From the IMG/VR virus record IMGVR_UViG_3300035138_000088: a stretch of 64,000 bases of DNA, one strand, 5' to 3'. The notes beneath the pieces were generated by a model, which searched no databases, was not told the DNA's origin, and saw only the letters and a list, made by a program, of their open reading frames with translations. The DNA comes from an uncultured virus (IMG/VR IMGVR_UViG_3300035138_000088). Taxonomy: Duplodnaviria; Heunggongvirae; Uroviricota; Caudoviricetes. How positions within the stretch are numbered: position 1 is the first letter of the stretch; the number at the start of each line of letters is the position of its first letter. Shown here piece after piece: positions 1 to 64,000 of the stretch. The position numbers and the translations under genes were made by a program.

Positions 1-421
1 TGGATAACCTGACAAGCTCTGTTTCGAGTATGCGGTCTTTGATTCTGCGCCACGTTGCCTTGGAGAAGTCGCCGCTAACTAAGTCTCTGCCTCTGGTCCA
101 GTTTTCGCCAGCTTTGCTTTTGCGTGTATCTACTGTACAGCTAAGGTATGGTCCGCCATCTACGGTTCTATGTATGGCGACGATAAAGTAAACGTTGTTT
201 TCTGTGTAAAGCTTCACTTGCATCATAAAGCCGTATTTTCCGTCTGCGCCGATTGGACCTTCCTTAATCAACACGAAGGCGTTGAGGGTTCCGAATCCGT
301 CTGGGGCTGGCTGGATGCATTTAGTGGAGAGCTCGATGAAAGCTTTCCGCAAGTCGTCTGGTACACTGGTCACGTCACTGAGGAACTCAAGAAGAGATTC
401 CCTAAACTTTGTTCTATTCAT
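1..421 (-). CDS. conserved phage-type hypothetical protein, runs off window start (MNRTKFRES...YLSCTVDTRKSKAGENWTRGRDL...)
   Basis: Hand-translated open frame from ATG at 421 with AAGGTGGTGA SD upstream; absent from ORF track because it has no stop in the window. Confidence 0.75.
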   Translation of the reverse strand, partial: MNRTKFRESLLEFLSDVTSVPDDLRKAFIELSTKCIQPAPDGFGTLNAFVLIKEGPIGADGKYGFMMQVKLYTENNVYFIVAIHRTVDGGPYLSCTVDTRKSKAGENWTRGRDLVSGDFSKATWRRIKDRILETELVRLS

Positions 422-467
422 TGGATTCTTTCACCACCTTAAAGTCTATACGTAGACTATGGGTGGA

Positions 468-842
468 CTACCTTAAAAAGTTACCTTTTTTCTCTTCAGA
501 CTTGACTTGGCTACGGGCAATATTCATGAAAGCAACCACCAAATCTTCCCGCATCTCATCGTCAGTGTAAGTGAAAGGTTCAGGTTTTATGCCGTAAGTT
601 TCTATGGGAGCTTTCGGATGGTAGCCCCGCCGAATCATCTCAGCCCTAATATCGTATAGGCGTTGCAAGAGTTCGCCTTCCCTACCATTATAACGCTGGA
701 CGAACGGGTGGTGAAGCCAGCCGCCCTTGCCAGTAGCCAAAGCTTTCAATGCAATCCTACCCTCGTTGTTGCTGGACAACAAGTGCCGCCACCACAGCCA
801 AGTCACTGGCAGACGGAAAACGTTAACCATTATAGTACACAC
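468..842 (-). CDS. pyrimidine-dimer DNA glycosylase / T4 endonuclease V-like protein
   Basis: N-terminal 'VFRLP..L..RHLL', 'GW.HHP...RY.G' and 'EMIRRGYHPK' fit the Pyr_excise pattern; likely start ATG ~830. Confidence 0.55.
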   Translation of the reverse strand: MCTIMVNVFRLPVTWLWWRHLLSSNNEGRIALKALATGKGGWLHHPFVQRYNGREGELLQRLYDIRAEMIRRGYHPKAPIETYGIKPEPFTYTDDEMREDLVVAFMNIARSQVKSEEKKGNFLR

Positions 843-870
843 ATAGACTACTGATAGTCTACCTTAAAAA

Positions 871-1077
871 CTATTCGTTAATTAACGTTCCTAAACGGGC
901 AACTTTGCCTACAGAAACCCTGTCAACCATGAAAGCAACTACAGTGGGGTAGTCGTCGCATGCAATAAGGAACCTACCGTCTTCCGTGACTTCCCACATT
1001 CCAATCTCAGGAATCCACTTACAGTTAATCATCGTCCCGCTCCCAAGGCTTCTTTCCAGTACCCATCCACCTAACAA
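871..1077 (-). CDS. hypothetical protein (true start probably MINCKW ~1032)
   Basis: ORF track; co-oriented with neighbours. Confidence 0.5.
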   Translation of the reverse strand: MLGGWVLERSLGSGTMINCKWIPEIGMWEVTEDGRFLIACDDYPTVVAFMVDRVSVGKVARLGTLINE

Positions 1078-1131
1078 ACAAAACGCCGCAGATGATAGTT
1101 AATGGAATCAACAGTACAGACCACACCAATT

Positions 1132-1332
1132 TTAATGCTTCCTCAGAAAGATTTCCTCAACGACAGAAGAATCACCCAAATATAAGCAACCATGTTTTTC
1201 TTTAAGTTTAATTAATAATTCATCAAAGTCTCTATCGAGTTCTGCTTTCTTTTTTGAAATCTCTTGTTTATCATTTGATTTAAAATGGAAATCGAGAACA
1301 TACACTTTTGCTGATTGGAATTCTCCACTCAT
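1132..1332 (-). CDS. hypothetical protein
   Basis: ORF track; AGAGG SD-like upstream. Confidence 0.6.
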   Translation of the reverse strand: MSGEFQSAKVYVLDFHFKSNDKQEISKKKAELDRDFDELLIKLKEKHGCLYLGDSSVVEEIFLRKH

Positions 1333-1465
1333 GTTTTTTTCCTCTCTTCTGAATTAACTCTTTTATACCGCTTTCCAACACACCTATTTTGATGGTCAAG
1401 AAAGTTCGAGTAGGAACTACTAATTTTCTTTCCACAATATACACATTCTCTTTCAGCATGTGTAC

Positions 1466-1912
1466 TCATTTCTTTTCACCTGACTTTTGATTAACAAGAA
1501 TTATTTTGACTATCCTACTACTGTCACACTCAAGGTTAGGCGCAAGCTTTTCAAAGTCAACCGTAGTCATCCAGTAAGGTCCATTTGAATCTTTGAACAC
1601 TTCAATTTCTATTTCTTTACCCTTATCTATACTTAATGGATTAACATATCCCAACAAGACGCTTCCATCCCTCGGACACCCAGATTCACCATCAAACCCA
1701 ACAGGAAACTCATGGTAAACCGCTCCACAAACAGTACAAACAGTCAACCTCTCGTATCCAACCCCAAACTCGTGAAAAACAACCGTCCTACAGAAAACAT
1801 GCGGGTGATACCATTTAAACTTAACAAAACATTCACGGCGAAACTCCCCAAACCTGTCCCTAACAATCCCAACAAACAACGGATTATCATTCTTACACGG
1901 CATCTTAATCAA
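1466..1912 (-). CDS. hypothetical protein with CxxC zinc-ribbon
   Basis: CTVC...CP motif; TATA-like promoter at ~1933-1946 on minus strand. Confidence 0.6.
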   Translation of the reverse strand: MIKMPCKNDNPLFVGIVRDRFGEFRRECFVKFKWYHPHVFCRTVVFHEFGVGYERLTVCTVCGAVYHEFPVGFDGESGCPRDGSVLLGYVNPLSIDKGKEIEIEVFKDSNGPYWMTTVDFEKLAPNLECDSSRIVKIILVNQKSGEKK

Positions 1913-2801
1913 CAGTAACTAATACAGCAGTACCTAATAAACCTATCCCTAATTAACATCCACCAAAAATAGCCCCCGTATATAAAATAGGTGATTGTTT
2001 CAACCTTATTTCTTACTTGTTTTCTGGAAAGGCGGGGGGGTTATTCTCGGTTTGGTTGGTTGACGGAAAGAAAACGGTGTTTTCAGTATGGATAAGCACG
2101 GAGAAAGCCGCGTTGGGTATGTTACTGATTAAATAACGGTTGCTTCTGGTACTGCAAAAGTTAACCCGCGTTTATTTGCATGGGAAAAGTGGATAACCCT
2201 AAATAATTTTAACATTATTACGTGAAATAATAAATAATCGTTAAAAACCGTCACTGTAAGGTATTAGTTAAGGGTAGTTAGTTAACTGTTGGTTATAACT
2301 TTCTCGGGTCTGTGCTTCTCTCTCTGTTGTTATGGTTGTTACTGTATAGATAGCTTAATCTGTTGCCGCTGTGTTAGGTACTGGTAAGAAGCTATGATTA
2401 TTTACGGGAGAAAGAAAACTTTGTTTAAATCTGCGCTTGTTTATTGTGTTTCGTTGTGGGTTGCGGCTCTGCGTCTGCTTGTCTGTTGCGGGTCTCTCCG
2501 CTGTGGTCTGTTGTGGTCTGCAACAAAAGAGACGCTAAAAAGAGACTTGAGAGAGTTTAAGCGGGACATGTCGCGGTTGTGGGTTAGGTGTTGGGTGCGG
2601 GAAGAGGGAAGGGTTAAGGTGTGCTTGTTATTAGTAATAGTTAAACTGGTGTTTGCATGCAAGGATTAAGAGTGGTTAGTGTGTTAACAGGTTGTGAAAT
2701 ACCGCTGATTGATGGTAAGTTAATGTTTAAATGTACATTTTTGTACACGAATGTTTATATTAAACTCTGTTATTCTATAGGGTTAAAGGTGTGTTGGAAA
2801 G
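1913..2801. other. non-coding divergence region with strong G/T strand skew; candidate origin or genome terminus/packaging site
   Basis: ~0.9 kb without a credible ORF; inverted repeat aatagcccccg (1968)/cggggggttatt (2033); GTT/GTTA-rich on + strand while the left flank is AAC/ACC-rich. Confidence 0.5.
2748..2792 (+). promoter_or_regulatory. archaeal-type promoter (gaatgTTTATATTAA) and SD (AAAGGTG)
   Basis: TATA box followed by SD before ATG 2802; same layout at 8878/8912 and 11018/11052. Confidence 0.65.
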
Positions 2802-2954
2802 ATGGCAACGACGGAAACAAAGAAAGATAAACCTTGCTTAGGAACCCTTAAACCTGTTAATGGTTCTTGCATTGGTTGCGCTGATTACCAGAGATGCCTA
2901 GAGTCTCATATGGGAGTAACCCAGAGACTAGCCAATTATAGGAGAGAAGCTTAA
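2802..2954 (+). CDS. 50-aa Cys4 microprotein (MATTETKKDKPCLG...SCIGCADYQRC...)
   Basis: Hand-translated; promoter and SD upstream; stop abuts next start. Confidence 0.65.
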   Translation: MATTETKKDKPCLGTLKPVNGSCIGCADYQRCLESHMGVTQRLANYRREA

Positions 2955-2956
2955 GA

Positions 2957-3421
2957 ATGAGCAAACAAAAACAAGTATTATATGCGGGTCTCTCTGTTAC
3001 TGAATACCGAAAACTACACTTAGAAAGCCTTACGGACCGAGAAAAGCTTAAAGTTATCGTGATGGAACAAATAAGAACAGACTTCAACCGCAACGAGAGC
3101 CAAGGCATAGAAGAATGGACACTTAAGCGCAATGTTGAATATTACATTGTTCATTGTTTCCCTGAACACACGCATTTTAATAAAGGAATAGGTGATAGGC
3201 TTTACTCGCTGGCAGTACATAGCCGCCTAGACGATGCAATCATTAACGAATTAGCCAATGAGGGCATAATTAACCGCTTTATGTGGAAGCAATTCAGAAA
3301 GATAAAAACCACTAAAAAAGGGGAGCGAGAACTAGAGAAACTTGGAGAAATACGCGACGGGGAACGCGACTTTAAGACGGGGAAAAAATTCAAGAAAGGA
3401 ATGGAAATCTGGAGAAGATAG
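2957..3421 (+). CDS. hypothetical protein, possible C-terminal winged helix
   Basis: 'INELANEGII...KTTKKGE.EL' resembles wHTH wing. Confidence 0.7.
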   Translation: MSKQKQVLYAGLSVTEYRKLHLESLTDREKLKVIVMEQIRTDFNRNESQGIEEWTLKRNVEYYIVHCFPEHTHFNKGIGDRLYSLAVHSRLDDAIINELANEGIINRFMWKQFRKIKTTKKGERELEKLGEIRDGERDFKTGKKFKKGMEIWRR

Positions 3422-3424
3422 AAA

Positions 3425-3952
3425 TTGGTAAACTTTAAAACAGAAATCACTCTAGCGGGTACAGTGGAAAGCATCAACACCCGCGAAGACTTAACTTTTA
3501 TTTCTGACTCTCAAGAAGTAGAAGAGATTAAGCGTTATTTCGGAATTGAAAAAGACGATACTTTACATAGTTTCTTTGTCAAGGCTGTTAACGGAGATTA
3601 TGAAGAGGTTTATGGTATTGGCGGAATAATACCAGACCTAAATAAAACTTTGTGGAAAATTGCGTTAATCGAACAGAAACCGCAATACTTAGAAGTGATT
3701 TGGACCAAAAAACACTTACTTAAGAACCGCTCTTTTACACTGGAAAAGAAGACACAAGCTTATAGTTTCTTTGAAAGGTTAAGCTCAAACGACGTGCAAA
3801 TATGTTTGAGGGGTCGCGGTTACGAGCCAAGTTTCACAACGCGAGACCTAGAAAGAGGTTTCGATTTGTGGATTTATGGCACAAAGGAACAGCGGCTTAA
3901 TAAGTTCCTTGAGTGGTTGAATGAACAGTTAGAAATCACAAAAGAGGATTAA
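3425..3952 (+). CDS. hypothetical protein
   Basis: ORF track, operon packing. Confidence 0.7.
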   Translation: MVNFKTEITLAGTVESINTREDLTFISDSQEVEEIKRYFGIEKDDTLHSFFVKAVNGDYEEVYGIGGIIPDLNKTLWKIALIEQKPQYLEVIWTKKHLLKNRSFTLEKKTQAYSFFERLSSNDVQICLRGRGYEPSFTTRDLERGFDLWIYGTKEQRLNKFLEWLNEQLEITKED

Positions 3953-3972
3953 CTAGGGGGAAACTTTGAAAA

Positions 3973-4425
3973 ATGGCACACTTTAAAAAAGGTGAAATCA
4001 TAGAGGCTTACATTGGCACAACTGACGGCTTAAACGCTGATGAAATAGTTAATAAAGTTACCAATGGGGAACCGCTTTCAGTATGGAAGAAAGCCAAGGT
4101 AACAAACATAAGCCGCGCCACTGAAAGAAACCTTTACACGGTCCTAGTAGACGGAGAAGAGAAAAGAGTTTTTCCGCGAAACATGCGAAAACTTCCAAAA
4201 TACACAATAAAAGTAGACGTTTATAATCCCTCTGACGTGGACCGAGTAAAAGAAATCTTTAAAACCTTTTTCGGTCATCCTTACACCATAAAAGAAGAAT
4301 CAAAAGAGCGTGAGCACTGTTTCTTAATCATAACGTCAGACTACCGCTTTTTAAGATTCAGTTTCAAGCTTGATAAGTTGGTGTGCGGAATAAGAAACAT
4401 AACTTTTCCAGAGGAGAAACTTTAA
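3973..4425 (+). CDS. hypothetical protein (SH3/KOW-like N-terminus possible)
   Basis: ORF track; AGGGGGAAACTTTG leader. Confidence 0.7.
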   Translation: MAHFKKGEIIEAYIGTTDGLNADEIVNKVTNGEPLSVWKKAKVTNISRATERNLYTVLVDGEEKRVFPRNMRKLPKYTIKVDVYNPSDVDRVKEIFKTFFGHPYTIKEESKEREHCFLIITSDYRFLRFSFKLDKLVCGIRNITFPEEKL

Positions 4426-4426
4426 G

Positions 4427-5062
4427 ATGTTACTGTTTCACGGAACAAGCTTAAAACGATTCAAACAAGCCATAAAAGACGGGTTTCTAGGTACAGAAAG
4501 CACTCTCTGGTCAGCCAGTGAGGGAGAAACCACATATTTCTATAATGAAAAATTCATTAAGGAAGAATACGACTTAACAGAGAAAGAAGAGATAAAAGAA
4601 ATGGGTGTTAGGTTTGCCCTAGAAAGCTCTGTCTTTGCTCTAGCGGAAGATAAACAATACTTAAGAAGAGTCGTTTTAGTTTTCGATTCACGGAAACTTA
4701 ATAAAATCGGGAAAGTTGAAAAAGATGATTCGTGCGGGGACAATATGAATCACTGCTCTAAGTTTGTTGGAAAAATCCCGCTTAACCTGATTGAGAAAAT
4801 TTTCATAGATTCCCAAAATATGGATTTATTCGCGTTGTACTTTATCGGGTCCGCATACGCCGCACAAGTAAGAGCACAAGAAGCCAGACAGGGACCCGCA
4901 TATTACATTAACCAAGATTTCACGGGGCTAGATACTCCAATGTTAGAAGCGGCTCAAGAAGTATATGAAAAGCTTAACATGTACTTCTTAGAAAACTTTG
5001 ATACTATCGAAGCAACAGAGGAAACAACCATAGAAAAAATAAACGCTCTGGAGAGTTGCTAA
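4427..5062 (+). CDS. putative ADP-ribosyltransferase-fold protein
   Basis: N-terminal 'LFHGTS...I.KDG', '.YF', 'A..FA' and C-terminal 'G.IP...IEKI' typical of small ART-fold proteins. Confidence 0.5.
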   Translation: MLLFHGTSLKRFKQAIKDGFLGTESTLWSASEGETTYFYNEKFIKEEYDLTEKEEIKEMGVRFALESSVFALAEDKQYLRRVVLVFDSRKLNKIGKVEKDDSCGDNMNHCSKFVGKIPLNLIEKIFIDSQNMDLFALYFIGSAYAAQVRAQEARQGPAYYINQDFTGLDTPMLEAAQEVYEKLNMYFLENFDTIEATEETTIEKINALESC

Positions 5063-5139
5063 GTATTGAAATGTTTCTCCACGATTACGGCTCAAGAAAG
5101 GAACCTCACGTTTAAAGAAAACTTAGAAAAAATAGGAGA

Positions 5140-5388
5140 GTGAAAAAAGAAATGGTTGATAGAGTCACAGACGCGGAACTAAAAAAAGCAGTGGAACAGC
5201 TAAACGGATTAAGTAAAGAACTTTACGGTCTAGATTGGGCTTATGGTGGTGTAAAGTTGGTTAGATACGCCAACCACGACCCCACAAGCGGACAGCGAGA
5301 CGTAACAAACGGCTATGCAACGAAAAGAAAGATTTACGACATAGTACACGCTATACTCGCTTATCTCTACATAGAGGGGAAAGCGTAA
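5140..5388 (+). CDS. phage hypothetical protein
   Basis: 'L..AYGG.KL.....G.RDV..GY..K...Y' pattern; GGAG SD. Confidence 0.7.
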   Translation: MKKEMVDRVTDAELKKAVEQLNGLSKELYGLDWAYGGVKLVRYANHDPTSGQRDVTNGYATKRKIYDIVHAILAYLYIEGKA

Positions 5389-5406
5389 CCGCGAACTTTA
5401 AAAAAG

Positions 5407-5589
5407 GTGTTGGAAAAAATGAATAATACAAAATTCGTTAACGAAAAACAAACGAAAGAAGAGCGACGCTTAAAATATAAGCTAGTGAAACATTTCACTA
5501 AGTCCGCGAACCTAGCCCGAGTCGCTAGAGACTGGCAACCGCACAACGTTAAACGGTTACTGGTAAACTTGCCAAGGGGGAAACTTTGA
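5407..5589 (+). CDS. basic hypothetical protein
   Basis: ORF track; AAGGTG SD (start likely ATG 5419). Confidence 0.6.
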   Translation: MLEKMNNTKFVNEKQTKEERRLKYKLVKHFTKSANLARVARDWQPHNVKRLLVNLPRGKL

Positions 5590-5592
5590 GAA

Positions 5593-6072
5593 ATGCCAGC
5601 TTATGTTTTTTACGCGAAAGAACGCGAAGTCTATAAAACAGAGTTCGCACTGGAAACCACTCAGGACTTACATAAGGTTGAACTAGTAATAAGAAAACTA
5701 GCGAGACATTTCAAGTTTACGTTTAGAGGGTTACTTCCAGCTAGAAACATGCGGGCTAGTGGAAGAGCTTACCCGAGCAGAAAAATAAAGTTTTCCAGCC
5801 GCAATAAATTAAACGTCGGTGTTATCGTTCATGAAACAGCGCATTTAATGCAAAAAGAGAAAGATGGACGTTTCCAGCACAATAAAAAGCTTATGCGATA
5901 CATGGACAGGATGTTTAAATACATCCGAAAGAATGAGGCAATCCAACAGCTTTTAGGAATAAAAGAGGAGATTGCTTATTTAGATTACGTTTCCGACGGT
6001 GGAAACTTACCCGCACAAGCATATCATGACCGCGTAAAAGAACTAGAAAAAGAGGCGTTAACAGATGCCTAA
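5593..6072 (+). CDS. zincin-like metallopeptidase (SprT/YgjP-like)
   Basis: HETAH (HExxH) plus downstream H in 'FQHNKK'. Confidence 0.6.
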   Translation: MPAYVFYAKEREVYKTEFALETTQDLHKVELVIRKLARHFKFTFRGLLPARNMRASGRAYPSRKIKFSSRNKLNVGVIVHETAHLMQKEKDGRFQHNKKLMRYMDRMFKYIRKNEAIQQLLGIKEEIAYLDYVSDGGNLPAQAYHDRVKELEKEALTDA

Positions 6073-6334
6073 GTTGGAACAAAAAATCACTATTAAAGAT
6101 TGCTCTGAGTGTTTTAAGGAAAGCGGTGGATTCTGTAAAGCCGTAGTCTTTAAGACAGAGTGTAAGCTGGGCATACCACCAGAAACCGAAAAACTTAATA
6201 AATGTTATCACTTCCCTACTTATAAAACCGTGAATAGTGATAACGAGATGCGGATAACTAGAATTATCTGTGCGGAATGTGGAAAGATACTAAAAGAAAC
6301 CATAGAACGCGGAAACTTTAGAGGGCTAACATAA
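6065..6334 (+). CDS. Cys-rich zinc-binding hypothetical protein
   Basis: CSEC, CAEC motifs. Confidence 0.65.
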   Translation: MPKLEQKITIKDCSECFKESGGFCKAVVFKTECKLGIPPETEKLNKCYHFPTYKTVNSDNEMRITRIICAECGKILKETIERGNFRGLT

Positions 6335-6471
6335 TGGGAAAACCTATAAATAAATCTAAATTCTGTTGCGAGTGTGCCGAGTCTGGAACCGTTGAAGTTG
6401 CCATAAGAGAAAGAAAGAAAGGAAAAACTATTTGGGTATGCCCAAAAGGACACATAGAAGAGGAAACTTAA
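6334..6471 (+). CDS. 45-aa zinc-ribbon microprotein (MGKPINKSKFCCEC...WVCPKGH...)
   Basis: Hand-translated; TAATG overlaps at both ends. Confidence 0.6.
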   Translation: MGKPINKSKFCCECAESGTVEVAIRERKKGKTIWVCPKGHIEEET

Positions 6472-7316
6472 TGTTAAAACGCTTGTTTAAAATCACTTGG
6501 AAAGGATGCTCAGAGGGTCATTATAAGAAATACGTTAACATAGTGCCCTATTTACCTGAAGGCGTAACCGATAAAGAAGAGTTAGAGGAATTTCTATCTG
6601 AACCTTTAGAGTGGGAACCTAAACGCCATAACTGGATTGTTAAGAACATGCCAGAATTCGTTTTTGAATATGAATGCGGTACTAATCCGTGTAACTTCCA
6701 CGTTCTAAAGATTGAAAGAATAAGCCTAAAGAAACTTACCAATTTATACGACATCGTAAAGAATCACCCTTACAGAGTATTTTTAGAGGGTCCCTCTAGT
6801 TCTTACTATGAGGCACTAGACAAACTTTATTTAGAGTTTGTTAAACAAGCGAAAAAGGTTTCTCCAGATAAAAATTGCACTTTTGGGCGTTTCTGTTGGG
6901 GTCATCAATATTATTCTGGTGCTTTACCTCTAAAGAGAGGTAAAAAAGACGAGTTAAAACCTTACAGAGAAATCATGGAAATCTACATAAGCACGATTCA
7001 CAGATTCCTAGAAGAGGGAAACTTAAATTCTTTCAGGATTCATTTTGGATATATAAACCCTAGAGATGAGTACAAAAACCAACCAGCAATAAGGGTTTTA
7101 ATTCAATGGTATAATGACCTTGAAGAGTTCGAAATATCCCCAGAGCATTTAAACCTATACATAGAGCGGTTAAAAATAAAGATTGCTCGATGGGAGTCTA
7201 AAATTAAAGAGAAAGATGACCTAGCTTCGAACATAGCCACAAGCTATAAAAAATATCTCTATAAGCTCACTGAATTACACAATAAATATAAAGGTGGTGA
7301 AAAAATAGATGGCTAG
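6471..7316 (+). CDS. hypothetical protein
   Basis: Long ORF; start moved to ATG 6471 (TAATG coupling). Confidence 0.75.
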   Translation: MLKRLFKITWKGCSEGHYKKYVNIVPYLPEGVTDKEELEEFLSEPLEWEPKRHNWIVKNMPEFVFEYECGTNPCNFHVLKIERISLKKLTNLYDIVKNHPYRVFLEGPSSSYYEALDKLYLEFVKQAKKVSPDKNCTFGRFCWGHQYYSGALPLKRGKKDELKPYREIMEIYISTIHRFLEEGNLNSFRIHFGYINPRDEYKNQPAIRVLIQWYNDLEEFEISPEHLNLYIERLKIKIARWESKIKEKDDLASNIATSYKKYLYKLTELHNKYKGGEKIDG

Positions 7317-7863
7317 AATAACATCAATAAATCTCAGTTGGAAAGACAATTATGTAAACTTTAGCGATTCAGACAGCATGACAGATTATCATCATGGTTA
7401 CAGTTTAGGCATCAAACAGACTATTGAATGGATTAAAAAGCATGGTGCTAAAAAAATCAGAGTTACAGTTACAAACGATGACCCTAAAATCCCATCTTTA
7501 AGGCGTGTTCAACAAATCGCTAAGATGTGCGGGTACACCATAGAAGACAAAAGCCACGAGCACACTTATCACGGATACATGGATAAAGAGGTTAAACGTT
7601 TCGTTTATGAGTGGTTATTAACGGCTACTCCCGAGCGCATAAAGATTCTTGATGCTGAAGACGCTGAAGAGGAACGGAAACGGAAAGAGGCTGAAGCATA
7701 CGCGAAAACTCCAGAGGCTAGAAGAAAGCGAATATTAGCGGAAATGCATCAAGTAAAGAACGTTACTGCTGTATTCGACCATCGCGGGTTCCATACCGTA
7801 ACAGAGGAAGAGCGGACACAACAACTAGAAGAGTTACAGAAACAACTAGACGAAATTAGTTAA
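7309..7863 (+). CDS. hypothetical protein with coiled-coil C-terminus
   Basis: GGTGGTGA SD; ORF track. Confidence 0.75.
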   Translation: MARITSINLSWKDNYVNFSDSDSMTDYHHGYSLGIKQTIEWIKKHGAKKIRVTVTNDDPKIPSLRRVQQIAKMCGYTIEDKSHEHTYHGYMDKEVKRFVYEWLLTATPERIKILDAEDAEEERKRKEAEAYAKTPEARRKRILAEMHQVKNVTAVFDHRGFHTVTEEERTQQLEELQKQLDEIS

Positions 7864-7912
7864 AGTTTCCCTTTTTCTTTAACAGGGATAATAAAAAGGT
7901 GGTGACTAAAGA

Positions 7913-8158
7913 GTGAGTGAACAACCTATAAAAGAGACAAAAGACTCTTACTATTACAATCTCCCAGAGAATCGGTTTTACATAATCCGATGGCTAGACA
8001 GTGGTGGTTATCATCTTTACCCTAAAAGTTGCGGCAAACTTCCAGAAGGTTTCGAAACAAAAGAAGCCGCTCAAACGTTCATAGATAAATGGAAGATGGA
8101 CGCTAAAATAGTTACTGGAAAAGAAGCATCCAAATATCCAGTTCCTAAAAGGTGGTAA
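7913..8158 (+). CDS. hypothetical protein
   Basis: AAGGTGGTGA SD; GTG start. Confidence 0.7.
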   Translation: MSEQPIKETKDSYYYNLPENRFYIIRWLDSGGYHLYPKSCGKLPEGFETKEAAQTFIDKWKMDAKIVTGKEASKYPVPKRW

Positions 8159-8553
8159 ACATAGGGATTAAATGTAAAGCTCCATTTCAAGAATGTTTCT
8201 TTATTAAAAATGGTAGATGTACAAAGAAAGGTCCGAAATGGCATTCTTGTTATTATGACGGTTACATAGACTACATAGGGGACCCTCTAAAGAACGACTG
8301 GGAAAGAGTAAAAAAAGCGGTCCTGAAAGTCAAAAATGCACACTGGGACCCACGATTAAAGATTTTCTTTGAACCTAAAGAGTTAAGACAAGCAGATAAT
8401 AGAGGCATAGATGCGGCTATTCGACGCTTAAAAGACTCAAAAGAATACAGCCGAAAAATAGGCTTACACGGAGCACCTTCAAGTCAATATCCAAGAAACC
8501 CGTTTAGGTACGGGAATAAAGTTTACGCTCTATTAAGCTTCAAATTAAAATAG
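8152..8553 (+). CDS. hypothetical protein, Cys-rich N-terminus
   Basis: ORF track. Confidence 0.65.
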   Translation: MVNIGIKCKAPFQECFFIKNGRCTKKGPKWHSCYYDGYIDYIGDPLKNDWERVKKAVLKVKNAHWDPRLKIFFEPKELRQADNRGIDAAIRRLKDSKEYSRKIGLHGAPSSQYPRNPFRYGNKVYALLSFKLK

Positions 8554-8587
8554 AAACATTTAAATTGAACGGTGCTATTACAGTAAC

Positions 8588-8835
8588 TGCTAACGCGGCA
8601 CAAAGAGCCGACGCGAAACAATGAAACATGCATTGGGGACATGGAGTAGTTAACGATGACGGAACTATCATTGAGGTCAACCATCTACCATAGGGATATG
8701 GTACGATTTGGCGCGACGTTAAGCACTTATAAATTTCCCCTACCCTGAGCTACACGGGCACAGCTCAGAAACCATACGCCAAAAAACACCAACACCAACA
8801 AGGGAATTAAGCGGGGCTCTCCGTCTTAATTCCCC
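8588..8835 (+). ncRNA. candidate structured ncRNA A
   Basis: Follows TATA (catttaaat ~8557); closing helix TGCTAACG/CGTTAAGCA (8588/8725); hairpins cggc/gccg, caatg/cattg, taccata/tatggta, ctgagct/agctcag, gggaattaagcgg/ccgtcttaattccc; no ORF. Confidence 0.55.
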
Positions 8836-8925
8836 TATCTCTCCTTTGAATTTTTTACAAAGTTTCCATTCAGGTAAGTTTATATACTGCCGTGCTATAC
8901 CTTTTACTATCAAAAAGGTGTGTAA

Positions 8926-9459
8926 ATGGCAGACTTTAACCTATCGAAACTCTTTGAAGGCTATGTTACAAAATACGCGAACCTCACCAATAAACGCGAA
9001 CAATTAAAAGAAGCCATCAATGAAGCTAAAGAGCTAGTAACACAACTTGAAAAAGAATATTCAGACACATACGGAACAGTGTCATGGATAACAGAGCTTA
9101 TCGAACCTATTGCCGCAGAAATGCTTAAAGATTCAAGGCTGAAAGATAGGTACTTCGATATTCTGGGTCCTTTCGGATTGTGCGCTCGAACTTCAATACA
9201 TTTCTATAGAAACGGTGTAACAAGGGAAACCATGTTCAAAAATGACAACTGCTTATCTATAACGTTTGTTCCAATGGACTTAAAAAACGGCAAGGTAGAC
9301 TTGGAAGACACGGCAACAAACACAAGTGAATGGAAACAAGGCTCACTAGGCGAAATGAATGGAATGAACCACCCTAACACCCCAATGAAAGCCACAATAA
9401 AAGAACTTGTGGACTTTATGTTTGAACAGGAACAGAAGGGTAAAGATGCAAAAAAATAG
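8926..9459 (+). CDS. hypothetical protein, N-terminal coiled coil
   Basis: Promoter GTTTATATA and AAAAAGGTG SD. Confidence 0.8.
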   Translation: MADFNLSKLFEGYVTKYANLTNKREQLKEAINEAKELVTQLEKEYSDTYGTVSWITELIEPIAAEMLKDSRLKDRYFDILGPFGLCARTSIHFYRNGVTRETMFKNDNCLSITFVPMDLKNGKVDLEDTATNTSEWKQGSLGEMNGMNHPNTPMKATIKELVDFMFEQEQKGKDAKK

Positions 9460-9877
9460 TTTCAAGTTCCCGAAAACTTTAGAAGTAAAAGGAACATGGA
9501 CCAACAACGGAACGTATAACCTTAAAGAGTCACAACAAGGCGAAGAAGGTTACCATGCGTTCTATGAACGAGAAGTTGGTTTCGGGTTCAAACATGCAAT
9601 AGAAATAGCTTCAGCGTGGCTAGAATCAGACCCAACAAAGAAGCTTATCGAAGTAAAGAATCTTACATCCTTCGCTAAAATGAAAGCGTCCGCTCCAGAC
9701 CGATGGCTCATTGCTAACCAACAATACTATTACACCATAGAGGATGCTATTGGTGCTCTAACAGGACAGACTAAAGTTTACAAACCGAAACGAAAACCAG
9801 AAATCATAAGGGACCTGACAGAAAAACAAATAAGGGAATACTGGGGATTACCAGAGCCTAAAGAGGAATCGGAATAA
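9407..9877 (+). CDS. hypothetical protein (start likely MQKNS 9446)
   Basis: ORF track. Confidence 0.7.
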   Translation: MWTLCLNRNRRVKMQKNSFKFPKTLEVKGTWTNNGTYNLKESQQGEEGYHAFYEREVGFGFKHAIEIASAWLESDPTKKLIEVKNLTSFAKMKASAPDRWLIANQQYYYTIEDAIGALTGQTKVYKPKRKPEIIRDLTEKQIREYWGLPEPKEESE

Positions 9878-10131
9878 TGGGAGCTATACATTATTGGATA
9901 TTTCGGCTCGGTATAGGTGAACGGGTCCGATGCAATGATTGTAACTCCATGATTCACGGAACCGAAAAGGACACATCTAAACAACCCATCCTCATTTTTG
10001 AAGAGGCAATACGCGCAGATGACACGATAGGGAGAGCTTATTGTGAAAAGTGTGCGAAAGAAAATCACGGTCTAACAGTGGACCGAGAAAATCAAAAAAT
10101 CATAGAGGCAGACTGGAGAAAAAAGAAATGA
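9877..10131 (+). CDS. zinc-finger protein
   Basis: CNDC...CEKC. Confidence 0.7.
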   Translation: MGAIHYWIFRLGIGERVRCNDCNSMIHGTEKDTSKQPILIFEEAIRADDTIGRAYCEKCAKENHGLTVDRENQKIIEADWRKKK

Positions 10132-10940
10132 TAACAACTGAAAATTCAGCGAGAATGTTCGCTAACAAGCTTGTCAAATACTTCTACGAAGAAAACAGAG
10201 AAGGAATAGAGAAGGCACGAAAAAACGGCAACATAGGCGAAGTTTACGCTAAAGAGTTAGAAGACTTAAGAAAGCAATACATTCAAGGCGTGAACCCAGC
10301 CATAACAAACACGACGCAATTCCTCAATAAAGCATTAACTAAAATAGTGCTTAAAAAAGAGTGGAAATCCAAAATTGAACGTAGCACTGGCATACCTATA
10401 GTCATAGGTGGATTATGCTATGGCAGATGCGGAGATGGTTACTCTGGAGAAACAACAAAGCTAGATGACACTGTTCAAAAAGAGGCAGAAATTCTCTTAA
10501 ACCTGTTTGGCAAAGACATAGAAATCCGTTTCAACCATGACAGGCACGGCGGCGGCGCATGGATAAAAAACAATGACGGAAGCGCACAAGTTGGGTTAAG
10601 TGCTGGCTTAAAAACTGTCTTTCCTAATGGTATGAATTACCATGATTATTTAAAAGCAGAATTTGGTCTAGAAACCATATTCTCTCAACCTTGGACCAAA
10701 AGAAGAGAAGTCGAAACAGCCATAGAAAAACTTCCTAAAAGAATCTACATAGCCACATATGTTGGAGTAGACGTTCTTAAGGACGGTGAAGCTGAAAACT
10801 ACCCAGAGGACGAAAACAGCGAAGAAACTAAAGGCTACTGGAGATATGAGGGAAGTATTTCGATAACCCATGACTCGCTAGATAAAGCTGTTGCATGGCT
10901 AAAAAAGAACGTGAACCCAGCCAAAATAAAAAGTATCTAA
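10050..10940 (+). CDS. hypothetical protein (start likely MITTE 10128)
   Basis: Long ORF; ATGA overlap. Confidence 0.75.
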   Translation: MCERKSRSNSGPRKSKNHRGRLEKKEMITTENSARMFANKLVKYFYEENREGIEKARKNGNIGEVYAKELEDLRKQYIQGVNPAITNTTQFLNKALTKIVLKKEWKSKIERSTGIPIVIGGLCYGRCGDGYSGETTKLDDTVQKEAEILLNLFGKDIEIRFNHDRHGGGAWIKNNDGSAQVGLSAGLKTVFPNGMNYHDYLKAEFGLETIFSQPWTKRREVETAIEKLPKRIYIATYVGVDVLKDGEAENYPEDENSEETKGYWRYEGSISITHDSLDKAVAWLKKNVNPAKIKSI

Positions 10941-11065
10941 GTTTTCCATATTCCTTATTTTTACCTAAAGCTTTAAATAGAAGCCTTTTTATATATAAAC
11001 CTTGCTCTATCGAAAATGTTTATATAAGACGATGATATATCTTTATCAACTAAAAAGGTGTGTAA

Positions 11066-11290
11066 ATGGAACAACAATTTGACCCGCAAAATTATCCAAA
11101 AAGGTTAGAAGTTATACGGGAAACGAAAGGTCCACTTTCGGCAGAAAATGCACTGTTCCTAATCGGTGTTGATAAATGTCCTGAATGCCATTGCTCAGTA
11201 GGCAATGATACACAATTCAAAGACTACAGCAATAAAACAATCGCTGTATGTGCCCAATGTGGAAATGAAATGTATATTCCAGAGGCGTAA
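11066..11290 (+). CDS. zinc-ribbon protein
   Basis: CPEC...CAQC; promoter and SD. Confidence 0.75.
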   Translation: MEQQFDPQNYPKRLEVIRETKGPLSAENALFLIGVDKCPECHCSVGNDTQFKDYSNKTIAVCAQCGNEMYIPEA

Positions 11291-11293
11291 AAA

Positions 11294-11884
11294 ATGGCTA
11301 GAGAAACTTTTGGAATTAATCCTGAAGAGTTAACCGTTGAAGAGTTAGAGAAAGAAATCAAAATTCACGAGAAAACAGTTTCTGAAGGTAAAGTTGGCAC
11401 TCCTAACGTCTATGTGCGGCTGGCTGATTTGAAGAGAGAACTTGAAAAAAGAGAAGCAACTCCTAGCATCGAAGTCTTTGACAATCACGGAAAGTTAGCC
11501 GACGGAAAAAAAGTCATGGACCGCTACACTGTAATCATTGGCAACGACGTTTACTTAATGAGTGCTAATCCATGTAGCCCTCAAGGTATGAATCAATACG
11601 CTTGTGGTCGTGGAGATATACTCCGATGGGAAAACGTTGGAGATAAAGTGGAAATCAAATCTCTACCTGAAGAGGTTAAAAAAGCCATAGCCTACAGAAT
11701 GGGTGAAAATGAAAAGCTTCCCCTTGAAGAACTGGAAGGTCTCTTAGAATACATACAAAATTACCTTCCATTCAAAAACGAGCTCTCGCTTACTCCAGAA
11801 ATGACAATTGGGGAGTATTGCCGCGAACTCAAGAAAGAGATGCAATACCACAGAAACTTAGACAAATTAGAAGGGATTACATGA
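11294..11884 (+). CDS. phage hypothetical protein ('DN.G...DRYTV' type)
   Basis: ORF track; recurring phage early-gene motif. Confidence 0.75.
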   Translation: MARETFGINPEELTVEELEKEIKIHEKTVSEGKVGTPNVYVRLADLKRELEKREATPSIEVFDNHGKLADGKKVMDRYTVIIGNDVYLMSANPCSPQGMNQYACGRGDILRWENVGDKVEIKSLPEEVKKAIAYRMGENEKLPLEELEGLLEYIQNYLPFKNELSLTPEMTIGEYCRELKKEMQYHRNLDKLEGIT

Positions 11885-12020
11885 GTGTAATAACTACAAT
11901 TGATAAATATGGTAACACCCCAGCCGAAAGAGAAAAATGGATTCAATTTTGCATGGATGCTTATCATGTGACAAGAAAGGAAGCTGAAGCGTGGTATGAA
12001 AATGAGGATGCGATAAATCT

Positions 12021-12524
12021 ATGAAATTCCGTTTCACCATAGAAGAACTCAACATTAAATCCGACGTTGACATGCTGAAAGCTTTACTTGTTGAACGAAT
12101 GAACGGTCTAAATCCATATGGACCGCTCTATAAACGACTGGCACGGCTACACAAAAAACTGGAAAATAGGGAAACTTTGATAACTCATGAAGCAGTTGGC
12201 GACGTGGGTTACATAGGCTACTTCCTAAACCCACCTAGACCACGCTGGAAACAGATTAATGATGAAACATGGCAATCCGTAGAGGACCCAAAAATAACAG
12301 TGTGCGTCAATCTTGAAAGCGTAAATGATGAAGACAGAGAAGATAAGAGAGACGTTTATTTTGTCTTTCCAGCTAACGACGAAACAGGTATCCCAAATTC
12401 GCCCTATCTATTCTACATAGACGACTATGACGACGCTAAAGCAGAGGCTACAAAAACGGCTCAAAAAATCATGGAGCTTTCAATAGAAAAAATAAAACAC
12501 TTCAACTGGGACATGATAAAATGA
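12021..12524 (+). CDS. hypothetical protein
   Basis: ORF track; GAGG SD. Confidence 0.7.
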   Translation: MKFRFTIEELNIKSDVDMLKALLVERMNGLNPYGPLYKRLARLHKKLENRETLITHEAVGDVGYIGYFLNPPRPRWKQINDETWQSVEDPKITVCVNLESVNDEDREDKRDVYFVFPANDETGIPNSPYLFYIDDYDDAKAEATKTAQKIMELSIEKIKHFNWDMIK

Positions 12525-12655
12525 GTGAACTATACTATAAAGAGCTGTTCTGTAACACATGTGGGGAAACAACAAGCCACGTCATAGTTGATACGGTTGA
12601 AGGACCAAAATATTCCTGTGAAATTTGCGGCAGTTACCACGAAGAAAAGCCTTAA
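12521..12655 (+). CDS. 44-aa zinc-ribbon microprotein (FCNTC...SCEIC)
   Basis: Hand-translated; ATGA overlap. Confidence 0.6.
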   Translation: MSELYYKELFCNTCGETTSHVIVDTVEGPKYSCEICGSYHEEKP

Positions 12656-12709
12656 CAAAACCTTTTTAAAGAAGGAAAACGTAACCTAAATCAGAATAAG
12701 GTGTGATAA

Positions 12710-13549
12710 GTGTCAGAAGAAACTACACAAAAGAAAAACCCAGAAGACTTGATTCTTCCAGAGCAAATACTGCGGAAGATTCTTAGAACTGGATTGATAA
12801 TTCCCGCTATCGGTGGGGCTGGGAAATCAGAAAGCGGTAAATCAATCACATCTTACATAATAAAAAAACAACCCCTTCCAATTCAAGTTAAAATCTTCGA
12901 CGTAGCAAGTAACTTAAGATGGAATTTTGAACCCATCTTATGTCAAGAAATAACAGAGAATACGCGCTTCTTTTACAGCGGAGAAAAGCATATCCTATAC
13001 GACATAAACATGTCAGATGATGACGAAAAGCTAAAATTCATAGCTAAAGTTATCCAAACAGACTACCTCAAACAGCGCAAACTCAAAAGCGAACTTGGTG
13101 GACATGTAGACAAGTTCATTCTTTACCTGTTCGAAGAGTCTCAAATAGTCTTAGGTAGATACGCCTTAATGAAAAAACTTGGCAGAACCGTAAAAGAAAC
13201 TTTGAGCATGGGCAGAAACTTTGGCATGTCATTCATTTTCATAGGTAGAAGACTAGCTGATATGTCCACTTCAGCAATAGAAATGAGTGAAGGTTACCTG
13301 TTCGGTAAAATGATAGGAGACAATGACTTAGCGAAACTTAGACGCATAGTTGGAAAGAAATCTAACATAGTAGACGACGTTAAAAAACTGGAGCTTGGAA
13401 AAGGACAATTCATTTACTTCGACGGAAGCTCTGCTTACGACTTCAACTGTCCACCATATGACAGTAAAGGACAAAAGCCGATTATGTGGACCCCTAACAT
13501 AAAGAGTATGCCGATATGGAGATACCGAGAAGGGAAGCAAATAATATGA
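12710..13549 (+). CDS. P-loop ATPase, HerA/FtsK/VirB4-like
   Basis: Walker A GGAGKS, Walker B LYLFEE, arginine finger 'MGRNFG', 'IFIGRRLAD'. Confidence 0.75.
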   Translation: MSEETTQKKNPEDLILPEQILRKILRTGLIIPAIGGAGKSESGKSITSYIIKKQPLPIQVKIFDVASNLRWNFEPILCQEITENTRFFYSGEKHILYDINMSDDDEKLKFIAKVIQTDYLKQRKLKSELGGHVDKFILYLFEESQIVLGRYALMKKLGRTVKETLSMGRNFGMSFIFIGRRLADMSTSAIEMSEGYLFGKMIGDNDLAKLRRIVGKKSNIVDDVKKLELGKGQFIYFDGSSAYDFNCPPYDSKGQKPIMWTPNIKSMPIWRYREGKQII

Positions 13550-13791
13550 CAAACCTTCTTATAGCCTTCATTTTTGGCTTAATCTTCCTTTTTGGTTTCG
13601 TATGGGAATTCGATAAAATCAAAAGAGACCGAAGAAACATAATAATAACTACTCTCCTAGCTAAAGCTAAAAAAGATGGGGAAGACAGATTTATTCCAGT
13701 CGGTGACGACGGAGAAAACTTAGATTTACAAAAAGAAAACCGAGAGGAAGAATCAGACATAGGTGACGATGATGCCATTCTCGGACTGTAG
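13546..13791 (+). CDS. small membrane protein with acidic tail
   Basis: MTNLLIAFIFGLIFLFGFVW hydrophobic segment; ATGA overlap with ATPase. Confidence 0.65.
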   Translation: MTNLLIAFIFGLIFLFGFVWEFDKIKRDRRNIIITTLLAKAKKDGEDRFIPVGDDGENLDLQKENREEESDIGDDDAILGL

Positions 13792-14098
13792 AATAATTAA
13801 GTTTTTGCGTAAAGTTTTCCAGCGAAAAACCATCATAAAAGCTGAATCTATTAAGATTGAATTCGAACCTAAAAACTATGAGAAAAGCCATGCGGAAAAA
13901 CTTAACTCAATCATAAGTGGGCAGTCAGTCATAACGGGAACATTCGAAATTACGGAAATAGACGAACTCTTGTTTTCTCCATGTCCAATAGTTAATTGTA
14001 TGAACTATGACCAGTGTTCCAAGAATCTTTCTAAATGTGATTGGATGCGAGAAGAAATGGTGGTAATGAAGGGTGGAAAAGAAACGGAAACCATTTAG
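13763..14098 (+). CDS. hypothetical protein, Cys-rich C-terminus
   Basis: ORF track; GGTGA SD. Confidence 0.55.
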   Translation: MTMMPFSDCRIIKFLRKVFQRKTIIKAESIKIEFEPKNYEKSHAEKLNSIISGQSVITGTFEITEIDELLFSPCPIVNCMNYDQCSKNLSKCDWMREEMVVMKGGKETETI

Positions 14099-14550
14099 TG
14101 GAAAATTTCGCAACAGATTCAGAACGGAAAGAAAGAAACTTAAAAAATGTAATCCGCGCTGGAATTGTCGAAGTGAGTGCGGTTTCAAAAGAGTTTTTTG
14201 TTCCAAGTTCTGGAAAAAAGTTTTTAATAAAATTTAATAAAGTTTCTCAAAAGCCTTTAAATACAAGGCTGGGTATATTTAAATCTTTCTATTAGGAACC
14301 TACCACGCACATAGAGCTCTTTCTATACGCCGAGAATCTTGGATAACTTTTCAACTTTCTGCTCAAGTTTCCGCGTTTTTTGTTTTTCTTGTTTTAATTC
14401 TTCGGCGAGTACCTCATAACCAGATTCCAGAAATTCAACTTTATCTTTTAAAGCTTGAAACATGGATGTGAAAGTCTCTTCATTTGTCATAACCTAAACT
14501 AAGATAAGGAATGCTATAAAGCTTTCGCAAAAACAAAAAAGGGTAGGGGA

Positions 14551-14949
14551 TTATTTGTATTCACTTATGAACAGTGTAGCATATTCGAAAAGCGCGGCAT
14601 CATCAGTTTTAGCTGTAATCTTGAATGTCTCGGTTGCACCACTGGCAACAGTAACGTTCATGTTTTTATCGGCTACGTCTGGCTCATAGTAGAGTACAAT
14701 GTAAGCATCTATAGATTTCCCAGTGGGGTTACTTAGAATCAGTGTAGACTTGATTTTATCCTTGGAAACAACGTGAGTAAGAGAGACAACGACTAAATCG
14801 CTCGGGACGACATCTTGAGTATAAGTTGATGCTTTTTGAGGTTTAAGTGAAAGGACGACGAGAGCTCCAGTTACCGAAAGCAACGAAATAGCTATTAAAG
14901 CGACCACAAGTAAGATTTTTCTACGTTTGGTAAGATTTAGATTTATCAT
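14551..14949 (-). CDS. membrane-anchored/secreted beta-rich protein
   Basis: Basic-then-hydrophobic signal sequence; own TATA ~14970 (leaderless). Confidence 0.7.
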   Translation of the reverse strand: MINLNLTKRRKILLVVALIAISLLSVTGALVVLSLKPQKASTYTQDVVPSDLVVVSLTHVVSKDKIKSTLILSNPTGKSIDAYIVLYYEPDVADKNMNVTVASGATETFKITAKTDDAALFEYATLFISEYK

Positions 14950-14988
14950 ACCAAAAGAATATGATGTTTATACTAATAAAGATTGTGG

Positions 14989-15903
14989 TTACGCTGGGGC
15001 GGATTCTGGCTCGGCTATCTTCACTGTACCAGTATCAGTTATCTCTAAAGGAATATATTTCCTATCGAAAGAACAGATACGGCATGACAATATACGAGTG
15101 AAATGAACAAGGTCCCACTGTTTGATTGTCTTATTCAACGCTGAAGCTATGTCGTTTTTAAGTTTTCCAGAGGCTTTACCGAAATCCATACATATGACGC
15201 TATCGAGATTATGAGCTATGCTTATTCCACCAGCTATGGCGAAACGGTCTGTTTCTTCCTCTGACCTCTGACAAACATAGAGCCCAGTTATGCCGTGTTG
15301 CTGGTTATATCGAGATAGCCACAGGATTCTGTTTTTGATTGCGGCGCGATATGATTCCATTAAAGTTATAGAATCAATCACTAAAAGGTCTATCTGTTCT
15401 GGTGAAGATTCAACTATGCTTTGGTACACTGAAGAGAAGGTTCCCCATTCTCTAAGTTCGGTGAAAGTTACAGCGTCAAGAACGAACATATTAGCCTTGA
15501 TTTTTTCCCAGTCTAGGTTTAAAGCTGAAGCCTTCTCCTTCATCCTTGATTCCAAGTCGTAACGTTTGTTACCGACATTCCAAATATCTTCAGAAATTAC
15601 AAAGATTACTTTCTTGCCTTCGTTGGCTGTGTGTAGAACCACATCTTGTGCTAGTAAAGATTTTCCTACTCCGCTTAAGCCGACTACTCCTAATTGTACA
15701 ACTAGAGGTATGCCGCCTAAAGGTTTATTTTCTGAATTAAGATAGAGTTGGTCCAAAAAGGTGTGAGTTTGTAAGCCTTCTAAAACTTTTGGTTGTGCGT
15801 CAGGTTTTGACATTGGCGCAATAAAGTTAGCGTAATTCTCAATTTTTTCTCCCACTTTATCTGACTCATCTAGAATGTTTTTTATTTGGTCTTCCGTACC
15901 CAT
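14989..15903 (-). CDS. KaiC/RAD55-like RecA-superfamily ATPase (AF_0795-type)
   Basis: 'GGIP', Walker A GLSGVGKS, Walker B LLVIDSIT, 'VCQR', 'AGG..IAH.LD', 'CRIC.FD'. Confidence 0.85.
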   Translation of the reverse strand: MGTEDQIKNILDESDKVGEKIENYANFIAPMSKPDAQPKVLEGLQTHTFLDQLYLNSENKPLGGIPLVVQLGVVGLSGVGKSLLAQDVVLHTANEGKKVIFVISEDIWNVGNKRYDLESRMKEKASALNLDWEKIKANMFVLDAVTFTELREWGTFSSVYQSIVESSPEQIDLLVIDSITLMESYRAAIKNRILWLSRYNQQHGITGLYVCQRSEEETDRFAIAGGISIAHNLDSVICMDFGKASGKLKNDIASALNKTIKQWDLVHFTRILSCRICSFDRKYIPLEITDTGTVKIAEPESAPA

Positions 15904-16195
15904 TATTCTTCCCTTATTTTACATTTTTGACAATCTTCGACTGAAACCTCAACTAAAACACCATCCGTACCTAATGCCTCTTTCTGTTTTCTACAATAAT
16001 CAGAAACAGAAGTACAATCGCCTATTTGGAAGCGATGTTGACATGGTGGAAATGGGTCTGTCTTCTGAGATTCAATCATACTTTGACACTATATACTTTC
16101 TAATTAAGCTTCGTTATAAAGCTTTCTATGGGCTTCTTATACTTAAATCTTTTGACAAAACCCTAATATATCGCTATCACTACTAGATATTTAAT

Positions 16196-16345
16196 ATTGG
16201 TTTAGAGGGGCACGGTGGGGTTAGTCCCTAGCTATGAATCATTAGGTAGAGGGTTGACAGAGGATAGTTGAGTCAGTTGGTTTTTATTATTAGTCAGTTA
16301 AGTTAGTTACAGTAGTTACTGTTATTGTTGTTAGTAGTAAGGTTT
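16196..16345. repeat. G/T-rich low-complexity tract (AGTTA/GTTAG words) at second divergence point
   Basis: agtcagttaagttagttacagtagttactgttattgttgttag; resembles 2260-2360. Confidence 0.5.
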
Positions 16346-16381
16346 AAATAAGTTATTGGTCTACTAATCTTGGAATAAAAA

Positions 16382-16714
16382 ATGATTAAATTTACATACA
16401 GTAGATATACATGGAAAGCAACTGAAGGAGACCCATTTGTTTCAGCTACCATAAAGAAAAATATAACTCTTGAAAAAGCAATTTCTTTAATGGCTAACTA
16501 TCTTAGACGTATGCCTAATACTCTATCTTATGATAATATGAGTAAAAAAATTAGTTGTGAATTAGCTAGCTCTCGTCTCGGTGCATCAACAAGTAGTGAA
16601 GCCTTCATAGAATCAAATAAAGGGATTAATCCAGAAGAGGCAATTAAGATTATACAATTGATTACTGAAAAACTTCATTCTTTTCCTTCTTTTAAAAAAA
16701 ATAACAAAGTTTAA
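16382..16714 (+). CDS. hypothetical protein
   Basis: TATA at ~16342. Confidence 0.65.
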   Translation: MIKFTYSRYTWKATEGDPFVSATIKKNITLEKAISLMANYLRRMPNTLSYDNMSKKISCELASSRLGASTSSEAFIESNKGINPEEAIKIIQLITEKLHSFPSFKKNNKV

Positions 16715-16741
16715 TAGGTAGTTTAGACAGATAAGTTAGTA

Positions 16742-16976
16742 GATGATGTCGGGTAAGCTCTCCGATGTAACACTACAGTTGGGTGCGCTCGAATCGTAAT
16801 GTCGGGCTACAGTCTAACAAGGTTACACGCGACCTAGAGGCATCATCGAACATCAACCAGACATGTATAGGTTGGCTGAACACAAGCTCTGTGTCATGGC
16901 AGAGTACAATAACGCACATCTGGGAACACGGTGAGATGCCGTATATAGTTCCAGAGACCTCATGAAATCTGGTTGA
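16742..16976 (+). ncRNA. candidate structured ncRNA B (two tandem closed domains)
   Basis: Starts ~25 nt after TATA (aaagtttaata); GATGATGTC/GGCATCATC (16742/16847) enclosing tgtaac/gttaca; TCAACCAGA/TCTGGTTGA (16853/16976) enclosing ctctg/cagag and tctgg(g)aac/gttccaga. Confidence 0.6.
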
Positions 16977-16993
16977 AAGATATGGGTTAAAAA

Positions 16994-17308
16994 ATGTTCA
17001 GACAAATAGTTCAATGGTATTGTCATTGTGGAAAATTTACTAGAAATAGATTTCCAAACAATAAAGATGCTATGAGATTAAAAGGTGTGTCGAATGTTTG
17101 GAGTTTAAGCCATGACCCAATTTTAGGGAGAGTCGCTGACACAATTGAATGTGTTGGAATCAGAAAATGTAAATATTGCGGCGAAGAAAAAGCCATCATA
17201 GTTTACAATGACGGTGGATGGGGCTCTTGTCAATCATTCGCTTACAGTCTCGATTCAAAAGTTGGGAAAAGAGTTCTCGAAATATTAAAAGATTCCAATA
17301 ACCAATAA
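16994..17308 (+). CDS. zinc-binding hypothetical protein
   Basis: CHC...CKYC. Confidence 0.7.
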   Translation: MFRQIVQWYCHCGKFTRNRFPNNKDAMRLKGVSNVWSLSHDPILGRVADTIECVGIRKCKYCGEEKAIIVYNDGGWGSCQSFAYSLDSKVGKRVLEILKDSNNQ

Positions 17309-17339
17309 CTTTATATTGTTCTTTATAGTATCTATTTTT

Positions 17340-17503
17340 GGGCAAGATGATGGTGTAAAAGAAAGCACAGCCGTCATATAGGCAAGGTGGAAGCATGGGA
17401 ATGCATAACCATGTCGAAACCCTGTATTCCAAAGTACAAGGAATGCCAAACTCTCTATGGAGTACGGATGGGTAAATGGGCTCAATTCCCATTCTCTTAG
17501 CCC
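17340..17503 (+). ncRNA. tRNA-like structured RNA C with large insertion in the anticodon arm
   Basis: TATA at 17310; GGGC-AAGA/TCTT-A-GCCC termini; D-arm-like TGGTGT-AAAAGAAA-GCAC; T-arm ATGGG-CTCAATT-CCCAT; three hairpins in the insert; T-rich end. Confidence 0.6.
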
Positions 17504-17557
17504 TTTATTCTAACCGATAAGTTTATATCAATCCTTTTACTAATAGTAGCCCGTAGA

Positions 17558-17606
17558 GTTGGGGAAGTCTAAGACCGCTTGGGAAAGTAGCCTAAGTGTC
17601 CCCAAC
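17558..17606 (+). promoter_or_regulatory. structured 5' leader (three-way junction) of HD gene
   Basis: gttgggga/tccccaac 8 bp enclosing gtc/gac and cgcttggg/cctaagtg; between TATA (17521) and SD AGGTGA. Confidence 0.5.
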
Positions 17607-17618
17607 GAAAAGTAACAG

Positions 17619-18080
17619 GTGAATAAGATGGTAGACCTATTCAAACAATTCGAGCTTGAATATAAAGCGCGGAACCTAGTACGTGAACTTCTTGGAGAAG
17701 GATATTACTACGGTCACATCGTAAGGAGTATATGCGCCCTTAATGCTTTCTGTGAAAAACAGAAACAAATAAATGCTGTGAAACTTAGAACAATTTTCTA
17801 TCTCCATGACTTGGTTGAGGATACAAACGTAATTACTTACGAATACATCTGTGAAGAATTCACGAAGGAAATAGCCGACTTTGTTATGGAAGTAACTAAA
17901 GATGAAAACGGTGACTTTCCGCGTCTACATTCACTTGAAGGTCATATAATCAAGACTGTAGACCGAGCGGCAAACTTTACGTCTGACCACGTTAAACCAT
18001 CAAAGAAACAAGATTACATCAAACATATGAGTGGATGCTTCAGCACTACCCAGAAGGGTGTAAAAAATGCCAGCCGATAA
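17619..18080 (+). CDS. HD-domain hydrolase, SpoT/Mesh1 small alarmone hydrolase-like
   Basis: 'LHDLVEDT..T.E.I..EF..EIA.FV.EVTK' and 'IIKTVDR..N'. Confidence 0.7.
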   Translation: MNKMVDLFKQFELEYKARNLVRELLGEGYYYGHIVRSICALNAFCEKQKQINAVKLRTIFYLHDLVEDTNVITYEYICEEFTKEIADFVMEVTKDENGDFPRLHSLEGHIIKTVDRAANFTSDHVKPSKKQDYIKHMSGCFSTTQKGVKNASR

Positions 18081-18375
18081 AACTAAAAAAGAAAAAATAA
18101 AAGAGCCCAAGTTAGTTGATGTGAAACTGGAAGTTAGGACCTCAACAGAAATCACAAAAAATTACCAGTTCACAATAGTCAAAGTTGTCAGTGTAACGAC
18201 CACCCATAAACCTATGGTGAAAGTGGAAACTAAAGAGGTTGAAATAATGCGGCGTGGATTCGAAAAGATTGAACAAGCTTTACTGGTCCACAACGTCTTA
18301 TCTGACTTCATAGCTCATTTAAACCGAGCTCCTTTACATTCAATATTAAGGTTTGAGCCGCCAGAGGAAAAGTAG
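18067..18375 (+). CDS. hypothetical protein
   Basis: GGGTG SD; overlap. Confidence 0.7.
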   Translation: MPADKTKKEKIKEPKLVDVKLEVRTSTEITKNYQFTIVKVVSVTTTHKPMVKVETKEVEIMRRGFEKIEQALLVHNVLSDFIAHLNRAPLHSILRFEPPEEK

Positions 18376-18377
18376 AA

Positions 18378-18794
18378 ATGTCTGAAGATTATTTTAAATC
18401 TCTCATAGCGGCTTATGAAAAATGGGAAAAAACCCCAGAAGGTAAAAAGCGGAAAGAAGAAACAAATAAACGCAAAGTTTTCGAGATTCCTAAAGAAAAG
18501 TTACCTACTGGATGGACCCTTGAGGATGGTGGAGAAGAAGCTGGTTATTGTAATTATTGGAATGGAAGTTTTTCTCAATCGTCAGAAATAACAGTTGAGT
18601 TAGGGATAACAAAACCAATCCAATTTGGCGGTCAACAATATTACGTGGTTAAACTGAAAGAGTCAGATGAGGATGAAGAGGAAGATTATTTTGATGAAGG
18701 AAGAGAAATGGCTCGATTTGACGCGGAGAAAGATTGGAAGAAAGCCGCAGAGGAAGCTAATATTAAAGCTTTAGAAATCATGAGAAGATGTTAA
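18378..18794 (+). CDS. acidic hypothetical protein
   Basis: ORF track. Confidence 0.7.
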   Translation: MSEDYFKSLIAAYEKWEKTPEGKKRKEETNKRKVFEIPKEKLPTGWTLEDGGEEAGYCNYWNGSFSQSSEITVELGITKPIQFGGQQYYVVKLKESDEDEEEDYFDEGREMARFDAEKDWKKAAEEANIKALEIMRRC

Positions 18795-18938
18795 ATGCCG
18801 CCACGTAAGGGAAAACCTGATTGTTGGGGCGAATATGAAGAGTGGAATTCTGGTAAATATAAAAAGAAATGTGGTAATTGTTCTCATGTACTTGGTTGTG
18901 CATATAAAGCCCGAAAAGCTAAGGGTTGGTATAAATAG
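18795..18938 (+). CDS. 47-aa Cys4 microprotein (PDCWG...KCGNCSHVLGC)
   Basis: Hand-translated; abuts upstream stop. Confidence 0.6.
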   Translation: MPPRKGKPDCWGEYEEWNSGKYKKKCGNCSHVLGCAYKARKAKGWYK

Positions 18939-18991
18939 AAATCCTTAAATAGGATAGTGTATATACTGTACCCATTAAGGTGTGAACTAAA

Positions 18992-19528
18992 TTGAAGATA
19001 TTAGCCGCCAAAATCAGATGGAATGAAGGCTACTGTAATAATCCAGATTTAGAAATTCTTGTTGATAAAATTCCAGAACTTAAAGATTTGGATTATGATG
19101 TAACACAAGTTCGTTATGGAAACGAAAAATCAAATCTTTATCTCGCAATACAAGATGGTTACGCATCTTTCTTGTCATGGTCTGGAAAGAAAAACGATGG
19201 CGGTTACTGTGGACAGGAATGGCAAATCATAGTTAACGGTAAACCAGTCACAGTTAAGGGACCTTGGAGTTCTCGAAGTGGAGTCATGAATAAAGCCTTT
19301 AAAACTCAAGTCATGGAAGTTTCGATAACCGACGACTTACAAGCATATGAGCGGGGCTACACTTTTTGTGCTGGGGCTATGACAGTTGAGAAGGTCCTAA
19401 AAGAAGTATTACCTTTCTTCCATCATAGTATTACTCTACTCAGGATAGTTGATAAGGAAGGGGAAATCACTTATGTCCCAGTTAAACTTCATGAGCCAGA
19501 CATGAAAAAGATGACGGTGGTGAGTTAA
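18992..19528 (+). CDS. phage hypothetical protein ('KGPWSSR..VMN')
   Basis: Promoter plus AAGGTG SD; TTG start. Confidence 0.75.
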   Translation: MKILAAKIRWNEGYCNNPDLEILVDKIPELKDLDYDVTQVRYGNEKSNLYLAIQDGYASFLSWSGKKNDGGYCGQEWQIIVNGKPVTVKGPWSSRSGVMNKAFKTQVMEVSITDDLQAYERGYTFCAGAMTVEKVLKEVLPFFHHSITLLRIVDKEGEITYVPVKLHEPDMKKMTVVS

Positions 19529-19687
19529 AAGATGGATGTAACACTTACACTCCACACTGGAGACGACATCAAAGAAGCTCTCGCTAAAGCAATGAAAATC
19601 AGTAAGGCAATAAATGAGCCAGTATCTTTCGAAGGAAACGGTGAAGTAATAACGGTCAACGTAGAACCGAAAAAGGGGAGACGATAA

Positions 19688-19975
19688 ATGGTATTCTATA
19701 AAGCCATGTTTGTGTGGGAACAGTTAGAAAATGGGAAATGGGAACCGCGTTTATGGAGCATGGCACGACCAGACCCCAACAGCTTCACGGCTCAACTACA
19801 CAGTTTTGACTCAATAGAACAACTACGGAATCGAGTCGCCTTATACATAGCTAACATCGAAGATATGTACGGGAAGGAAGCTAGGTTCGTCAGGGTAGAA
19901 GTAACAAAGTACACCACAATCAAAAGAGAGTTTACTTCATTAAAAGAGATAACGGAAAGCTTTGAAGAGTTCTAA
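19688..19975 (+). CDS. hypothetical protein
   Basis: GGGGAG SD. Confidence 0.7.
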   Translation: MVFYKAMFVWEQLENGKWEPRLWSMARPDPNSFTAQLHSFDSIEQLRNRVALYIANIEDMYGKEARFVRVEVTKYTTIKREFTSLKEITESFEEF

Positions 19976-19989
19976 TGGAATATTGAGCC

Positions 19990-20187
19990 TTGGGAGTATT
20001 AAGAGTGCCAACGTTGACATATTATGTAATAGCCCTTGTATTCGCTATTGAATTAATCATATTTACAGCATATCTAATCAGTCAGCTAGAATTAGGGTTA
20101 GCTGTAGGCTTAATTATCTGGCTGATAGGAGTGATAGCATGTGCAATCTATTTTCTTAAAAAAGAAACCGAACCGAAAAATCCTTGA
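19990..20187 (+). CDS. two-TM membrane protein
   Basis: Two hydrophobic segments. Confidence 0.65.
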   Translation: MGVLRVPTLTYYVIALVFAIELIIFTAYLISQLELGLAVGLIIWLIGVIACAIYFLKKETEPKNP

Positions 20188-20425
20188 ATGCATCCGTTGC
20201 GGTGCATGTTGCGCTACTGGACCATGCCAACACGGGATTGAGGACGAAGAAACTGGGGCTTGTGTATTCTTAAGATTCAACGGCGACACCGCTGGATGTG
20301 GACTCGTGTTAGACGGAAAACTTAAGCCTACAGACATTGGTGTGGGGAAAGGCTGTCCATTAAGGGAACATCCAGACTCTAAAGTGTATCAATATTACCT
20401 AAAAAAGGTAAAGTTTATTAAGTAG
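20141..20425 (+). CDS. CxxCxxCC (YkgJ-like) Fe-S/Zn cluster protein
   Basis: CIRCGACC...C...C.FL...C; start uncertain. Confidence 0.6.
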   Translation: MQSIFLKKKPNRKILECIRCGACCATGPCQHGIEDEETGACVFLRFNGDTAGCGLVLDGKLKPTDIGVGKGCPLREHPDSKVYQYYLKKVKFIK

Positions 20426-20444
20426 ATTTCACTTATAGTTTTAC

Positions 20445-20712
20445 GTCAGCAACTTTGAAGCAGTGCAAGTCTGCCCGAATTGATATGTAGGCTGTCTGGG
20501 CGGGGTACATGCTCCGCTCTCGAACAGCTATCCTATTACCTAACTAGGAAGCGGGTTGCCGTTCAGAGGGACTTAAACGTGTAAGGTAGGGTTCGATACA
20601 CCCAGCAGTAAATGCCCCAGAAAGGCTATAGCGAAGTATCATAAAAAGCATGTTTAGGTTAAGCCCGACGCGGCTGAATCCAACGAAGAACCGTTAAACC
20701 CGTCTTCCGCCA
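20445..20712 (+). ncRNA. candidate structured ncRNA D (~270 nt)
   Basis: After TATA aaagtttattaag; T-loop-like GCAG-TGCAAGT-CTGC; gggcgggg/ctccgctc inside gctgt/acagc; GGAAGCGGGTT/AACCCG-T-CTTCC; acttaaacgtgt/gcatgtttaggt; ends GCCA then pyrimidine tract. Confidence 0.65.
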
Positions 20713-20774
20713 TATATCTCTTTTCAGAAATCTTTATAAGGTAGATTATAATATCATTCTTAAAGGTATTCGAA

Positions 20775-20993
20775 ATGACCGACTATAAGAAAAAATTCGA
20801 AAAAATTGACTCAAATATAGTTAAGGCTGAAGAGACCCTATCAAGTCTGCATGCACAACGAAACGAGACCAAAGCGGCACTAACGCAAGAAATCAAGGAC
20901 CTTGAAGTTGCAAAAGAAGAGCGAATCAAAGCAGTCACAGAAACATACAATTCTCAAATCTCAGGACTCCAAGAAGTTCTCAACTCAGTATAA
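20775..20993 (+). CDS. coiled-coil protein
   Basis: Own promoter, AAGGT SD, poly-T terminator after. Confidence 0.75.
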   Translation: MTDYKKKFEKIDSNIVKAEETLSSLHAQRNETKAALTQEIKDLEVAKEERIKAVTETYNSQISGLQEVLNSV

Positions 20994-21240
20994 ACACTTC
21001 AGCTTTCCTTTTTCTTTTTTTAGAAAACTTTATTAAGTAGTTTGTATTACTATCTTCTAAAAGTGAACAAAAATGGCTAAACAAACTCACTATCAAATAG
21101 GATACACAACATACGACAGTGAAGGCAAATCCAACGTGGAAGCCACAAAGACTACCGATAAATCAGTTGTTATGCATTACGTCAAGAAATTCATGGAACA
21201 AAAAGAAGCCAATCTTACCCTAGACTCGGTGACAATCTAA

Positions 21241-21612
21241 ATGTTGAAACATAAACTATTTTCAATACTCATCATTGCCGCAGTTGTAGCAACAATCGTC
21301 GGCTCAGTAGGGTTCACAGTCTGGTCCCAATGGAACACGTATGAAGTGACGGGTACAGTCAAATCAATTCGGCTGACACAAATAAGCAACAACGTTGAGG
21401 ATGGAATGACGTACATTGTTAGGCTCGAAAACGGGAGACTCTTAGAGCTTGGACCAATAAGCATATTTCACGCCGTAAACACTGACATCGTATTAACGGA
21501 AATAGAAGAGAATACAACCTATACTTTCGTTTGTTGGGGCTTCGAATATACGTTCCCACTAGCTAACATCTACTGGTATCCAAACATCATCGAAGCAAAC
21601 GGGATGACGTAA
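21241..21612 (+). CDS. membrane-anchored OB-like phage protein
   Basis: N-terminal TM; 'TY.F..WG......YPNII' C-terminus. Confidence 0.7.
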   Translation: MLKHKLFSILIIAAVVATIVGSVGFTVWSQWNTYEVTGTVKSIRLTQISNNVEDGMTYIVRLENGRLLELGPISIFHAVNTDIVLTEIEENTTYTFVCWGFEYTFPLANIYWYPNIIEANGMT

Positions 21613-21820
21613 ATTGTCTGAAAAGATTGGCTATTCCTATGAGGAAATAGTTGCTTTACGCAAAAAACAAAAGGAAGCCAAAAACGAAGTAGAAAAACTA
21701 GAAATAGAGAAAGAAATCCAACAAATGTTTGATATTAATGCAATAGCTATAGTTCTCACACATTAACCTCTCCCATCTTTTTTACGAAAGCTTTTTATAA
21801 TAGTTTGTTATATCATTAGT

Positions 21821-21965
21821 CACCAAAAAGGTGTCTAAAAATGAGGGGATTAATCCCGACAAACAGCTAACCCTTCGGGGTAAAATCAATAATCTCAAGT
21901 AGGTAGCGCAACTGAACGAGTGAGATTGGCTGGTCGCGTGGATTAACCTCTCCTTTAATCACCGT
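21821..21965 (+). ncRNA. candidate structured RNA E / regulatory leader
   Basis: After TATA 21791; nested helices gagg/cctc, ttaatcc/ggattaa, cgac/gtcg, cagcta/tggctg, aatctca/tgagatt, plus accc-TTCG-gggt. Confidence 0.6.
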
Positions 21966-22084
21966 TTAAAAGAGATGGAAAAAATGTGTGTCATAGGATA
22001 CGTCTCAATGTTTGGAAAACTATTCGAGATAATGAAGGATGGCACTATTCATGAAACAAAACATGACTTGAGGGAAATAGACTG

Positions 22085-22486
22085 ATGAGCAAACAAGAAG
22101 CAATCTCGATGGATTCAATCAAAGAGAAACTTAAAAATTTAAAAGAGTATATGCCAGACCAAGAGGATGTAATTTGCGACTACGCTAAACTTTTGGCTGA
22201 CGTATTAAACCCGAAACTTACTCCCGCTGGATTCCATTTGGCTTCCCAGCTAGTATTATTCGACCTACAACGCGGGGAAGATGGAATCAACGGAACAAAA
22301 TCCCCTGACTACTCAATAATCTTCCAGAGATTATGTGGATACCCTCAAATAATCCACGCCTTAATAGGCATGGAACTACCTAACATAGTAAAGGCGGTTT
22401 GTCCAGAAGATTTCGCGGAAGAAGTCATAAAGGAATGCGAGAAAATTAAAGCTTTCCTTCAATCAAAAAAAGCGGAGACAAACTAA
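22085..22486 (+). CDS. hypothetical protein
   Basis: ORF track. Confidence 0.75.
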   Translation: MSKQEAISMDSIKEKLKNLKEYMPDQEDVICDYAKLLADVLNPKLTPAGFHLASQLVLFDLQRGEDGINGTKSPDYSIIFQRLCGYPQIIHALIGMELPNIVKAVCPEDFAEEVIKECEKIKAFLQSKKAETN

Positions 22487-22837
22487 ATGGGCGAAAACTA
22501 CAAGTTTATGTTAGCTAAAATAATGATAACGGTCAACGGTTACACGGTCCCAACATATTTCGTGTTGCGGGGCGAAGCTGTTGACATGAAAGAAGCCGAA
22601 GCTAAACTCATGGTTTGCGAAGCATTCTTTGATGGAAGAATCGAATTAACCGAAAAGAATGACTATATAGGCAACAGCTACATATTCAAGTCGGGACCAA
22701 ACAATGAAAAAACCACCTATATGAAAGTAGACTACATCAGAGAACTCACTAACCCAGAGTGGGGCTTCCTGTCTGAAATACTCGAATTAATAGACTTGGA
22801 TGGAAAACAGACTGAGGAAAATAAAAATGTCAAATAA
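22487..22837 (+). CDS. hypothetical protein
   Basis: GGAG SD. Confidence 0.7.
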   Translation: MGENYKFMLAKIMITVNGYTVPTYFVLRGEAVDMKEAEAKLMVCEAFFDGRIELTEKNDYIGNSYIFKSGPNNEKTTYMKVDYIRELTNPEWGFLSEILELIDLDGKQTEENKNVK

Positions 22838-23606
22838 TAAATGTAGCGACGGTTTACCATGCACATCTGAAACATACAAATGTGGATGGCGTAAACATCC
22901 TTTGAGGAGATTTAAGCAATCACTTAAACGCAACGGAAACGAAATCTTCATTTTATCCTGTCTATATGGCGGCTTTATCCTGTTTACTTTATCCTATATT
23001 TTCTTAGCAAACTTTAAAAATGTCTTTTTGATACCGTTAGTTTTCGCTGGAGTAGGTTTAATGTTTTCTGGTGTGTACATGTATCATGAGGGAATACCTT
23101 TATTTCTTAGAAAGCTTATTTGTAGAATCTTTAAACATGACTTTCCGAAACCACAAAACATATCAGAAGCTTTATCCGATAAGAAATGTACTCGATGTGG
23201 ATATGTCGAACCGTTTCCAAAAGGCGTAAACTTAATTCCTACAGCAATTCTTGATACAGTCGAAGAAAGCTGTAAAGCTCTAGTTAACGAGAAAAACTTC
23301 AAAGCGGAAGATAAAGAGGAAACCAAAATGACTAAACTGAAACTTAGTCAAACAGAAAAACATATCATCTGGAGAATGCGGGATGGAGAAGAACTCCACC
23401 GCGAATTCTTAATAGAAAAATATTTCCTTTTATCTAGGTCTGACGGAGTAACTACTACCTCTACTGTCAGAAAGGACGCAGTTAAAAAACTCAAAAATAA
23501 AGGCTTAATTCATGTCGCCATAGAAGGTAGCTTACATGGACCATTCTTAGGCGACATATATGGACTAACAAAACTCGGAAGTGAGGTGAAACTAGATGAT
23601 ACTTGA
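22800..23606 (+). CDS. membrane protein with Zn-finger and C-terminal winged-helix-like region
   Basis: Two TM segments, C...H...CTRC, 'V.KL..KGLI...Y.LT.LG'. Confidence 0.65.
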   Translation: MENRLRKIKMSNNKCSDGLPCTSETYKCGWRKHPLRRFKQSLKRNGNEIFILSCLYGGFILFTLSYIFLANFKNVFLIPLVFAGVGLMFSGVYMYHEGIPLFLRKLICRIFKHDFPKPQNISEALSDKKCTRCGYVEPFPKGVNLIPTAILDTVEESCKALVNEKNFKAEDKEETKMTKLKLSQTEKHIIWRMRDGEELHREFLIEKYFLLSRSDGVTTTSTVRKDAVKKLKNKGLIHVAIEGSLHGPFLGDIYGLTKLGSEVKLDDT

Positions 23607-24030
23607 TGAAACAACCCGAGAAGTAATCATAGCGGTAATGGATAGAGCCCCTTGGTTGAACACTGCCGAAAAACAAGTCTTAGACGAACTCAAAAAAGAT
23701 GAGTCTATAACAACTACATTAGAAATGATTGCGAGTAAACTTCCAGAACGGGAAGAATTCGAAGTCGGAAATTGCGCTATTTGGAACATAATACTCAACC
23801 TACAGAAAGGATGGACCATAAAAGAAATGCTTTATCGTGGCTTTGTCCATCCATACGGTTGCCAATGTGAAGTAACCCCTATTACTAATCCAAATGTCGC
23901 GGCTATGACTCGTAATTATCTCTGGAAAGCTGGCGATGAAATACCCAAAGTTTCCACCGAGTTCCTTGCTGGATTCAATAAAGTGGTCTTTATCCGTCCA
24001 AAACTGGATGTTAAGGTAGGAAAGAAATAA
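23596..24030 (+). CDS. hypothetical protein
   Basis: GAGGTGA SD. Confidence 0.7.
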   Translation: MILDETTREVIIAVMDRAPWLNTAEKQVLDELKKDESITTTLEMIASKLPEREEFEVGNCAIWNIILNLQKGWTIKEMLYRGFVHPYGCQCEVTPITNPNVAAMTRNYLWKAGDEIPKVSTEFLAGFNKVVFIRPKLDVKVGKK

Positions 24031-24348
24031 ATGCTATCAACGAGTGACGCTAAAGAAGTAAAAGATAATAAGAGAAAAGAGGCTTTACGAGAATTCTGTA
24101 GGCATTTTGATTACTTAGCTCTCATTAAAGAAATAACTAAATGTAAAGATTGTAATGCAAGAGTTATATCTAAAGATTTATCTGACCCACCTATCTTAAT
24201 TGGGGTAAACAGGAAAGTCAAAGCATTATTTTATCCTGAAAGGGGGGACCCTATCGAAACTATGGTTCCAACAGAAGAATTATGCCCAATCCACCAACCT
24301 AAGTTAGAAGCATTAAATAGAAAATACGCTGACTCTGGATGGTGGTAA
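24031..24348 (+). CDS. hypothetical protein (CxxC...CxxH)
   Basis: ORF track. Confidence 0.65.
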   Translation: MLSTSDAKEVKDNKRKEALREFCRHFDYLALIKEITKCKDCNARVISKDLSDPPILIGVNRKVKALFYPERGDPIETMVPTEELCPIHQPKLEALNRKYADSGWW

Positions 24349-24349
24349 T

Positions 24350-24550
24350 ATGGGAGCTTCGGAATCAGTAAAACAAGCTTTTCGACGTGTAAACAAGGAA
24401 AATGAACTATGTCCAGACGGAAAGCATGACTTTGGCGAATGGGGAGAATGGCATGGTCGTCGCTGGCGTAAAAGTAGACGATACTACGAGAAAAGATACA
24501 GGGTTTGCCGACGCTGTAAAAAGAGAGAAGAACAACTTAAGGAGTATTAA
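24350..24550 (+). CDS. basic zinc-finger protein
   Basis: C...H...CRRC; GGTGGT SD. Confidence 0.65.
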   Translation: MGASESVKQAFRRVNKENELCPDGKHDFGEWGEWHGRRWRKSRRYYEKRYRVCRRCKKREEQLKEY

Positions 24551-24551
24551 A

Positions 24552-24905
24552 ATGACCATTTGCCAATTACTCGTGGCTGATTTTAAAGGGATTCTCGATA
24601 CTGACTGGATAAAACCAGAAGATACTTACGACGAACGAAACCTGAAAGAAGCTATAGAGTTCTGTGCATATCTCATGGAAGAACATGGAGACGATTATTT
24701 CTTCAGTTGCGGAAATATGGGCGGCTGGTATCCTAAAGAACTCAAAAAGTGGTGTGAAACTGTACTGATGCAAAGAGAAGCACAAAAAATAATCCAAGAA
24801 AGCAGAATTGTATGCCGAGCCATCATACCTAAAGATGCAGTGATGGCTGATACTTCTGGATATTACGCAGTAAACAACGGAGAACTTCAAAGAGTTGATT
24901 TTTAA
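24552..24905 (+). CDS. hypothetical protein
   Basis: AGGAG SD before MTICQ. Confidence 0.7.
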   Translation: MTICQLLVADFKGILDTDWIKPEDTYDERNLKEAIEFCAYLMEEHGDDYFFSCGNMGGWYPKELKKWCETVLMQREAQKIIQESRIVCRAIIPKDAVMADTSGYYAVNNGELQRVDF

Positions 24906-25100
24906 AAATGCCGAACACTGATGAACGTAGAGCAAAAGCGTTAGTCATTGAAGCTTTCCCTAATACGGACCCTATTAAACTTCTACAAAAATGGGCTAAG
25001 TTTCTTGAGGAAAAACATAGATATGGAAATCCCCAAGACATCGCTGACGAGTTCATTGAACGCTGGAAAGAATTCTAAATAGAAATCTTTATAAGGTTCC

Positions 25101-25787
25101 GTGTATTACACTAAACCAGTGACTAATATGCCAATATTTGGACCATGCAAAAATTGCAAAGAGCTTGAAAAACAAAACAAGGAAATAGACAAAAAACGCC
25201 TTGAAGCTCTGGGCGAACTAAATGAGATGTACGAAAAAGAACGCCAATGGAAACTGAGAGAAAAAGCCTACGAAGAAGAGCTTGAGGAAAAGAGAGAGTC
25301 GCTTAGAACTACACGAGAAGAACGAGAACAATTACAGGACAAACTAAGCCACTTTAACGATGGACTAAGAGTTCTCAACGGCGGTATATGCTCTACTTTG
25401 TTCGATGGAACCTATTATTCTAGACTAGAAATGGGACGTTACGGAAATCCAATCATGAAAGTAACTTCAAATCTTCATCTCAGGTCAATAAATATCCCCG
25501 AAATTTTCGTATCTATGGCTGATTCAAGAGACTACCTCTATGAAATAACCATTGCGAAGTTCGACAGTAGCATACTCGATGACATATTCTATAAAGTAAC
25601 AGGGGATTATCCAATGACATTCCAACGACTAGAAAAATGTTTCTGTGTAAAAAGTAAAATCACTATGAAAACATTCTTCGAAAATCTGACTGCGATATTC
25701 CACGAAACACAGCGTCGCTATGAACTGTTGCTTACAAGCCTAGAACCTAAAGATGAAAACAAAGAAGACGCTAAAAAGAAAAAATAA
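25101..25787 (+). CDS. coiled-coil hypothetical protein; last gene of + arm
   Basis: Own TATA 25081; stop abuts the convergent gene. Confidence 0.75.
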   Translation: MYYTKPVTNMPIFGPCKNCKELEKQNKEIDKKRLEALGELNEMYEKERQWKLREKAYEEELEEKRESLRTTREEREQLQDKLSHFNDGLRVLNGGICSTLFDGTYYSRLEMGRYGNPIMKVTSNLHLRSINIPEIFVSMADSRDYLYEITIAKFDSSILDDIFYKVTGDYPMTFQRLEKCFCVKSKITMKTFFENLTAIFHETQRRYELLLTSLEPKDENKEDAKKKK

Positions 25788-26159
25788 CTAAGTTTTCTTT
25801 TCCTTATTTTTTATATTTCGAATATCAGATTCTCTAGCTAGATGCCAAACTTTACTCTTTTTCTTTCGACGGCTAAGATGAAGAATAGTAAATCCAACTT
25901 CCATAAACTTGCCGAAGTCTTGGAGACAATCCTGATTTTCCCACACAAATTTGACACAAAAGTTCTTGTAGCCATTATCTAAAAGAAGATTTACCAACTT
26001 ACCCATCTCTTCTGGGTAATGCCCTTCCATCTGCACATAAGGCGATGGTAAATGTCCACATGAACAAAACGTGTTAAATCCGTTATTTCTAAGTAGCCTA
26101 ACTAAATTCTGTATCGGTTTTTCGATATGAAGGTCATACCAATCTTTCTTTTTACCCAT
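25788..26159 (-). CDS. phage hypothetical protein ('I..LV..L...G..T..SCGH')
   Basis: Recurring phage motif; function unknown. Confidence 0.7.
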   Translation of the reverse strand: MGKKKDWYDLHIEKPIQNLVRLLRNNGFNTFCSCGHLPSPYVQMEGHYPEEMGKLVNLLLDNGYKNFCVKFVWENQDCLQDFGKFMEVGFTILHLSRRKKKSKVWHLARESDIRNIKNKEKKT

Positions 26160-26161
26160 AA

Positions 26162-26323
26162 TTATGCCGCCCAGATGAATAGTAAAGCGAATCCACCAAA
26201 AATAAGCGTGGACCAGCCATGATTAGTAGCTCTGGCTATCTCTGGCATAAAGTAGACTACTGCCCCAGTAGCCACTGCTTTAAAGGCATATTTCAAAACG
26301 CTAAGTTTCTCTGATATAGACAT
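26162..26323 (-). CDS. small membrane protein (MSISEKLS...LLFIWAA)
   Basis: Hand-translated; TATA at ~26352. Confidence 0.55.
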   Translation of the reverse strand: MSISEKLSVLKYAFKAVATGAVVYFMPEIARATNHGWSTLIFGGFALLFIWAA

Positions 26324-26368
26324 CTTAATCATAAGAACTATAGTTTGGGAATTTAATAAAGCTTTCTG

Positions 26369-26440
26369 TTAACAGTTGCCTCTTCGTCTTCCAGTTCTGC
26401 GTCCTCTTCCTTGAGGACCAGTTCCGTCTCTTCTTGGCAT
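26369..26440 (-). CDS. 23-aa Arg/Gly-rich micropeptide MPRRDGTGPQGRGRRTGRRRGNC (DUF5320-like)
   Basis: GGTGA SD and own TATA; matches MPxxDGTGPxGxGxxTGRxxGxC pattern. Confidence 0.7.
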   Translation of the reverse strand: MPRRDGTGPQGRGRRTGRRRGNC

Positions 26441-26484
26441 AAAATCACCATAATAAATATGTGCATATACACATATAAGTTTTA

Positions 26485-26640
26485 TTATTCGCCCCAGTCT
26501 TCGCCGACTATAACTAAAATTTGGACTTCTCCATTTTTCCATTCATGTTCAGCACCACAACCAGAACAAGAAATTACTTCTCCTTCCTGAACGTCAGATG
26601 GAATGTCAAGCTCTTTGTCACATTCTTTGCAATTAGCCAT
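26485..26640 (-). CDS. lysW: LysW-type amino-group carrier protein
   Basis: MANCKECDKELDIPSDVQEGEVISCSGCGAEHEWKNGEVQILVIVGEDWGE*: two CxxC, acidic, terminal EDWGE; GGTGGTGA SD and TATA ~26680. Confidence 0.9.
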   Translation of the reverse strand: MANCKECDKELDIPSDVQEGEVISCSGCGAEHEWKNGEVQILVIVGEDWGE

Positions 26641-26720
26641 GCATATCACCACCGTAGACTTTATATACTACGGAATTTGATATTTAAAGCTTGCGGCTTA
26701 CGTGTAACAAACTAAGATTA

Positions 26721-27038
26721 TTATGTACCAAATAGAACAAGTTTACCGATGGCACTAATATCGGTCCAGAATGATTTAGGATGAGTATTTATGCCATATA
26801 TTAAGCAATCCATCATCATCGCACCTATTGTAACTTTACCACGTTTAAGTCTTATAACAGCATCGAAATGGTCTCCATTTGCAAAAATAGCATATAATAA
26901 TTTCATTAAACCTTTATCATCAGGACTGATTCTAAATCCTGTCCGCCAATCACAAAGTAAAATGGTAGAAGAGGGTTTAGTGAAAACCAAATCTTTTGAT
27001 GTTGGGGTTATATGAACCGTCTTGTCATCAATAAACAA
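26721..27038 (-). CDS. hypothetical protein
   Basis: ORF track. Confidence 0.55.
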   Translation of the reverse strand: MFIDDKTVHITPTSKDLVFTKPSSTILLCDWRTGFRISPDDKGLMKLLYAIFANGDHFDAVIRLKRGKVTIGAMMMDCLIYGINTHPKSFWTDISAIGKLVLFGT

Positions 27039-27085
27039 AGCTATCTCTACATTACAAAGTTTCAGTTCTTGCTCAGTTGGATAAA

Positions 27086-27403
27086 TTATGTTGTACCACC
27101 TGTTTGAGAATCAATAGTTTCCTTTACCGCTTTATCTATGTTGGCTTCTTGCCAAATGATTGGCATAGTGAGACCACCACAACATGTAGACCAACCGTTC
27201 TTTAACCCGTTTTTGAACTCAAGATATTGTGTTCTACCACATTTCGGACACTGAACTATGCAGTCATAACCACGAGCTCTAGCCCAAGCAATTCTTTCCT
27301 CTAATGTTTTTGGGACCTTCGGTGCTTTCTTTGTCTTTTCAAGGAAAGCCGCAACTTTGTCTATTTCTTTCTCATCGAGATTTTGGCTCATTCTGGTATC
27401 CAC
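27086..27403 (-). CDS. zinc-ribbon protein
   Basis: CPKC...CC. Confidence 0.7.
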   Translation of the reverse strand: MDTRMSQNLDEKEIDKVAAFLEKTKKAPKVPKTLEERIAWARARGYDCIVQCPKCGRTQYLEFKNGLKNGWSTCCGGLTMPIIWQEANIDKAVKETIDSQTGGTT

Positions 27404-27873
27404 TCCTCACACGGTTCCCCGTCTCCTCTATCCTCATTATCGCATACCAAATAACCGTCGCCATCTAAACCAAGGTCAGATGGTGGAACGAAAGTGCCGC
27501 CGCATTTGCATTTTACGGGTTTACTTTTTCTGGTCAGAATAGAGTACAATAGAGGATAATGGAGTTTTATTTCCTCTTCGAGAAACGATTTCCATTCGTG
27601 TTTCCTTTCACGAGTAGACCAACCGTTAGTGAGTTGTTCTATCAACTCCTTCTTGAGTTCATCAGCATCTATTATGACCCAAGCCCTATTACTTGGTCCA
27701 TGATAAAAATTATGGTGATGAAACTTTAACATAAGCATCCTAAGCATTTCTTCAAGCTTCGGATTTTTATAAGTTCCTTCTGTCATATCATGCCCTGTCT
27801 CTGCAAGCTTAATAAGCCACCCTAATTCGTTGCCTTTAAGTTGAACTTCTTTTGGAAACTTTCTTTCACTCAT
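27388..27873 (-). CDS. hypothetical protein with C-terminal Zn ribbon
   Basis: GGTGA SD. Confidence 0.7.
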   Translation of the reverse strand: MSERKFPKEVQLKGNELGWLIKLAETGHDMTEGTYKNPKLEEMLRMLMLKFHHHNFYHGPSNRAWVIIDADELKKELIEQLTNGWSTRERKHEWKSFLEEEIKLHYPLLYSILTRKSKPVKCKCGGTFVPPSDLGLDGDGYLVCDNEDRGDGEPCEEWIPE

Positions 27874-27879
27874 GATAAA

Positions 27880-28557
27880 TCACCAACAAGCCGCTTTATC
27901 TTTCCAATTAGGATAGTGTTCATCCAGCCATTTTTGAGCTTTCGCTTCCGCATCATCTAACATATCGAGATATGCTTGACCACGCTCTGGCAACTTCATT
28001 GGTTCTGTAGAGTGGATAATTTTTCCGCAATCCATCACATTAACAACTATGACGTTTTCTTTCTCTTTCTTATCGTAGTCTCTTTGTGTAGTGAATCTTG
28101 GACAAACATTAAGGAATGCATCCCTATCATAGAATGCGGCTTTATAGAATATGTTAGCTCTAACTCGTCCTTTGTCGTCAACCAAATTAGACCACATAGA
28201 ATGGTCAGTTGGAACTTTATTCCAGCCTTTCGGAAGTTCCACGTAGGTAAATAACTTGTCGCCTTCGACTGGTCCCAGAAACGTTATACCCCACGATTCT
28301 AATATGGCTTTATCGTCGCCGTGTAATCCCTGTCCCATTTTTGTCGGTAAGGTTTCACTTCCAACGAAAGATTTCTGTCCTTCAGCTTCTTGGTCCTCAA
28401 TAGCTGTACTTGAGCCCTTAACTATTGACGATATGAGGAATCGTTGTGGATTTTCTTTAGCTTCTTGTTCGGTATTTTTTGGAGCTTTCATCCCATTTTT
28501 TAATAGATTTTGACAATTTTTACAATTACAATCGTCTCTATCAACTTCTGTACTCAT
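27880..28557 (-). CDS. conserved phage hypothetical protein ('TDHSMWS.L.D..GR.RA.IFYKAAFYDR')
   Basis: Long ORF; GGTGA SD. Confidence 0.8.
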   Translation of the reverse strand: MSTEVDRDDCNCKNCQNLLKNGMKAPKNTEQEAKENPQRFLISSIVKGSSTAIEDQEAEGQKSFVGSETLPTKMGQGLHGDDKAILESWGITFLGPVEGDKLFTYVELPKGWNKVPTDHSMWSNLVDDKGRVRANIFYKAAFYDRDAFLNVCPRFTTQRDYDKKEKENVIVVNVMDCGKIIHSTEPMKLPERGQAYLDMLDDAEAKAQKWLDEHYPNWKDKAACW

Positions 28558-28970
28558 TCAACATCACCATTTTCTTTTATTTTAATGTCTTCGTAAGCGT
28601 TACATAAATTGTCCAACGCGCCCATTAATGACTCGATAACATGTGCCGTGTCAACCCAGCCGCGTCGCTTAAACTCTTTTTTCATGCGGTAGAGCAGTCC
28701 ACCTACTCTTTGGTAGTTCTTGTATCGTTCGCCATCCTTAAAGATGATTTTGTCTATTATCAGATAAATAAACGACGTAACAGTGGAGTTTCCTTTGTTC
28801 TTTCTGATGAGTTGAGTAAACAGGTAATTCAAACAACCATCACTTGGATATTTATCGTAGAGACTTACGACGTAATCCGCGACTGTCACAACGTCTAAGT
28901 TAGACAGGTCTTGGAACATCCTAACTACTTCATCGAATTCAGGTCTTTGTTCTTTTTTTATGTATGGCAT
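28554..28970 (-). CDS. DUF6899-like phage protein
   Basis: MPYIK..R, 'G.LNY.FT', 'EFKRR', 'YED.KI.ENGDV'. Confidence 0.65.
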   Translation of the reverse strand: MPYIKKEQRPEFDEVVRMFQDLSNLDVVTVADYVVSLYDKYPSDGCLNYLFTQLIRKNKGNSTVTSFIYLIIDKIIFKDGERYKNYQRVGGLLYRMKKEFKRRGWVDTAHVIESLMGALDNLCNAYEDIKIKENGDVE

Positions 28971-29106
28971 TAATCTTTCCTCTTTCTCATTAATTTGTAT
29001 GTTTTGCCGCCGTCTTGACTTACCCATTCCACTGGAATGTATTCGTCTAAAACATCGGCGATTTTGAATAGTGCATCAAACACTTTATCAATGAGTTCCA
29101 TAATTG

Positions 29107-29500
29107 TCATTTTTGGTCCTTCCCATCCCAGCAACATGAAGGTATGCCGAATCTAGCCCTCTTGTTCCAAATATAATTTTTGAAGAAGGTTTTCAACATG
29201 AGATGTCCAGCATCGGTTTCTATTGTGAGTTCTGCATTTCGTTCTTGATGCTTTCCACATTCACATGCTAAGACTCCATCTTTAGGAATCCTAACTTCGA
29301 TTGAAGGGTGATTGTTATGGTCGTGGCAAGGTCGAATAACAGTGTATTCTAACTTGATAATGGTGGACCCGTCTTTCATTTTGTAGATTGAAATGTTGAA
29401 AAGGTCATTCCTGAATATTACTCTACTATTTTTTTCAGAGAGCTCACCAAGGCTTGTAGAAACTTTATTTATATGCTTAACTTCTGTGACTTCAGTTTCC
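29107..29500 (-). CDS. hypothetical protein
   Basis: ORF track 29107..29532; start likely METEV. Confidence 0.6.
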
Positions 29501-29722
29501 ATCTTTCTCAATTTTCTCCTTGTTATTTTCAATTATCTTATCCAAGAGTGCTTCAGTATCCTTATCCTCTTGGAAGAAAAGAGCAACGCTTGTTTTATCT
29601 CCACGTTCGCCTCTGAAGAACACATAGTTTTCGAGTATTTGACCAAGCCGTTGGTCTGGCACAAGTTTCCAAATCTTGCCTAGCTTCTCAAGAATTCTAT
29701 CTATGCGTTCTGGGTCTCTCAT
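29492..29722 (-). CDS. phage protein ('MRDPERID.IL..L...W...PD.RLGQ')
   Basis: Widely recurring small phage family motif. Confidence 0.75.
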   Translation of the reverse strand: MRDPERIDRILEKLGKIWKLVPDQRLGQILENYVFFRGERGDKTSVALFFQEDKDTEALLDKIIENNKEKIEKDGN

Positions 29723-29937
29723 TTTTGTTCTACCTGATTATTATTAGTCGTTTCTTTTATATCTTTCGCTTTTTGGAACTCTTCGAGTTTGTATTGAGGA
29801 ACCTGTGGGCATCTACGACACGCTCGACGGTCAGTGGCATGACTACAGAGGTCCTTATCCTCAACGATTTTTCGCTTTTTCTTCCCAGCTTTTTTGTCGT
29901 AATGTTCACATGATTTGTAGGATGTCACAACATACAC
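29719..29937 (-). CDS. Cys-rich hypothetical protein
   Basis: ORF track. Confidence 0.55.
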   Translation of the reverse strand: MYVVTSYKSCEHYDKKAGKKKRKIVEDKDLCSHATDRRACRRCPQVPQYKLEEFQKAKDIKETTNNNQVEQK

Positions 29938-30284
29938 CCTACTACGACGACTATGTTATTGTAAACTATGACCGCACTAGTTAGGGAGAATGCCCCAATC
30001 AAGCCTAGTCTACCAATATTCAGCCACGTTCTGATAGACTCGTATTTGATTTTGGAAGTAGTATAGCTCATTAGAACAAATATTCCAACGAACAACATAA
30101 CTATTAAGGCTTTTATCATGAAAGTAAATGCTATGCCAACTGACCCTATTAATGATGCTGTAAAGGGGTCGGCTTCGTAGAGTTGCATCGGAAACAGAGT
30201 TAACCCTAACTGGGTTATGCTTATGTCTGCGAAATTGAGGAAAGCAAAGATTGTTAATAACAAGAACTCGTAAGACCTGTTCAT
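29925..30284 (-). CDS. DUF5658-like membrane protein
   Basis: 'LNFADISIT..GL.....EADP' plus 3-4 TM segments. Confidence 0.6.
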   Translation of the reverse strand: MNRSYEFLLLTIFAFLNFADISITQLGLTLFPMQLYEADPFTASLIGSVGIAFTFMIKALIVMLFVGIFVLMSYTTSKIKYESIRTWLNIGRLGLIGAFSLTSAVIVYNNIVVVVGCML

Positions 30285-30718
30285 GGTCCTATCTCCACTA
30301 TCTTGTAGCCGCAATCGCAATCGAGCCAAAGGTCAGTGATATATTCATGTTTTTTATGATATTTAACGTGTACCTTGAGTTCCGCGCCGCAATTTGGACA
30401 TTCTGGTTGAATCAGATTAAAAAATCTACACTTGAAGCAAGGTATAGGGTCCTTATCATAGCGAGTGAATCTGTGAGTACAAGAATCACACGAGTCTATT
30501 TTTACGTTTGGACCTGAACGCCCAAATATATAGTTCATACAATTCCTTCTCATGTCAAAAGCGCAAACTTTTCTATGCATGCACTCTTGGCAAGAATGGT
30601 CTTTTTCAACACTAACGTTAAATTCAGGAGTAGTATAAAAACTATGAGGTATCTTGACTGGTTTTAGTTTAAATGGTTTCCCATTCAAAGTTTCGATTGG
30701 ATATTCTTTACTACTCAT
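30281..30718 (-). CDS. multi-Cys zinc-binding protein
   Basis: CQEC, CDSC, CFKC, CPNC, CDC. Confidence 0.7.
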   Translation of the reverse strand: MSSKEYPIETLNGKPFKLKPVKIPHSFYTTPEFNVSVEKDHSCQECMHRKVCAFDMRRNCMNYIFGRSGPNVKIDSCDSCTHRFTRYDKDPIPCFKCRFFNLIQPECPNCGAELKVHVKYHKKHEYITDLWLDCDCGYKIVEIGP

Positions 30719-30920
30719 TTTCTGGGTTCGCCTCTTCTGGACCAAAATTGGTACAAAAACTCTCTACGGCTATAAACGGTACGGCATTTCTCTTTGTTGA
30801 ACGGTTAACATGCTCGAAACGTCTCGCTTTGAGAGATAAATTAGCTGGGCTTCTCTTCAAGTTGCAAACTTCACGCTTGTCGCAACGATGGCAATTCTTG
30901 ATTGAAGCTAGGTTTATCAT
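30711..30920 (-). CDS. Cys-containing small protein
   Basis: CHRC....C. Confidence 0.6.
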   Translation of the reverse strand: MINLASIKNCHRCDKREVCNLKRSPANLSLKARRFEHVNRSTKRNAVPFIAVESFCTNFGPEEANPENE

Positions 30921-31159
30921 TTTCTTTCCACCGTAACCAACTTGTTATCCTCAAGGAATTTAATAAAGGTTTCTATATCCTTCTGGGATATATGATTCTT
31001 TCCTTTACCTAATCCAGTTTTGTTGTGTTCTCTTACATAATTCTTCAGTGATGTTGGAGAAGTCGAACCAAATGTAGCAGTCTCTATATCAACGACGTTA
31101 AGTAAGTAATTGAATTTTCTTCCGAGAATAGTAACCTTAATTTTAGTTCTATTTCCCAC
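30917..31159 (-). CDS. hypothetical protein
   Basis: ORF track; overlaps. Confidence 0.65.
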   Translation of the reverse strand: MGNRTKIKVTILGRKFNYLLNVVDIETATFGSTSPTSLKNYVREHNKTGLGKGKNHISQKDIETFIKFLEDNKLVTVERK

Positions 31160-31436
31160 TTCTCTTGTCCCATCCTAATTGTTTTCTAAGCCAATCAGCA
31201 TCTAGCTCGAACGATACAATAACTTTACCCTTTACTACCTTGGGTTTGCGGAAGTAAATCTGTAATGGTTGCTTCTTTTTTGCTATTGGAATCTTAGGCT
31301 TTAATCCGTTGGCTTTATCTATCTTTTCCTTGTTAGTCATATTCATGCATAAGAGAGCTCCCTCACAATACTTGCATAGCTCATGGTTTTCATCGAATCC
31401 ATAACCAAACATACTACAAGGTTCATGTGGCATTTT
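31149..31436 (-). CDS. protein with N-terminal Cys4 motif
   Basis: MPHEPC...CKYC....C (ORF track 31149..31463). Confidence 0.6.
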   Translation of the reverse strand, partial: KMPHEPCSMFGYGFDENHELCKYCEGALLCMNMTNKEKIDKANGLKPKIPIAKKKQPLQIYFRKPKVVKGKVIVSFELDADWLRKQLGWDKRSGK

Positions 31437-31719
31437 TGTTTTCACTCTCTTCTTCATAGACAAAGTTTTCGTCTTGCATGATTAGATATTCAACATAATC
31501 GCCAACTGCTCGTGCTATGTTGGCTGGGGATTCTATAACTACATCTCCAGACTTGTTCCGCCTCTTCGTCCAGTTTTTGATTATCGCTTCCGTTCTATTG
31601 ATAACTAAGTGTCTAATCTGGCTACCACAGAATTTAATCTCGTCATGTTCTTTTTTGTTTTTTACATGAATTCTAATTTTCTCTGTTTCTTCACCGTTTA
31701 TCAGTACCATCTGGTTCAC
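31423..31719 (-). CDS. hypothetical protein
   Basis: ORF track. Confidence 0.65.
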   Translation of the reverse strand: MNQMVLINGEETEKIRIHVKNKKEHDEIKFCGSQIRHLVINRTEAIIKNWTKRRNKSGDVVIESPANIARAVGDYVEYLIMQDENFVYEEESENKNAT

Positions 31720-32062
31720 CCCTATCTATTTTTATCCTGTTTTTTAAGAGCAGATTATCTTTCTTGAACTTCTTTTCCCATGCAAAAACTGGATTAGTTT
31801 GAGCCCCAAAGTGAGTATAGATGTCGCCAATGTCGTCTATGCTTATTGATTGAATCAAGATTTCCTTATGCTCTTGGATTACTTTATGAATTGTTAATCG
31901 GAGAACCCCGTCGTCTGCAAAGTCTATTCTGGCATTGAATTTCTTTCCGAAGAAACAGAAATAGACACGTTCTCCATCATGTTCAATCTTAAAGTCTAAA
32001 GTTTTCCCTTCGGTGATGCCATTTCCAAGCGTGAATATTCTGGCTATGTTATTGGGCAACAT
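31691..32062 (-). CDS. hypothetical protein
   Basis: GGTGA SD. Confidence 0.7.
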   Translation of the reverse strand: MLPNNIARIFTLGNGITEGKTLDFKIEHDGERVYFCFFGKKFNARIDFADDGVLRLTIHKVIQEHKEILIQSISIDDIGDIYTHFGAQTNPVFAWEKKFKKDNLLLKNRIKIDRGEPDGTDKR

Positions 32063-32248
32063 TTATTCGTCACCGTCCAGATAGATTGTTGATTTAGAAA
32101 CTGTGTCCTTGCGCCAAACTCTCTTGGTATTACCCATCTTCCTCTTTGGAAGTTTAGGTTTGGGTTTATCAAGTAAGTCTTCCAGTCGTTTGTCGCCCAT
32201 CCAGTTTTACACACCTTTATAGTGCATAAAGGTATGGCAACCAGATAT

Positions 32249-32452
32249 TTAAGCCTTTCGTTTTTTGCGCTTCTTTACGGGTTCCTTTCTATAAAAGTCA
32301 TCGTTATTGGCTACTTTCTTCCAACATTTCTTACAGATTTCAATTTTGATTTCTTCATCTTTACTATTCTTCTCGACAACGGTAACAGCTATGTCGGTAC
32401 TGTTGCATTTCCTGTAGCTCAATTTGAGTTTGTGTACATCACACATAACCAC
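32249..32452 (-). CDS. small zinc-finger protein with basic tail
   Basis: C...C...CKKC. Confidence 0.6.
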   Translation of the reverse strand: MVMCDVHKLKLSYRKCNSTDIAVTVVEKNSKDEEIKIEICKKCWKKVANNDDFYRKEPVKKRKKRKA

Positions 32453-32620
32453 ACTAGTAGCGCGGGACTTTAAAAAGATTTCGCTTGTTTTTCATTATAC
32501 TTAGGACATGCAATGTTTCCAAAACACTTTTCACAGCTCTCTATTTTATAGTAGTGTTTACCAAGATAACACGGTTCCATGAAAGCCACCATACTATATA
32601 TGGTAACTCAAATTTATAAG

Positions 32621-32992
32621 TTATTCTACTAGAGCATAAATCGAATCATCGCCACACATAAGAGTGCGACCAGTAGCTACAACAAAAATCTTCTTTTCGT
32701 CGAGTAATTTGAAAAGATGCTTTGATAAAGCCGAGCTGGTCGTCATAAATCCTCTTTTCCAGAACTCGTGGTACATGCTTGACTTTCGCATTTCTCTTTT
32801 ATCAAGGATTTCCAGTATAGCCTTGCGAGTCTTTTCATAGATGCTTAAGCCTTTTCCCCAGTCCTTATATTTTATAGAAAAACGGTTAAGAATGTAAACT
32901 GTTTCTGGACTACATTTAGGACAATATTTAGCTAGAAGATTTTCATCGTCTGTTTCGAAACCGCAATTTGGATTGCTACACTGAAACTTCAA
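32621..32992 (-). CDS. Zn-ribbon + winged-helix putative transcription regulator
   Basis: CSNPNC...CPKC then 'ILEIL...ALSKHLFKL.DE.KI'. Confidence 0.6.
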   Translation of the reverse strand: MKFQCSNPNCGFETDDENLLAKYCPKCSPETVYILNRFSIKYKDWGKGLSIYEKTRKAILEILDKREMRKSSMYHEFWKRGFMTTSSALSKHLFKLLDEKKIFVVATGRTLMCGDDSIYALVE

Positions 32993-33540
32993 TATTGCAC
33001 ACCTTCGTCACATACGTCTTCATCTGGAGCTTTGATTGTAACGATTTCATTAACGAAGTCAGCTAATTCCATGAGTTCTTCAGTAGCATGTCGTCCAGTC
33101 ATGACGATATTCATGTCTTGTGGTATATTATTCAAGAATTGCTTTACTTCATCAACGGTAAGTAACTTACAATAAACGGCTAAGTTTATTTCATCGAGAA
33201 TCAATAGGTCTGTTTTGTTGTCAGTGATATACCGCCAAGTTTCTATTAAAGCTTCTAACGCTTTTTCTTTGTCCCTTCGATTAAGACTATTAAGCCCATG
33301 CCAGCCTTTTCTACCGTACTGTTTGACCGTAAGATATTCTTTTATTTTTTCCATGAATTGAGCTTGATATTCTCCAGTATTTGTGTTCCACTTCATTAAT
33401 TGGAGCATAAAGACCTTTTTACCATGACCTATAGCTCTCAATGCCAAACCTAATGCGTTGGTAGTCTTACCAGCACCATCTCCAGTATAAAGATATATTT
33501 TACCCATTATCTTGTCATCTCCAATCTGTTTATCTTCCAT
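32989..33540 (-). CDS. btuR: ATP:cob(I)alamin adenosyltransferase (CobA/BtuR/CobO family)
   Basis: 'IYLYTGDGAGKTTNALGLALRAIGHG', 'Q.MK', 'LLILDEIN', 'MTGRHA..EL...AD.V.EI'; start likely MGKIY 33507. Confidence 0.9.
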   Translation of the reverse strand: MEDKQIGDDKIMGKIYLYTGDGAGKTTNALGLALRAIGHGKKVFMLQLMKWNTNTGEYQAQFMEKIKEYLTVKQYGRKGWHGLNSLNRRDKEKALEALIETWRYITDNKTDLLILDEINLAVYCKLLTVDEVKQFLNNIPQDMNIVMTGRHATEELMELADFVNEIVTIKAPDEDVCDEGVQY

Positions 33541-33658
33541 TGGTCTATAAAAAGCTTTTGGGCTGGAGTCAGCTTTATTCCGAATACGAATTCAAAAAAT
33601 TCAGAAGTTGTCATCTCGGAAAGTTTACCCATTTTTTACTTCTCCTAATCTCCATCCC

Positions 33659-33919
33659 TCATCTTTTCAACCTCATTCTAATCAAGAACGTCAAAACCAG
33701 AACCCAATAAATAACTAACGGTATTGACAGAACCACCGTAAAGTAGTCTCCTAGTGCCGCAAAATAAACAGTATAAAGGCTTTGCCCAATCAAGATTCCA
33801 ATATTGAATAGGCTGAATCCTTTCAGGTCAAACCTATTCTTGATTATAGCTTTGAAAGCTGGGATAGTTCCAAAAAGCAAGAAGAACATCGCCAAGTTTG
33901 ATATGATAGTTAGTCCCAT
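33659..33919 (-). CDS. 3-TM PQ-loop/SemiSWEET-like membrane protein
   Basis: 'FG.IP....IIK...LKG.S' and three hydrophobic segments. Confidence 0.45.
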   Translation of the reverse strand: MGLTIISNLAMFFLLFGTIPAFKAIIKNRFDLKGFSLFNIGILIGQSLYTVYFAALGDYFTVVLSIPLVIYWVLVLTFLIRMRLKR

Positions 33920-34266
33920 TAGTCAAGCTTCCTTCCTATCCTTATTGGACCACCATTGTTTCTAGTGAAGCATTTAATGGTAATCCTTTTGGTTTCCACT
34001 TCAAAAGGCGGCGGTACATACTTCTTGCTCTTGTTAACAAGACTTAAAAAGTCAGTAACCTGAGTGAGACATCCTAGACTCCAATCGGTTTCGCTTTCTG
34101 GAACAAAGATGTATTGTCTCCACGTTGGACTCCAACGTATCTCTCCAAGCACTTCATGATGGGGAGTAACGCCAGACTCTATTACGAGTTTGTTTGTAAG
34201 TACAGCATAAACGTTCGTTTTTGGTTTCTCTTCTACCAACTCAAAGTGGATGTATTCTTTACTCAT
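33919..34266 (-). CDS. phage hypothetical protein ('LG.I.W...WRQY.F.P')
   Basis: Recurring phage motif. Confidence 0.75.
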   Translation of the reverse strand: MSKEYIHFELVEEKPKTNVYAVLTNKLVIESGVTPHHEVLGEIRWSPTWRQYIFVPESETDWSLGCLTQVTDFLSLVNKSKKYVPPPFEVETKRITIKCFTRNNGGPIRIGRKLD

Positions 34267-34481
34267 AGACCTAACTCCGAAGTTGAACCGACATCATCGG
34301 GCTTAATCTCTTCCTTCTCCCAAGTGTGTCGTCCTTTACTTATATTAAAGGCTGTTCTCATTATTAAACCTAACGCCATATCAATAGACATATCCTCATC
34401 TATTACATGCTCTTTCAAACAAAGCTCTATGGCATCTTTGAAGTGTTTAACTTTTATTGAACTTCTAATCTTTACCACCAT
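34263..34481 (-). CDS. hypothetical protein
   Basis: ORF track. Confidence 0.6.
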   Translation of the reverse strand: MVVKIRSSIKVKHFKDAIELCLKEHVIDEDMSIDMALGLIMRTAFNISKGRHTWEKEEIKPDDVGSTSELGL

Positions 34482-34633
34482 TGGCTATTAATCGTAAATC
34501 GTGTAATTCTTCTTTTGAGGGTTTAGGATTTTCTAACTGTTTTTTCATTTGCCTATTTTCATACCAATATAGAACTGGATATAATGAAATAACTACTATT
34601 ATAGCTACACAAATAATAATCATACCTATTGTT

Positions 34634-36010
34634 TCACCTATCATTGAGTATTTCCCTCGCTCTCTTTAACAGGTAAGTTCTCCTGTTTAATCTCGGACGT
34701 TCGACTACTTCATCTAGTAGGGTCTTCTGGATTTTCCCTATAAGGGGACCCGCTTCTATTCCTAAGTCCATAATGTCATAGCCGTTAATCCTTAAGTCTT
34801 TAATCCTGAATGGTTGTTTAGCCACTCTTACTTTTAGGAGCTTCACTTCGAATTTCCTTGTATTTTCGAAGGCTGACCTTACAAATGGACTACCGCATGC
34901 GATTATGTCTGCATTTGCATGAACTACAATGTCAGAAACCCAATCTGGATTTTCAAGCTTAGATAGGTAACGCCGAGCTCCTCTCGAAGTCATAGCCTTA
35001 TTGAAATGTACATCCATATGATGTTTGACCATGAATAGTATATACTTTGCTTCCTCATTAGAGAACTTGAATCGTTCGACGATATTCGATGCTATCTCTA
35101 CGCCATCTAAATGATGCTTGGGGAAGTATGGTTTGGAATCGTTAGCTTTACGTTTGCCGCAATCATGAATTAACCCGACGAATCTAAGCAGAGGCTTTGA
35201 GGATGGTATATGTCGAACCGTTTCGAACATATGGTACATAACCGTGTGCTCATGAGGTTTAGGCTGAACTACATGTTTCAATCGCGTAACTTCAGGAAGG
35301 AGTTGTTCCATTAAGCCAGTACCTTCCAAATAAGACAGAGCCCAGTGGGGGTTTTCGATAGCGAAAATCTTGAATAGTTCGTCTTTGATTCGCTCCATAG
35401 GAATCTCTACGATTAGATGAGATAAAGCCTTAGCCGCGTCATAAGTTTCTTTGTTTATTATGAAACCAAGTTTGCATGCGAAGCGACACATTCGAATCAT
35501 CCTTAGAGGGTCCTCTCTGAATCTTTCCTCTGGAACGCCTACTGTTCGAATTATATGATTGTCCAAGTCCCTGTAGCCTCTAAAGGGGTCAATAAGTTTG
35601 ACACCATTCAAAGCCATAGCGTTAACCGTAAAGTCTCTTCGGCTTAGGTCCTTATCTAGGCTATCCTCAAAAGTCACTTCGTCTGGATGTCTCCTGTCCG
35701 AATACTTTCCTTCAGACCTATAAGTTGTAATCTCTATTTTCTCTGGTCCTCTTCCATCATCATCGTCTATTATAATCGTCATAGTTCCAAACTTTTCCCC
35801 AGTAGGAATAGCTGTAAAAGGTGTACTTCGGAATACTTCGGCTACCTGATTTGGTCTAGCATTTGTTGCTATGTCAACGTCGCTGATTGGACGGTTAAGA
35901 AGCGAATCTCTAACTGCACCACCGACTATATAGGCTTCATAGCCAGCCTTGGTAAGTATGTTGCACAAACCAAAAGCTTTAATGAGTTTCAACATTTTGT
36001 GGTTCTCCAT
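34634..36010 (-). CDS. cca: class II tRNA nucleotidyltransferase (CCA-adding-like) with HD domain
   Basis: 'VGGAVRD.LL....DVDIAT', 'EITTYR', 'DL.RRDFTVNAMA', 'EDPLRMIR..RF', 'ERI..EL', 'HDCGK'. Confidence 0.9.
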   Translation of the reverse strand: MENHKMLKLIKAFGLCNILTKAGYEAYIVGGAVRDSLLNRPISDVDIATNARPNQVAEVFRSTPFTAIPTGEKFGTMTIIIDDDDGRGPEKIEITTYRSEGKYSDRRHPDEVTFEDSLDKDLSRRDFTVNAMALNGVKLIDPFRGYRDLDNHIIRTVGVPEERFREDPLRMIRMCRFACKLGFIINKETYDAAKALSHLIVEIPMERIKDELFKIFAIENPHWALSYLEGTGLMEQLLPEVTRLKHVVQPKPHEHTVMYHMFETVRHIPSSKPLLRFVGLIHDCGKRKANDSKPYFPKHHLDGVEIASNIVERFKFSNEEAKYILFMVKHHMDVHFNKAMTSRGARRYLSKLENPDWVSDIVVHANADIIACGSPFVRSAFENTRKFEVKLLKVRVAKQPFRIKDLRINGYDIMDLGIEAGPLIGKIQKTLLDEVVERPRLNRRTYLLKRAREILNDR

Positions 36011-36153
36011 AAAGTTTTCTGGTGCGCCAATCTCTTACGCAGTTGTTACAGTCGCATGCTTCACACTCTTCGTCTCCACACTCTGGTACTGTTTCAACCG
36101 CTGTCAGTTTGCCATTTTCGAAATACGCAATTAGAGTTAACATGTTTTTTCGC

Positions 36154-36468
36154 CTATACGTTCTCTATTATTACTAAATGGGGCTTTCCATCATCGTCAA
36201 CCGTAGCCATATATGCCACGTTTTTTGTCGTATAAAGAGTAATAATTCTCATATGATTACTACCAAAAAACTTCTCCAAGATGGATTTTTCAGACTTCTC
36301 GACTTTTCTTACTCCAAATAAACCATCCAAGAGTTCTTTAAGTAAATCAATACATACATTATCTAAGTTCCACGCATCAACGAAGTCCCTTAAAGATGAA
36401 ACTTTCTTCTCTAATTCTCGTAATCTTTTCAATTCCAATTCTAAAGCCATTTCTTCTGCTGAAATCAT
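36154..36468 (-). CDS. hypothetical protein
   Basis: ATGA overlap with ligase. Confidence 0.65.
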   Translation of the reverse strand: MISAEEMALELELKRLRELEKKVSSLRDFVDAWNLDNVCIDLLKELLDGLFGVRKVEKSEKSILEKFFGSNHMRIITLYTTKNVAYMATVDDDGKPHLVIIENV

Positions 36469-37418
36469 TCCCCTTTCTCCTTGTCCTTGTCGGATTGAAG
36501 TCCCATGCTTAATCCTACTGCAAATTCAGTGGGGTTATCTTCCTCTTTTCTAGCTAAGTATTCTTGCCAGTAAGTGAATAACTTCTTAGATGGAGATGAA
36601 TAAAGATGTTTCTTGGCTTCCTTGCCGACATAAGCGGCTACTAAAGGCATGTCGTGGGCGGGGTCCCCAGTTAGTCCTTCGTCGGCATCAACTTTGGCTA
36701 TAGCACCGTAGACTTCGCTATCTGGCATAGATGGATACTCTGGATTACCCCTGTCTTTCTTTATCCTCTCTGGCTTAGGAATGTCAACTTTCACCTTAGC
36801 TTGAATGAGCCCACAGCCGTACTCTTTGTAATAACCGCGTATTTGTTCGGGAACTTTGTAGGCTTTAATAACCATACCTTCGAGACTGTTCGCTTTGCAG
36901 TATTTTAATGCTTCGTCAGCCATAGCCATTAGGCTTTTTTCTGACCTATGGCGAGTCTCAGCCCATAACTTCACTACTGGGATTCCATAATGGAAGGCTT
37001 GTTGATGAACAAGCACATAAGGAAGGAACTTGTCAGCGGCTTTGTCAAATATGTCAAAGATTACCAGCATATCGCGCTCATAGGTTTCCGCTCTTGTGAC
37101 GCTTAATCCTTTTCGACAAGCTTCGACATAAACCAGAAATTGAGGATTATCATTCAAAAGTTGTAAAACTTTGGGATATTCGTCAGTCCTTTTGACTAGA
37201 GCTTGCAAGTCTGAAGCGGCTTCCTCATTGTTTCGGCTATTGATGAGAATAAATTGTCTTTTCATGATAGAGTTTTCTACACTCTTCAATTGAATACCTA
37301 TATTTGAACCGTCTTTCTTCTCGGTCCAGAATAGACGTTGACCTAGCAAAATCCTCTTTGTTGGTTTCATTGAGGAAAGGATTGGTATGTGCGGGTATCG
37401 TTTGAATTCATCATCCAT
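36465..37418 (-). CDS. ATP-dependent RNA ligase (Rnl2-like)
   Basis: Motif I EKKDGSN, SRN, 'VE', 'FDI', 'EGMV', 'AKVK'. Confidence 0.75.
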   Translation of the reverse strand: MDDEFKRYPHIPILSSMKPTKRILLGQRLFWTEKKDGSNIGIQLKSVENSIMKRQFILINSRNNEEAASDLQALVKRTDEYPKVLQLLNDNPQFLVYVEACRKGLSVTRAETYERDMLVIFDIFDKAADKFLPYVLVHQQAFHYGIPVVKLWAETRHRSEKSLMAMADEALKYCKANSLEGMVIKAYKVPEQIRGYYKEYGCGLIQAKVKVDIPKPERIKKDRGNPEYPSMPDSEVYGAIAKVDADEGLTGDPAHDMPLVAAYVGKEAKKHLYSSPSKKLFTYWQEYLARKEEDNPTEFAVGLSMGLQSDKDKEKGE

Positions 37419-37581
37419 CTATTTCTACCTCTTCCAATTTCGAGTCAATAGTCTTGCATTTGGGACATTGATAAACTCGCGTAACATGAACGTTAGGATT
37501 TGACCTGATACTAAACTTGTAAACCATTTCGGTTCCACAATCTGGACAGTCTACCATTGTTTTCATCCCTTATATATTAGA

Positions 37582-37980
37582 TTAACTGGTATTTAAAGGC
37601 TTCCTTTTCCCTATGAGTTCTACATGATAAAGATAACCTATAGTCGGAATAGAACCGTGACAAAACCGTTTTATTACTTCTATCCAATCTTCAACTGTAG
37701 TGAATCCGCTATCTTCGACATGTTTTTCCAAAACCTTCTTCCAGTCTAATTCATTTCCCTCTTTAGAGAGAGCAACATCTCGATAATCATTCCAACCCAT
37801 GATTTCTACATCGGCGATTTTTTTTCCGCCATACTTGTCTGTAATCCAGCTTATTCCTTTCGTTCCAGTCCTGATTGGGTTTCCATCATTATCCTTTAAC
37901 ATGTGGTCGCGGAACGTTACAACGAATCCATTCTGGAGAAGGTAATTTAATACTGGTTTACATGCGAACAGTGTTACCAT
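37582..37980 (-). CDS. ASCH/PUA-like protein
   Basis: 'VVTFR', 'IADVEI', 'HVEDSGF.TVEDW'. Confidence 0.45.
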   Translation of the reverse strand: MVTLFACKPVLNYLLQNGFVVTFRDHMLKDNDGNPIRTGTKGISWITDKYGGKKIADVEIMGWNDYRDVALSKEGNELDWKKVLEKHVEDSGFTTVEDWIEVIKRFCHGSIPTIGYLYHVELIGKRKPLNTS

Positions 37981-38166
37981 TAAAGTTTCCCCATATGTTT
38001 GTGGTATTCAACTCTATCTTCTAAATGAAATGGGCAATACTCTTTGCCATTCTTCAACTTAACTACGGCTTTAATGTTACAAGTTTCCACATCACATTGA
38101 CCGTTCATGATTGTCCTTCCTTAAGTGACATGATAAAAGCCAGCGTTCTTAATAAATGTTTCTACG

Positions 38167-38262
38167 TTAATCTCCAAAGCATTCTCTGTAAAATGAGCAT
38201 TTCTTGCAGTTTAAACCAGCTTTATTGTGCTTCTGATAGCAAGGCGGACGCTTGTATAACAT
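38167..38262 (-). CDS. 31-aa Cys4 microprotein (MLYKRPPCYQKHNKAGLNCKKCSFYRECFGD)
   Basis: Hand-translated; TATA ~38293. Confidence 0.55.
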   Translation of the reverse strand: MLYKRPPCYQKHNKAGLNCKKCSFYRECFGD

Positions 38263-38306
38263 AGTTTATCTAGAAAGAATATGGAAGAAAACATTTATAA
38301 AGTTTT

Positions 38307-40064
38307 CTAATCGGGACAGGTTGGGCATTTACCTTCGGCTTTCTCTAATAGCTGGAACTTTCTGCTTCCATCCCTATAAACAGTTATTCCTTTACATCTA
38401 AGCTGGTAAGCCATAAAGTAGATATTTTCTATGTCGCCTATTTCTGCATTATTAGGGAGATTCACGGTTTTGCTTACTGCATTATCAGTGTGTTTCTGGA
38501 ATGCCGCTTGCATTTTAATGTGCCACTCGGGAGACACTTGAGATGAAGTAACGCAAAACTTTTGTACTTCACTGGGGAGCTTTATGCAACGCATAGAACC
38601 GCTTGATGCTATAGCGTCTTCTAATTGTTTGGTCCAGAGTCCCTTCAATTCTAAGCTTCTTTTTACTGAAGGATTTATTTCAATTAAGTCCTTCCCGAGA
38701 GTATCGCTGACGTTTCTCTTCTGTAATATTTCAAAGATTGGTTCGATGCTTTGTGAGCAGTTCGCAATCAAGCTGATTGTACCTGTAGGAGCTATAGTTG
38801 TTATAGTAGCGTTTCTTAAGTATGGCGGGTCAATAACTGAATTTTTAGTGCAATAAATACTCTTCTCGAAATTAGGGAAGTTTCCTTTTTGTTTTCCCAA
38901 CTCTTGGGACATCTGGAATCCTACATCGTGAATGTATTTCATTATAGCTTCAGCTAGGTCTACTGCTTCTTGACTATCATATCTTATTCCCATCTGCACA
39001 AGTAAGTCAGCCCAGCCCATAACTCCTAATCCAATCTTGCGATTCTCAAACGTTGCATGCTGGATTTCGGGTAGAGGAAGCTTGTTAACATCTATGACAT
39101 TATCTAGGAACCTCACCGCTAATCTCACTGTTTTCTTCAGTTTTTCCCAATCAATATGTGCGCCTTTCTTCGTATAGAATGCGGAAAGATTTATTGAGCC
39201 GAGATTGCAAGACTCGTAAGGCAATAATGGCATTTCACCACAAGGATTTGTTGATTCTAGTTGTCCTATTTTTGGTGTAGGGTTATCTTTATTTATTCTA
39301 TCAATAAATATGACTGCGGGTTCTCCGTTCTTCCAACTCATGAAGCATAAGAGATTCCAAATAACACGAGCTTTTAGTGTCTTTACAACTTTGTTAGTTC
39401 GGGGATTTATTAAGTCGAAATCATCGTCTCTCCTCACAGCACTCATAAATTTATCGGTTATTGCTACGGAAAGATTAAAGTTTTTGAATACTCCCTCTTT
39501 CTCTTTAGAAATTATGAAGTCTTGAATGTCTGGATGGTCCACACGGATGATACCCATGTTAGCTCCACGACGTTTACCGCCTTGTTTTATGACTTCCGTA
39601 GCCATGTCAAAGACGCGCATAAAAGATAATGGTCCACTGGCTATTCCACCAGTAGATTTCACAACGTCGCCTTTAGGTCTAATTCTGCTGAATGAGAATC
39701 CTGTTCCACCACCAGTCTTATGAATTTTTGCTGTATAATGAACTGCCTCAAAAATCTTGTCTATATCGTCGTCAACTGGGAGAACGAAACAAGCAGACAA
39801 TTGACCTATATCTGTTCCAGCATTCATTAGTGTAGGAGAATTCGGTAGGAATTCAAACTTAGTCATCATAGCGTAAAATTGTCGCTCTAACGCCCTGACA
39901 TCTTTTTTCTCCATTCCATACTTGAGTTCGACTTGCGCTATAGCCTTAGCGACGCGCCGAAACATTTTACTTGGGGTCTCAATAAGCTCCCTATTCTCGT
40001 CTTTAAGCAGATACCTTTGAGACAAAATATACTGTGCATTTTTACTAATCCTCATGTAAATCAA
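38307..40064 (-). CDS. nrdJ: class II (adenosylcobalamin-dependent) ribonucleotide reductase
   Basis: 'FLPNSPTLMNAG', 'QLSACFV', 'RRGANM', 'TNPCGE', 'CNLGS', 'APTGTIS', 'KGITVYRDGS', C-terminal CPTC; no beta subunit seen. Confidence 0.9.
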   Translation of the reverse strand: MIYMRISKNAQYILSQRYLLKDENRELIETPSKMFRRVAKAIAQVELKYGMEKKDVRALERQFYAMMTKFEFLPNSPTLMNAGTDIGQLSACFVLPVDDDIDKIFEAVHYTAKIHKTGGGTGFSFSRIRPKGDVVKSTGGIASGPLSFMRVFDMATEVIKQGGKRRGANMGIIRVDHPDIQDFIISKEKEGVFKNFNLSVAITDKFMSAVRRDDDFDLINPRTNKVVKTLKARVIWNLLCFMSWKNGEPAVIFIDRINKDNPTPKIGQLESTNPCGEMPLLPYESCNLGSINLSAFYTKKGAHIDWEKLKKTVRLAVRFLDNVIDVNKLPLPEIQHATFENRKIGLGVMGWADLLVQMGIRYDSQEAVDLAEAIMKYIHDVGFQMSQELGKQKGNFPNFEKSIYCTKNSVIDPPYLRNATITTIAPTGTISLIANCSQSIEPIFEILQKRNVSDTLGKDLIEINPSVKRSLELKGLWTKQLEDAIASSGSMRCIKLPSEVQKFCVTSSQVSPEWHIKMQAAFQKHTDNAVSKTVNLPNNAEIGDIENIYFMAYQLRCKGITVYRDGSRKFQLLEKAEGKCPTCPD

Positions 40065-40122
40065 ACAACCGCTTAAATATACCTATATACTATTGCTTTA
40101 ACGTATTAATAAGGGTTATGTT

Positions 40123-40305
40123 CTACTTTGAGAAGTTCTTGAGGTCTACATATTTACCGTTATCTTTGGTTGTCTCTTTCCGAATTTCCATTTCTACCTC
40201 TTGTTTAAGAGGTTCCAAACCTTTTAGGTTTAGCTTTTTGAAGTCTTCAAGAGATATATTGTGACGCAACCTATCGAGTAAAATGGCTCGTTCTATTCTA
40301 TCCAT
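40123..40305 (-). CDS. hypothetical protein
   Basis: TAATG coupling. Confidence 0.6.
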   Translation of the reverse strand: MDRIERAILLDRLRHNISLEDFKKLNLKGLEPLKQEVEMEIRKETTKDNGKYVDLKNFSK

Positions 40306-40694
40306 TAGTACAACCTACAAACCCTACAATCTGGACATAAAATTGGAAATCCGCCACTACCGTATGGTTCAAGCTTCTCTTTTGGAATATCTTCTCTCCC
40401 ACAATCATCACACACATCACGACATCGGCGACATAAAAGCTCCTTGCCGACTTTCTTCAGAAAATCATGTCTGCCACATCGGGTACAATGACCAAGGGTT
40501 TCGTCATCTCTTGCACCATGTCGTCCGCGTTCCCATTCCTTGTCAGCTAACTCATTGATTAAAGCGTTTCGAACTCCTTCTCCGAATTTACCATTGTAAA
40601 TTTCCATGATAATTTTTAAACCGAGCTTTTTTATGGCTTTTTTGTAAATTTTATCCCCAAATGGTTTCTCAAGTTTTTTCTTTTCATCTAACAT
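40305..40694 (-). CDS. multi-zinc-finger protein
   Basis: CTRC, CRRC, CDDC, CPDC. Confidence 0.7.
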   Translation of the reverse strand: MLDEKKKLEKPFGDKIYKKAIKKLGLKIIMEIYNGKFGEGVRNALINELADKEWERGRHGARDDETLGHCTRCGRHDFLKKVGKELLCRRCRDVCDDCGREDIPKEKLEPYGSGGFPILCPDCRVCRLY

Positions 40695-41142
40695 TTATAT
40701 CACATACTATGAATCTTTCGTCGAGATATTTCGCAAGAATTGGCTCTACGTCTTTCCACTCAAGCTTGCCGTTTCCACATCCCACTTTTGGTAAATACAA
40801 TGGGAGAGGTATTCCGCTTAAGTTGTATTCGAAAATCCTCAATAAGTCCTTGCAAGTATCCTCAATCAACTTGGGGTCAGCATCTTCCCACCAATTATGT
40901 TTAACTGGAAAAGTAATAATACCGTACTTATGGAAAGTGAAAACTACGTTGCCGTATTCCTTGATTCTGTCACCAAGCTCTTTAGGTAAGTCTTCCCACT
41001 TCTGTTTAGCTTGTAACGCAAGACCAGCCCCCATAGTACATTCGCCTTTCTTGTTGACGAATCCATTAGTGGGAATAACAATCCAATATCCTTTTTTATG
41101 CATATCCCACAGGTTGCCAGTTATTTCTCGCGTCTCTATCAC
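40684..41142 (-). CDS. macro domain (ADP-ribose processing) protein
   Basis: 'GNLW', 'IPTN', 'MGAGLA', 'FPVK..W', 'LPKVGCGNGKL.W..V'. Confidence 0.85.
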   Translation of the reverse strand: MIETREITGNLWDMHKKGYWIVIPTNGFVNKKGECTMGAGLALQAKQKWEDLPKELGDRIKEYGNVVFTFHKYGIITFPVKHNWWEDADPKLIEDTCKDLLRIFEYNLSGIPLPLYLPKVGCGNGKLEWKDVEPILAKYLDERFIVCDINVR

Positions 41143-41145
41143 CGC

Positions 41146-41397
41146 TTAACCTATGAATTCACGGACTACCTGTTCTATAGTTTCCCAGTCTTTCAGTGAA
41201 GGCACAGTAAACTTCTGTTTGCGTTTCCATTTACCATTATCTTGAATCCAAAGGTAAAGGTATGTTTTTGTCTTGCCGAATTGTTCGCCCTTGACGACGG
41301 CGCACCACCACTTGCCTTTCTTGTAGATGGTTTTCTGCTTCAAAACTGTTATTGCTTCATTAACTGGTACTTTTTCTTCTTCTGCCAATTCAATCAA
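41146..41397 (-). CDS. small protein, possibly PC4-like nucleic-acid binder
   Basis: 'LYLW...GKWKRKQKF' beta pattern. Confidence 0.5.
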   Translation of the reverse strand: MIELAEEEKVPVNEAITVLKQKTIYKKGKWWCAVVKGEQFGKTKTYLYLWIQDNGKWKRKQKFTVPSLKDWETIEQVVREFIG

Positions 41398-41434
41398 TCC
41401 TTTATTAAATAAACAATAGCGTTCTTAATAAAGG

Positions 41435-41803
41435 TTACGGGGTCCACGTCATCAAGTTTAATTCGTCTATTGGTTTATCTGGATGGTCCAAAACAAATCC
41501 TCTATGCTGGAAAAATTCTACTGCGTTATAGGCGGCATTAACATGAATTGGTTTGTTAAGTTTCTTAGCGATTGATTGAATTAACCTTATTAATCTGGAA
41601 CCATGCCCCTTCTTTGGTTCAGGACTGTACATGAAATCTAGAGACATAGCTTTCACAGTTTCACTAATTCGTAGTCTGGAAACTGTTTTATTATCACTGT
41701 TCCTAACAAGAGATATTATAGTTGCATTAGTAGAACCAAGTAATGATGGCGGAGTCTCAACATGTTCCTTCTTGAATGTATATCTGCATAGTTTGCATGG
41801 CAT
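41435..41803 (-). CDS. GNAT acetyltransferase
   Basis: 'P..KGHGSRLI...A...AVEFF...GF'. Confidence 0.75.
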   Translation of the reverse strand: MPCKLCRYTFKKEHVETPPSLLGSTNATIISLVRNSDNKTVSRLRISETVKAMSLDFMYSPEPKKGHGSRLIRLIQSIAKKLNKPIHVNAAYNAVEFFQHRGFVLDHPDKPIDELNLMTWTP

Positions 41804-41856
41804 AAACTAATAAAATGTAATCTACTTAATAAAGTTTGCTAAAAAAAGGTTGGGGA

Positions 41857-42156
41857 TTATGCAACAACTAAAGTGCCAAACTTGCCAACGTTAAGCTGGA
41901 TTTCGCCTTTGAATGCTGTTACATAACCGTTTTCGACTGTTATCTTATTGCCTACTTCCAGTTGGTCTATTTGCTCGTTCCACAATGTAAGCTTTATGCT
42001 TCCAGTCTCATCGGCGATTACAGCATCTGCTACGCTGTAAGTTTCGTCTTTGTATCTGGACTTAACTTGGCGGGTTTCGCCTTTTTCGACAACGCTTGCT
42101 TCGACTTTGACTCGTTTCATTCCGTTTCTTAGGTCTTTTATGTCCATTTTAATCAC
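41857..42156 (-). CDS. ssb: single-OB-fold ssDNA-binding protein (TACK-type SSB)
   Basis: 'IKDL..G', 'ADETGSIKLTLWNEQ', 'ENGYV..FKGEIQLNVG'. Confidence 0.88.
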   Translation of the reverse strand: MIKMDIKDLRNGMKRVKVEASVVEKGETRQVKSRYKDETYSVADAVIADETGSIKLTLWNEQIDQLEVGNKITVENGYVTAFKGEIQLNVGKFGTLVVA

Positions 42157-42157
42157 G

Positions 42158-44089
42158 TTACTTTGATTTACTTAGGAGATTTATGATTGTGTCTTTCTCC
42201 AAAGTTTCTGGAGATAAATCAATGTCTATCTCTACATCTTCAGATTTTTCTGTGACTATCTCTGCTCCAGCTAGTTCCAATAGTTCATTTAAGCTGATTG
42301 CGTTTGAGTAGAATGTGAATAGGTACTTTCTACTATGAACCGTGTAATCGTTTCTATATGATGATATTGAGTTGCCTATGTCTGATTCGCTGAAGTAGAA
42401 TCTGCATTCGTCTGGAGTAGTCACGATTAAGCCGAGAATCTTTTGTTTTGTGTCTATCTTTGACTTTGCAATGCATGCTACATCGTTTGGGTTAACCATG
42501 TAGTTTTGTTCGAGCGTGTTAAGTTTCCGTTTAGCTACGATTATTTTGTATGGAACAGGGACTCTTTCGCTGAAATTGAAGTAGTTAACCATCATTATCA
42601 ATGAGTTAGGGTCCTGTTTTGCGACGTAGAATAGCTCTGTAGCTCCTTTATGGGCTTCAGTCATGTCACCAGAGAATAGGATTGTAGCTCCACCACTTCG
42701 GTAGTTAGCATCCCAGCCGTACTTTGTTCCTTCAGCGTTTATTACTGATAGGTCCAAGTCTATTCTGTGTTCTTTCACGTCTTCCCAGTACACGCCGAAT
42801 ATCATGTCTTTTGGAACTACGACGTAGCTACCAGATGGGAAGTTTCCAGTGAACTGTTTTTCTGTAGCTGGAAGAGCATAAACAAGGTTTTCTGGGATGT
42901 AAATATGCTTGCCTTCAACATTAGGTCTCATGTCTTCAACGATAGAGCTTAGTACCTGAGTTAGTATCCCGTTTAGTTTAGCCGCCTTGTTTCTCGGGAA
43001 ATCGAAAGATTTAGCGTATGATTTTCCATTTCGTATTTTGTAAAGGATTGAATCTACATCTTTAGTTCTGAAGTTGAGAGCATAAGCTAGTCTTATTTTC
43101 CTGAAAGTATTCACTCTAGCCAATTCTTTGTCTAGCTGTGAAGCAATGATTGGCACACCGCTCTTTATCATGCCAGTTAGCATGTTTAGGTAGTCTTCCC
43201 TCATTGGTTTGTGATGTGTGTCAGCGAGTCGGCGGATTTTGTTGATAATTACTTTCATCTGGGTATTAGTTCTGAATGCCAAGAATAATGGCTTAAATCT
43301 GAAGAATATTCTGGCTAATGGTACAAGGCTGTGTTTCTCCTTGTATCGTAAGAAGTATTTGAGAGCATTCACGTTCTGGGTTTCTTTAATTTTCGCTATT
43401 GTCCCAGCATTCTTGATTAGCAAAGTTTTGTTTGTAGTCTTGTAGACTAGGAATCTTAAGAATTCTATTGGATTCTCTGGAACCAAACCTAAGTAGTCGT
43501 AAAGAATGGCTTTTGTCTCTTTGTTTCTTATTCGTTCTATGTCGCCTTCGTTAATACCAACGAATAATGCAACGTCAATAACGTCCTCTAATGTCTCTTC
43601 CTTCAAGGCTATACCTCGGCTGAGTAGAGTAAGCAATTTCTCCTTAAGTTCGGCTTTAGTGAGCCCTTTGATTATTGTGAGGGTAATTCCGCCTTCCAAA
43701 TCTGGAATCTCAAGCGATTCGCTTGGAATGAAAACAGTGTTTTCGCTGTACACTCCTAACCTTTCGAATCCGTAAGTTGTGATGTAATGCAATATTTGCT
43801 CTATCACCAACTGGAATAAAGGAGTATCTCTTACTTTCGCCCACGACTTATGGAACGTACTGTTCATCTGTTGTGGCGTAAGTCCAAACTCTTCTGAAGC
43901 GACAGCTATCAAATTGTTCAATTCGCTTTCGTTATAATTAGCAACTACGTTTGGAGTAAAAATGAATCCTCTACGGATAGTTGCAGACGAAATATTTGCA
44001 TAATCAATCATCGCATCTCTAGGAGAGTTGTTTATTTCAGTTCCTTTCCGAATTGGAACTGCTTTGAATAGTCTCATTGTTGATTTCAT
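42158..44089 (-). CDS. large protein with C-terminal TerD-like domain
   Basis: 'W......IDLDLS', 'GWD', 'FSGDMT.A..GATE', 'VNYFN'; helical N-terminal two-thirds. Confidence 0.6.
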   Translation of the reverse strand: MKSTMRLFKAVPIRKGTEINNSPRDAMIDYANISSATIRRGFIFTPNVVANYNESELNNLIAVASEEFGLTPQQMNSTFHKSWAKVRDTPLFQLVIEQILHYITTYGFERLGVYSENTVFIPSESLEIPDLEGGITLTIIKGLTKAELKEKLLTLLSRGIALKEETLEDVIDVALFVGINEGDIERIRNKETKAILYDYLGLVPENPIEFLRFLVYKTTNKTLLIKNAGTIAKIKETQNVNALKYFLRYKEKHSLVPLARIFFRFKPLFLAFRTNTQMKVIINKIRRLADTHHKPMREDYLNMLTGMIKSGVPIIASQLDKELARVNTFRKIRLAYALNFRTKDVDSILYKIRNGKSYAKSFDFPRNKAAKLNGILTQVLSSIVEDMRPNVEGKHIYIPENLVYALPATEKQFTGNFPSGSYVVVPKDMIFGVYWEDVKEHRIDLDLSVINAEGTKYGWDANYRSGGATILFSGDMTEAHKGATELFYVAKQDPNSLIMMVNYFNFSERVPVPYKIIVAKRKLNTLEQNYMVNPNDVACIAKSKIDTKQKILGLIVTTPDECRFYFSESDIGNSISSYRNDYTVHSRKYLFTFYSNAISLNELLELAGAEIVTEKSEDVEIDIDLSPETLEKDTIINLLSKSK

Positions 44090-44107
44090 TTTTTGTTTTC
44101 ACCTTTT

Positions 44108-44267
44108 AAATGAGATAAGGCGAGGGGTATATAGTCTCTTTACCAAGGGAGTTTTTTATAGGAACCCCATGTGCCTCTTGGCGCGTGATTAAGGCGGGAA
44201 GTATATCCAACATGATAGGTTTTTAATAGGAACTTCCTATGCCTCTATTCCGTTATCCATCTCATTT
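44108..44267 (-). ncRNA. 5' leader with two tandem covarying hairpin motifs (44117-44177 and 44191-44245)
   Basis: GAGGC..GGGGU/GGAAGU-UCCUAU.AAAAAC...AUAU-ACCCC/ACUUCC..GCCUU; enclosed by aaatgagat/atctcattt; TATA ~44295. Confidence 0.75.
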
Positions 44268-44359
44268 TATCTTTACATTTACTGTGCTTCCGTTCCTAAT
44301 AAACCTTTCTACATTTTTATACGAAAAGTTTATTTAGAAGCATGCATATCATTATGTAG

Positions 44360-44659
44360 TTGATAAATATGGTTCGCGTACTCTTTAAAGATGAAAAGAA
44401 AGTTGTTGTAGAGCTAACCAAAACAAAGGTTTGCATTGTAAATGAGAGAGGAATTACACTGCGCCTAAAAACAAAAGATGGCTGGGAAACCAAAAACTTT
44501 GACTTCAAAGATTTGCTATTAATGAACAACGTCATCAACCAGATAACCATACATAAATCAAAGCAACTACAAAGAGCTAGAAAGAAAATTAAGAAATTAA
44601 AAGAGGAAAAACTTGAAGAGCTCTACGTAGACCCTATGCCAGAAAGAGCTAACTGTTAA
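44360..44659 (+). CDS. basic hypothetical protein, isolated + strand gene
   Basis: Own TATA aaaagtttatttag ~44325. Confidence 0.65.
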   Translation: MINMVRVLFKDEKKVVVELTKTKVCIVNERGITLRLKTKDGWETKNFDFKDLLLMNNVINQITIHKSKQLQRARKKIKKLKEEKLEELYVDPMPERANC

Positions 44660-44878
44660 GTTGCTGTTCTATATCTAACTAGAACATGATAACTGCTTCC
44701 GTCGAAGTCCATCCCTAAAACTTTCAAACTATGAGCGTCCTTTGTTTGCTCGTAGCTTTCTAGAGTGGACTTAATAGTAGCCGCATCTCCACTTATAACT
44801 TCATAAGTTGTTGTATGTGCCATTCTCTATCACTTCTCTATGGACTAATGTATATAATAAGAAACACACTTATTAGCT

Positions 44879-45487
44879 TTATTCTTCATCGAGCTTATCA
44901 ACCAAGTCTAGAAGTTCAAGTATCTTCATTCTCTCTTTTAACTTCAAAACATAAATATTTGGTATTCGAGCGTAAATTTTAGAACGGAGAAAGAGAGCCA
45001 GTTTTAATGTATCTAATTGCAGTGTAGAGCTAGACTTTTTGGCAAAATTTAATTGTTCCACATCGAATTTTACAAAACGTTTTTCTACATTATATTTGAA
45101 TGAAAGACTCTTGATTTCTTTTACTATTTCTTTCCTTTTAAATAATGATAAGCCTTTTTGGTTTAGTATTTCGACTTTCCTCATTAGAAAGGTCAAATCA
45201 GATAGAAAAGTTCGCACTTCTAATGGAATAGTTATATCGAGCTCATTAAGAAGAACTAATACCCTTTCAAGTTCGATTATAGATAACCCTTTAAGATATA
45301 AATCGCCTTTGTATTTGGATAATACTCCAAGTTTCATTAATGATATAGAAGCTTCTTTAGTTAAGTAGACCAATTGTGGCTTCGCTAACTTTCTTTTCGG
45401 TTTAGTTGTTCGTGCAATAGAAACGAATACAGCTACTTCTTCGCCTTGTTGTTCAATACCTACCATAAAAGGGTCAAAAAACCCCAT
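44879..45487 (-). CDS. hypothetical protein (late module)
   Basis: ORF track. Confidence 0.65.
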   Translation of the reverse strand: MGFFDPFMVGIEQQGEEVAVFVSIARTTKPKRKLAKPQLVYLTKEASISLMKLGVLSKYKGDLYLKGLSIIELERVLVLLNELDITIPLEVRTFLSDLTFLMRKVEILNQKGLSLFKRKEIVKEIKSLSFKYNVEKRFVKFDVEQLNFAKKSSSTLQLDTLKLALFLRSKIYARIPNIYVLKLKERMKILELLDLVDKLDEE

Positions 45488-46693
45488 CTATATTCCCCCA
45501 TATTTAGATGGTATAGGTTTAGCCATTTTCCAAACTTCGTGAATGTTGATAAAACCAGTGGAGAACGTCTTGAGCATTTTCTTTATTGAAATAATCTTAA
45601 TCAAACCAGTTAGTTTATCCTTTAAGAACATAAATCCAAGAACGTTGAATAGTGGAACAATACTCATAGGAGTACCTGTAGGAGCTTCAGGTTCATACAT
45701 ACAATAAATACTTACATTCCATGTATAATTACTTGCACCTATAGGGTCGGGTAAACTTCCAGAATATCCGTTCACTCGGTAATAGGTAGGACCACCACCT
45801 GTAGGGTTATAAGCTATATATGTTGAGTTTGGTGTTGCTCCTTCACAATTAATTGCTAAAAGATATTGAGACCCTGATGTAATTTCTGGCGGAGAAGCAA
45901 ACACGGTAAACTTCCATTGATAATAACTGTAATGCGTGTCATTTACCTTTGGGGTACATGTAGCATATAAAGATGTGTCGGACAGATAAATTCCGCCCAC
46001 ATGGTCTTTAACTATAGTAGTATTGGCTCTTAAGGCATAAAAGATAGCAATGGCAAGACCATTTTCTGGCGCAGTTACTTTTAATGCATAAAGGCGATTG
46101 TCTATTGATGCTTCGTCTCCTAAAATTGTAGTTTCTCCAAGAGAACTTAATGGCTCTGCATATACATAGAATATTCCATCTATAATGCTAAGATTACGCC
46201 ATCCCGTAGAAATGAAGTCGAAGAAGTTTCCCCAATGAGATTCTCCTACGCTTTGTCCACCCATGTAGATTCTGTGAGAACCATCAAAACCAGCGACTCC
46301 TTCTAAGGCTACGCAGTAGGCTGTATTAGGACTCAACAATATTCTGTTTGCTCCTGTGAATGTGAATGTAAAAAGCTCATAGCTCGTATCTACATCATTA
46401 GGGTCAACCGCATCGCTTGATGCAAGAGCACTTCCTGTTGGTTTTCCAGTAGAGCCGAAGGTTCCTGTATGGGCGTAGATTCTTACTCTCATTTCTCCGT
46501 TGGTGAACGTATCCGTAGCTGGACGATAAATATACATTACTACTGAATCAAGTGTGTGACTTATTCCATCATTGGGAGTCTTAAATGTTTGTCCTCTTGC
46601 TCCATATCCCGCACCTGAGAGGGGTTTGGTATCGTTTATTTGGTAACCAGCTTGGTAGTTCATTTCACCATAAAAGTCTAATAATCCAGCCAA
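45488..46693 (-). CDS. putative virion structural/adhesin protein (two beta-sandwich-like domains)
   Basis: G/T/S/Y-rich; 'GQTF', 'FTF....L..NTAYC' repeated architecture. Confidence 0.55.
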   Translation of the reverse strand: MAGLLDFYGEMNYQAGYQINDTKPLSGAGYGARGQTFKTPNDGISHTLDSVVMYIYRPATDTFTNGEMRVRIYAHTGTFGSTGKPTGSALASSDAVDPNDVDTSYELFTFTFTGANRILLSPNTAYCVALEGVAGFDGSHRIYMGGQSVGESHWGNFFDFISTGWRNLSIIDGIFYVYAEPLSSLGETTILGDEASIDNRLYALKVTAPENGLAIAIFYALRANTTIVKDHVGGIYLSDTSLYATCTPKVNDTHYSYYQWKFTVFASPPEITSGSQYLLAINCEGATPNSTYIAYNPTGGGPTYYRVNGYSGSLPDPIGASNYTWNVSIYCMYEPEAPTGTPMSIVPLFNVLGFMFLKDKLTGLIKIISIKKMLKTFSTGFINIHEVWKMAKPIPSKYGGI

Positions 46694-46705
46694 GATAATT
46701 CACAT

Positions 46706-47743
46706 CTAATAGTAATATATTCTTAATCCTACTTTTACATTTAAAAGAACCAAATTTGCTCCGTCTGCTTGTATATTTTCTAAACGACTATTATAAGTTC
46801 CATCACCATCAACGACACCGCTTAAGTCGTTTCCGCCTATTGGAGCAACAATACCATCTCCACCGCGTTCTGCGCCGTTGTCGCTTTCTATTTGCCAATA
46901 GTTATCTGGTATCGGAACGGCTTCTTCATCGTCTACTCCCCATGAACCTGTACTTTTCTTTAGTCGAACCGATGATGCGCCATTAACAGCATTATCGCTT
47001 CCACTAGTATCTTGTAGCCCTGTAGCTATAAATAGGAATACAACTTTCCATATTGTAATTCCACTAGGCAATGTTGGAATAACTACGTTTGGTAAATCCA
47101 CATCAGTTGACGAACCCGTAATCGTTACAGATGCAACTGGGTCACTCCAAAAATCAATATAAGGAATCTTTCTATCTAACTTAGCGTTTGTAGCTGTATG
47201 TGCTGTAGTTATTGCACCCTCAACTTGGCTTTGGTCTGCTGGGTCAGAAGGAAGATTGTCAGTTTTAGCCTTTATATCTGTAACGTCAGACTGAACAGCA
47301 TCCACCTTTCCATCTGTTGTACTATGTGCAGTTGTAATAGCCGACTCAACATCTGACTGGTCGGCTGGGTCAGTTGGCAAATTATCGGTCTTGTCTTTTA
47401 TAGACTGAATTTTATCCGTTTCTGTCTTTATAGACGAAATTTTGTCTGTCTCGGTTTGAATTTCTTCTATAGCTCCACCGCCAACTTTGAAGAATTTGTA
47501 TGGATGATAAATTTGATATGTTCCAGTTACACTCCATTCTGTAGCCCAATTACCTTTAACGTTTGCCGTGATTACACAATAATACCATCCACTGCCTAAT
47601 TCACTTACAGTTCCTTCAGTTCTAGTACCACTCGGATTAATTATTACACAGGTTGGATTTAACCCAGTAACACCTAAACCAGTGTTAGAATCTTTAATGA
47701 ATACCCTGTCTGGGAATGATTCTCCTACATCTAAGTCTCCCAT
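46706..47743 (-). CDS. putative virion fibre protein with internal repeats
   Basis: IKTETDKI-type repeats and two 'KTDNLP.DPADQS.VE.AITTAH' copies. Confidence 0.6.
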   Translation of the reverse strand: MGDLDVGESFPDRVFIKDSNTGLGVTGLNPTCVIINPSGTRTEGTVSELGSGWYYCVITANVKGNWATEWSVTGTYQIYHPYKFFKVGGGAIEEIQTETDKISSIKTETDKIQSIKDKTDNLPTDPADQSDVESAITTAHSTTDGKVDAVQSDVTDIKAKTDNLPSDPADQSQVEGAITTAHTATNAKLDRKIPYIDFWSDPVASVTITGSSTDVDLPNVVIPTLPSGITIWKVVFLFIATGLQDTSGSDNAVNGASSVRLKKSTGSWGVDDEEAVPIPDNYWQIESDNGAERGGDGIVAPIGGNDLSGVVDGDGTYNSRLENIQADGANLVLLNVKVGLRIYYY

Positions 47744-47752
47744 TTAAATCAC

Positions 47753-48112
47753 CTACTCAACGTACACATAATAGCCTTCTACTTTAACTTCTCCAGCTTT
47801 TATGATGTCTCCTTTAGTTGGATTCTTTGGTACTGGGAACGAAACAGTCAATTTTACTGCTTTGTTCGGGTAGAGTCTTTCTGACCCAATTGAAATAGTC
47901 ACTCTTTCGTCGTGGAACGAGATGGATGTAACATAGAATTTGCCAACCCACTCATTTCTGACCCATACCGTAGCTTCTGCATACGTACCTTCCATAGCCG
48001 TGTTTGGAAGAGTCATTTTTTCTCCAGACAACAGAGTTATAACTGGAGCATTATCCCATTCTATCGTGTTGATTGGTTTTGTGCATTGTTCATCGGCGTA
48101 AAATTTTATCAT
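47753..48112 (-). CDS. Ig-like hypothetical structural protein
   Basis: Beta-rich; ATGA overlap with portal. Confidence 0.55.
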   Translation of the reverse strand: MIKFYADEQCTKPINTIEWDNAPVITLLSGEKMTLPNTAMEGTYAEATVWVRNEWVGKFYVTSISFHDERVTISIGSERLYPNKAVKLTVSFPVPKNPTKGDIIKAGEVKVEGYYVYVE

Positions 48113-50112
48113 TCATCTCCCCCCTCACCATCTTTTATTTCCTTGTCCAGTTTCTCTAAGATTTGCTTTTTCTTCTCTTCATTCTTAAGCTTCTTTTCGA
48201 GTAATTTTTTGCCAGTTTCTGAAGCTTCTGGCTGAATAACCTCAACCTCTACACGCTGGATTTGTATTGGTTCTTCTACAGATTCCTCTGTTTCAACGCT
48301 TTCCGTGAACTTCTTAGACTTGTCTGGCATACCTTTCTTTAATGTTTTTGGGTTTCTTGTTGAACCTACTGGTGGTGGTGATTTCTGGTTTTGTCCAGTT
48401 GGAGCTATTCTCTTAGAGACTCCAGCCATCTGGCGTTTCTTTAGTTTCAACTCTTCTTCCATCATTGTTTCCTCTAGCTTCTGTTGACGTTTCATTTCAC
48501 GTCTTATATCTCCAAATGACGGAAATTCTATTTCTCCAAAACCCATTAGTTCAGCCAACTTCATTTCAACAGCTAACTTCAATTCTGGACCTATAGGGTT
48601 AGCTACGTTAAGGGTTGATATTAATGACTTCAATTCTTCAGCTTTTTGCCATCGTCCTTCAGCATGCCATACTATCTTCGGAATGTAAATGTCGGCTTTT
48701 TCCCTCTTCTTTTCAGGTGTTCCTTGTTTGGGAACTTTGTATGTTTTACCGAATTTACACCAGAGATGTTTCTGGAATAACTGAAGTTCAATGTCTCGGC
48801 GGAGCTGTCTCTGGTTAGAACCATATTTCACTTGCCATGCAAGCCAAGCTTTGTCCCCAGCATTTGTCCTTCCGTATTCAAGAAAGTCTCGCGGGTAATT
48901 CATCCCAGCACAGATTAATCCGATAAGATAATTTAGAATATCTGTTCCTTCAAATACGTCTCCACCTATCTCCTTAACGTCGAATCCTTGCGGAACAGGT
49001 AAACCAGTCCACTTGTTCTTAATCATCATACTCAAGTATTTCATGAAGTTTGCTATGGCTTGTTTGTTCCAAGGTCGCTTGTCATTTCCACAAACGAAAA
49101 AGAATTTGCGGTCAGCCCATCTCTCGAATCCTTTACCAACAGCTTTCAGGATTGCTCGAACCTGAGTAGCTAAAGTTAACACTGGTCTTATAATTGATTG
49201 TCCCTCAAGGCTTGAACCACGAGTATTCCATGCAATATAGAATACTTGCCAAGGAAGAAGTTTAATTACGTCCTCTTCATCATTAGCCTTGTTTGGTAAT
49301 AATCCAGCTTCCCTCTTCATTGAATCAGCGAAACTTTCACCTTTCTTGTTATCAAGTTTCCAGTAGAGGAATTCTATGCTTTCCTCGTCTAGAACTGGAG
49401 TTAATCTAGAGTAGGCTCTGTCCAAAATTTTCAGTCTGGATATTCCTTTAAGTTTTCTCCATTGAGAGCTAGTTACTTCTTGAACTAACTGTACCCTCAT
49501 TTTGTTCGAGCTTTCGTCTTGGACCTGAAAATCTTCAAAATCAAAATCCTTCTCATAGATTATTTCAGCACCTATAGCTCCATAAGTCAATAAATCATCT
49601 GCGAGAATGTAAAGTATTTTATCTAAGCCACGTCTATAATAGTCAAAATAAACTTTTGAGGAAAAATTCCTTATTTCGTCACGCATTTCAAGTTTATGTT
49701 TATCTGATGGGTCGTCAGTTATAACCTCAAAACCGCTTCCAACAAGGAAAGTTTTGTGATATTCTACTCCAGCCGCTATTGGAGCAAAATTTTCCCTTAA
49801 GTCTTTGTATAATGCGGCTAACCCTTCAGGAGTTTTCATTTGTGCGTCTACTGCTTTTTGTGCGCTTCCGTCATTGTAAAACTGAAGGCTGGCTTTGCCA
49901 GTTGCTTCATCGAATGAAACAATCATGAATTCTTGGCTTAGAATATTTTCCGCTACTTCTTGAGGCTTCATATTTTCGTTTTGAGCTACCTCATTAACGT
50001 ATTGCTCGAAAGACTCTCCAAAATTTAGACCTATACTAGGTTGTATTCCACGTCTTTCTGCTTCGCTTTGAGAAATAAACTTACCCGATTCTGGGTCTTT
50101 AAATCGTGGCAT
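48109..50112 (-). CDS. probable phage portal protein
   Basis: Size and motifs 'L.YG...AEI', 'G.SIIRPV', 'I..G...P..FL', 'Q..L...IE..LF', 'P.I.W'; charged disordered tail. Confidence 0.6.
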   Translation of the reverse strand: MPRFKDPESGKFISQSEAERRGIQPSIGLNFGESFEQYVNEVAQNENMKPQEVAENILSQEFMIVSFDEATGKASLQFYNDGSAQKAVDAQMKTPEGLAALYKDLRENFAPIAAGVEYHKTFLVGSGFEVITDDPSDKHKLEMRDEIRNFSSKVYFDYYRRGLDKILYILADDLLTYGAIGAEIIYEKDFDFEDFQVQDESSNKMRVQLVQEVTSSQWRKLKGISRLKILDRAYSRLTPVLDEESIEFLYWKLDNKKGESFADSMKREAGLLPNKANDEEDVIKLLPWQVFYIAWNTRGSSLEGQSIIRPVLTLATQVRAILKAVGKGFERWADRKFFFVCGNDKRPWNKQAIANFMKYLSMMIKNKWTGLPVPQGFDVKEIGGDVFEGTDILNYLIGLICAGMNYPRDFLEYGRTNAGDKAWLAWQVKYGSNQRQLRRDIELQLFQKHLWCKFGKTYKVPKQGTPEKKREKADIYIPKIVWHAEGRWQKAEELKSLISTLNVANPIGPELKLAVEMKLAELMGFGEIEFPSFGDIRREMKRQQKLEETMMEEELKLKKRQMAGVSKRIAPTGQNQKSPPPVGSTRNPKTLKKGMPDKSKKFTESVETEESVEEPIQIQRVEVEVIQPEASETGKKLLEKKLKNEEKKKQILEKLDKEIKDGEGGDE

Positions 50113-50192
50113 CTAGATTCCCTATTATAACTAGGCATCGGTCTATATATAAGCGTTATCCCGTATGGTATCCATATGGACAAAAAATGGGG

Positions 50193-50729
50193 TTATTTTG
50201 ACTGTTTTTTCTCCAATTCTTTACGAAAATCGTCTTCTGTTGGAAGTTCAGATACATCAATTCCGAGTTCTTCAAGCAACTCTTTTGACAACTCAAGCTT
50301 TAAAAATGGACTTATTGGACTTGGAACATTTAATTTCGCTATTAATGACTCCAAATTCTCCTCTTTTATAGCTTTTGCTTTCCTAACCAAAATCATGCAT
50401 ATAACTGAGTATGCCGCCATGTCCTTGAATTTATCTTCGAGTTCTTCTACAGTCCCAGATTTGCCTTCTCCAACCATTTCATAAACTGCATCAATCTGTT
50501 TTCCCATGAGAAGCATTGCTGAACCAAGGTCTTCAGGTACATGTTCCTTAAATAATTTCTTAGCTAGTCTACCGACTCGCTCAAAGTTTCCCAAAGGATT
50601 CCCTTGAGTTGCATATTGAAAATTCTTTCTACTATGAAGTTGTTTAAGTTCTTCAACAATTTCGTAAAACATCGGGTCTCCATAGTATTGGGTTGGGTCG
50701 AATTCCAAAGTTTTTTTCTCTTCTGGCAT
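50193..50729 (-). CDS. nucleotide-modification-associated (DUF1599/Nmad1-like, all-alpha NTP-PPase-like) protein
   Basis: 'LH.RKN.QYA....PLGNF', 'ED.F.D.A.Y'. Confidence 0.55.
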   Translation of the reverse strand: MPEEKKTLEFDPTQYYGDPMFYEIVEELKQLHSRKNFQYATQGNPLGNFERVGRLAKKLFKEHVPEDLGSAMLLMGKQIDAVYEMVGEGKSGTVEELEDKFKDMAAYSVICMILVRKAKAIKEENLESLIAKLNVPSPISPFLKLELSKELLEELGIDVSELPTEDDFRKELEKKQSK

Positions 50730-50736
50730 TTTTTTG

Positions 50737-50952
50737 TCAACTCTGAATGGCATAAACGATACATACAACGCATGAAACCAATAAGAAAAGAGCACCGCAA
50801 CCAGAGAAGAAAACTAGTATTACACCAAGCAAAGTTTGCGCCGCAAACGGAGTAGTAAGTAGTCCCCAGCAATATCCGCCAACAATGTAAAACAGATAAG
50901 CAAATACTATAGCCAAAATCACGCTAAAGATTCGTATTCCTATTTTTTCCAT
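50737..50952 (-). CDS. two-TM membrane protein
   Basis: Hydrophobic segments; TATA ~50985. Confidence 0.65.
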   Translation of the reverse strand: MEKIGIRIFSVILAIVFAYLFYIVGGYCWGLLTTPFAAQTLLGVILVFFSGCGALFLLVSCVVCIVYAIQS

Positions 50953-50999
50953 ACGTTATCACTTTGGTTTATAATGCTCATGGTTCCTAATAAAGTTTT

Positions 51000-51770
51000 C
51001 TAATATTTGAACTTTATATGACCATTTACGTTACCATGTGCATCTCTGGTTACCATCCAAGGTTTATCTTTGTCAATCTCTGCATAATGACCTATCCCAT
51101 TTATGTCGCCATCGAGCCACACGTCATATCCAGCATGATGAGCTCTAATACAATAACTGAAGTCTTCTGATGCCTTCAATTTTTCTGTCCATATTACAGG
51201 ATGGAAATTCACTCGTTTATCTTGAATTATTCGTCTACTCAAGCATATGCATCCAGCAGAAGTAACGTAGACTTTTTGTAGTCCTTTACATTTAGATTTA
51301 AACCAAAGTTTATCTTTGCCTTTTCGTTTCCATTTTGAAGCCAAAAACGTTCCTTCTGGGTAACGCCTTAAATATGGAGCTCCTATTACATCTTTGTGTC
51401 TTCGCGTAATCTGGGTTACGAAGTCTGGTGGATAAATTACTATATCATCATCTATGAATATCGCATAGTTAGGATTTAGTTTTCTTGCATACTCAAGTAA
51501 AACCTGTCTGGCTATGCCGATTCCTTCGTATGGATTTCCAGCCTTTTCTATTAGGTCCTCTTTAAACCATAATCGAATCAGTTTTTTGGGACCTTTAAAG
51601 TCTTGGATAACTTGTAACGTATCATCCGTACTGTTATTTTCCAAGAAAACATATAGGTCTGGCTGTGGGTAAAGCTCAATAAGTTTTCCCAAGCAATCTC
51701 GAAGGAAAGTAGCGTTATTATATGTCGGAATTAAGAATATTACTTTGTTTTTTGTTTCCATTTTTTCCAT
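51000..51770 (-). CDS. GT-A (family 2) glycosyltransferase
   Basis: 'IPTYN', 'ENNSTDDT', 'FIDDD', 'SEDF..C'. Confidence 0.85.
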   Translation of the reverse strand: MEKMETKNKVIFLIPTYNNATFLRDCLGKLIELYPQPDLYVFLENNSTDDTLQVIQDFKGPKKLIRLWFKEDLIEKAGNPYEGIGIARQVLLEYARKLNPNYAIFIDDDIVIYPPDFVTQITRRHKDVIGAPYLRRYPEGTFLASKWKRKGKDKLWFKSKCKGLQKVYVTSAGCICLSRRIIQDKRVNFHPVIWTEKLKASEDFSYCIRAHHAGYDVWLDGDINGIGHYAEIDKDKPWMVTRDAHGNVNGHIKFKY

Positions 51771-52075
51771 CTCATTTTATCATAAATAGCATATATATCA
51801 TCAATAAGATAATTAATTTTTCTTATATCCAAAAAATTAATTACATGTAATAGTTCATGGAACAAAACATCAAACTCTTCAAATGTTGGATGATTATATC
51901 GAAGAAGTTTAGTGTTTAGGATAATTGCTACCTTACTTGTTCTTAAGTTCTTAAGACATACCCCACGCAATATTCCATTTTTATATCTTCTTTTTCTTCC
52001 TCTACTTAATTCCTCAATTCTTTTATTGTCCCACCACATCACTTCTATAATTTTACGTTTACATCCATTTTTCAA
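51740..52075 (-). CDS. small HExxH metallopeptidase-like protein
   Basis: 'VLFHELLH'; AT-rich. Confidence 0.5.
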   Translation of the reverse strand: MKNGCKRKIIEVMWWDNKRIEELSRGRKRRYKNGILRGVCLKNLRTSKVAIILNTKLLRYNHPTFEEFDVLFHELLHVINFLDIRKINYLIDDIYAIYDKMRWKKWKQKTK

Positions 52076-54602
52076 GTTTTGTTTCCCCTAATATGCTGTC
52101 ATATTCTATGCCTAATGCATCAAGCAATTGTTCAAACGTGCTTTTAAGCATTTCGTGGTATTTTGTTACTGCTACATCTTGTTTGGTCGCCCATTGTAAT
52201 GGCATAACATTTACTTCCTCTGGAATATTTTTATCTCTAAAAACGAATGTTTTGTCAACAATTTTGATGAAAGATACCACATCGCCTTTCCTCAAAACTA
52301 TTCCATCATTCATAAGCATCCGAGCCGCCTTAACATGTTGTGGAGTTGATTTTTCGTACATGTTCAAGTTTTTACCTAACGTCATATGAAATGCCATTTC
52401 TCGAAGGTCGAAGTCTCGCATCTTGATTTTTTGGTAAATGTTACGAACTACCTTTTTGACTCCCTTCTTTACTGCTTCTACTTCCTCTGGAGTTTCAGCT
52501 TTAGCAAGATATTTCTTGGTTACATTGAATGCTTCCTTGATTACTATCGGGACATGCTTCTTTTTGCCAGTCATTCCTTTAACGTCAACGTTACCATCTA
52601 TCGTAACCCCAACGTAATTTTTCTTGCGTGAACTTAAGCAGACATACCGATATTCTTTGTCAACTTCAAGGTCTAATTGTAGCTCTTTCGTGCTCCAATC
52701 TATCAAAGCTTTTACTTGTTCTGGAGTTGGCTTATGCGCGAAAACGCTGTCAGTGTCTCCATACAAGATTCTCATTCCTAAAGCTTTAGATTTTTCAATC
52801 GTTAGTTCAGTAGAGTTACGAGCTATAGATGCGATTGATTCAGCTACTGGCGGACAATACAAATCAAAGTTTACGTCACCAAATACGCCGTAGCTGGCGT
52901 TCAAAATAACCTTCATGGCTTGTTCTACTACGGCATAAAATGGGTCCTTTTTGAGTTTCTTGTAATGTTCAACACGCAAATCTCTAAGCATAGATATTAT
53001 TTCGCTTTCCATAGCGCGGACTTTTTTGCAAACCCAATGGGTTGTCTGGGGAACTTTATTTGATTTGCATTCTGGATGGTTACAGTTTATGCTTGCATAA
53101 CCGAGATTCCAGACTTTTTGGACTGTCGGATAGAGGCTTGCAAAATCAATGACTTTAACTATGAAGTGGATTCCAGCTATAGGCTCTACGACTATTGCGC
53201 CTTTGTATTTTTTGCCTTTTATCATGGCTGATGTGCATGCTTTGCCTTTAATGGTTAATATGTCTTCCTTGTTCGGTATAAGATAGTTTCGGTTTCTATG
53301 TTCATAGAATAGGACGTTACGAATCCATTGTCCTATAGCATTACGGTTCATGTCTTCCATAGTCATCGAAGCTAACCGCATAATTATCATCATAAGCCGC
53401 ATAACAAGGTCTTCGTTGTACGACGTAAGCTGTAGAGTCACGTCACCATCGCCCACGTTATATTTGGCTAATTGCGTGTAGGTCCAATCATGCATTTTGT
53501 CAGCTAAGTTTCCTTCTGGACCAATCTTGACTTTTCCTTCTCCCAATAGGGCTTTACCGATTTCATCTAGTGAAATATTTTTGTATTTTTGTTTAAAAGC
53601 GTAATTTCTTAATGAACGATTGAAGAATAGTCTATAAAGGTCTATATGGATTGAGCCAGTGATTTTAACGCATCTTCGTCCAAGCTGAATTGGAATATCA
53701 TTTTTTTCTATACCTAGTTTTACTGCTCTGTTATAGAGGTAAGTTAAGTCGAAATTATCACCGTTAAATGTTATAATGAATGGATACTCAAGGATACCAG
53801 CAAAAATCGCCAGAAGTAAATCCTTTTCGGAATCATAAAACTCTATGTTTGCATCTACGTCTTCATTTCCAACCTCAACGCCTTTACGGAGAAGTATAAG
53901 TTCCCGTCTTACTCCATTGGAACCAATGAGGCAACATGAAACCACTGGAAACTCTGCTTTGTTTGCATCTGGAACTTTCGTTCGTTTTTCACCTAACACT
54001 TCGATGTCTATAGCGACGCGCTTAAAACTTGGTATGTCATACTCAAAAAATCTTACGAATCTACTCAGATTTCCAGAATGTAATCCAATTTTCTTGATTA
54101 GTTCAGCTACTTTTTCTTCAGCTTTCTGATTTACTACCCTTTTCAGTTTTCCATTAATGAGCTTGTATGGCATTCCAACCTCTAATTTTTCATCGAAAAT
54201 ATAGCAATAAAGATACGGAATTTTAGCTTCCCAAACTTTGGCTTCTTCACCTAAATACTTAGGAATAATATCTCTTATGCTTAGGTCAGCCTTTTTATTG
54301 CCTATAAGGGAAGGGTCATCAACGATTATTTTAGTTACCATAACCTCTTTCTCTAGTAGAGCATCCCATTTCTTGATTATTCTAACTTGGGCGTTATCGA
54401 AAACTTTAGTTTTAGTTTTTAGCTCATCTAACTCTACTGGTGATACGTTAGTAAAACAATATGGTCTGTGAGACTTTTTGCTCATGATATAATAAAGTTT
54501 TTCGGTTTCTGGAGAATAAAATATTAATTTGTTTACCTTATGATGACCGTTATAGAATCCATCAACTAGATACACTTCTAGATTCTCTGGAAGCAAATTC
54601 AC
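52059..54602 (-). CDS. polB: family B DNA polymerase, archaeal PolB1-like
   Basis: Exo 'IDIEV', 'FNGDNFD'; pol 'DFASLYP', 'KVILNASYG', 'YGDTDS', 'KKNY.G', 'KGMTGKK'; 'C.H.EC..N.VP.T.HWVC' insert. Confidence 0.95.
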   Translation of the reverse strand: MNLLPENLEVYLVDGFYNGHHKVNKLIFYSPETEKLYYIMSKKSHRPYCFTNVSPVELDELKTKTKVFDNAQVRIIKKWDALLEKEVMVTKIIVDDPSLIGNKKADLSIRDIIPKYLGEEAKVWEAKIPYLYCYIFDEKLEVGMPYKLINGKLKRVVNQKAEEKVAELIKKIGLHSGNLSRFVRFFEYDIPSFKRVAIDIEVLGEKRTKVPDANKAEFPVVSCCLIGSNGVRRELILLRKGVEVGNEDVDANIEFYDSEKDLLLAIFAGILEYPFIITFNGDNFDLTYLYNRAVKLGIEKNDIPIQLGRRCVKITGSIHIDLYRLFFNRSLRNYAFKQKYKNISLDEIGKALLGEGKVKIGPEGNLADKMHDWTYTQLAKYNVGDGDVTLQLTSYNEDLVMRLMMIIMRLASMTMEDMNRNAIGQWIRNVLFYEHRNRNYLIPNKEDILTIKGKACTSAMIKGKKYKGAIVVEPIAGIHFIVKVIDFASLYPTVQKVWNLGYASINCNHPECKSNKVPQTTHWVCKKVRAMESEIISMLRDLRVEHYKKLKKDPFYAVVEQAMKVILNASYGVFGDVNFDLYCPPVAESIASIARNSTELTIEKSKALGMRILYGDTDSVFAHKPTPEQVKALIDWSTKELQLDLEVDKEYRYVCLSSRKKNYVGVTIDGNVDVKGMTGKKKHVPIVIKEAFNVTKKYLAKAETPEEVEAVKKGVKKVVRNIYQKIKMRDFDLREMAFHMTLGKNLNMYEKSTPQHVKAARMLMNDGIVLRKGDVVSFIKIVDKTFVFRDKNIPEEVNVMPLQWATKQDVAVTKYHEMLKSTFEQLLDALGIEYDSILGETKLEKWM

Positions 54603-54603
54603 A

Positions 54604-55695
54604 TTATTTTACTCCAATGTTATCCTTTATGATACCAAAGTCCAAACTAGCTCTAAGCCGCATGGTTGCAAGTTTGACCTCATATTCTTTTATGAGCTCA
54701 CTAGGATTATCGTCTATCTTTCTAATTAAGCTTTCTATGACGCTTGCCATTAGCGGGTCATTAACTTCAACGTTGTATTCTGAGAGTCCAAGCTTATCCA
54801 TAAGCATTGTATTCTTGTCAACAGTTGAAATTGAAATCGTTGGAATCTTCAAAGCTATTGGTATAACTTGTGAATGACCACGCATTCCTATAACCATCTT
54901 AGCGTAACTGTAATAATTTAATCCGTTTTTCAACATTTTATTCCAATCTAGAATTTGTACCATTTCAGGATTCCAATCAACGTAATTGAAGCACATACCA
55001 TCTGAAGGAACATGTTTTGCAAAAAAAACCTTTATTCCAATTCCAGTTAAAAAGTCAACTATATGCTTTATTTTAGCACAAAATTGTTCTGGTGGAACTT
55101 TGTTATTAGTGTATCTATGAATTATTCCGTCTCCAGATATGTTTAATATTGCATAGTCCCCTTTTATAAGCCTACTGGTTTCATCGCGTTTAACCCAATA
55201 AGCTGGGTCTGGACTTTCTCTTGGATTAAATCCAATTTCTTCAAGTTTTTCTTTTGTTCCATCAGCTCTAACACTGAAGAACCTTGAGTTTTTACGTATC
55301 TCAATTAAATTGGCTAATTGACACCGATAATCCATCTTAGCTAGGTTTGTAGAGCGGGGAGCATTATACCCTATTCCATATACAACATAAGGTACTTTCA
55401 GTTTTTTGTACCAAGATACTGGCTTAAACCACCATAAAGGAGAAGCATCCCCAAGCCAACCACCGCCGCCAATAAAGATTAAATCATAATCATCTGGATT
55501 GATTCTTTTTAATATTTCTTCAAAGGTCAAGTCTCTCTTTGGAGCATCATTATCGTAAGCCATAGTGTCTTTATCATGTATATTCTCTACTGGAATATGG
55601 AACATTTCAGCCATGATGTTTTTTGCACCCATAGCAAGCAATTTATCACCATAATTACATGTACCATATCCTAAATGGAAGTGAAATATCTTCAT
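54604..55695 (-). CDS. polysaccharide pyruvyl transferase family protein
   Basis: 'NYGD', 'IGGGG', 'GIG', 'SVR', 'PDPA', 'MRGHS'. Confidence 0.85.
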   Translation of the reverse strand: MKIFHFHLGYGTCNYGDKLLAMGAKNIMAEMFHIPVENIHDKDTMAYDNDAPKRDLTFEEILKRINPDDYDLIFIGGGGWLGDASPLWWFKPVSWYKKLKVPYVVYGIGYNAPRSTNLAKMDYRCQLANLIEIRKNSRFFSVRADGTKEKLEEIGFNPRESPDPAYWVKRDETSRLIKGDYAILNISGDGIIHRYTNNKVPPEQFCAKIKHIVDFLTGIGIKVFFAKHVPSDGMCFNYVDWNPEMVQILDWNKMLKNGLNYYSYAKMVIGMRGHSQVIPIALKIPTISISTVDKNTMLMDKLGLSEYNVEVNDPLMASVIESLIRKIDDNPSELIKEYEVKLATMRLRASLDFGIIKDNIGVK

Positions 55696-56138
55696 ATTTT
55701 TAATTTCAGCTCCAACTTCTTTCTGGGTCTATCGGTAAATTCGTTTGTTACTATAAATCCGAATCTCTCATATAAGGTTATCGCTTTCTCATTGTCCGCG
55801 TAAGTTGAAAGGTGAATTTCATTACAACCCATATTTTTGGCATATTTGATTAATTCGCACATTAACTTTGTTCCATATCCTCTGCCGACAACAGCCGATA
55901 CTATACCAAGTCTACATGTATGTTCTGTAAAGTTATAAAGATGACCAAACGCTACTATTGTATAGCCTTCTATAAGTGCAAGCTTAATTGAGCTAAAATC
56001 AGACAAGATTCCATTTACTATTTTGGTATCAAACTTTCTTCCGTAATAATGCCATAAATCTAAGGCTTTAGGAGTTAGCCATTGAAGGAAATCCAGTAAT
56101 AATCTTTCATCTTCTACCGTTAAAACTTTAATGTACAT
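55692..56138 (-). CDS. GNAT acetyltransferase
   Basis: 'GRGYGTKLM', 'N.KAI.LYERFGF'. Confidence 0.85.
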   Translation of the reverse strand: MYIKVLTVEDERLLLDFLQWLTPKALDLWHYYGRKFDTKIVNGILSDFSSIKLALIEGYTIVAFGHLYNFTEHTCRLGIVSAVVGRGYGTKLMCELIKYAKNMGCNEIHLSTYADNEKAITLYERFGFIVTNEFTDRPRKKLELKLKI

Positions 56139-56736
56139 CTTTGTTTTCTTCCTTTAAAGAAAATTCCCAGTATTTAAAGAACGTCGCCATAGCTGAAAAA
56201 TAACGATTAGAAGCTGAAGGTTTAATTGCCGTAATTAAAACTCCATCTCCCCAAAAAGCATAATTCGCTACCTTTTCGGTTACAAGCTTCTTGAGTTCGA
56301 CTATGTGGTAACCGTTTCTAAAGAATTTTTCTATACAAGCCTTAAATAGCGCAAGTGAATGAACCTCTAAAACATACTCATTTACCATAGAAAATATTTT
56401 ATCTGGAACAGTAAAGAGATGCCGTTCTCCACCGTCAAGGTCGCATTTTATCACGTCTGGCTTATCTTCTAAGATTATCTTAGAGATTTCGTTTGGAGTT
56501 TTTATGAATAGAAAAATTGGTTTCATATTCTTGAGCCATGCTGAGTTCTCAAGCAGTTTCTCGTAGCGTTCTTTGTTACCTTCTACAGCTATCACCTGAA
56601 TAGCTCCCTTCTCTAAGAAGAATTCAGCCGAACTTCCGTAATCTGCACCCAAATCTAGTACTTTCTTTCCAGCATAATCTATCAAACCATATTCCTTAGA
56701 GTAATCTTCGTCTCCAATAAACGGTTTTAATCTCAT
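56128..56736 (-). CDS. FkbM-like SAM-dependent methyltransferase
   Basis: 'VLDLGADYG', 'AVEG', 'IKCDLDGGE', 'EVH'. Confidence 0.8.
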   Translation of the reverse strand: MRLKPFIGDEDYSKEYGLIDYAGKKVLDLGADYGSSAEFFLEKGAIQVIAVEGNKERYEKLLENSAWLKNMKPIFLFIKTPNEISKIILEDKPDVIKCDLDGGERHLFTVPDKIFSMVNEYVLEVHSLALFKACIEKFFRNGYHIVELKKLVTEKVANYAFWGDGVLITAIKPSASNRYFSAMATFFKYWEFSLKEENKDVH

Positions 56737-57755
56737 AATAAAGCAACTCCATTGTCTCTTCTCACGGTCTTTTTGAATGTTTTCAGATTCTCATAACCTA
56801 TGTATGGAACATAATAATAGTCTGCATACCATAAGGCTATAAATTTCTTTGGTATTGTAGGATATGATTTAACACCATCAAGCCAGTTATCTATTAGGAT
56901 TTCTGGGCTATTCACTCCACCCATAGCGCGTACTATTTGAGCCCCAGTAAATCTTGCATTGAACTCAAAAATCTTGATTTCTCCACCAGAACGGAATCCT
57001 TGAACTGATAAGGGACCTACAACGCCAAGTTTGCCAACTATTTTAGCTATCATGAGTTTAAAATCCAAGTCATCTGTTTCTCCGCCATGAATTGTTTTGT
57101 AACTCATACCAAACTTTTTGACTGATTCGGCGCATGTGATTGAAAGTATTTCACCGTCCTTGGCTACTGTAGCCATCGCAGATAATTCTGTCCCATCGAG
57201 CTTTTCTTGAATTATATTTTCGAATCCATGCTCCTTGGAATATTGAATCATATTTTGGAGTTGGAACTGATTTGAACAATCAAAAACCATTCTGCTTCCA
57301 AACCCGCCACGCGGCTTAGTTATGACTGGGAAAGGATTAACATATTTTACATCGCTACCTTTCCATGTTTTCGGATAAGGAAACTTGTTTTCCCTGAGCC
57401 AGTTAGCCAATGCAAATTTGTCCCGTGCCAATTTTAAAACATTGTCTGGCGGCAAAAGGATTTCAGCATCAACCTCATTTTTTCGGAATGAAAGAATTTC
57501 GAGTGGAATATCATGAGCCACTATTATTAAGTCAATATCTTCTTTGGCTACTATTTTGTTTATATCGTCAATCCATTCGCTTACTTCTTTTCTAATCAAA
57601 TAGCCTCTATCTCCGACATATGCTCCTATAAGTAATGGGTCTATGTCAGACGTGATTATGTTATACTTTTGCTTTTTGATATTAGCTAGTCTTAAACATT
57701 TTATGGTTGATAAAGATGCTTGACCAGAACTTCCAACTATCAAAATATTTCTCAT
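56733..57755 (-). CDS. ATP-grasp ligase (CPSase-like, glycan-cluster type)
   Basis: 'DKF', 'P.PKT', 'FP...KPR.G.GS', 'QE.L.G.E', 'FEFNARF.G'. Confidence 0.85.
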   Translation of the reverse strand: MRNILIVGSSGQASLSTIKCLRLANIKKQKYNIITSDIDPLLIGAYVGDRGYLIRKEVSEWIDDINKIVAKEDIDLIIVAHDIPLEILSFRKNEVDAEILLPPDNVLKLARDKFALANWLRENKFPYPKTWKGSDVKYVNPFPVITKPRGGFGSRMVFDCSNQFQLQNMIQYSKEHGFENIIQEKLDGTELSAMATVAKDGEILSITCAESVKKFGMSYKTIHGGETDDLDFKLMIAKIVGKLGVVGPLSVQGFRSGGEIKIFEFNARFTGAQIVRAMGGVNSPEILIDNWLDGVKSYPTIPKKFIALWYADYYYVPYIGYENLKTFKKTVRRDNGVALL

Positions 57756-57756
57756 T

Positions 57757-58989
57757 TTATCCTACCTCTACATATTCCCCATCATCAACTGGTTTTACAA
57801 TATGAGTTCCTTTAACATGTTTTAATTCAAACTTTTTGAGACAGTGTGAACAAGTTACCACATTACAAAATTCCTTTTCAAAATCAGATTTAAGTTCAGT
57901 TATTTTTCTTTTACTCATTTCAAATAAGAAATCGTCTACTGATGTGGAATGACTTTTTATACTATAAAGTTGAAAGAGTTGTAAAGTATTCTTTCGTCGT
58001 CTACCCTGTTTATTATATTGTCTTATAGCTTCCAAACAAGCTTCATGATAGGCTTCTCTGGATATTTCTGGAGACCAAAGCTTCAAAGCAGTTTTTCTAG
58101 CTTCTTTACCCATTTCTTTAGCTAAATCATGGTCTTCAAGTAAGTTGTTAACATAATTAATCATTTCTGTTGGATTGGTGCTTTTAAATCCATTAACGCC
58201 ATGCTCTATTATTCTATCCATCTCCCAGCTTGCATAAACAACTGGTGGCATACCACTCATCATTGCTTCTATTAATCCATCCGTTAAGATTGTTCCAGTA
58301 GCACATTCCAAGTAACATCTATTTAGCTTGTATGCTACAATCATCTCTTCGAATGTAGTAATAGGGGTTCCGAGCCTAAAATCCAATCCATATCTTTTTG
58401 AGTGCGTAAAAGGATGAATTTTATCCCAAATAAATCCGCCGCGTTCCATGTATCTTGCATCATTCTGATTAGGAATACCTATTCGTTCACATGTCCACAT
58501 AGCTTTCTTTACTTCTCCAGTCCAGCCATTATAGATTTCTGGGTCTTGACTCCACGCAATTTTCCCTTTCATTCCATAAAATTCTTTTTGACTTTCGGCT
58601 GAGTAAATACATGGATAATCTCCTATAAGTTTGCTACCATGTTTAGCTAACAGTTCTTTAACTACAGTGTTACATAAGTGGAATTTCCAAACTATAGGTA
58701 TGTCTTGAAGGTATTTTTCCCATACTTCAATTTGTCCAGCGTCTGGAATTAAAATAGCAACGTCGTAATCATCAACATCAATTTCCTTCATACTTTCCCC
58801 GAGCAATTTAACGTTAACTGGCTTTGGTTTTATACATCTTAACCATCTCCAATAGCCATTTGATATTGATAAATCACCTTTAGGTTCTCTTCCGATAATC
58901 CTATTCGTAACATAAAACGTATCATTTGGCATTGATGAAGCCAGTCCAAACATCCAACCGTAATGTGGAATACAAGTTAAAATTTTCAT
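57757..58989 (-). CDS. GT-B (family 4) glycosyltransferase
   Basis: 'LIEAMMSGMP.V', 'I.HG.NG', 'MG..AR'. Confidence 0.8.
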   Translation of the reverse strand: MKILTCIPHYGWMFGLASSMPNDTFYVTNRIIGREPKGDLSISNGYWRWLRCIKPKPVNVKLLGESMKEIDVDDYDVAILIPDAGQIEVWEKYLQDIPIVWKFHLCNTVVKELLAKHGSKLIGDYPCIYSAESQKEFYGMKGKIAWSQDPEIYNGWTGEVKKAMWTCERIGIPNQNDARYMERGGFIWDKIHPFTHSKRYGLDFRLGTPITTFEEMIVAYKLNRCYLECATGTILTDGLIEAMMSGMPPVVYASWEMDRIIEHGVNGFKSTNPTEMINYVNNLLEDHDLAKEMGKEARKTALKLWSPEISREAYHEACLEAIRQYNKQGRRRKNTLQLFQLYSIKSHSTSVDDFLFEMSKRKITELKSDFEKEFCNVVTCSHCLKKFELKHVKGTHIVKPVDDGEYVEVG

Positions 58990-60023
58990 TTTATTGACTC
59001 CACCATTTCTTTGAATTGTAAGCCAGATGTAATCCAATTAAACTTGTCCGCGTAAGCTCTAGCATTATTTTCTTGTTCTTTCCGCAACTTTTCATCGTTA
59101 ATATATTTACATAAAGTTTTCTTGAATTCTTTTCTATTTGTCATAACTATGGCTTTATGTTTTGCATATTCTGGGAAACATTCTAAATTTGAAGTTATAA
59201 CAGTTTTGCCGTGTCCAAGCATATAAGCCAATGATGATTCGCCGATTTTATGCCAATACGTGACCACTCCTAAATCAGCCGCCGACATCCATACGTCTGT
59301 TTCTTCATCGGAAATTAATGGACGAGAAAAGTGTACTCTGGAACTCATACCAAATGTGCTGGCATAATCCAACAAATATTGCTGGGACTCATGAGAGCAC
59401 GGCGTTCCACAAAACAAGGCTTCAGTTCCGTACATTCCAGAAATCCATTTCAACAAGTCGTCATGTCCTTTGGATTTACCATAATAGCCCCATGCTATAA
59501 CCGAATTTGGAAGTCTTTGACCTACAGTTTTTCTGCACTCGGCTTTGTTAAGTTCTACGCCTTGAGTACAAGGAAATCTCCATACTGTCATTTTATCATG
59601 ATATTTCTTTCCACTTTTGCCGAGTGCATTAATCCATTTTTGTCTGTAAAAATCCTGAGATAAAGTAACAAACTCAGAATTCTTTAATATTGTATGTTTT
59701 TGTTCTTCAGTTCTAGGTTCTTCGTTCCAGTTGACACAAAAAATGATTTTCTTTGTTGGGTCAGAAAACACGCTTTCTAGGTCTCTATGAAAAATATAGT
59801 CCCAATAAGATAGGATAATCTTGTTGCTTCGTGCCATCTCTAACCCAAGACGAATCTCATTCTCATTATATTTCTGTCTAATATCGTAAAGGTTGACGAA
59901 ATCAACGTCTAACCCCACAGCTTCTAATCCTTGAATGAAGTTTTTTGGTGGTGGATAGCCCTGAAGTAAACAACCATTCTCGTGGGGAATCCAGTAGCCC
60001 ATAACAGTTACGGTTTCACCCAT
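58986..60023 (-). CDS. GT-B (family 4) glycosyltransferase
   Basis: 'WGY....KG.D.L', 'MSAAD', 'GK.VITS'. Confidence 0.75.
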   Translation of the reverse strand: MGETVTVMGYWIPHENGCLLQGYPPPKNFIQGLEAVGLDVDFVNLYDIRQKYNENEIRLGLEMARSNKIILSYWDYIFHRDLESVFSDPTKKIIFCVNWNEEPRTEEQKHTILKNSEFVTLSQDFYRQKWINALGKSGKKYHDKMTVWRFPCTQGVELNKAECRKTVGQRLPNSVIAWGYYGKSKGHDDLLKWISGMYGTEALFCGTPCSHESQQYLLDYASTFGMSSRVHFSRPLISDEETDVWMSAADLGVVTYWHKIGESSLAYMLGHGKTVITSNLECFPEYAKHKAIVMTNRKEFKKTLCKYINDEKLRKEQENNARAYADKFNWITSGLQFKEMVESIK

Positions 60024-60481
60024 TCTCTGATGTCAACTCCGTTTATTCCATTAGCTCTCAATCGTTCAAGGACATATAGCCTATCTTCGACGAACATATC
60101 TATTCCTAAGCTTTTTGCTGTCTGAATCTTGAATTCAAGCTCTGATGTTTGAATTGTTTCCCTGAAACAAATATGTTTAAAGCCAATCTTTCTTAATAAA
60201 TGTTCCGCCTTTTTACTTTTAGTGGTTCTTCCAGAAATGATGACTGAATCTCGTGGAATCTTGTCTAAAACTTTCCCATTCAAATTAAATGGGAGCCTAG
60301 CTATAATAAACACTATAGCTATTTTTAGTGACCATAACCCAGCTTTACTAAATGGGTCATTAGGTCCTGTGTAACGCATAAAGATTTCAAACGGCTTTGG
60401 GAGCTTATTTAAAACGCCGTCAAAATCAAATGCAAGTTTTATTCTTCCCAACTCCACTTCTTTCCGTGCTCGTTGTACCAA
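60008..60481 (-). CDS. HAD-superfamily phosphatase-like protein
   Basis: 'FDFDGV', 'ISGR', K, 'FVED'. Confidence 0.75.
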   Translation of the reverse strand: MVQRARKEVELGRIKLAFDFDGVLNKLPKPFEIFMRYTGPNDPFSKAGLWSLKIAIVFIIARLPFNLNGKVLDKIPRDSVIISGRTTKSKKAEHLLRKIGFKHICFRETIQTSELEFKIQTAKSLGIDMFVEDRLYVLERLRANGINGVDIREWVKP

Positions 60482-61416
60482 TCAACAGTTCTTTTTAGTC
60501 CTTCCTCGAAAGAAACGAATTCTGTCCCGCCAGTGAGTTTATTGAATAGCGTATTATCGCATAATAATTCATCTACATCGAACGGTCTCAGTTTCTTTTT
60601 GTCTATTATGATTTCATAGTCGTTTTTACCCATAACCTTGGCTATTGTGTCAGCAATTTCTTTCACTGACCAATTTACTCCTCTACCAAAGTTTACGACA
60701 GTTCCTTCCAAGTTTGGTGTTTCCATAAGTTTAATGTGACCCTGTGTTGCGTCGTTAACGAAAGTAAAATCTCGTTTCGCGTAGATGTTGCCTAGACTTA
60801 AAGTGTTTCCTCTGCTGAATTGCGTGATTATCTCTGGGATAATATAAGGCTGGGCTTCTCTTGGTCCAAAACAATTGAATTGTCTTAGAATTATCACTGG
60901 AATGTTTCGTTCTTTCCAGAGGATGAAACAAGCTCTATCGCCAGCGAACTTGGCTAACGCATAAATCGAGTGTGGTGTAGTTGGATGGGATTCGCTCATT
61001 GGATTAACTCTTGCAGTACCATAGACTTCGGAAGTAGAATAATATATTATCCTTTTAACTCTAGCTTTTTGGCACGACTTGAGTACGTGTATTGTTCCAA
61101 GCGTGTTTGTTTCAAACATTATCTCGGGATTCTGGAATCCTTTTGGTATGAAAGGTTCAGCCGCTAGATGGAAACAATAGTCAATTTTGTCACGTTTCAA
61201 TATTTCATCTAGAAGCTCATGGTTCTTTATGTTACCAACGACAAGATTGGCTTTCGTTCCGTCTAGATGAAAACGTTTTCCAGCGCAAAGGTTATCTAAT
61301 ACTGTAACTTCACAATTTATCTTCTCTAATTGGCGAACTAAGGATGAACCTATGAATCCAGCACCGCCAGTCACTAGAACATTCGAACCTTCTACTTTAT
61401 ATGTTTGGTTTTTCAT
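60439..61416 (-). CDS. NAD-dependent nucleotide-sugar epimerase/dehydratase
   Basis: 'TGGAGFIGS', 'HLAA', 'STSEVYG', YxxxK, 'RDFTFV.D'. Confidence 0.92.
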   Translation of the reverse strand: MKNQTYKVEGSNVLVTGGAGFIGSSLVRQLEKINCEVTVLDNLCAGKRFHLDGTKANLVVGNIKNHELLDEILKRDKIDYCFHLAAEPFIPKGFQNPEIMFETNTLGTIHVLKSCQKARVKRIIYYSTSEVYGTARVNPMSESHPTTPHSIYALAKFAGDRACFILWKERNIPVIILRQFNCFGPREAQPYIIPEIITQFSRGNTLSLGNIYAKRDFTFVNDATQGHIKLMETPNLEGTVVNFGRGVNWSVKEIADTIAKVMGKNDYEIIIDKKKLRPFDVDELLCDNTLFNKLTGGTEFVSFEEGLKRTVDWYNEHGKKWSWEE

Positions 61417-62513
61417 TATTCAACAAATCTCCTTGCTAATTCTGCTATTTCTTTTGTTTGTTCTTCACTTAGACCATTCCACATTGGAAGACTAACCACG
61501 TTATCTGCTATCCATTCAGACTCTGGTAAGACTTCGTTTGGAAATATGTCTTTGTAGCATGGTTGTTTATGGACTGGTCTAAAAGTGACTTTTACTTGAA
61601 CGTTGTTTCGCAACATCTTTTCACAAAATTCCGTCTGATTTTTGACAAGCATCCCAAATATAAAATGAGACGGATGTGAAGACTTCGTGGAAGTTTGATA
61701 CTCCACTTTGCTTCCTATTACATCCTGATAAATTTTAGCTCTTTCTGTTCTCTCTTTAACGTATCGGTCAAGCTTTTTTAACTGAACCAATCCAAGAGCC
61801 GCTTGCATTTCAGTCATTCTATAATTATAGCCTATGTTTCTATGGAGATATTCCCAAGATTTCTTTCTGCCCCGATAACCCTGATTTGTTAATGCACACA
61901 TCATTTCATAAAGGTCGTCATCGTTTGTTGTAATTAATCCGCCTTCTCCAGTAGTTATTACTTTTGTTGAGTGTAAACTAAAACAATGAGCATCAGCTTG
62001 GCTACCCACCATTCGTCCCTTGTATGTTGCACCCATAGCTTCAGCCGAATCTGCAATTATAGGTAAATTAAGCTTTCTAAGTTCAGAATAATTAACTGGA
62101 TTGCCGCCGACATCAACTGGCATAACAACATTGATTAATCTTCGTTTTTTCTTGGCTACAGAAATTATGTATTTTTCCATATTCCAAGTTTTTCTGTCTA
62201 TGTCGAAAAGGACTGCACTGCCAATAGTAGCCGCCGCATTTACAGTAGCAATAAATGTGAATGATGGAACACCAATACATAATTCTATGTTCCTATTAAG
62301 ATAAGATTGAGCTTGTATAGCACACATTAAAGCTACGGTTCCATTTGATACTGCTAAAGCATGGTCAACGTTAAGTTTTTGCTGGATTTTTTCTTCGAAC
62401 TCTACTGTAAGTGGACCGTTACCGCCTATCCATGTAGACCTAACAGCATCAGCTACCGCTTGTACTTCTTCTTCTCCTATGTCTGGACGACCCCAAGGTA
62501 TAAATTCTTTCAT
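61416..62513 (-). CDS. DegT/DnrJ/EryC1/StrS sugar aminotransferase
   Basis: 'SNGT.AL', 'P.FTFIAT', 'DSAEA.G', 'FS.H.TKVITTGEGG', 'GYNYRM'. Confidence 0.92.
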   Translation of the reverse strand: MKEFIPWGRPDIGEEEVQAVADAVRSTWIGGNGPLTVEFEEKIQQKLNVDHALAVSNGTVALMCAIQAQSYLNRNIELCIGVPSFTFIATVNAAATIGSAVLFDIDRKTWNMEKYIISVAKKKRRLINVVMPVDVGGNPVNYSELRKLNLPIIADSAEAMGATYKGRMVGSQADAHCFSLHSTKVITTGEGGLITTNDDDLYEMMCALTNQGYRGRKKSWEYLHRNIGYNYRMTEMQAALGLVQLKKLDRYVKERTERAKIYQDVIGSKVEYQTSTKSSHPSHFIFGMLVKNQTEFCEKMLRNNVQVKVTFRPVHKQPCYKDIFPNEVLPESEWIADNVVSLPMWNGLSEEQTKEIAELARRFVE

Positions 62514-63718
62514 CTTAATTTCTCCAATACTGATTTTGGTAAGATTCCTTTCTTAACGAAATCTTCTGGTGAACCATGATTCTCTTTTTGTCCTTCCTTG
62601 CCAACATCTGCATGCAGAACTTTAAGCCAAGGAATGCCCCACACTTTATAACCTTTTTTACGTGCATTTTTGCAAAACTGTAAAGTTGGAGCTGGATTAT
62701 CGAATTCTACCGACTTAAATACGTTTCCCCTTATTATTACCATAGTTCCTACAGAAGCTAACTCGACTGGATTTTTAGAATTTTTATATGGCACGTCATG
62801 TACTGGAAATGGAGTTCCATCCAATAACCTAAAAACATAAGTGTCGAAAAAGTCCTTTTCACGTCCTTCATGCCAAGGATAAGGAGCTACTATATCCAAG
62901 TCAAGTTTTACAAGTTCCATTAGCGTTGACGGTTGAATCTTTAAGATGTCACTATCGCATATTACAACGAAATCTTCGTCTCGGTATGCATTTCGAGCCG
63001 CATTCATAACATCAGCTATCCACATTGAATTTCCTGTTAAATTGTCAAATTTTGGTTCGGCGTAAATTTCGCATTGCCACGTTCTCTTAGAGAAATAATC
63101 TTCTAAGATTGATAGCGTATTATCTCCCGAATCACCAACAATCCATACCCATCTAAGTTTCTCTCTTGGATAATCCACATTTTCCCATGCTTTAATATGA
63201 CGCTTTAAATAATGAGCGTCGCCTTTTGTTGGAGTTACAATAAGAATCTTTGGATACTCTCCAACGTCATGTTTAGGCTCTTCTAAATCATCCTGTACCA
63301 CTGGTACTTCATTATCAAACACTGAAGATACAGCAACAGCAATTATTTTTCTGTTTCTACAATCATCTGGAAGGTTCAAAGCATTTTCAAAATGACATTT
63401 ATTTATTTCAATGTCTACTCTGCCGCAATCTCCCTTATCAATAATTAAGCTTGTTATATTCCTGTTTTTGGCAATTAATGCAGATAACTTTGCCTTCAAA
63501 AAGAAGACTGTCATACTCCCTTTTCCATCCTCAAACATTACTCGTTGTTGAGGAAGAGCGAAAGCAATTTTATTTTCCTTAACAGAAATACATTGACTTT
63601 GACCTTCTATGATTTCAGTTTCAACGTTGAATAATTCAGCTCCTCTGAACTCAACATCAGCCCAGTCCGAAGTTACCTCAATGATACACTCGAATGGTTT
63701 GAAATCACTCATGTTCAA
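62510..63718 (-). CDS. GT-A glycosyltransferase with N-terminal extra domain
   Basis: 'IVTP', 'DSGDNT', 'CDSD', 'SVGT', 'FC..AR..G..VW'. Confidence 0.75.
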   Translation of the reverse strand: MNMSDFKPFECIIEVTSDWADVEFRGAELFNVETEIIEGQSQCISVKENKIAFALPQQRVMFEDGKGSMTVFFLKAKLSALIAKNRNITSLIIDKGDCGRVDIEINKCHFENALNLPDDCRNRKIIAVAVSSVFDNEVPVVQDDLEEPKHDVGEYPKILIVTPTKGDAHYLKRHIKAWENVDYPREKLRWVWIVGDSGDNTLSILEDYFSKRTWQCEIYAEPKFDNLTGNSMWIADVMNAARNAYRDEDFVVICDSDILKIQPSTLMELVKLDLDIVAPYPWHEGREKDFFDTYVFRLLDGTPFPVHDVPYKNSKNPVELASVGTMVIIRGNVFKSVEFDNPAPTLQFCKNARKKGYKVWGIPWLKVLHADVGKEGQKENHGSPEDFVKKGILPKSVLEKLR

Positions 63719-63753
63719 TCACTAATATATAAGACCAATTAGATTTATAATTG

Positions 63754-63999
63754 TTATCCTTTCTCTAATTTATCTAATCGTTTCTTGATGGAGTTTATTT
63801 TAGCATAGATGTCTTTTATATACTTATACAACGATGTAACGTATTTGAATCGAGCGAAAGTTTTTCCTTTAAGACGCTTCTCAAGAACTTCAACCCTCTT
63901 TTTTAAATCATCAACTTCCAATTGAAGTTCACTTTTAGGCTCAGGTTTAGGTTCTTCTACTAGTTTTTTTTGTATTACTTTCCGCTTTTTCTGGTTCGA
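63754..63999 (-). CDS. coiled-coil protein, 3' part only
   Basis: Hand-translated ...KPEPKSELQLEVDDLKKRVEVLEKR...LEKG*. Confidence 0.6.
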   Translation of the reverse strand, partial: SNQKKRKVIQKKLVEEPKPEPKSELQLEVDDLKKRVEVLEKRLKGKTFARFKYVTSLYKYIKDIYAKINSIKKRLDKLEKG

Positions 64000-64000
64000 T

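Follow-up and report, generated by a model that had tools for sequence, protein, structure and literature searches.

What does an uncultured tailed virus (IMG/VR record IMGVR_UViG_3300035138_000088) encode in the 310-nt gap between a 104-codon ORF (16994-17308) and the gene for a small HD-domain protein? The gap houses a candidate structured RNA of 164 nt (17340-17503, + strand), delineated from sequence, folding and G+C content, which a first-pass annotation had read as a tRNA mimic with three hairpins in place of the anticodon loop. The window that we analysed, a stretch of 64,000 nt, comes from a wetland-metagenome contig of ~96-101 kb. It shows signs of a tailed virus in the form of a portal-like protein, and it encodes a family B DNA polymerase, a ribonucleotide reductase, a block of sugar-modification genes, a corrinoid adenosyltransferase and an RPA-type single-strand-binding protein (SSB). 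The CCA-adding enzyme and the ligase that the annotation had invoked as possible partners of the RNA are indeed both encoded. Specifically, a class II CCA-adding enzyme with an HD domain (34634-36010, - strand; Pfam PolyA_pol, 6.5e-38) matched CCA-adding enzymes in the PDB at 7e-52 and the NCBIfam model for CCA tRNA nucleotidyltransferase with 268 bits, under the cut-off of 290. An RNA ligase (PF09414; 36465-37418, - strand) was recognised by Pfam (1.3e-11) and by the PHROG RNA ligase family (1.2e-8), with no sequence match in the PDB.

The source is a novel tailed virus, probably an archaeal one with a host among the Bathyarchaeia, as judged from its gene content and signals. An archaeal host is favoured because the nearest Atlas clusters of the CobA adenosyltransferase and of the RPA-like SSB belong to Archaea, mostly Bathyarchaeota, because an ATPase of the window matches the thermo_KaiC_2 model, and because neither sigma-70 promoters (46 found, 49.4 expected) nor intrinsic terminators (17 found, 14.1 expected) are in excess between positions 8000 and 27000. 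DegT was uninformative with respect to the host, since its 54 loci in genome contigs showed 22-33% identity and were spread over many phyla. The main text of a study on Bathyarchaeia viruses (PMC10848311) holds no mention of nucleotidyltransferase, RNA ligase, ribonucleotide reductase or intron.

The candidate RNA appears to have a promoter of its own. A predicted promoter region at 17299-17330 (+ strand) carries the TATA-like box TTTATATT (17310-17317) about 30 nt before G17340. When this region was aligned with two to three mRNA promoters, TTTATAT was invariant, and all six sites at which this motif occurs on the + strand of positions 1-26000 are intergenic and located upstream of units. Furthermore, the 32 nt of the promoter region constitute a direct repeat whose other copy, 75% identical, precedes the HD gene at 17511-17542, at a spacing of 212 nt; tandem TATA-like boxes are also clustered at 10972-11025. 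In the ordinary units of the virus, the TATA box precedes the ATG by 47-48 nt and the leader measures ~17 nt. With the same offset, transcription would start at ~17340, where the terminal helix described below has its first G. We consider the promoter of the RNA unit to be a well-supported prediction, and we infer that 17340-17503 is transcribed and where both transcript ends lie. The T-rich end TTTATT (17504-17509, + strand) may serve as a weak oligo-T terminator; both this end and the TATA box were present where the annotation had placed them. A run of five T residues (17335-17339, + strand) just 5' of the RNA start is possibly the stop signal of the upstream operon, in line with the oligo-T termination generally known from archaea.

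The unit downstream (17511-18080, + strand) consists of the twin promoter, a structured leader of ~80 nt that contains a hairpin at 17558-17606 and folds with a z-score of -2.29, and a gene for an HD-domain hydrolase of the RelA/SpoT type (ORF 17619/17629-18080). The best PDB match of the HD protein was a (p)ppApp hydrolase (E 0.0011), and the spoT_relA model recognised it at 3e-6 and its one relative at 7e-22. Read-through past the weak T-rich end into this operon is possible.

The two ends of the candidate RNA can pair with each other. The 5' strand of this terminal helix, GGGCAAGA (17340-17347, + strand), faces the 3' strand TCTTaGCCC (17495-17503, + strand; assigned from pair probabilities), such that GGGC (17340-17343) pairs with GCCC (17500-17503) and AAGA (17344-17347) with TCTT (17495-17498), leaving A17499 bulged. 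Inside this helix lies a D-arm-like hairpin, GTGT-AAAAGAAA-GCAC (17353-17368, + strand; stem 17353-56/17365-68), whose loop has a single G and lacks the G18 G19 with which a tRNA D-loop builds the elbow against the T-loop. It is followed by an anticodon-like stem, CCGTC/GATGG (17371-17375 with 17467-17471, + strand), for which the sequence offers CCGT/ACGG as an alternative pairing. Three hairpins can be drawn in the enclosed part of the RNA, namely gcatgg/ccatgt (17393-98/17409-14), gtattcc/ggaatgc (17424-30/17440-46) and actct/ggagt (17450-54/17459-63). At the 3' side, a T-arm-like hairpin, ATGGG-CTCAATT-CCCAT (17476-17492, + strand), is followed by two bases (17493-17494) and then by the 3' strand of the terminal helix, and five bases rather than two precede the D stem. 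The pair corresponding to 3-70 is G-C and not the alanine-identity pair G3-U70, and CCA is not encoded. The observation is confirmed in part: every helix named in the first-pass annotation was found in the sequence, as were the promoter and the T-rich end, while the cloverleaf built from these helices is not the preferred fold and the interior helices proved not to be robust, as detailed in the following.

Folding of the + strand gave a minimum free energy of -51.1 kcal/mol with a z-score of -2.90, and 1 of 200 shuffled sequences folded as well. The - strand reached a z-score of -1.27, with 26 of 200 shuffles as good. Among 3114 segments of 164 nt covering both strands of the window, the folding energy of the candidate ranked fifth as such and fifteenth after correction for G+C content, and its G+C content of 46.3%, compared with 38.1% overall, placed it in the top 2.7% of segments of this length. 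The ensemble is diffuse, the minimum-energy structure having a frequency of 1.6%. The terminal helix is its sole robust helix, with pair probabilities of 0.8-1.0 for the helix as a whole, 0.97-1.0 for the outer four base pairs and 0.5-0.84 for the inner four. For each of the three insert hairpins, and likewise for the D and T stems, the probability is ~0.3-0.5 and competitors are strong. For example, the D-arm-like hairpin competes with TGATGG(T)/(G)CCGTCA (17348-54/17370-76; probability ~0.65), GTATTCC prefers GGAGTAC (0.64) over GGAATGC (0.3), and the 3' strand of the T stem (probability ~0.4) has rival pairings such as 17392-17402 with 17485-17495. The anticodon-like stem CCGTC/GATGG is missing from the pairs with a probability above 0.15. 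The cloverleaf proposed initially has a free energy of -39.7 kcal/mol, and the best fold that retains acceptor, D, anticodon and T stems reaches -45.5 kcal/mol, at least 5.6 kcal/mol above the minimum, a weak test since real tRNAs may fail it as well. Constraining the fold to the T-arm alone costs 0.8 kcal/mol.

The terminal helix on its own is not rare, because 4.5% of positions (5678/127,400) have an 8-bp Watson-Crick partner 60-260 nt further downstream when up to one bulge is tolerated. The T-arm-like hairpin is a rarer feature. Hairpins with a 5-bp stem and an N-T-C-R-A-N-N loop number ten in 128 kb (both strands), two of which are G-C-closed, and the one at 17476-17492 is the only one of the ten that stands beside a terminal helix. 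It stops two bases before the 3' strand of that helix, a juxtaposition rare in the window, and the chance of such a placement is ~5 in 10,000 as a post hoc estimate from hairpin density. In the T-loop, T55, C56, A57 and A58 as well as the closing pair G53-C61 are canonical, and position 54 is a C. Moreover, the 17-mer of the T-arm is identical in 16 of its 17 bases to two sites of a jumbo-phage record, one inside a tRNA-Ala call at the expected place of the T-arm and the other inside a tmRNA call. The stack of acceptor and T-arm is non-canonical: instead of a 7-bp acceptor stacked on a 5-bp T stem, the candidate has a bulged helix of 8 bp, with two unpaired bases and the bulge between T stem and terminal helix, in addition to C54.

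Our results agree with the annotation on two points, namely that the element is no canonical tRNA and that a clear bulge-helix-bulge is missing. With default settings, ARAGORN called no tRNA gene and no tmRNA in the 64 kb, and the count remained zero when introns of up to 200 nt were allowed; the candidate is thus not scored as an ordinary intron-containing tRNA. Rfam yielded nothing at the gathering score, and positions 17250-17650 had no tRNA-type match at E-values up to 10. When the ARAGORN threshold was lowered to 85%, at which the program makes 27 calls in the window, one call was a tRNA-Tyr(ATA) spanning 17343-17502, limits that nearly coincide with the predicted start and the T-run. This model consists of 76 nt plus an 84-nt 'intron' at 37/38 (17382-17465, + strand), which corresponds to the insert with alternative hairpins that replaces the interior of the anticodon loop, and it uses the anticodon-like stem CCGTC/GATGG. 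Four of the 27 sub-threshold calls are intergenic and two have an upstream TATA motif, the second of these sitting over - strand ORFs. Calls in the gaps at 2017-2166 and 20491-20610 were dismissed on account of poor T-arms.

In silico excision likewise failed to produce a tRNA. None of 16,359 single deletions reached the ARAGORN default; one, the removal of 17376-17457, attained 95% of the threshold and six attained 92%. The same treatment of 120 random regions of the window yielded at least one match in 4 regions at 95% and in 13 at 92%. Double deletions passed the default in 4 of 615,600 cases, without a consistent pattern. A bulge-helix-bulge in the register of the ARAGORN model would have a central helix of one Watson-Crick pair, two G-U pairs and one mismatch. 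A strict motif, AUAG/CUAU (17378-81/17455-58), has the bulges GCA and GGA, an outer helix of 2 bp and an inner helix of 3 bp, and its register fits no 5-bp stem carrying a 7-nt loop. The background density of such motifs is 12.7 per kb per strand when inner and outer helices have at least 3 bp and 1.7 when they have at least 4 bp, and those in the candidate are no better than this background. The best-balanced motif (17470-73/17500-03), with 4 bp on each side, was rejected at a background of 1.7 per kb per strand and with 4 of its 12 pairs being G-U. The candidate RNA is neither a tRNA nor a spliceable pre-tRNA. Together, the results on folding, ARAGORN and hairpin rarity make the paired ends with the adjacent T-arm, and not a cloverleaf, the core that can be supported.

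No homologue carrying the element was found in any of the databases searched, and no close relative of the virus in phage records, IMG/VR or the metagenome set. A blastn search with 16000-19000 against phage records retrieved nothing. In IMG/VR, the exact T-arm 17-mer occurred at five loci, all in unrelated contexts; the HD protein had one distant locus, in an unrelated jumbo-phage record of 405 kb; the 104-aa ORF gave a 12-residue match only; and the 178-aa ORF, PolB, portal and CCA enzyme had no match. A set of 5.8 billion proteins contained, besides the HD protein itself, one relative with 42% identity. In JGI metagenomes the ATPase was found at two loci with 56% identity, at which it was the only one of 19 window ORFs in common, and these loci had no RNA match by nhmmer and no tRNAs by ARAGORN. 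Within the window there was no paralogue of the element (next-best match 18 nt, E 0.34), and antisense targets matched only at E-values of ~1 or more. Population variants were not detected, one identical contig being present in a single DNA run that is possibly the source sample. C/D-box and H/ACA RNAs, a k-turn, packaging RNA, a CRISPR-repeat mimic and an attachment-site remnant were considered by eye and dropped, as their defining motifs appeared to be absent. Literature on archaeal viruses, tRNA-like RNAs and CCA addition included no title on such an RNA among the matches listed.

Known systems resemble the candidate in part. Archaeal intron-containing pre-tRNAs share with it the paired GGG/CCC ends, a T-arm by the 3' strand and a long insert at 37/38, but the candidate lacks a bulge-helix-bulge above background, a single deletion that rescues it at default, and the GG of the D-loop, and its acceptor is bulged and spaced. 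Transfer RNA-like domains also occur in molecules that are not tRNAs, such as tmRNA, the Y RNAs, mascRNA and the tRNA-like structures of plant viruses. Like the candidate, the tmRNA domain, YrlA/Y RNAs, mascRNA and the plant-virus structures combine paired termini and a T-arm with a replaced anticodon arm, and an internal short ORF is present in the candidate as it is in tmRNA. In contrast to tmRNA, the candidate gave no ARAGORN or Rfam match and has G-C at 3-70, no encoded CCA and no SmpB among the Pfam matches of the window; in contrast to Y RNA/YrlA, it has no Rfam family and no Ro60 (TROVE) protein among 97 ORFs searched with Pfam. To our knowledge, the use of tmRNA is not known in archaea.

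Two viral systems are closer in setting. RNAs C and D of phage T4, which undergo tRNA-like processing, are like the candidate in being small stable RNAs that are virus-encoded, obscure in role and associated with the tRNA world. They sit in the tRNA gene cluster of a bacterial virus, whereas the candidate has no tRNA gene around it in 64 kb and its host is probably archaeal. Passages of PMC3014915 describe the two T4 RNAs as products of obscure role from the tRNA region of that phage. According to passages of PMC8651126, the archaeal tailed virus HGTV-1 encodes Rnl2 ligases, a CCA enzyme and 36 ordinary tRNA genes. The present virus has an HGTV-1-like toolkit in its RNA ligase of the Rnl2-family type and its CCA-adding enzyme; instead of 36 tRNA genes, the window holds none and just this odd element, and the CCA enzyme is of the bacterial class II type. 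The candidate RNA does not match any of these systems as a family.

Several explanations other than a dedicated small RNA have to be weighed. A working intron-containing archaeal tRNA, spliced by the host endonuclease at a relaxed bulge-helix-bulge and matured by ligation and CCA-tailing, would suit a host lineage that is probably within the TACK archaea, in which tRNA introns are common, and it could draw on the position of the insert at 37/38 with U33 and a purine at 37, and on the existence of the strict AUAG/CUAU motif. This explanation is barely credible in view of the failure of ARAGORN (with introns) and Rfam to recognise the element, the outcome of the single and double deletions, a strict motif that is out of register on a dense background, and the combination of a D-loop without GG, C54, A34 and an acceptor that is bulged and apart from the T stem. 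Decay of a former tRNA gene, with or without intron, is a somewhat easier proposition, though still a doubtful one. Such a remnant would have kept the promoter, the acceptor-like ends and the T-arm, would have lost the D-loop and anticodon features, and would be functionless. The tRNA-Tyr(ATA) call at the 85% threshold, a T-arm that is one base (position 54) off canonical and the deletion of 17376-17457 that reaches 95% all fit this scenario, but random regions do likewise at the rates given above, an intact duplicated promoter and a terminal helix paired over 8 bp are unexpected under neutral decay, and the 64 kb hold no tRNA gene as a possible source.

Transcripts of other kinds could also cover the locus. 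The element might be a structured leader or spacer, read from the first of the two tandem promoters into the HD-hydrolase operon, with a folding that is incidental or cis-regulatory. The two copies of the promoter are nearly the same in sequence and spaced by 212 nt, the TTTATT end signal is weak, the HD gene's own leader is long and structured (z -2.29), and the boxes at 10972-11025 provide another tandem TATA-like cluster. Typical leaders of the virus, however, measure ~17 nt, the terminal helix fits exactly into the space from the predicted start to the T-run, and the cis-regulatory families of Rfam gave no match, so that we regard a leader as rather unlikely. A small mRNA is harder still to reconcile with the data, and we would call it quite unlikely. 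It would have a 55-nt leader, an AAGGTG site (17384-17389, + strand) and, 5 nt further, an ATG at 17395 that opens 26 codons up to 17475, with the T-arm-like hairpin and the T-run as its 3' end. At the sequence level this micro-ORF has the ribosome-binding site spacing, start codon and open frame of a small-protein gene; its AAGGTG-5 nt-ATG layout is the same as in the genes at 8926 and 11066, and 8 of the 26 AAGGTG sites (both strands) are followed by an ORF with a length of 50 aa or above. The predicted peptide of 26 residues, which is below the 40-residue minimum of our protein searches, is however short, hydrophilic and without recognisable motif, a 37-codon GTG ORF overlaps it in another frame and shows that open frames are cheap here, the leader would be three times the usual length, and the G+C enrichment and strand-specific folding point to selection at the RNA level. 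Finally, an AT-poor spacer with fortuitous helices and no stable transcript would account for a terminal helix that is a 4.5% event, for the 14 other segments that fold equally well after G+C correction, for the diffuse ensemble with its 1.6% minimum-energy structure and for the empty homologue searches. Against such a chance resemblance, which we judge improbable, stands the coincidence of promoter, strand-specific fold, G+C enrichment, a helix at the predicted ends and the rare T-arm hairpin.

We therefore return to the explanation that we favour, to which we assign a probability of roughly 40%: a small structured RNA with a transcription unit of its own, which would act via a partial mimic of the acceptor/T-arm end, be read by tRNA-end factors and be co-expressed with the HD operon. 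Transcription would start ~30 nt past a TATA box of the type used by the virus and end at the T-rich run, giving a non-coding RNA of ~165 nt. Its 5' and 3' ends would pair as the bulged 8-bp helix with the T-arm hairpin two bases from the 3' strand, and these two elements may constitute the partial mimic, the remainder forming a variable body of several hairpins. The mimic might then serve as a ligand or substrate of RNase P or Z, or of the class II CCA-adding enzyme that the virus itself encodes, and the duplicated promoter would ensure that the RNA is expressed together with the neighbouring HD-hydrolase operon. This explanation is favoured because the promoter motif is common to mRNA units and duplicated 212 nt downstream; because the fold is specific to the + strand, ranks high in energy, is enriched in G+C and has a firm terminal helix; because the rare T-arm hairpin stands beside that helix and recurs with 16 of 17 bases in tRNA-Ala and tmRNA calls; because the sub-threshold ARAGORN call runs from the start to the T-run under a TATA box; and because there are signs of an archaeal host, the genome encodes tRNA-end enzymes and archaeal tailed viruses with such enzymes are known. 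It is weakened by the lack of a homologue, the ambiguous interior fold and a T-stem probability of ~0.4, by the 4.5% frequency of terminal helices and the marginal tRNA-likeness after splicing (one match at 95%, with 4/120 in the control), and by the non-canonical acceptor/T stack, the internal ribosome-binding motif with its ATG and the weak T-rich end.

Two kinds of role can be considered for the mimic. A decoy for anticodon nucleases, as suggested in the annotation, is unlikely from the architecture of the candidate, because ~85 nt replace the anticodon loop, which such nucleases read according to PMC3014915. A putative role at the acceptor/T-arm end, with RNase P, RNase Z or the CCA enzyme as partner, or else proteins that bind or attack tRNA 3' ends, is compatible with the predicted structure in that it fits the two robust features, the terminal helix and the T-arm hairpin beside it. 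A more elaborate and highly speculative scenario would have the acceptor/T-arm mimic made early along with the HD hydrolase, as part of a counter-defence set with the CCA enzyme and the ligase, in which the RNA would sequester or misdirect some host factor responsible for attacking or marking the 3' ends of tRNAs, leaving the genuine tRNAs to be mended by the enzymes. If this were true, it would be the first such RNA decoy in an archaeal virus.

As nothing more than a leader or the remnant of a decayed gene, the element would be unremarkable. If it is real, a virus from an archaeal lineage without a cultured member would encode a tRNA-like small RNA of its own, and this RNA would provide a concrete substrate for the viral enzymes. 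Together with its alarmone-hydrolase-like neighbour, the CCA enzyme and the ligase, the RNA would then suggest that archaea, too, are a setting for conflicts over tRNA ends, so far known mainly from bacteria and their phages.

The gene immediately downstream of the candidate structured small RNA at 17340-17503 (+) encodes, at 17619-18080 (+), a small HD hydrolase of the RelA/SpoT type with a length of 150-153 aa. The protein resembles the small alarmone hydrolases, and only one relative, with 42% identity, was found in a set of 5.8 billion proteins. The gene has its own promoter copy, and its leader (17548-17628, +) is long, at about 80 nt. Upstream of the ribosome-binding site, this leader contains a stable hairpin, GTTGGGGA...TCCCCAAC, at 17558-17606 (z of -2.29 for the fold energy relative to shuffled sequences), and it may be regulatory.

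Another stretch with a promoter, in which no open reading frame was evident by eye, was observed at 8559-8862 (+). Its promoter box, TTTAAAT, is located at 8559. The stretch comprises approximately 270 nt with a G+C content of 42% and a fold z of -2.54, and its 3′ end is formed by a 14-bp hairpin (around 8803-8836) that is followed by a run of six T residues. This stretch may be an additional small RNA gene. Strong folding was also found in the gap at 44090-44360 (+), where the windows at 44035 and 44076 ranked within the top 6 of the 3114 windows of 164 nt from both strands. Two similar motifs, ...ATAGGAAC...C[AC]TGTGCCTCT and ...ATAGGAACTTCCTATGCCTCT..., are present in this gap, which may contain regulatory sites or a further RNA. 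Furthermore, three tandem TATA-like boxes lie within 55 nt (10972-11025, +) upstream of the gene at 11066, and these are a second instance of stacked promoters in this virus.

Unusually for a tailed virus, a large block of sugar-modification genes occupies 54604-63718 (-). Its members include a pyruvyl transferase, an ATP-grasp protein, glycosyltransferases, a GDP-mannose-dehydratase-like epimerase, a DegT aminotransferase and Anp1-like proteins, accompanied by an FtsJ-like methyltransferase. In addition, a corrinoid adenosyltransferase (CobA/BtuR; 32989-33540, -) is encoded near the ribonucleotide reductase (38307-40064, -), and the virus may equip a B12-dependent reductase with the required form of its cofactor. 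The CCA-adding enzyme (34634-36010, -) belongs to the bacterial/eukaryotic class II and carries an HD domain. Since the viral host is probably archaeal and Archaea use class I enzymes, this suggests that the gene was acquired across domains.

Follow-up and report, generated by a model that had tools for sequence, protein, structure and literature searches.

An island of 268 nt that is free of coding sequence and rich in G+C, here named RNA D, was located in a 64-kb stretch of viral DNA (the window). A promoter-like box stands in front of it, a T-run follows it, and it matches no known RNA family. From these features we infer transcription, both ends, a fold and a function. With a confidence somewhat short of even, RNA D is tentatively considered as a separate, orphan non-coding transcription unit of a Bathyarchaeia virus, and it was filed provisionally as an independent archaeal transcription unit. 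The underlying sequence observation is real, but the exceptional pairing claimed for it in the initial annotation was not borne out. The features of the locus, all on the plus strand, are as follows.

20141-20425 (+): upstream open reading frame (ORF), 94 aa, Cys-rich, with a C-x2-C-G-x-C-C motif
20405-20426 (+): BRE/TATA-like putative promoter box of RNA D (octamer at 20414-20421), overlapping the stop codon of the upstream ORF
20443-20445 (+): predicted transcription start at A20443 or G20445, both preceded by a pyrimidine; placed from the box position
20445-20712 (+): RNA D in its initially annotated limits, 268 nt, 50% G+C, without an ORF
20481-20538 (+): predicted 5' hairpin domain of 5 + 1 + 6 + 1 + 9 bp with a 4-nt loop, present in the minimum free energy (MFE) and centroid folds
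20547-20708 (+): predicted 3' multi-branch domain, with an 11-bp closing helix (20547-20557 with 20697-20708)
20589-20603 (+): predicted hairpin with a T-arm-like sequence, 4-bp stem and 7-nt loop
20709-20712 (+): the sequence GCCA after the closing helix, the 3' end chosen in the initial annotation
20714-20724 (+): pyrimidine tract ending in TTTT (20721-20724), candidate terminator
20724-20745 (+): promoter box of the next gene, 21.0 bits, with the ATG 41 nt after the box register; repeat family D1
20775-20993 (+): downstream ORF, 72 aa; T5 and T7 runs come after it, then a further promoter box

The gap between the two small ORFs (20426-20744, 319 nt) is the second longest of the ten ORF-free gaps of at least 100 nt in the window, which amount to about 1.9 kb in total. 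Its G+C content (0.46) is the highest among the ten, the other nine ranging from 0.33 to 0.42. RNA D itself has a G+C content of 0.50, while the window averages 0.381 (sd 0.034). This places it at the 99.8th percentile when 268-nt windows are ranked, with only one non-overlapping window being higher, in agreement with the GC-rich island described initially. The lack of an ORF was also confirmed. All six frames of 20426-20774 contain six to eight stop codons each, of at least two kinds, so that no single stop-codon reassignment opens a frame, and recoding of the gap was rejected for this reason. When the 11 stop-to-stop pieces of the gap were searched against Pfam (E ≤ 1), no family was found, and no protein relative was found for a 41-aa piece. 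A 49-aa piece had a tandem-repeat protein as its sole match, which arose through summed weak repeats and was discarded as spurious. BLASTn of the gap against the window returned only promoter pieces and short matches at chance level, and no long complementarity between RNA D and the remaining window was found. The largest ORF-free gap of the window lies at 21613-22066 (454 nt, G+C 0.35) and contains a piece (21775-21817) similar to the promoter region at 20716-20758.

The upstream ORF is also G+C-rich (0.466 over 20119-20386). It has no Pfam or PHROG family and no homologue in the 51-165 aa length class among 5.8 billion proteins. The ORF is absent as a protein from that collection, although the PolB of the window is present there; furthermore, it lacks an ATG and shares 47 nt, in another frame, with the 65-aa ORF before it (19990-20187, +). 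Its start, and even its reality as a gene, are uncertain. The whole block around RNA D (16-26 kb) consists of ORFans without a counterpart in the related virus G001 (see below).

The window belongs to a 95.6-kb contig (P0001) from a tailed virus with double-stranded DNA. It encodes a portal protein (PHROG matches), a family B DNA polymerase (PolB), a ribonucleotide reductase and a KaiC-like ATPase; genes between about 2 and 26 kb are on the plus strand, and those beyond are on the minus strand. When the viral PolB (52059-54602, -) was compared with cellular or chromosomal PolB sequences from dozens of Bathyarchaeia metagenome-assembled genomes (MAGs), the identity was 44-51% over the full length; with PolB of cultured phages it was only about 24%. 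On this basis the host very probably belongs to the Bathyarchaeia, and the similarity also suggests that virus and host have exchanged genes. The window most likely belongs to a roughly 96-kb tailed virus infecting Bathyarchaeia. Viruses of this group are described in PMC10541130 as known from metagenomes only. The sole sequencing run listed as containing the locus is a DNA run from a wetland metagenome, from which the viral sequence probably derives, and its contigs at the locus comprise one identical contig with 0 variants and 0 joints.

Several other genes of the window were recorded. A 13-kb sugar-modification cluster (51000-63718, -) surrounds PolB and includes at least three glycosyltransferases, a DegT-type aminotransferase, an NAD-dependent epimerase/dehydratase, a pyruvyl transferase, an ATP-grasp enzyme and an FtsJ-like methyltransferase. 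A CobA-type corrinoid adenosyltransferase (32989-33540, -) is located away from this cluster. A class II CCA-adding enzyme of bacterial type (PolyA_pol head and HD domain; 34634-36010, -) is adjoined by an RNA ligase (36465-37418, -), and the probable host of this virus is an archaeon. No tRNA genes were called by ARAGORN in the 64-kb window, and the two enzymes look like an RNA/tRNA repair module without the usual viral tRNA cluster.

A common motif was observed before many genes of the virus. It is found on both strands, in the orientation of the gene and 27-47 nt ahead of the start codon, and is an A-rich stretch made up of TAGAAA, one base and then CTTTATTAAG (for example at 21020(+), 25079(+), 51003(-), 41842(-), 30976(-) and 26369(-)). 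Together with poly-T terminators, it looks like an archaeal BRE/TATA promoter, a type with which the closeness of the viral PolB to Bathyarchaeia PolB fits. The archaeal promoter is described in PMC7289017 as a 7-8 bp TATA box with an adjacent A-rich BRE and a T(A/G) initiator.

The promoter matrix was trained on 16 other sites, and the RNA D box was outside the training set. The box scored 11.7 bits and ranked 23rd of 127,958 positions, 16 of the positions ranked above it being the training sites. Random first-order sequence contained a mean of 4.06 positions per 64 kb as good as this box, and at least one scored site of the window (36022) is a false positive, as it overlaps a start codon. 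Taken alone, the score is modest. The TATA part of the box is perfect and the BRE part is weaker and departs from the consensus. A 12-mer of the box is identical to the sites at 21029(+) and 41822(-), and a 19-nt direct repeat occurs three times within 600 nt (20410, 20729 and 21025); from its second and third copies it is 41-43 nt to the start codons of the next two genes. Behind the RNA D box there is no ORF with a start codon. The box at 20405-20426 may thus act as a promoter, as suggested by its sequence and position. Another promoter-like box, found directly after the ribonucleotide reductase gene (38310 to 38165, -), is separated from the next box by about 145 nt without an ORF and may belong to another short non-coding unit.

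The spacing between the TATA box and the transcription start in archaea is 26-30 nt. As the definition of an archaeal transcription unit, we used a BRE/TATA element about 26-30 nt upstream of a purine start and poly-T at the end. Both a box and a T4 run are present at RNA D, and the score of the box is modest. The TATA box and the pyrimidine tract named as flanks in the initial annotation were recovered as the TATA-like octamer and the TTTT, respectively. This TTTT is the first run of four or more T after the predicted start, lies 9 nt past 20712 and is abutted by the promoter box of the next gene. Runs of 4-7 T were also observed just upstream of eight of the 16 other promoter-like sites examined. 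With the box, the frame-free stretch, the T-run and the next box in this order, the unit reads as a promoter, about 275 nt, a T-run and the next promoter. As a terminator, T4 is at the weak end; according to PMC7289017, short poly-U stretches suffice for termination by the archaeal RNA polymerase.

Rfam 15 was searched, as proposed with the initial annotation, and none of the 4227 families matched RNA D at the gathering score. When the filters were relaxed (E ≤ 10) for a 751-nt segment (20200-20950), no match fell inside RNA D; two junk matches were outside it or on the other strand. The whole window gave no match at E ≤ 1. Archaeal RNase P RNA (RF00373; gathering score 84 bits, P1-P4 core with CR-I and CR-V) and archaeal SRP RNA (RF01857; 96.5 bits, helix 8 motifs and Alu-domain loops) were both rejected, as RNA D was unmatched by either at the gathering score, at E ≤ 10 and at E ≤ 1. 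As controls, the same models detected RNase P RNA in four of five Bathyarchaeia genomes (163-211 bits) and SRP RNA in all five (148-178 bits). Because these host RNAs are found by the models and RNA D is not, RNA D is no captured host RNase P or SRP RNA. In one Bathyarchaeia MAG (G003), contig C10 has two full-length genes for RNase P RNA, which are separated by 2.4 kb and oppositely oriented (L112, 249652-249952, +, 181 bits; L113, 252340-252637, -, 163 bits).

For a tRNA or tRNA-like RNA, we looked for a cloverleaf, or for a 7-bp acceptor stacked on a 5-bp T-stem with a 7-nt T-loop (U54-A58), the 3' strand and NCCA. ARAGORN called no gene at default settings, with or without introns, and gave only sub-threshold calls at 70-80% stringency; the geometry of helices and loops also did not fit. 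A tmRNA, that is, a tRNA-like domain with a tag reading frame in standard or permuted form, was likewise rejected, since ARAGORN found none even at 80% stringency with permuted forms included, and Rfam found none. Group I and II introns and small ribozymes had no Rfam match in RNA D. An intron would have exons on either side that join into a single reading frame; the ORFs flanking the gap are separated by a promoter box and by a start codon with its own box. A box C/D sRNA was sought as a C box (RUGAUGA) near the 5' end, a D box (CUGA) near the 3' end and a K-turn; it was rejected, as 20440-20725 contains no RTGATGA and a single CTGA (20674). The initial statement that RNA D lacks hallmark sequences of RNase P RNA, SRP RNA, tmRNA and group I introns therefore agrees with both Rfam 15 and ARAGORN.

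Relatives of RNA D were sought in several collections. BLASTn with RNA D against phage records found none, and no exact 20-mer of RNA D was found in IMG/VR. IMG/VR was also scanned with five window proteins as anchors (the upstream and downstream ORFs, the KaiC-like ATPase, a 268-aa protein and PolB), and only weak or spurious loci (L001-L004) without similarity to RNA D were obtained. In a metagenome collection, a 178-aa neighbour gave one weak, spurious locus (L005) with no tblastx match to the window. A PolB search of the protein collection indicated that closer viruses exist, one (P0002) with 71% identity (on a 78-kb contig) and a dozen with 52-59%; P0004, P0005, P0008, P0010 and P0013, at 53-59%, are encoded on contigs of 20-61 kb. 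The alignment-based scans with PolB and the ATPase reached only G001 (PolB 41% identical) and G002 (32%). G001 is a complete 112-kb genome with terminal repeats, and it shares the ATPase, RNA ligase, portal protein and PolB with the window. RNA D was not found in G001 or G002 by BLASTn or by R1, a covariance model of 20481-20712 (232 nt) built on the predicted fold, and the G+C-richer gaps of G001 have no similarity to it.

Cellular genomes were also searched. Five MAGs with the PolB most similar to that of the virus gave only chance matches to RNA D, and R1 found none in 151 Bathyarchaeia genomes. In 401 Bathyarchaeia genomes, BLASTn returned three short hits (22-37 nt), all to 20612-20659 of the window, located in a Prismane/CO-dehydrogenase gene, an RNA polymerase subunit gene and a 318-aa ORF. 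The best of them has a pooled expectation of about 0.004-0.007 by our own arithmetic; we read all three as chance, since they fall within unrelated protein genes and could not be extended by protein comparison. A search for the portal protein found none in a class sample of 401 genomes or an order sample of 401 (the two samples overlap), and one for the viral RNA ligase found none in five MAGs, so no provirus relative was seen among the genomes sampled.

The fold of RNA D was predicted and compared with dinucleotide shuffles. The MFE of the whole element is -78.9 kcal/mol compared to -75.5 +/- 4.8 for the shuffles (z = -0.70), and 47 of 200 shuffles folded as well. In the predicted fold, 58% of the bases are paired. 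The plus strand folds slightly better than the opposite strand (z = +0.28), and its fold includes 12 G-U pairs that would be A-C mismatches on the other strand. The MFE and centroid folds are almost the same; the ensemble diversity is 32.9 (60.9 +/- 18 in the shuffles), and 6% of 200 shuffles had a value as low, which makes it the one mildly unusual measure of the fold.

All helices proposed initially are present in the MFE fold. The nested hairpin (6 + 1 + 9 bp) is at 20490-20529, the 11-bp closing helix consists of 5 + 6 bp with one bulged U, and the 12-bp helix with three G-U pairs joins 20571-20582 and 20648-20659. When the domains were delimited by hand, the z-scores were -2.99 for 20481-20538 and -2.39 for 20547-20712 (with GCCA), with boundaries chosen post hoc. 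As a control, one cutting rule was applied to RNA D and to 45 random windows of the same genome. Under this rule the 5' hairpin had z = -3.37 and the 3' domain without GCCA z = -1.77, and domains with z ≤ -2.3 were found in 10 of the 45 control windows and with z ≤ -3.37 in three. The best sub-domain of RNA D ranks fourth among the 46 windows. The domain z-scores are not exceptional, because control windows reach the same values under the uniform rule. Hence, the fold of RNA D is not above chance.

Of the tRNA-like features, GCCA is at 20709-20712 and is free in the centroid fold, as initially described, but in the MFE fold its G and C contact 20449-20450 (2 bp). No signal marking 20712 as the 3' end of an RNA was found, and this end is the choice of the initial annotation. 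The hairpin read as a T-loop contains TTCGA and has a 4-bp stem and a 7-nt loop, but its register is wrong for a T-arm. As folded, U and A are not at loop positions 1 and 5, and in the register that gives a tRNA T-loop the stem has a G-A mismatch, as read from the letters; the resemblance is one of sequence only.

RNA D was compared with known systems. It resembles archaeal SRP (7S) and RNase P RNAs in its size class (about 270-320 nt), in its G+C enrichment relative to an A+T-richer genome, in a terminal helix that joins distant parts, and in a stand-alone BRE/TATA promoter (putative in RNA D) followed by a T-run. It differs from them in having no match to RF01857 or RF00373 and no conserved P4 or helix-8 motifs, and in being encoded by a virus. 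Likeness to tRNA-like RNAs and tmRNA comes from a hairpin (20682-20695) placed directly before the 3' strand of the long terminal helix and then GCCA, from GGGTTCGAT elsewhere, and from the class II CCA-adding enzyme and RNA ligase of the virus. However, the terminal helix has 11 bp with a bulge instead of 7 bp, a T-loop sequence is missing from the adjacent hairpin, and the T-arm-like hairpin is more than 100 nt from the 3' end.

Stable small RNAs of bacterial viruses include the T4 species 1 and 2 RNAs, the phi29 pRNA and the large phage-borne RNAs GOLLD and ROOL. Like these, RNA D is putatively promoter-driven, is frame-free, has a predicted structure and lies among small genes of unknown function. 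In contrast, it has an archaeal-type promoter and no adjacent tRNA cluster, and is much shorter than GOLLD or ROOL. RNA D matches no Rfam family, and the families of the T4, phi29, GOLLD and ROOL RNAs are presumably all in Rfam 15.

Among other explanations, the one that we take most seriously, though we doubt it, is a non-functional spacer. A G+C-rich segment of about 600 nt (~20100-20720) would have been acquired, its 5' part being still a small Cys-rich gene and its 3' part decayed and transcribed at most as a 3' UTR, with helices such as any sequence of 50% G+C gives. Since the upstream ORF is also raised in G+C, the island could indeed be one acquired segment with a decayed 3' part. The fold no better than that of shuffles, the missing homologues in the collections searched, and the location in a fast-turnover neighbourhood of ORFans absent from G001 are all consistent with a spacer. 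No protein family or relative was traced in any frame, however, and an exact copy of the TATA-like 12-mer of the virus stands at the right distance and in the right orientation; moreover, the other non-coding gaps of the virus are A+T-rich. A cis-acting leader is unlikely. According to this explanation, the promoter at 20405-20426 would drive a long structured 5' leader of the genes from 20775, alongside the promoter at 20724-20745, and T4 would be an attenuator. It can be entertained because T4, a weak terminator, may leak, and four T are few for efficient termination in archaea, the next unit having T5 and T7 at its end; RNA D is also on the same strand as the downstream genes, with tandem promoters in series. 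Yet a full promoter box of its own precedes the downstream gene at the usual distance, Rfam showed no match to a riboswitch or leader family, and to our knowledge attenuation by a conditional stop is not established in archaea.

The most ambitious reading, in which RNA D would be the founding member of a new ~270-nt structured RNA class of Bathyarchaeia viruses, with a 3' tRNA-like module composed of the long terminal helix, the hairpin beside it and NCCA, processed by host RNase P and RNase Z and kept intact by the viral CCA-adding enzyme and RNA ligase, is in our opinion very unlikely. If it were true, the RNA could be, for example, a decoy for host defence nucleases that target tRNA, or a primer or handle RNA. 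The initial proposal of a new large ncRNA class retains its first part, as no known family was matched, but no second member was found in the collections searched and the pairing is at chance level. Hardly any weight is given to a DNA-level element (a replication origin, packaging or attachment site) with hairpins that matter in DNA. The fine-scale G-C skew changes sign near 20.5-20.6 kb, and the T-arm-like sequence could be the relic of a tRNA-gene attachment site. The 2-kb skew, on the other hand, is positive from 2 to 26 kb and turns only with gene orientation at about 26 kb, no iterated repeats or long palindromes beyond the promoter boxes occur in 19900-21300, no integrase domain was found among 42 large ORFs scanned, and the 12 G-U pairs work only in plus-strand RNA. 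A very divergent member of a known family (RNase P, SRP, tmRNA or tRNA-like RNA, group I intron, phage large RNAs) missed by the models is close to refuted, and we consider it extremely improbable. Its length of about 270 nt, G+C richness and paired ends look like archaeal 7S and RNase P RNAs, and the stretch CAGAAAGGCU recalls what we take to be the CR-V region of RNase P RNA, which serves as a lead only. Against this, the partner box for the CR-V-like stretch is absent as read from the sequence, the relaxed Rfam search (E ≤ 10) gave no match, ARAGORN called nothing, and the same models score host RNase P and SRP RNAs at 148-211 bits.

We thus return to the separate non-coding transcription unit. 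In this case the host RNA polymerase with TBP and TFB would start about 28-30 nt after the BRE/TATA-like box, near 20443-20445, and about 275 nt would be transcribed without a reading frame. Transcription would stop, at least partly, at the pyrimidine/T4 tract (20714-20724) before the next promoter. For the G+C-rich transcript, a stable hairpin on the 5' side (20481-20538) and a branched 3' domain with the 11-bp closing helix are predicted, and it would be synthesised alongside the small and possibly early ORFan genes around it. As for function, our best guess is a stable trans-acting RNA, either a protein-binding scaffold or a decoy, and not an antisense RNA.

Our literature search found no paper on structured non-coding RNA in archaeal viruses, and the field appears little studied. 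RNA D is at present a single unconserved candidate, and its value is as a pointer for related contigs or transcriptomes. The presence of RNA D in a virus with a CCA-adding enzyme and an RNA ligase, and with no tRNA gene in 64 kb, could point to RNA repair or a decoy. Should RNA D prove to be a genuine stable RNA, it would offer a first way into the RNA-based functions of Bathyarchaeia viruses.

Follow-up and report, generated by a model that had tools for sequence, protein, structure and literature searches.

LysW is a small carrier protein that cells use in the synthesis of lysine and arginine, with every pathway intermediate covalently attached to one LysW molecule, and solved LysX/LysZ/LysY systems exist. 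Carrier-type auxiliary metabolic genes are encoded by cyanophages (ferredoxin and plastocyanin), as is CP12, a small virus-encoded protein that redirects host carbon flux. To our knowledge, little has been learnt about auxiliary metabolic genes in archaeal viruses, and almost all of the described ones encode enzymes. Bathyarchaeia are an abundant group in sediments, and their viruses are only beginning to be described.

The accessible part of PMC10433800 gives the features of LysW/ArgW proteins as zinc-binding cysteines (three or four) and an EDWGE tail, whose terminal Glu carries the substrate. According to the same part of that source, the tail is recognised by LysX/ArgX through a GSWGR motif and LysW proteins are always loaded by ATP-grasp ligases. 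For viral LysW, a single figure-legend label and no study was found in the literature, nor was any described function for a viral amino-group carrier. The label is an abbreviation in the legend to Figure 3 of 10.1101/2025.02.15.638363 and belongs to the drawn genome of a tailed virus, either nanohaloarchaeal or haloarchaeal. As far as the accessible part of that source goes, virus DNTV-1 carries a ribonucleotide reductase (RNR), an RNA ligase, glycosyltransferases and two ATP-grasp ORFs without known substrate, and no discussion of the LysW gene or its orphan status was found there; the likeness to the locus described below is that a large tailed virus of archaea has a gene annotated as a LysW homologue. 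Neither lysine nor LysW occurs in the main text of PMC10541130 (a paper on Bathyarchaeia viruses) or of PMC13465236 (a 2026 catalogue of archaeal viruses).

The window analysed here is a stretch of 64,000 nucleotides (64 kb) from an uncultured virus (IMG/VR IMGVR_UViG_3300035138_000088); it belongs to a 95,601-bp contig, of which ~31.6 kb lies outside the window. The features discussed are as follows.

26485..26640, minus strand: LysW-family carrier gene (ORF translation; ATG at 26640, TAA stop at 26487-26485)
26645..26653, minus strand: Shine-Dalgarno-like GGTGGTGAT at -13..-5, 4 nt upstream of the LysW ATG
26660..26688, minus strand: TATA-box-like A/T-rich octamers, a possible archaeal promoter (sequence motif)
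34634-36010 and 36465-37418, minus strand: CCA-adding enzyme and RNA ligase (family matches)
56733-57755, minus strand: ATP-grasp protein, the sole one in the window, of the PRK12767 carbamoyl-phosphate-synthase-like/PylC-like type

The LysW ORF comprises 51 codons and a TAA stop, and translation of the window gives the product MANCKECDKELDIPSDVQEGEVISCSGCGAEHEWKNGEVQILVIVGEDWGE. Its zinc-binding cysteines, C4/C7 and C25/C28, form two CxxC pairs and are invariant in homologue alignments of 16, 17 and 60 sequences. The C-terminus reads VGEDWGE immediately before the TAA, which gives a GEDWGE end with Glu51 as the terminal residue. The protein is acidic (13 D+E versus 3 K+R, pI 4.09, net charge about -10). 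An earlier note, made from the sequence alone, had described a 51-residue acidic zinc ribbon ending in EDWGE, and translation, charge and family profiles all agree with that description.

Profile HMMs, sequence matches to solved structures and the predicted fold together make the assignment of this protein to the LysW carrier family, also proposed in that note, a firm one. The NCBIfam model NF041070 (carrier_LysW_Arch) matched end to end (E 1.6e-13, 50.4 bits, curated cut-off 75), Pfam PF21344 (Zn_ribbon_LysW) scored 30.5 bits (gathering score 27) and TIGR01206 scored 10.6 (cut-off 53.2). The score on NF041070 is no argument against membership, because a bona fide, operon-borne LysW of Bathyarchaeia also falls under the 75-bit cut-off (63.8). 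The best sequence matches among PDB structures were the LysW chains 3vpb_E, 5k2m_E and 3wwl_A. An AF2 model built on 60 homologues reached a mean pLDDT of 88.6, with the tail less confident, and LysW chains occupied Foldseek PDB ranks 1-6 throughout (prob 0.99-1.00, TMq 0.57-0.76), at E-values of 2.6e-3 to 0.15 for what is a very small protein. The nearest ESM-Atlas clusters were likewise LysW clusters, and a weak alternative zinc-ribbon match was to Lar restriction alleviation (E 0.026).

Compared with the LysW/ArgW proteins of Thermus thermophilus, Sulfolobus and Thermococcus kodakarensis (3wwl, 3vpb chain E, 5k2m chains E/F), the window protein is alike in size, in its four-Cys zinc ribbon, in its acidic surface and in the flexible EDWGE tail with the reactive Glu. 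However, it is virus-encoded, has no LysX/ArgX, LysZ, LysY, LysJ or LysK within 64 kb, and is just 32-41% identical to the solved proteins over the aligned parts.

The GGTGA core of the Shine-Dalgarno-like element was also found 9-14 nt upstream of several further genes in the window, so the LysW signal fits the local translation signals and the strong ribosome-binding site claimed earlier is upheld. The accompanying claim of an own promoter goes no further than plausible. Two octamers are present upstream of the gene, TATATAAA at 26660-26667 (-27) and TTTAAATA at 26681-26688 (-48), but the window has 20 copies of TTTAWATA where shuffles lead one to expect 17.1, which is no enrichment. The octamers are weak promoter evidence because of this lack of enrichment, and an own promoter for LysW is plausible. 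No RNA run was among the listed sequencing runs that match the region.

The gene lies close to the end of a block of minus-strand genes, amid small zinc-finger ORFans and near the convergence point of two transcription blocks. Its GC content (0.40) and GC3 (0.27) are similar to those of its neighbours, the polymerase, RNR and portal genes and the window generally, and because its base composition matches that of the virus, LysW is not a newly inserted gene. Over 25700-27500 the window shows 0 differences from a 17.5-kb contig that was assembled separately from a wetland metagenome run. As this run is probably the source sample, the agreement speaks for a consistent assembly and not for an independent occurrence; a second sequencing run covers 26935-27205 only.

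Downstream of LysW, with its start 45 nt beyond the LysW stop, lies a 23-codon ORF, MPRRDGTGPQGRGRRTGRRRGNC (window 26369-26440, minus strand), which has its own GGTGA at -9. Its product matches positions 1-23 of Pfam DUF5320 with 31 bits (gathering score 27), and by this match it is a stand-alone version of the N-terminal motif of DUF5320, a family without assigned function. It is possibly co-transcribed with LysW.

The minus-strand block runs from 64 kb down to 25.8 kb, whilst the plus-strand block (0-25.8 kb) consists almost entirely of ORFans; across the window, 55 of 77 ORFs had no Pfam match. Encoded in the minus-strand block are a portal protein (phrog_9232, E 1.4e-7) and an SSB-like OB-fold protein. 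The same block also encodes an archaeal-type family B polymerase (PolB; NF004417, 887 bits, over the cut-off) and a protein of 643 aa whose full-length identity to proteins of the Synechococcus phages S-CBWM1 and S-CRM01 is 30%. Pfam and NCBIfam scans found no cellular housekeeping genes in the window and ARAGORN found no tRNA genes. The window yielded no identifiable major capsid protein or terminase; for a 345-aa ORF beside the portal, a candidate for the capsid module, a single-sequence AF2 model had a pLDDT of 42 and was unusable, and no relatives of the portal protein were found in IMG/VR. The portal, the PolB, the phage-shared 643-aa gene and the ORFan-rich flanks on both sides bear out the viral context, and nowhere within the 64 kb is there the lys operon of a cellular contig. 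On this gene content, the source looks like a large tailed archaeal virus.

Several other genes of the window merit description. A class II (adenosylcobalamin-dependent) RNR is encoded at 38307-40064 (minus) and a cob(I)yrinic acid a,c-diamide adenosyltransferase (CobA) at 32989-33540 (minus), and the virus may itself provide its RNR with activated B12 cofactor. Adjoining the RNA ligase is a CCA-adding enzyme of class II, the bacterial/eukaryotic type (PolyA_pol head domain), with an HD domain, encoded alongside an archaeal-type polymerase in the same virus; the ligase and the CCA-adding enzyme look like a tRNA-repair module. A 152-aa macrodomain-like protein (40684-41142, minus) gave matches to phrog_335 and to the model of the DarG antitoxin ADP-ribosyl glycohydrolase (E 4e-13); it is a candidate for an enzyme that counters ADP-ribosylating defence systems. 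Also present are a pyrimidine-dimer DNA glycosylase (468-842, minus; PF03013, E 1e-11) and a KaiC/RadB-like ATPase (14989-15903, minus; TIGR03878, E 3e-30). Lastly, a ten-gene glycan cluster occupies 54604-63718 (minus) and encodes an Anp1-like glycosyltransferase, a PseC/LegC-like aminotransferase, a LegB-like 4,6-dehydratase, an ORF without family match, two GT1 glycosyltransferases, the ATP-grasp protein, an FkbM/FtsJ-like methyltransferase, a PseH-like GNAT and a polysaccharide pyruvyl transferase. Together with a GT2 at 51000-51770, this cluster suggests elaborate amino-sugar modification.

Both the polymerase and the carrier point to a host lineage. The closest cellular matches of the PolB are from Bathyarchaeia (mostly 45-48% identical), followed by Heimdallarchaeota at about 40%. 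Two short contigs with a 62%-identical PolB sit in a MAG labelled Stahlbacteria, where they probably represent a mis-binned virus; no LysW was found in that MAG. Of 301 Bathyarchaeia-class genomes, 151 had a match to the window LysW at E<=1e-3, the best being 64% and 66% identical. The cellular matches of LysW and PolB thus agree in their indication, and the virus probably infects Bathyarchaeia. No LysW match was obtained for the other 150 of the 301 sampled genomes and the family is absent from four of five Bathyarchaeia chromosome records, so the actual host may lack the pathway.

At all 12 of the best Bathyarchaeia loci, LysW is situated directly 5' of a RimK/LysX-like ligase of 390-405 aa (one copy is cut by a contig end). 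This ligase matches TIGR00768 (E 3e-25) and TIGR02144 (E 1e-23), both under cut-off, and across the loci concerned (L048, L050-L061) its matches to RimK/LysX models range from E 1e-21 to 3e-25, all under cut-offs, which marks it as a divergent LysX-like enzyme. It extends ~110 residues further at the C-terminus than the models, which span 276-281 positions. LysZ/ArgB and LysK, both over cut-offs, were found ~5 kb or less from LysW and on the same strand in all five of the closest genomes tested. Given the neighbouring ligase and LysZ/LysK, the nearest cellular homologues of the viral protein are ordinary pathway genes. The LysW proteins of these loci are its closest cellular relatives (54-66% identical), with equal spacing of the ribbon cysteines and the same GEDWGE end. 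However, the window protein has 4-5 fewer residues linking its ribbon to its tail and, whereas the Bathyarchaeia LysW abuts its ligase at 12/12 loci, the viral gene is solitary and falls in a clade of short-type proteins.

A HMMER search of the window protein (P0001) against 1.84 billion cluster representatives returned 112 matches at E<=1e-3; a word-indexed protein search with P0001 returned only itself. The closest homologue (P0002) is a protein of 51 aa, 65% identical over its full length, which is found on 8 contigs of other assemblies (up to 25.6 kb long) and has the tail YDWGE rather than EDWGE. By these sequence comparisons the window LysW is a real, maintained gene. In a quick tree (56 columns, SH-aLRT 82-89, weakly supported), P0001 and P0002 fall in a 17-member short-type clade of metagenomic proteins, beside and not within the Bathyarchaeia clade. 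The tails in this clade have E, Y, F, I, L, V, C or D at the first position, followed by D-[W/Y/F]-G-E. A profile of the clade matched 265 of 401 Thermoproteota genomes and, at E<=1e-10, 7 of 201 Asgard genomes; the best matches throughout these 602 genomes were longer cellular forms, and no match was found in four Heimdallarchaeota genomes and one Marsarchaeota genome. A host-derived origin finds expression in the 64-66% identity to the pathway LysW of Bathyarchaeia, yet the weakly supported tree places the window protein in the neighbouring clade. A metagenome scan with another homologue (P0005) gave two 176-aa zinc-ribbon loci, which were discarded as spurious.

Among 70 LysW-like metagenomic homologues, seven end in Gln, as EDWGQ or EDFGQ (P0006, P0013, P0030, P0032, P0042, P0046 and P0083). 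A terminal Gln offers no gamma-carboxyl for loading, and these proteins may be natural non-loadable variants or may need deamidation.

LysW was also surveyed in viral databases. A tblastn search of P0001 against 50,697 phage and archaeal-virus GenBank records found no LysW, and P0001 and P0002, back-translated and searched against IMG/VR, returned nothing but the unrelated zinc ribbons L001-L003. IMG/VR was also scanned with back-translated EDWGE followed by each of the three stop codons, which yielded 63 stretches (23 + 26 + 14). Five of these are small CxxC...CxxC proteins ending in EDWGE (L063, L075, L079, L121 and L141), so that the survey added five LysW-like genes from IMG/VR and none from GenBank phage records. 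The patterns G-x-DWGE-TAA (20 stretches) and GEDWGE-TRA (2 stretches) gave no LysW-like protein in IMG/VR. Since these scans see exact EDWGE or GxDWGE ends only, the viral LysW count is a lower bound. L075 and L079 score over the cut-off of the bacterial-type TIGR01206, and L063 is LysW-like but under the cut-off.

Phage genes lie beside the five, among them those for an HNH endonuclease, a DNA methyltransferase, a phrog_624 DNA-binding protein and a polymerase exonuclease. In these five records, which CheckV rates as 12-72% complete, there was neither a RimK-family nor an ATP-grasp_3 gene. All five resemble the window LysW in small size, CxxC...CxxC arrangement, EDWGE directly before the stop, phage neighbours and the lack of a ligase gene in the record, whereas they belong to different lineages and none is closely related to it. 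The LysW-like gene of L141 (54 aa, 4001-4165, minus) lies in a record of 100,978 bp with a GC content of 0.38. A large terminase subunit is encoded 1.5 kb away and the PolB of this record is only distantly related to that of the window (29% identity); by eye the LysW-like protein looks archaeal-type, and L141 would be a second large virus with an orphan LysW. By these sequences an orphan viral LysW is rare but recurrent in several unrelated lineages.

The earlier note had stated that no lysXYZJK genes lie in the window, and within the 64 kb this holds. An NCBIfam scan of the 49 ORFs of >=124 aa found no LysX, LysY, LysZ, LysJ or LysK, and tblastn with a LysX-like protein from Bathyarchaeia as query found no match better than E 4.6 in any of the window's six frames; a ligase gene could lie in the ~31.6 kb of the contig outside the window. 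That note had also raised, as a speculation, that LysW might serve the ATP-grasp protein at 56733, which our results do not support. The best PDB relative of this enzyme is 2pn1, which is not of the RimK/LysX type, and a motif resembling the tail-recognising GSWGR is absent from it. It is encoded 30 kb from LysW, in a different module among amino-sugar genes, and has 74%-identical relatives on other long contigs, one of 78 kb. A complex prediction of LysW with this enzyme scored 0.02, a value that says nothing for or against their pairing. Moreover, with an ATP-grasp_3 protein in 0/5 of the other LysW-bearing viral records, we find nothing here in favour of such a partnership.

What the viral protein does must be judged from these observations together. 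The reading that we prefer, to which we give about an even chance as a whole, is that of a host-derived, functional LysW carrier that is loaded and processed by host enzymes and sustains lysine/arginine synthesis during infection. This is the simplest reading because the carrier features are intact, the viral records lack a ligase and the cellular relatives belong to complete pathways. A decoy that instead binds, or is loaded by, host LysX/ArgX but is a poor substrate for the downstream enzymes, so that it ties up the pathway enzymes and shuts down lysine/arginine synthesis, saving ATP, NADPH and glutamate/2-oxoglutarate for nucleotides, is unlikely, if still worth serious attention: it would account for a LysW orphaned in the window from all pathway enzymes, for the shortened linker relative to host-lineage LysW and for membership of a separate short-type clade with relaxed xD[W/Y/F]GE tails, and it would suit a virus that invests in dNTP supply through a class II RNR and a corrinoid adenosyltransferase, with cyanophage CP12 as a precedent for small viral proteins that redirect host carbon flux. 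However, a pure blocker needs no reactive Glu, and the four cysteines, the EDWGE and the terminal Glu are all intact; the window protein does not end in Gln, as seven of the 70 metagenomic homologues do. A broader proposal joins two ideas, that theft of the carrier alone is a recurrent viral strategy, with an orphan LysW kept in at least four unrelated virus lineages (the window virus with P0002, L141, L075/L121/L079 and L063), and that the short-type clade could be a carrier family borne by viruses or otherwise unrecognised, with a ligase or target particular to it; we hold this combination tentatively, as true in perhaps one case of four.

The remaining explanations are less probable again. 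Loading by a viral ligase, either the ATP-grasp protein at 56733-57755 or a gene elsewhere in the viral genome, for example for an amino compound of a virion glycan, starts from the rule in the accessible part of PMC10433800 that ATP-grasp ligases always load LysW and from the one such enzyme in the window, which sits in an amino-sugar cluster with a PseC/LegC-like aminotransferase, a LegB-like dehydratase and a PseH-like GNAT. Both LysW (65%) and the ATP-grasp protein (74%) have close relatives in other assemblies, and the nanohaloarchaeal virus DNTV-1 combines a LysW label with two ATP-grasp ORFs in the accessible part of 10.1101/2025.02.15.638363. Set against this are the PRK12767/PylC-like type of the enzyme, its closest structure 2pn1, its lack of a GSWGR-like motif, its distance of 30 kb in a different module and the absence of ATP-grasp_3 and RimK-family genes from all five other LysW-bearing viral records, and we consider this explanation distinctly improbable. 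Slightly less credible still is the reuse of an acidic zinc ribbon as a nucleic-acid mimic, an anti-defence protein or a partner of a viral protein, with the tail as a relic. A net charge of about -10 in 51 aa, the position among many small zinc-finger ORFans near the convergence of the transcription blocks and weak alternative zinc-ribbon matches such as Lar restriction alleviation (E 0.026) would suit it; a relic, however, is expected to decay, whereas P0001, P0002 and the clade as a whole have retained the DWGE tail with its terminal Glu. Five unrelated viral LysW-like genes also carry the exact EDWGE-stop, although they were found by searching for EDWGE-stop. Least probable by some way is an artefact, in which cellular DNA was joined in error to a viral contig, or the window does not come from a virus. 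The missing capsid protein and terminase and the capsid-candidate model with a pLDDT of 42 leave room for it, but the second assembly is identical across both flanks, the composition of LysW matches that of the window, virus-type genes lie on both sides with no cellular housekeeping genes found in the window, and the neighbours share the same type of Shine-Dalgarno signal.

Under the preferred reading of a host-loaded carrier, the virus, most likely infecting Bathyarchaeia, would have acquired lysW long ago from a lysW-lysX-...-lysZ-...-lysK operon of its host lineage, and would have kept the carrier and not the pathway enzymes. The viral LysW would be made during infection from its own ribosome-binding site, and a host ligase of the RimK-family LysX/ArgX type would attach glutamate or alpha-aminoadipate to the gamma-carboxyl of Glu51. 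Host LysZ, LysY, LysJ and LysK would then process the intermediates and release the product. In this way the stoichiometric pool of carrier would be enlarged or maintained, and lysine and/or ornithine/arginine synthesis would continue for virion production. Because each intermediate occupies one LysW, additional carrier could increase or keep up the flow towards lysine and/or ornithine/arginine as host expression fails; that host enzymes load the protein, and which way flux then shifts, is our inference. By analogy with cyanophage ferredoxin, plastocyanin and CP12, the virus would supply a cheap, stoichiometric and non-enzymatic part of a host pathway, whereas the cyanophage proteins act in photosynthetic electron transport and carbon flux.

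Taken together, these data place a known protein family in an unusual viral setting, from which the proposed function is a reasonable reading. If true, a viral amino-group carrier would represent a different form of metabolic takeover, in which a virus supplies, or jams, the scaffold on which its host makes lysine and arginine, and it would tie a ~95-kb wetland virus to Bathyarchaeia. Moreover, if the orphan carriers of unrelated viruses are all loaded by their hosts, LysW would offer viruses a general means of controlling the supply of amino acids.

Follow-up and report, generated by a model that had tools for sequence, protein, structure and literature searches.

The stretch of DNA analysed (64,000 nt, referred to as the window) derives from an uncultured virus of the Caudoviricetes and carries on its minus strand a gene for a protein of 643 amino acids, preceded by two structured RNA units (Table 1). 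The initial annotation had read both units on this strand and had named the gene after the 643-aa gene ssb; both units were recovered as described and the latter gene codes an Ssb-like OB protein. Further downstream, at a distance of 5-9 kb, the strand of the 643-aa gene also encodes an RNA ligase and a CCA-adding enzyme. None of the 16 protein neighbours checked was conserved, each occurring in 0 to 2 of 80 loci.

Table 1. Features of the window around the two RNA units, with positions counted from the first nucleotide of the window
Feature	Position	Strand	Remarks
RNA unit 1	44191..44245	(-)	GAGGC-AUA-GGAAGU-UCCUAUUAAAAAC...AUAU-ACUUCC-C-GCCUU
RNA unit 2	44117..44177	(-)	GAGGC-ACA-UGGGGU-UCCUAUAAAAAAC...AUAU-ACCCCU-C-GCCUU
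Shine-Dalgarno-like AAGGUG	44100..44105	(-)	10 nt before ATG, 11 nt after unit 2
Enclosing 9-bp helix, 5' arm AAAUGAGAU	44259..44267	(-)	Read from sequence
Enclosing 9-bp helix, 3' arm AUCUCAUUU	44108..44116	(-)	Read from sequence
Degenerate partial unit copy, loop-proximal	44292..44322	(+)	GUUCCUAAUAAA...UAUAC; without P1 or P2, inverted
643-aa protein gene (putative partner)	42158..44089	(-)	ATG ORF
Ssb-like OB gene	41857-42156		After the 643-aa gene; PF21473, E 5.7e-16

The units are built on a constant handle consisting of a stem P1, an A-N-A/C internal loop, a stem P2 and a single-stranded UUCCUAUWAAAA...AWU. In unit 1, P1 comprises 5 bp (GAGGC/GCCUU), the internal loop is AUA/C and P2 comprises 6 bp (GGAAGU/ACUUCC), with an A/U-rich loop of 29 nt that begins UCCUAUUAAAAA. 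Unit 2 has the same handle with a compensated P2 (GGGGU/ACCCC), whose base holds a single U.U mismatch, and its loop measures 35 nt. Both units share the outer stem of 5 bp, an inner stem of 6 bp that covaries and the invariant UUCCU. Against the covariance model R1, unit 1 scored 62.0 bits (E 1.4e-16) as a member of the model seed, with the consensus also matched by approximately 400 hits elsewhere, and unit 2 scored 48.4 bits (E 8.4e-13). The 3' end of unit 2 lies 27 nt from the start codon, where relatives usually have 8-40 nt, and the intervening AAGGUG would act as the Shine-Dalgarno sequence, going by its position only.

The initial annotation placed both units inside a 9-bp enclosing helix, which is present in the window but was not found to be conserved, as the array flanks across 60 related loci paired no better than shuffles (median z -0.05; 6/60 below -2). 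The helix is therefore probably local or due to chance. The degenerate element on the plus strand was aligned by R1 only with filters off and only over model positions 13-46 (7.9 bits, E 0.17), and is probably a decayed unit copy. The exact loop motif occurred twice only in the window, with looser matches at chance level (6 against 9.6 expected), and a consensus scan of the minus strand from the gene to 44400 returned zero promoter or terminator sites. The folding energy of 201 nt was itself unremarkable (z -1.37, with 20/200 shuffles equally good); structure beyond chance rests on the comparison across relatives.

This comparison was made with 29 units from 13 sources, in which 99.1% of cells were paired relative to 76.8% in shuffles and two-sided changes occurred at 10 of the 11 pairs, a result matched by 0/500 shuffles; nine of the 11 pairs had been pre-selected by a regular expression, and the two outermost pairs, free of that selection, were paired in 27/29 and 29/29 units. 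The compensatory change first noticed in the inner stems of the two window units was upheld in this set. Among 150 hits in an alignment fitted to the model, 97.6% of cells were paired, and one inner pair was represented by all four Watson-Crick types (AU 64, GC 38, UA 25, CG 23). GU or UG types occurred at 6 of the 11 pairs in these hits, on the gene's strand only, while A6, U15-U19, U155 and A156 were invariant (150/150). Compensatory changes together with G.U pairs show selection acting on an RNA helix of one strand, and the covariation supports both P1 and P2. Within the loop, the two ends paired with each other only as often as expected over 15 x 10 position pairs.

The motif matched no Rfam family, the window giving no match at the gathering threshold and the Y RNA families none at E <= 10 in 43900-44500. 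Inspection led us to reject the handle as a K-turn or a T-loop: P2 begins with covarying Watson-Crick pairs, and C and U occupy the positions that correspond to R57 and A58.

The 643-aa protein was modelled with an alpha-helical N-terminal domain (approximately residues 1-395) and a beta-rich C-terminal domain, and belongs to a family with 1633 representatives (clusters at 50% identity). By sequence it had no match in Pfam, PHROG or the PDB, and a PADLOC search returned single-member noise only. When 68 members of the family were compared with Pfam at E <= 1, three was the largest number of them to match any one Pfam family; TROVE was absent among the 25 Pfam families listed, and families beyond that list matched at most one member. 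No recognisable RNA-binding domain was found in the protein, and Foldseek, Pfam on the 68 members and fold searches detected no nuclease fold or motif. The N-terminal domain model (pLDDT 88.7) had no Foldseek match in the PDB at E <= 0.001, and the highest Z in a wide VIA-align search was 7.3, over residues 298-398 only, a single helical hairpin region. No chain of Ro60, whose fold is a ring of HEAT-like repeats, was among the fold matches listed for this domain, and the family profile aligned to one Ro60 protein (L209 6681-7865) with an hhalign probability of 0.4%.

The C-terminal domain carries the motifs DLDLS, GWD and FSGD..GAxE. Klebsiella TerD (2kxt; PF02342) was the only confident fold match to this half of the protein, the predicted domain superposing on it with a Foldseek probability of 0.99 (E 0.024, 173 columns) in a part of the model where pLDDT is approximately 50-70; a search with the whole protein added only low-TM rows. 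Alignment to four Chryseobacterium TerD proteins placed DLDLS, GWD and SGD...E on the TerD calcium-site motifs (hhalign probability 4.2%, E 0.0098, 143 columns), and the Pfam TerD family matched 0/68 members. The gene had been described as encoding 643 residues with a helical region and TerD-like motifs; the ATG ORF and the helical N-terminal domain (as a model) stood, while the C-terminal domain looks TerD-like at the level of the predicted fold only. Unlike TerD, it is joined to a helical domain of 400 residues for which no solved fold is closely similar, and Ter operon genes are absent from the vicinity. A second resemblance was to NF041916 (MXAN_6230/SCO0854 RING), to which 56/68 members had a weak match in the region of the TerD-like motifs (best E 3.3e-9), and an ESM Atlas model aligned over 530 residues (TM 0.62 by query). 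However, the window protein scored 17.7 bits against a cut-off of 600, only about 70 residues match and the protein has no RING domain. No function for the MXAN_6230/SCO0854 family was described in the literature searched.

Handle and gene were found together across a wide range of genomes. In two sets of 80 loci chosen for encoding the protein, the covariance model identified handles beside relatives of the gene at 78/80 viral loci (220 hits) and 72/80 genome loci (148 hits). The two viral loci without a handle had no upstream DNA present, and of the eight such genome loci, five carry a permuted form and two are without upstream DNA. All hits lay on the strand of the gene, including the 51 from the first 16 sources and the 220 and 148 from the two larger sets. 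A check for variable numbers of the motif upstream of homologues had been proposed, and 1 to 7 units per locus were observed. The pair was kept down to approximately 30% protein identity in S-CRM01, S-CBWM1 and Phass-1 and has hundreds of carriers among viruses, bacteria and archaeal metagenome bins.

In the converse test, the gene lay within 4 kb of 37 of the 73 handle-pattern hits, and about 15 of the 36 hits with no nearby gene were chance pattern matches. Where distant handles occurred in near-complete or large phage records, the gene was present elsewhere in the record in 5/5 cases, tens to hundreds of kb away. It was absent from five small fragments with true handles, which are only 5-20% complete.

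The cargo enclosed by the handle was variable. Short A/U-rich loops, the variable part of which is only about 10-15 nt, were the most common type; some units had hairpins instead, and a minority had a tRNA-like body. Among the 150 inserts, 26 were stable hairpins, 10 were tRNA-like and several were anticodon-arm look-alikes. By locus, tRNA-like heads were found at 12/68 viral and 2/65 genome loci. The loops of the two window units have no tRNA-like domain and no T-loop. Ten long units fold as a T arm, a closed acceptor stem and a D arm within the handle. In the permuted form, of which 38 instances were collected by regular expression, a tRNA-shaped RNA instead carries the handle in its anticodon loop and Rfam tRNA matches span 109-130 nt. 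CCA-ended tRNA forms occur among the handle-bearing RNAs.

Genes with roles in RNA metabolism were found beside some of these loci. In Chryseobacterium the gene order is RtcB, handles and the relative of the 643-aa gene (27 loci), RtcB is nearby in a further locus (L192) and accompanies an RNase T-like exonuclease in another (L201), and Ro60 plus PcfJ occur in a fourth setting (L209). The RtcB association rests largely on one genus. In Phass-1, a tmRNA gene directly follows the unit array.

Of the explanations offered in the initial annotation, the analogy to Ro/TROVE and Y RNA proved the best: the handle co-occurs with homologues of the protein and some units bear tRNA mimics of the YrlA type, but the protein is not detectably of the TROVE kind. 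The bacterial Y RNAs YrlA and YrlB are described from rsr-yrlBA-rtcBA loci, with a Ro60-binding motif GNCGAAN0-1G on the 5' strand and a tRNA mimic in each species covered there (Chen et al. 2014, PMC4201824). The likeness to Ro60-Y RNA lies in several different small RNAs being encoded in tandem beside a single large protein gene of the same orientation, in RNAs that join a variable module to a constant stem made by their 5' and 3' ends, in recurrent RtcB adjacency and in presence in phages and cells alike. Some heads are a tRNA mimic whose T arm, closed acceptor stem and D arm follow the permuted order of YrlA. In contrast to Ro60, the window-family protein has no detectable TROVE (PF05731) or vWA domain or MIDAS, with no vWA Pfam match, and its C-terminal half is TerD-like beta. 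The 5' strand of the handle reads GGC-A-N-A-RG, with an A invariant in 150/150 hits where the YrlA GNCGAA has G, and the handle also has the invariant UUCCU. The best-scoring relative, a unit of S-CRM01 (L002 2622-2736), was aligned over the whole YrlA model RF02553 at 35.9 bits, below the gathering threshold of 69, and scored only through its tRNA-like part. The tRNA mimics are a minority here as opposed to one in each species of Chen et al. (PMC4201824), and a second circular permutation is found, with ends at the acceptor stem. Any likeness to tmRNA-SmpB would be limited to the tRNA-embedded class, in which a tRNA-like body without a working anticodon arm is set beside a dedicated, here putative, protein partner; the units have no mRNA-like reading frame, mostly no tRNA part and no SmpB-like protein.

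Because the pair recurs, sometimes beside RNA-repair genes, it may be an undescribed counterpart of the Ro60-Y RNA particle, and we consider it probable (roughly 60%) that the RNA and protein form a new RNP working by analogy to Ro60-Y RNA in RNA repair or tRNA surveillance. The units would each encode a small, stable RNA of about 55-60 nt on the strand of the 643-aa gene, either cut from the 5' leader of the gene or separately transcribed. The neighbouring protein would recognise the handle sequence-specifically to give a ribonucleoprotein. In relatives the head can take the form of a hairpin, of a look-alike of the anticodon arm or T arm, or of an entire tRNA-like body. Given such heads, the particle would display surfaces resembling tRNA or other RNAs to enzymes that process or repair RNA, or else to host tRNA-cutting nucleases, as Y RNAs do for Ro60. 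The data show the RNA structure with its conservation and strand, the joint occurrence of RNA and gene, and neighbourhoods with RtcB, Ro60 or an exonuclease; protein binding, RNA stability and a role in RNA repair or counter-defence are our inferences. It is plausible that the protein also represses its own translation, as the last handle and the start codon are usually separated by 8-40 nt (most of 60 loci).

A more specific form of this proposal is possible, although we hold it only tentatively. The TerD-like protein would grip the handle in a third class of tRNA-linked RNP, non-homologous to Ro60-Y RNA and tmRNA-SmpB, with a universal handle that became attached in evolution to tRNA bodies of either circular permutation. 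CCA-ended tRNAs would bear the handle in place of the anticodon loop and the protein would replace the anticodon arm, with the particle acting on the translation or tRNA-repair machinery or, in an infected cell, decoying the anticodon nucleases of the host.

In the window, the closeness of the units to the start codon would suit a role exerted purely in cis just as well. The handles would then be protein-bound operators in the 5' UTR of an autoregulated gene with no functional free small RNAs, consistent with the co-orientation of all units with the gene and with unit 2 ending 11 nt before AAGGUG. We regard this as unlikely. Arrays are found downstream of the gene at several loci (L089, L050, L091, L004), those of Phass-1 lying 1.3-1.7 kb downstream, and far from it in the 5/5 large phage records. 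Units are also embedded in tRNA operons and abut tRNA genes (in L002 a tRNA ends at 2516 and a unit lies at 2517; 2333 and 2335 in L010). These arrangements fit action in trans. Elaborate tRNA-like heads and CCA-ended tRNA forms have no place in an operator, and as many as seven copies are present per locus.

The tRNA-shaped forms could alternatively be substrates, with the protein an endonuclease that cuts the handle from tRNA precursors as an anticodon-loop intron or from permuted tRNA genes and RtcB rejoining the ends. The position of the handle in the anticodon loop, permuted heads with in some cases 7-bp acceptor stems and long intervening hairpins, the adjacency of RtcB (tRNA-splicing ligase family) in several lineages and the CCA-adding enzyme of the window agree with such processing, which we nevertheless judge quite unlikely. 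The linker from anticodon stem to handle varies from 1 to 8 nt and removal leaves no consistent anticodon loop, tetraloops close several of the acceptor stems, and most units, both window units included, have no tRNA part. The searches above detected neither a nuclease fold nor a nuclease motif in the protein. The archaeal bulge-helix-bulge has two 3-nt bulges on opposite strands with a 4-bp helix between. In the handle, by contrast, the internal loop is of 3 nt/1 nt and is followed by a helix of 6 bp, beyond which lies a large loop.

A constant scaffold with a variable insert, repeated in tandem next to a large, uncharacterised protein, would agree with the minimal guide-like array considered in the initial annotation, in which the loops would be antisense guides directing the protein to nucleic-acid targets. 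The variable segments of the two window units had no complementary site beyond chance in the 64-kb window. Many inserts are the hairpins, tRNA parts and anticodon-arm look-alikes described above and the short loops offer few variable positions, which makes the guide reading very improbable. Nor do the units resemble a CRISPR-like repeat-spacer array. Such arrays need near-identical repeats that separate spacers, whereas the stems here differ by compensatory changes even inside one locus and every unit encloses its own insert.

Least credible of all is a tandem riboswitch, also raised at the outset, or a DNA-level element (recombinase or repressor sites, or a replication origin), since two similar structured elements in a 5' region and a DNA motif GAAGTTCCTAT that may resemble half an FRT site are outweighed by freely varying loops with no conserved core like a ligand pocket beyond the handle, by units downstream of or far from any regulated gene, by the compensatory changes and G.U pairs of a one-strand RNA helix and by a strand bias of 100% with the gene.

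If the pair is an RNP, as in the preferred Ro60-like reading, it would be a second, independent solution to the job of Ro60-Y RNA, would account for unannotated RNAs within phage tRNA clusters and would be a natural modular RNA scaffold with one handle, many cargoes and two permutations. A 2016 study by Burroughs and Aravind reportedly dealt with Ro/TROVE-Y RNA and with SPFH/Band-7 proteins and tRNA-like RNA, and may bear on its novelty. No name for the protein or RNA family was found in Pfam, PHROGs, NCBIfam, PADLOC, Rfam 15 or the literature searched, and that literature gave no description of either. The findings comprise a protein family of more than 1600 clusters (50% identity) and a family of structured RNAs whose covarying members number in the hundreds, and a role of tRNA mimics in RNA repair and phage-host conflict becomes testable with them. 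Cultivable carriers of the pair include Chryseobacterium species and the cyanophage S-CRM01 with its Synechococcus host.

Two small folded RNAs (units 1 and 2) precede the gene for a 643-aa protein in the window, and their minus-strand sequences agreed with those spelled out in the initial annotation. Both have an outer stem of 5 bp (GAGGC/GCCUU), a 3-nt internal loop facing one C, a shared UUCCUAUWAAAAAC, a variable middle and AUAU before the 3' inner-stem strand, while the inner stem differs by the compensatory changes already noted there (GGAAGU/ACUUCC in unit 1 versus GGGGU/ACCCC in unit 2). Unit 2 ends 11 nt from AAGGUG and 27 nt from the ATG. The 9-bp helix said to enclose both units was present but was not conserved across 60 loci (median z -0.05).

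Coordinates of the window features and of selected loci encoding the 643-aa family
Feature	Source	Position	Strand	Remark
643-aa protein gene	window	42158-44089	minus	ORF
Unit 1	window	44245-44191	minus	within 220 nt upstream of 643-aa gene
Unit 2	window	44177-44117	minus	within 220 nt upstream of 643-aa gene
9-bp helix	window	44267-44259 with 44116-44108		surrounds both units
Degenerate inverted partial copy of the unit's loop-proximal part	window	44292-44322	plus	just upstream of unit 1; probably a decayed unit copy
RNA ligase	window	36465-37418	minus	strand of 643-aa gene
CCA-adding enzyme	window	34634-36010	minus	strand of 643-aa gene
Corrinoid adenosyltransferase (BtuR/CobO family)	window	32989-33540	minus	
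KaiC-like ATPase	window	14989-15903	minus	
Pyrimidine-dimer DNA glycosylase	window	468-842	minus	
Sugar-modification gene run	window	51000-63718	minus	adjoins virus PolB gene
Handle RNA	S-CBWM1	449-503		
Handle RNAs	S-CRM01	2517-2970, 4829-4880		
Unit array	Phage Phass-1	6021-6485		1.3-1.7 kb downstream of gene
tmRNA gene	Phage Phass-1	6494-6932		directly after array; Rfam 77.9 bits
Handle around tRNA	L088	2628-2747		
Enclosed tRNA	L088	2654-2729		normal order, complete, ends ACCA
PcfJ-like and Ro60 genes	L209 (Bythopirellula)	4969-7865	opposite to family gene	just downstream of family gene
Family gene match	L184 (Ktedonobacter racemifer)	3001-5828		2.8 kb rather than 1.9 kb
TnpB/OrfB_IS605-domain ORF	L184	3248-4297		inside family gene match
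Family gene, two pieces	L146 (viral contig)	4174-5124, 5963-7060		about 840 bp apart

The folding energy of the unit region was unremarkable relative to shuffles (z -1.37), and it was the comparative evidence that proved decisive on whether the motif exceeds chance. Relatives of the window protein were found in three named phages, including two cyanophages (about 30% identity), and in 12 IMG/VR contigs (47-56% identity), and nearly all had two to four copies of the unit architecture, with differing inner-stem sequences, in the 350 nt upstream. A 29-unit alignment had 99.1% of cells paired and both sides changed in 10 of 11 pairs; the two outermost pairs, unused in unit selection, were paired in 27 and in all 29 units. 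A covariance model (R1) of the handle, the constant part of the RNA, had unit 1 among its seeds and gave 51 matches in 167 kb, 220 in 80 further viral loci and 148 in 80 bacterial and archaeal genome-assembly loci, every one on the strand of the gene. The recurrence upstream of homologs in varying number for which the initial annotation had proposed a check was thereby found, with matches in 78 of the 80 viral loci (the other two begin inside the gene, their upstream DNA being absent) and in 72 of the 80 genome loci (among the other eight, two have no upstream DNA and five carry a permuted form invisible to R1). The motif matched no Rfam 15 family, and no Rfam match at gathering scores was present in the window.

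Among 8000 scored candidates the protein family forms at least 1803 clusters at 90% identity; at 50% identity it has 1633 representatives, of which 1103 lie below 1e-30. It was found in 290 viral contigs and 266 genome loci. None of 120 listed members had a Pfam domain or a name other than "hypothetical protein". Nothing useful was returned by a Pfam scan of 68 members at E <= 1, by PDB sequence and PADLOC searches with the family or by PHROGs for the window protein. The N-terminal 400 residues were modelled well as a helical domain (pLDDT 88.7, pTM 0.82), in keeping with the predicted helical region, and fold searches listed neither a solved relative of this domain nor Ro60. TerD-like motifs had also been claimed. 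TerD (2kxt) was the sole confident fold match of the mediocre full-length model (pLDDT 66.6; probability 0.99, E 0.024, 173 columns), and when the family profile was set against four TerD proteins the whole domain aligned with DLDLS, GWD and SGD..E on TerD motifs, but with a probability of only 4.2%. Of 68 members, 56 weakly matched the MXAN_6230/SCO0854 RING-protein model; these matches and a structural one from the Atlas (TM 0.62) point towards a distant relative in cells. The family gene of L184 appears to be broken by an IS605-type insertion, and the split gene of L146 suggests an insertion or intervening element.

No conserved protein-coding neighbour of the gene was found in 80 viral loci, where the RNA array alone accompanied it constantly. 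In most loci 8-40 nt separate the last unit from the start codon, as would suit a purely cis-acting operator, the likeliest of four rival explanations. Against it, units also lie downstream of the gene (four in L089, two in L050, and the array of Phass-1) or, in large phage records, far from it, and they adjoin tRNA genes. In 13 of 58 viral loci a tRNA gene was no more than 3 kb away. In the published genomes of the cyanophages S-CBWM1 and S-CRM01 unannotated handle RNAs sit between annotated tRNA genes, with six units around g174 in S-CRM01. The RNAs are therefore not tied to the leader of the gene, which argues for action in trans. When the whole collection was scanned with a handle pattern of 18 nt, 73 loci matched, 37 with the gene within 4 kb; 15 had no R1 match and are probably chance matches. 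Where true handles occurred with no gene nearby, the protein was encoded elsewhere in five of five large phage records and in none of five small fragments, whose incompleteness (5-20% complete) means that they decide nothing.

We put at roughly 0.6 the probability that the family protein and the handle RNAs form a ribonucleoprotein working like Ro60 and Y RNAs, a known kind of system that we rate as built here from non-homologous parts. The initial annotation had offered this analogy; it is favoured by recurrence of the motif with homologs, but the system belongs to neither Ro60 nor YrlA by any feature tested. No TROVE protein was present among 78 scanned window ORFs, and hhalign of the family against one Ro60 protein gave a probability of 0.4%. 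The protein would bind the handle, and the heads (variable loops) would engage tRNA-related machinery, RNA-repair machinery or host tRNA nucleases; the protein may also repress translation of its own mRNA via the handle nearest the start. Stability of the RNAs and a role for the particle are likewise what we infer; the data themselves establish the RNA structure with its conservation and strand, its co-occurrence with the gene and the neighbourhoods. No name was found in the protein libraries searched and no description of either family in the literature covered, which excluded Burroughs and Aravind (2016).

The neighbourhood of the family gene matches that of Ro60 and Y RNAs in its RtcB, exonuclease, Ro60 and tRNA genes. 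RtcB lies directly upstream in 27 Chryseobacterium loci (in strain KCF3-3 the order is WYL regulator on the opposite strand, HopJ-like gene, RtcB, three units and family gene) and also occurs in L192, two viral contigs and L201, which has an RNase T-like exonuclease besides. The second likeliest rival is a system in which RtcB takes part in RNA processing or splicing. In L209 a canonical Ro60 gene (TROVE and vWA) lies 1.8 kb from the family gene, so both kinds of module can share one locus.

The handle consensus is NN-GGC / A-N-A / RGNNGU / UCCUAUWAAAA ... AWU / ACNNCY / C / GCC-NN. There is no pairing between the two loop ends, and the loop forms the cargo. In the 150 best R1 matches, 108 cargoes, including both window units, were short, A/U-rich and unstructured, 6 were weak hairpins, 26 stable hairpins, often with a tetraloop, and 10 tRNA-like; a guide array ranks third among the rivals. 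In the same matches 97.6% of cells pair, a value favoured by alignment to the model, and one inner pair takes all four Watson-Crick types in this model-fitted set (AU 64, GC 38, UA 25, CG 23). A6, U15-U16-C17-C18-U19, U155 and A156 are invariant. A riboswitch or DNA element is the least likely rival; G.U pairs are present on the gene's strand.

Several cargo hairpins resemble anticodon arms with 7-nt loops, e.g. CUUUUAA (twice), CUUUCAA, CUUGAAA and CUGAUUA, and others lone T arms. Folded whole, long units have the handle with an anticodon-like stem, a T arm with GGUUCGANUCC, a loop-closed acceptor stem, UA and a D arm. This topology of T arm, closed acceptor stem and D arm is that of YrlA. 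An S-CRM01 unit scored 35.9 bits over the full Rfam YrlA model, below the 69-bit threshold and via the tRNA-like part only. The reverse permutation also occurs, as tRNA-shaped RNAs that have normal ends, in some cases with CCA encoded, and in which a handle with P1 capped by a small loop replaces the anticodon loop; all 38 instances found by regex are preceded by a D arm and followed by a T arm, and matches to the Rfam tRNA model spanned 109-130 nt and scored 46-64 bits. The tRNA enclosed by one handle in L088 has a four-base anticodon, CUAU (ARAGORN), and could be quadruplet-decoding or non-decoding. Most loci lack tRNA-like heads, which were seen in 12 of 68 viral loci and 2 of 65 genome loci.

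The window appears to come from a large virus; it encodes PolB, ribonucleotide reductase, a portal-like protein and functions for sugar biosynthesis, and contains no tRNA gene. The long sugar-modification run includes glycosyltransferases, GDP-mannose dehydratase-like, DegT aminotransferase, pyruvyl transferase, ATP-grasp and FtsJ-like methyltransferase genes. An archaeal-type Ssb-like OB protein is also encoded, and the proteins most similar to the 643-aa protein (47-57% identity; L174-L181) are on genome contigs binned to Promethearchaeota (Asgard), Pacearchaeota, Nanoarchaeota and Borrarchaeum MAGs. The host may be an archaeon.
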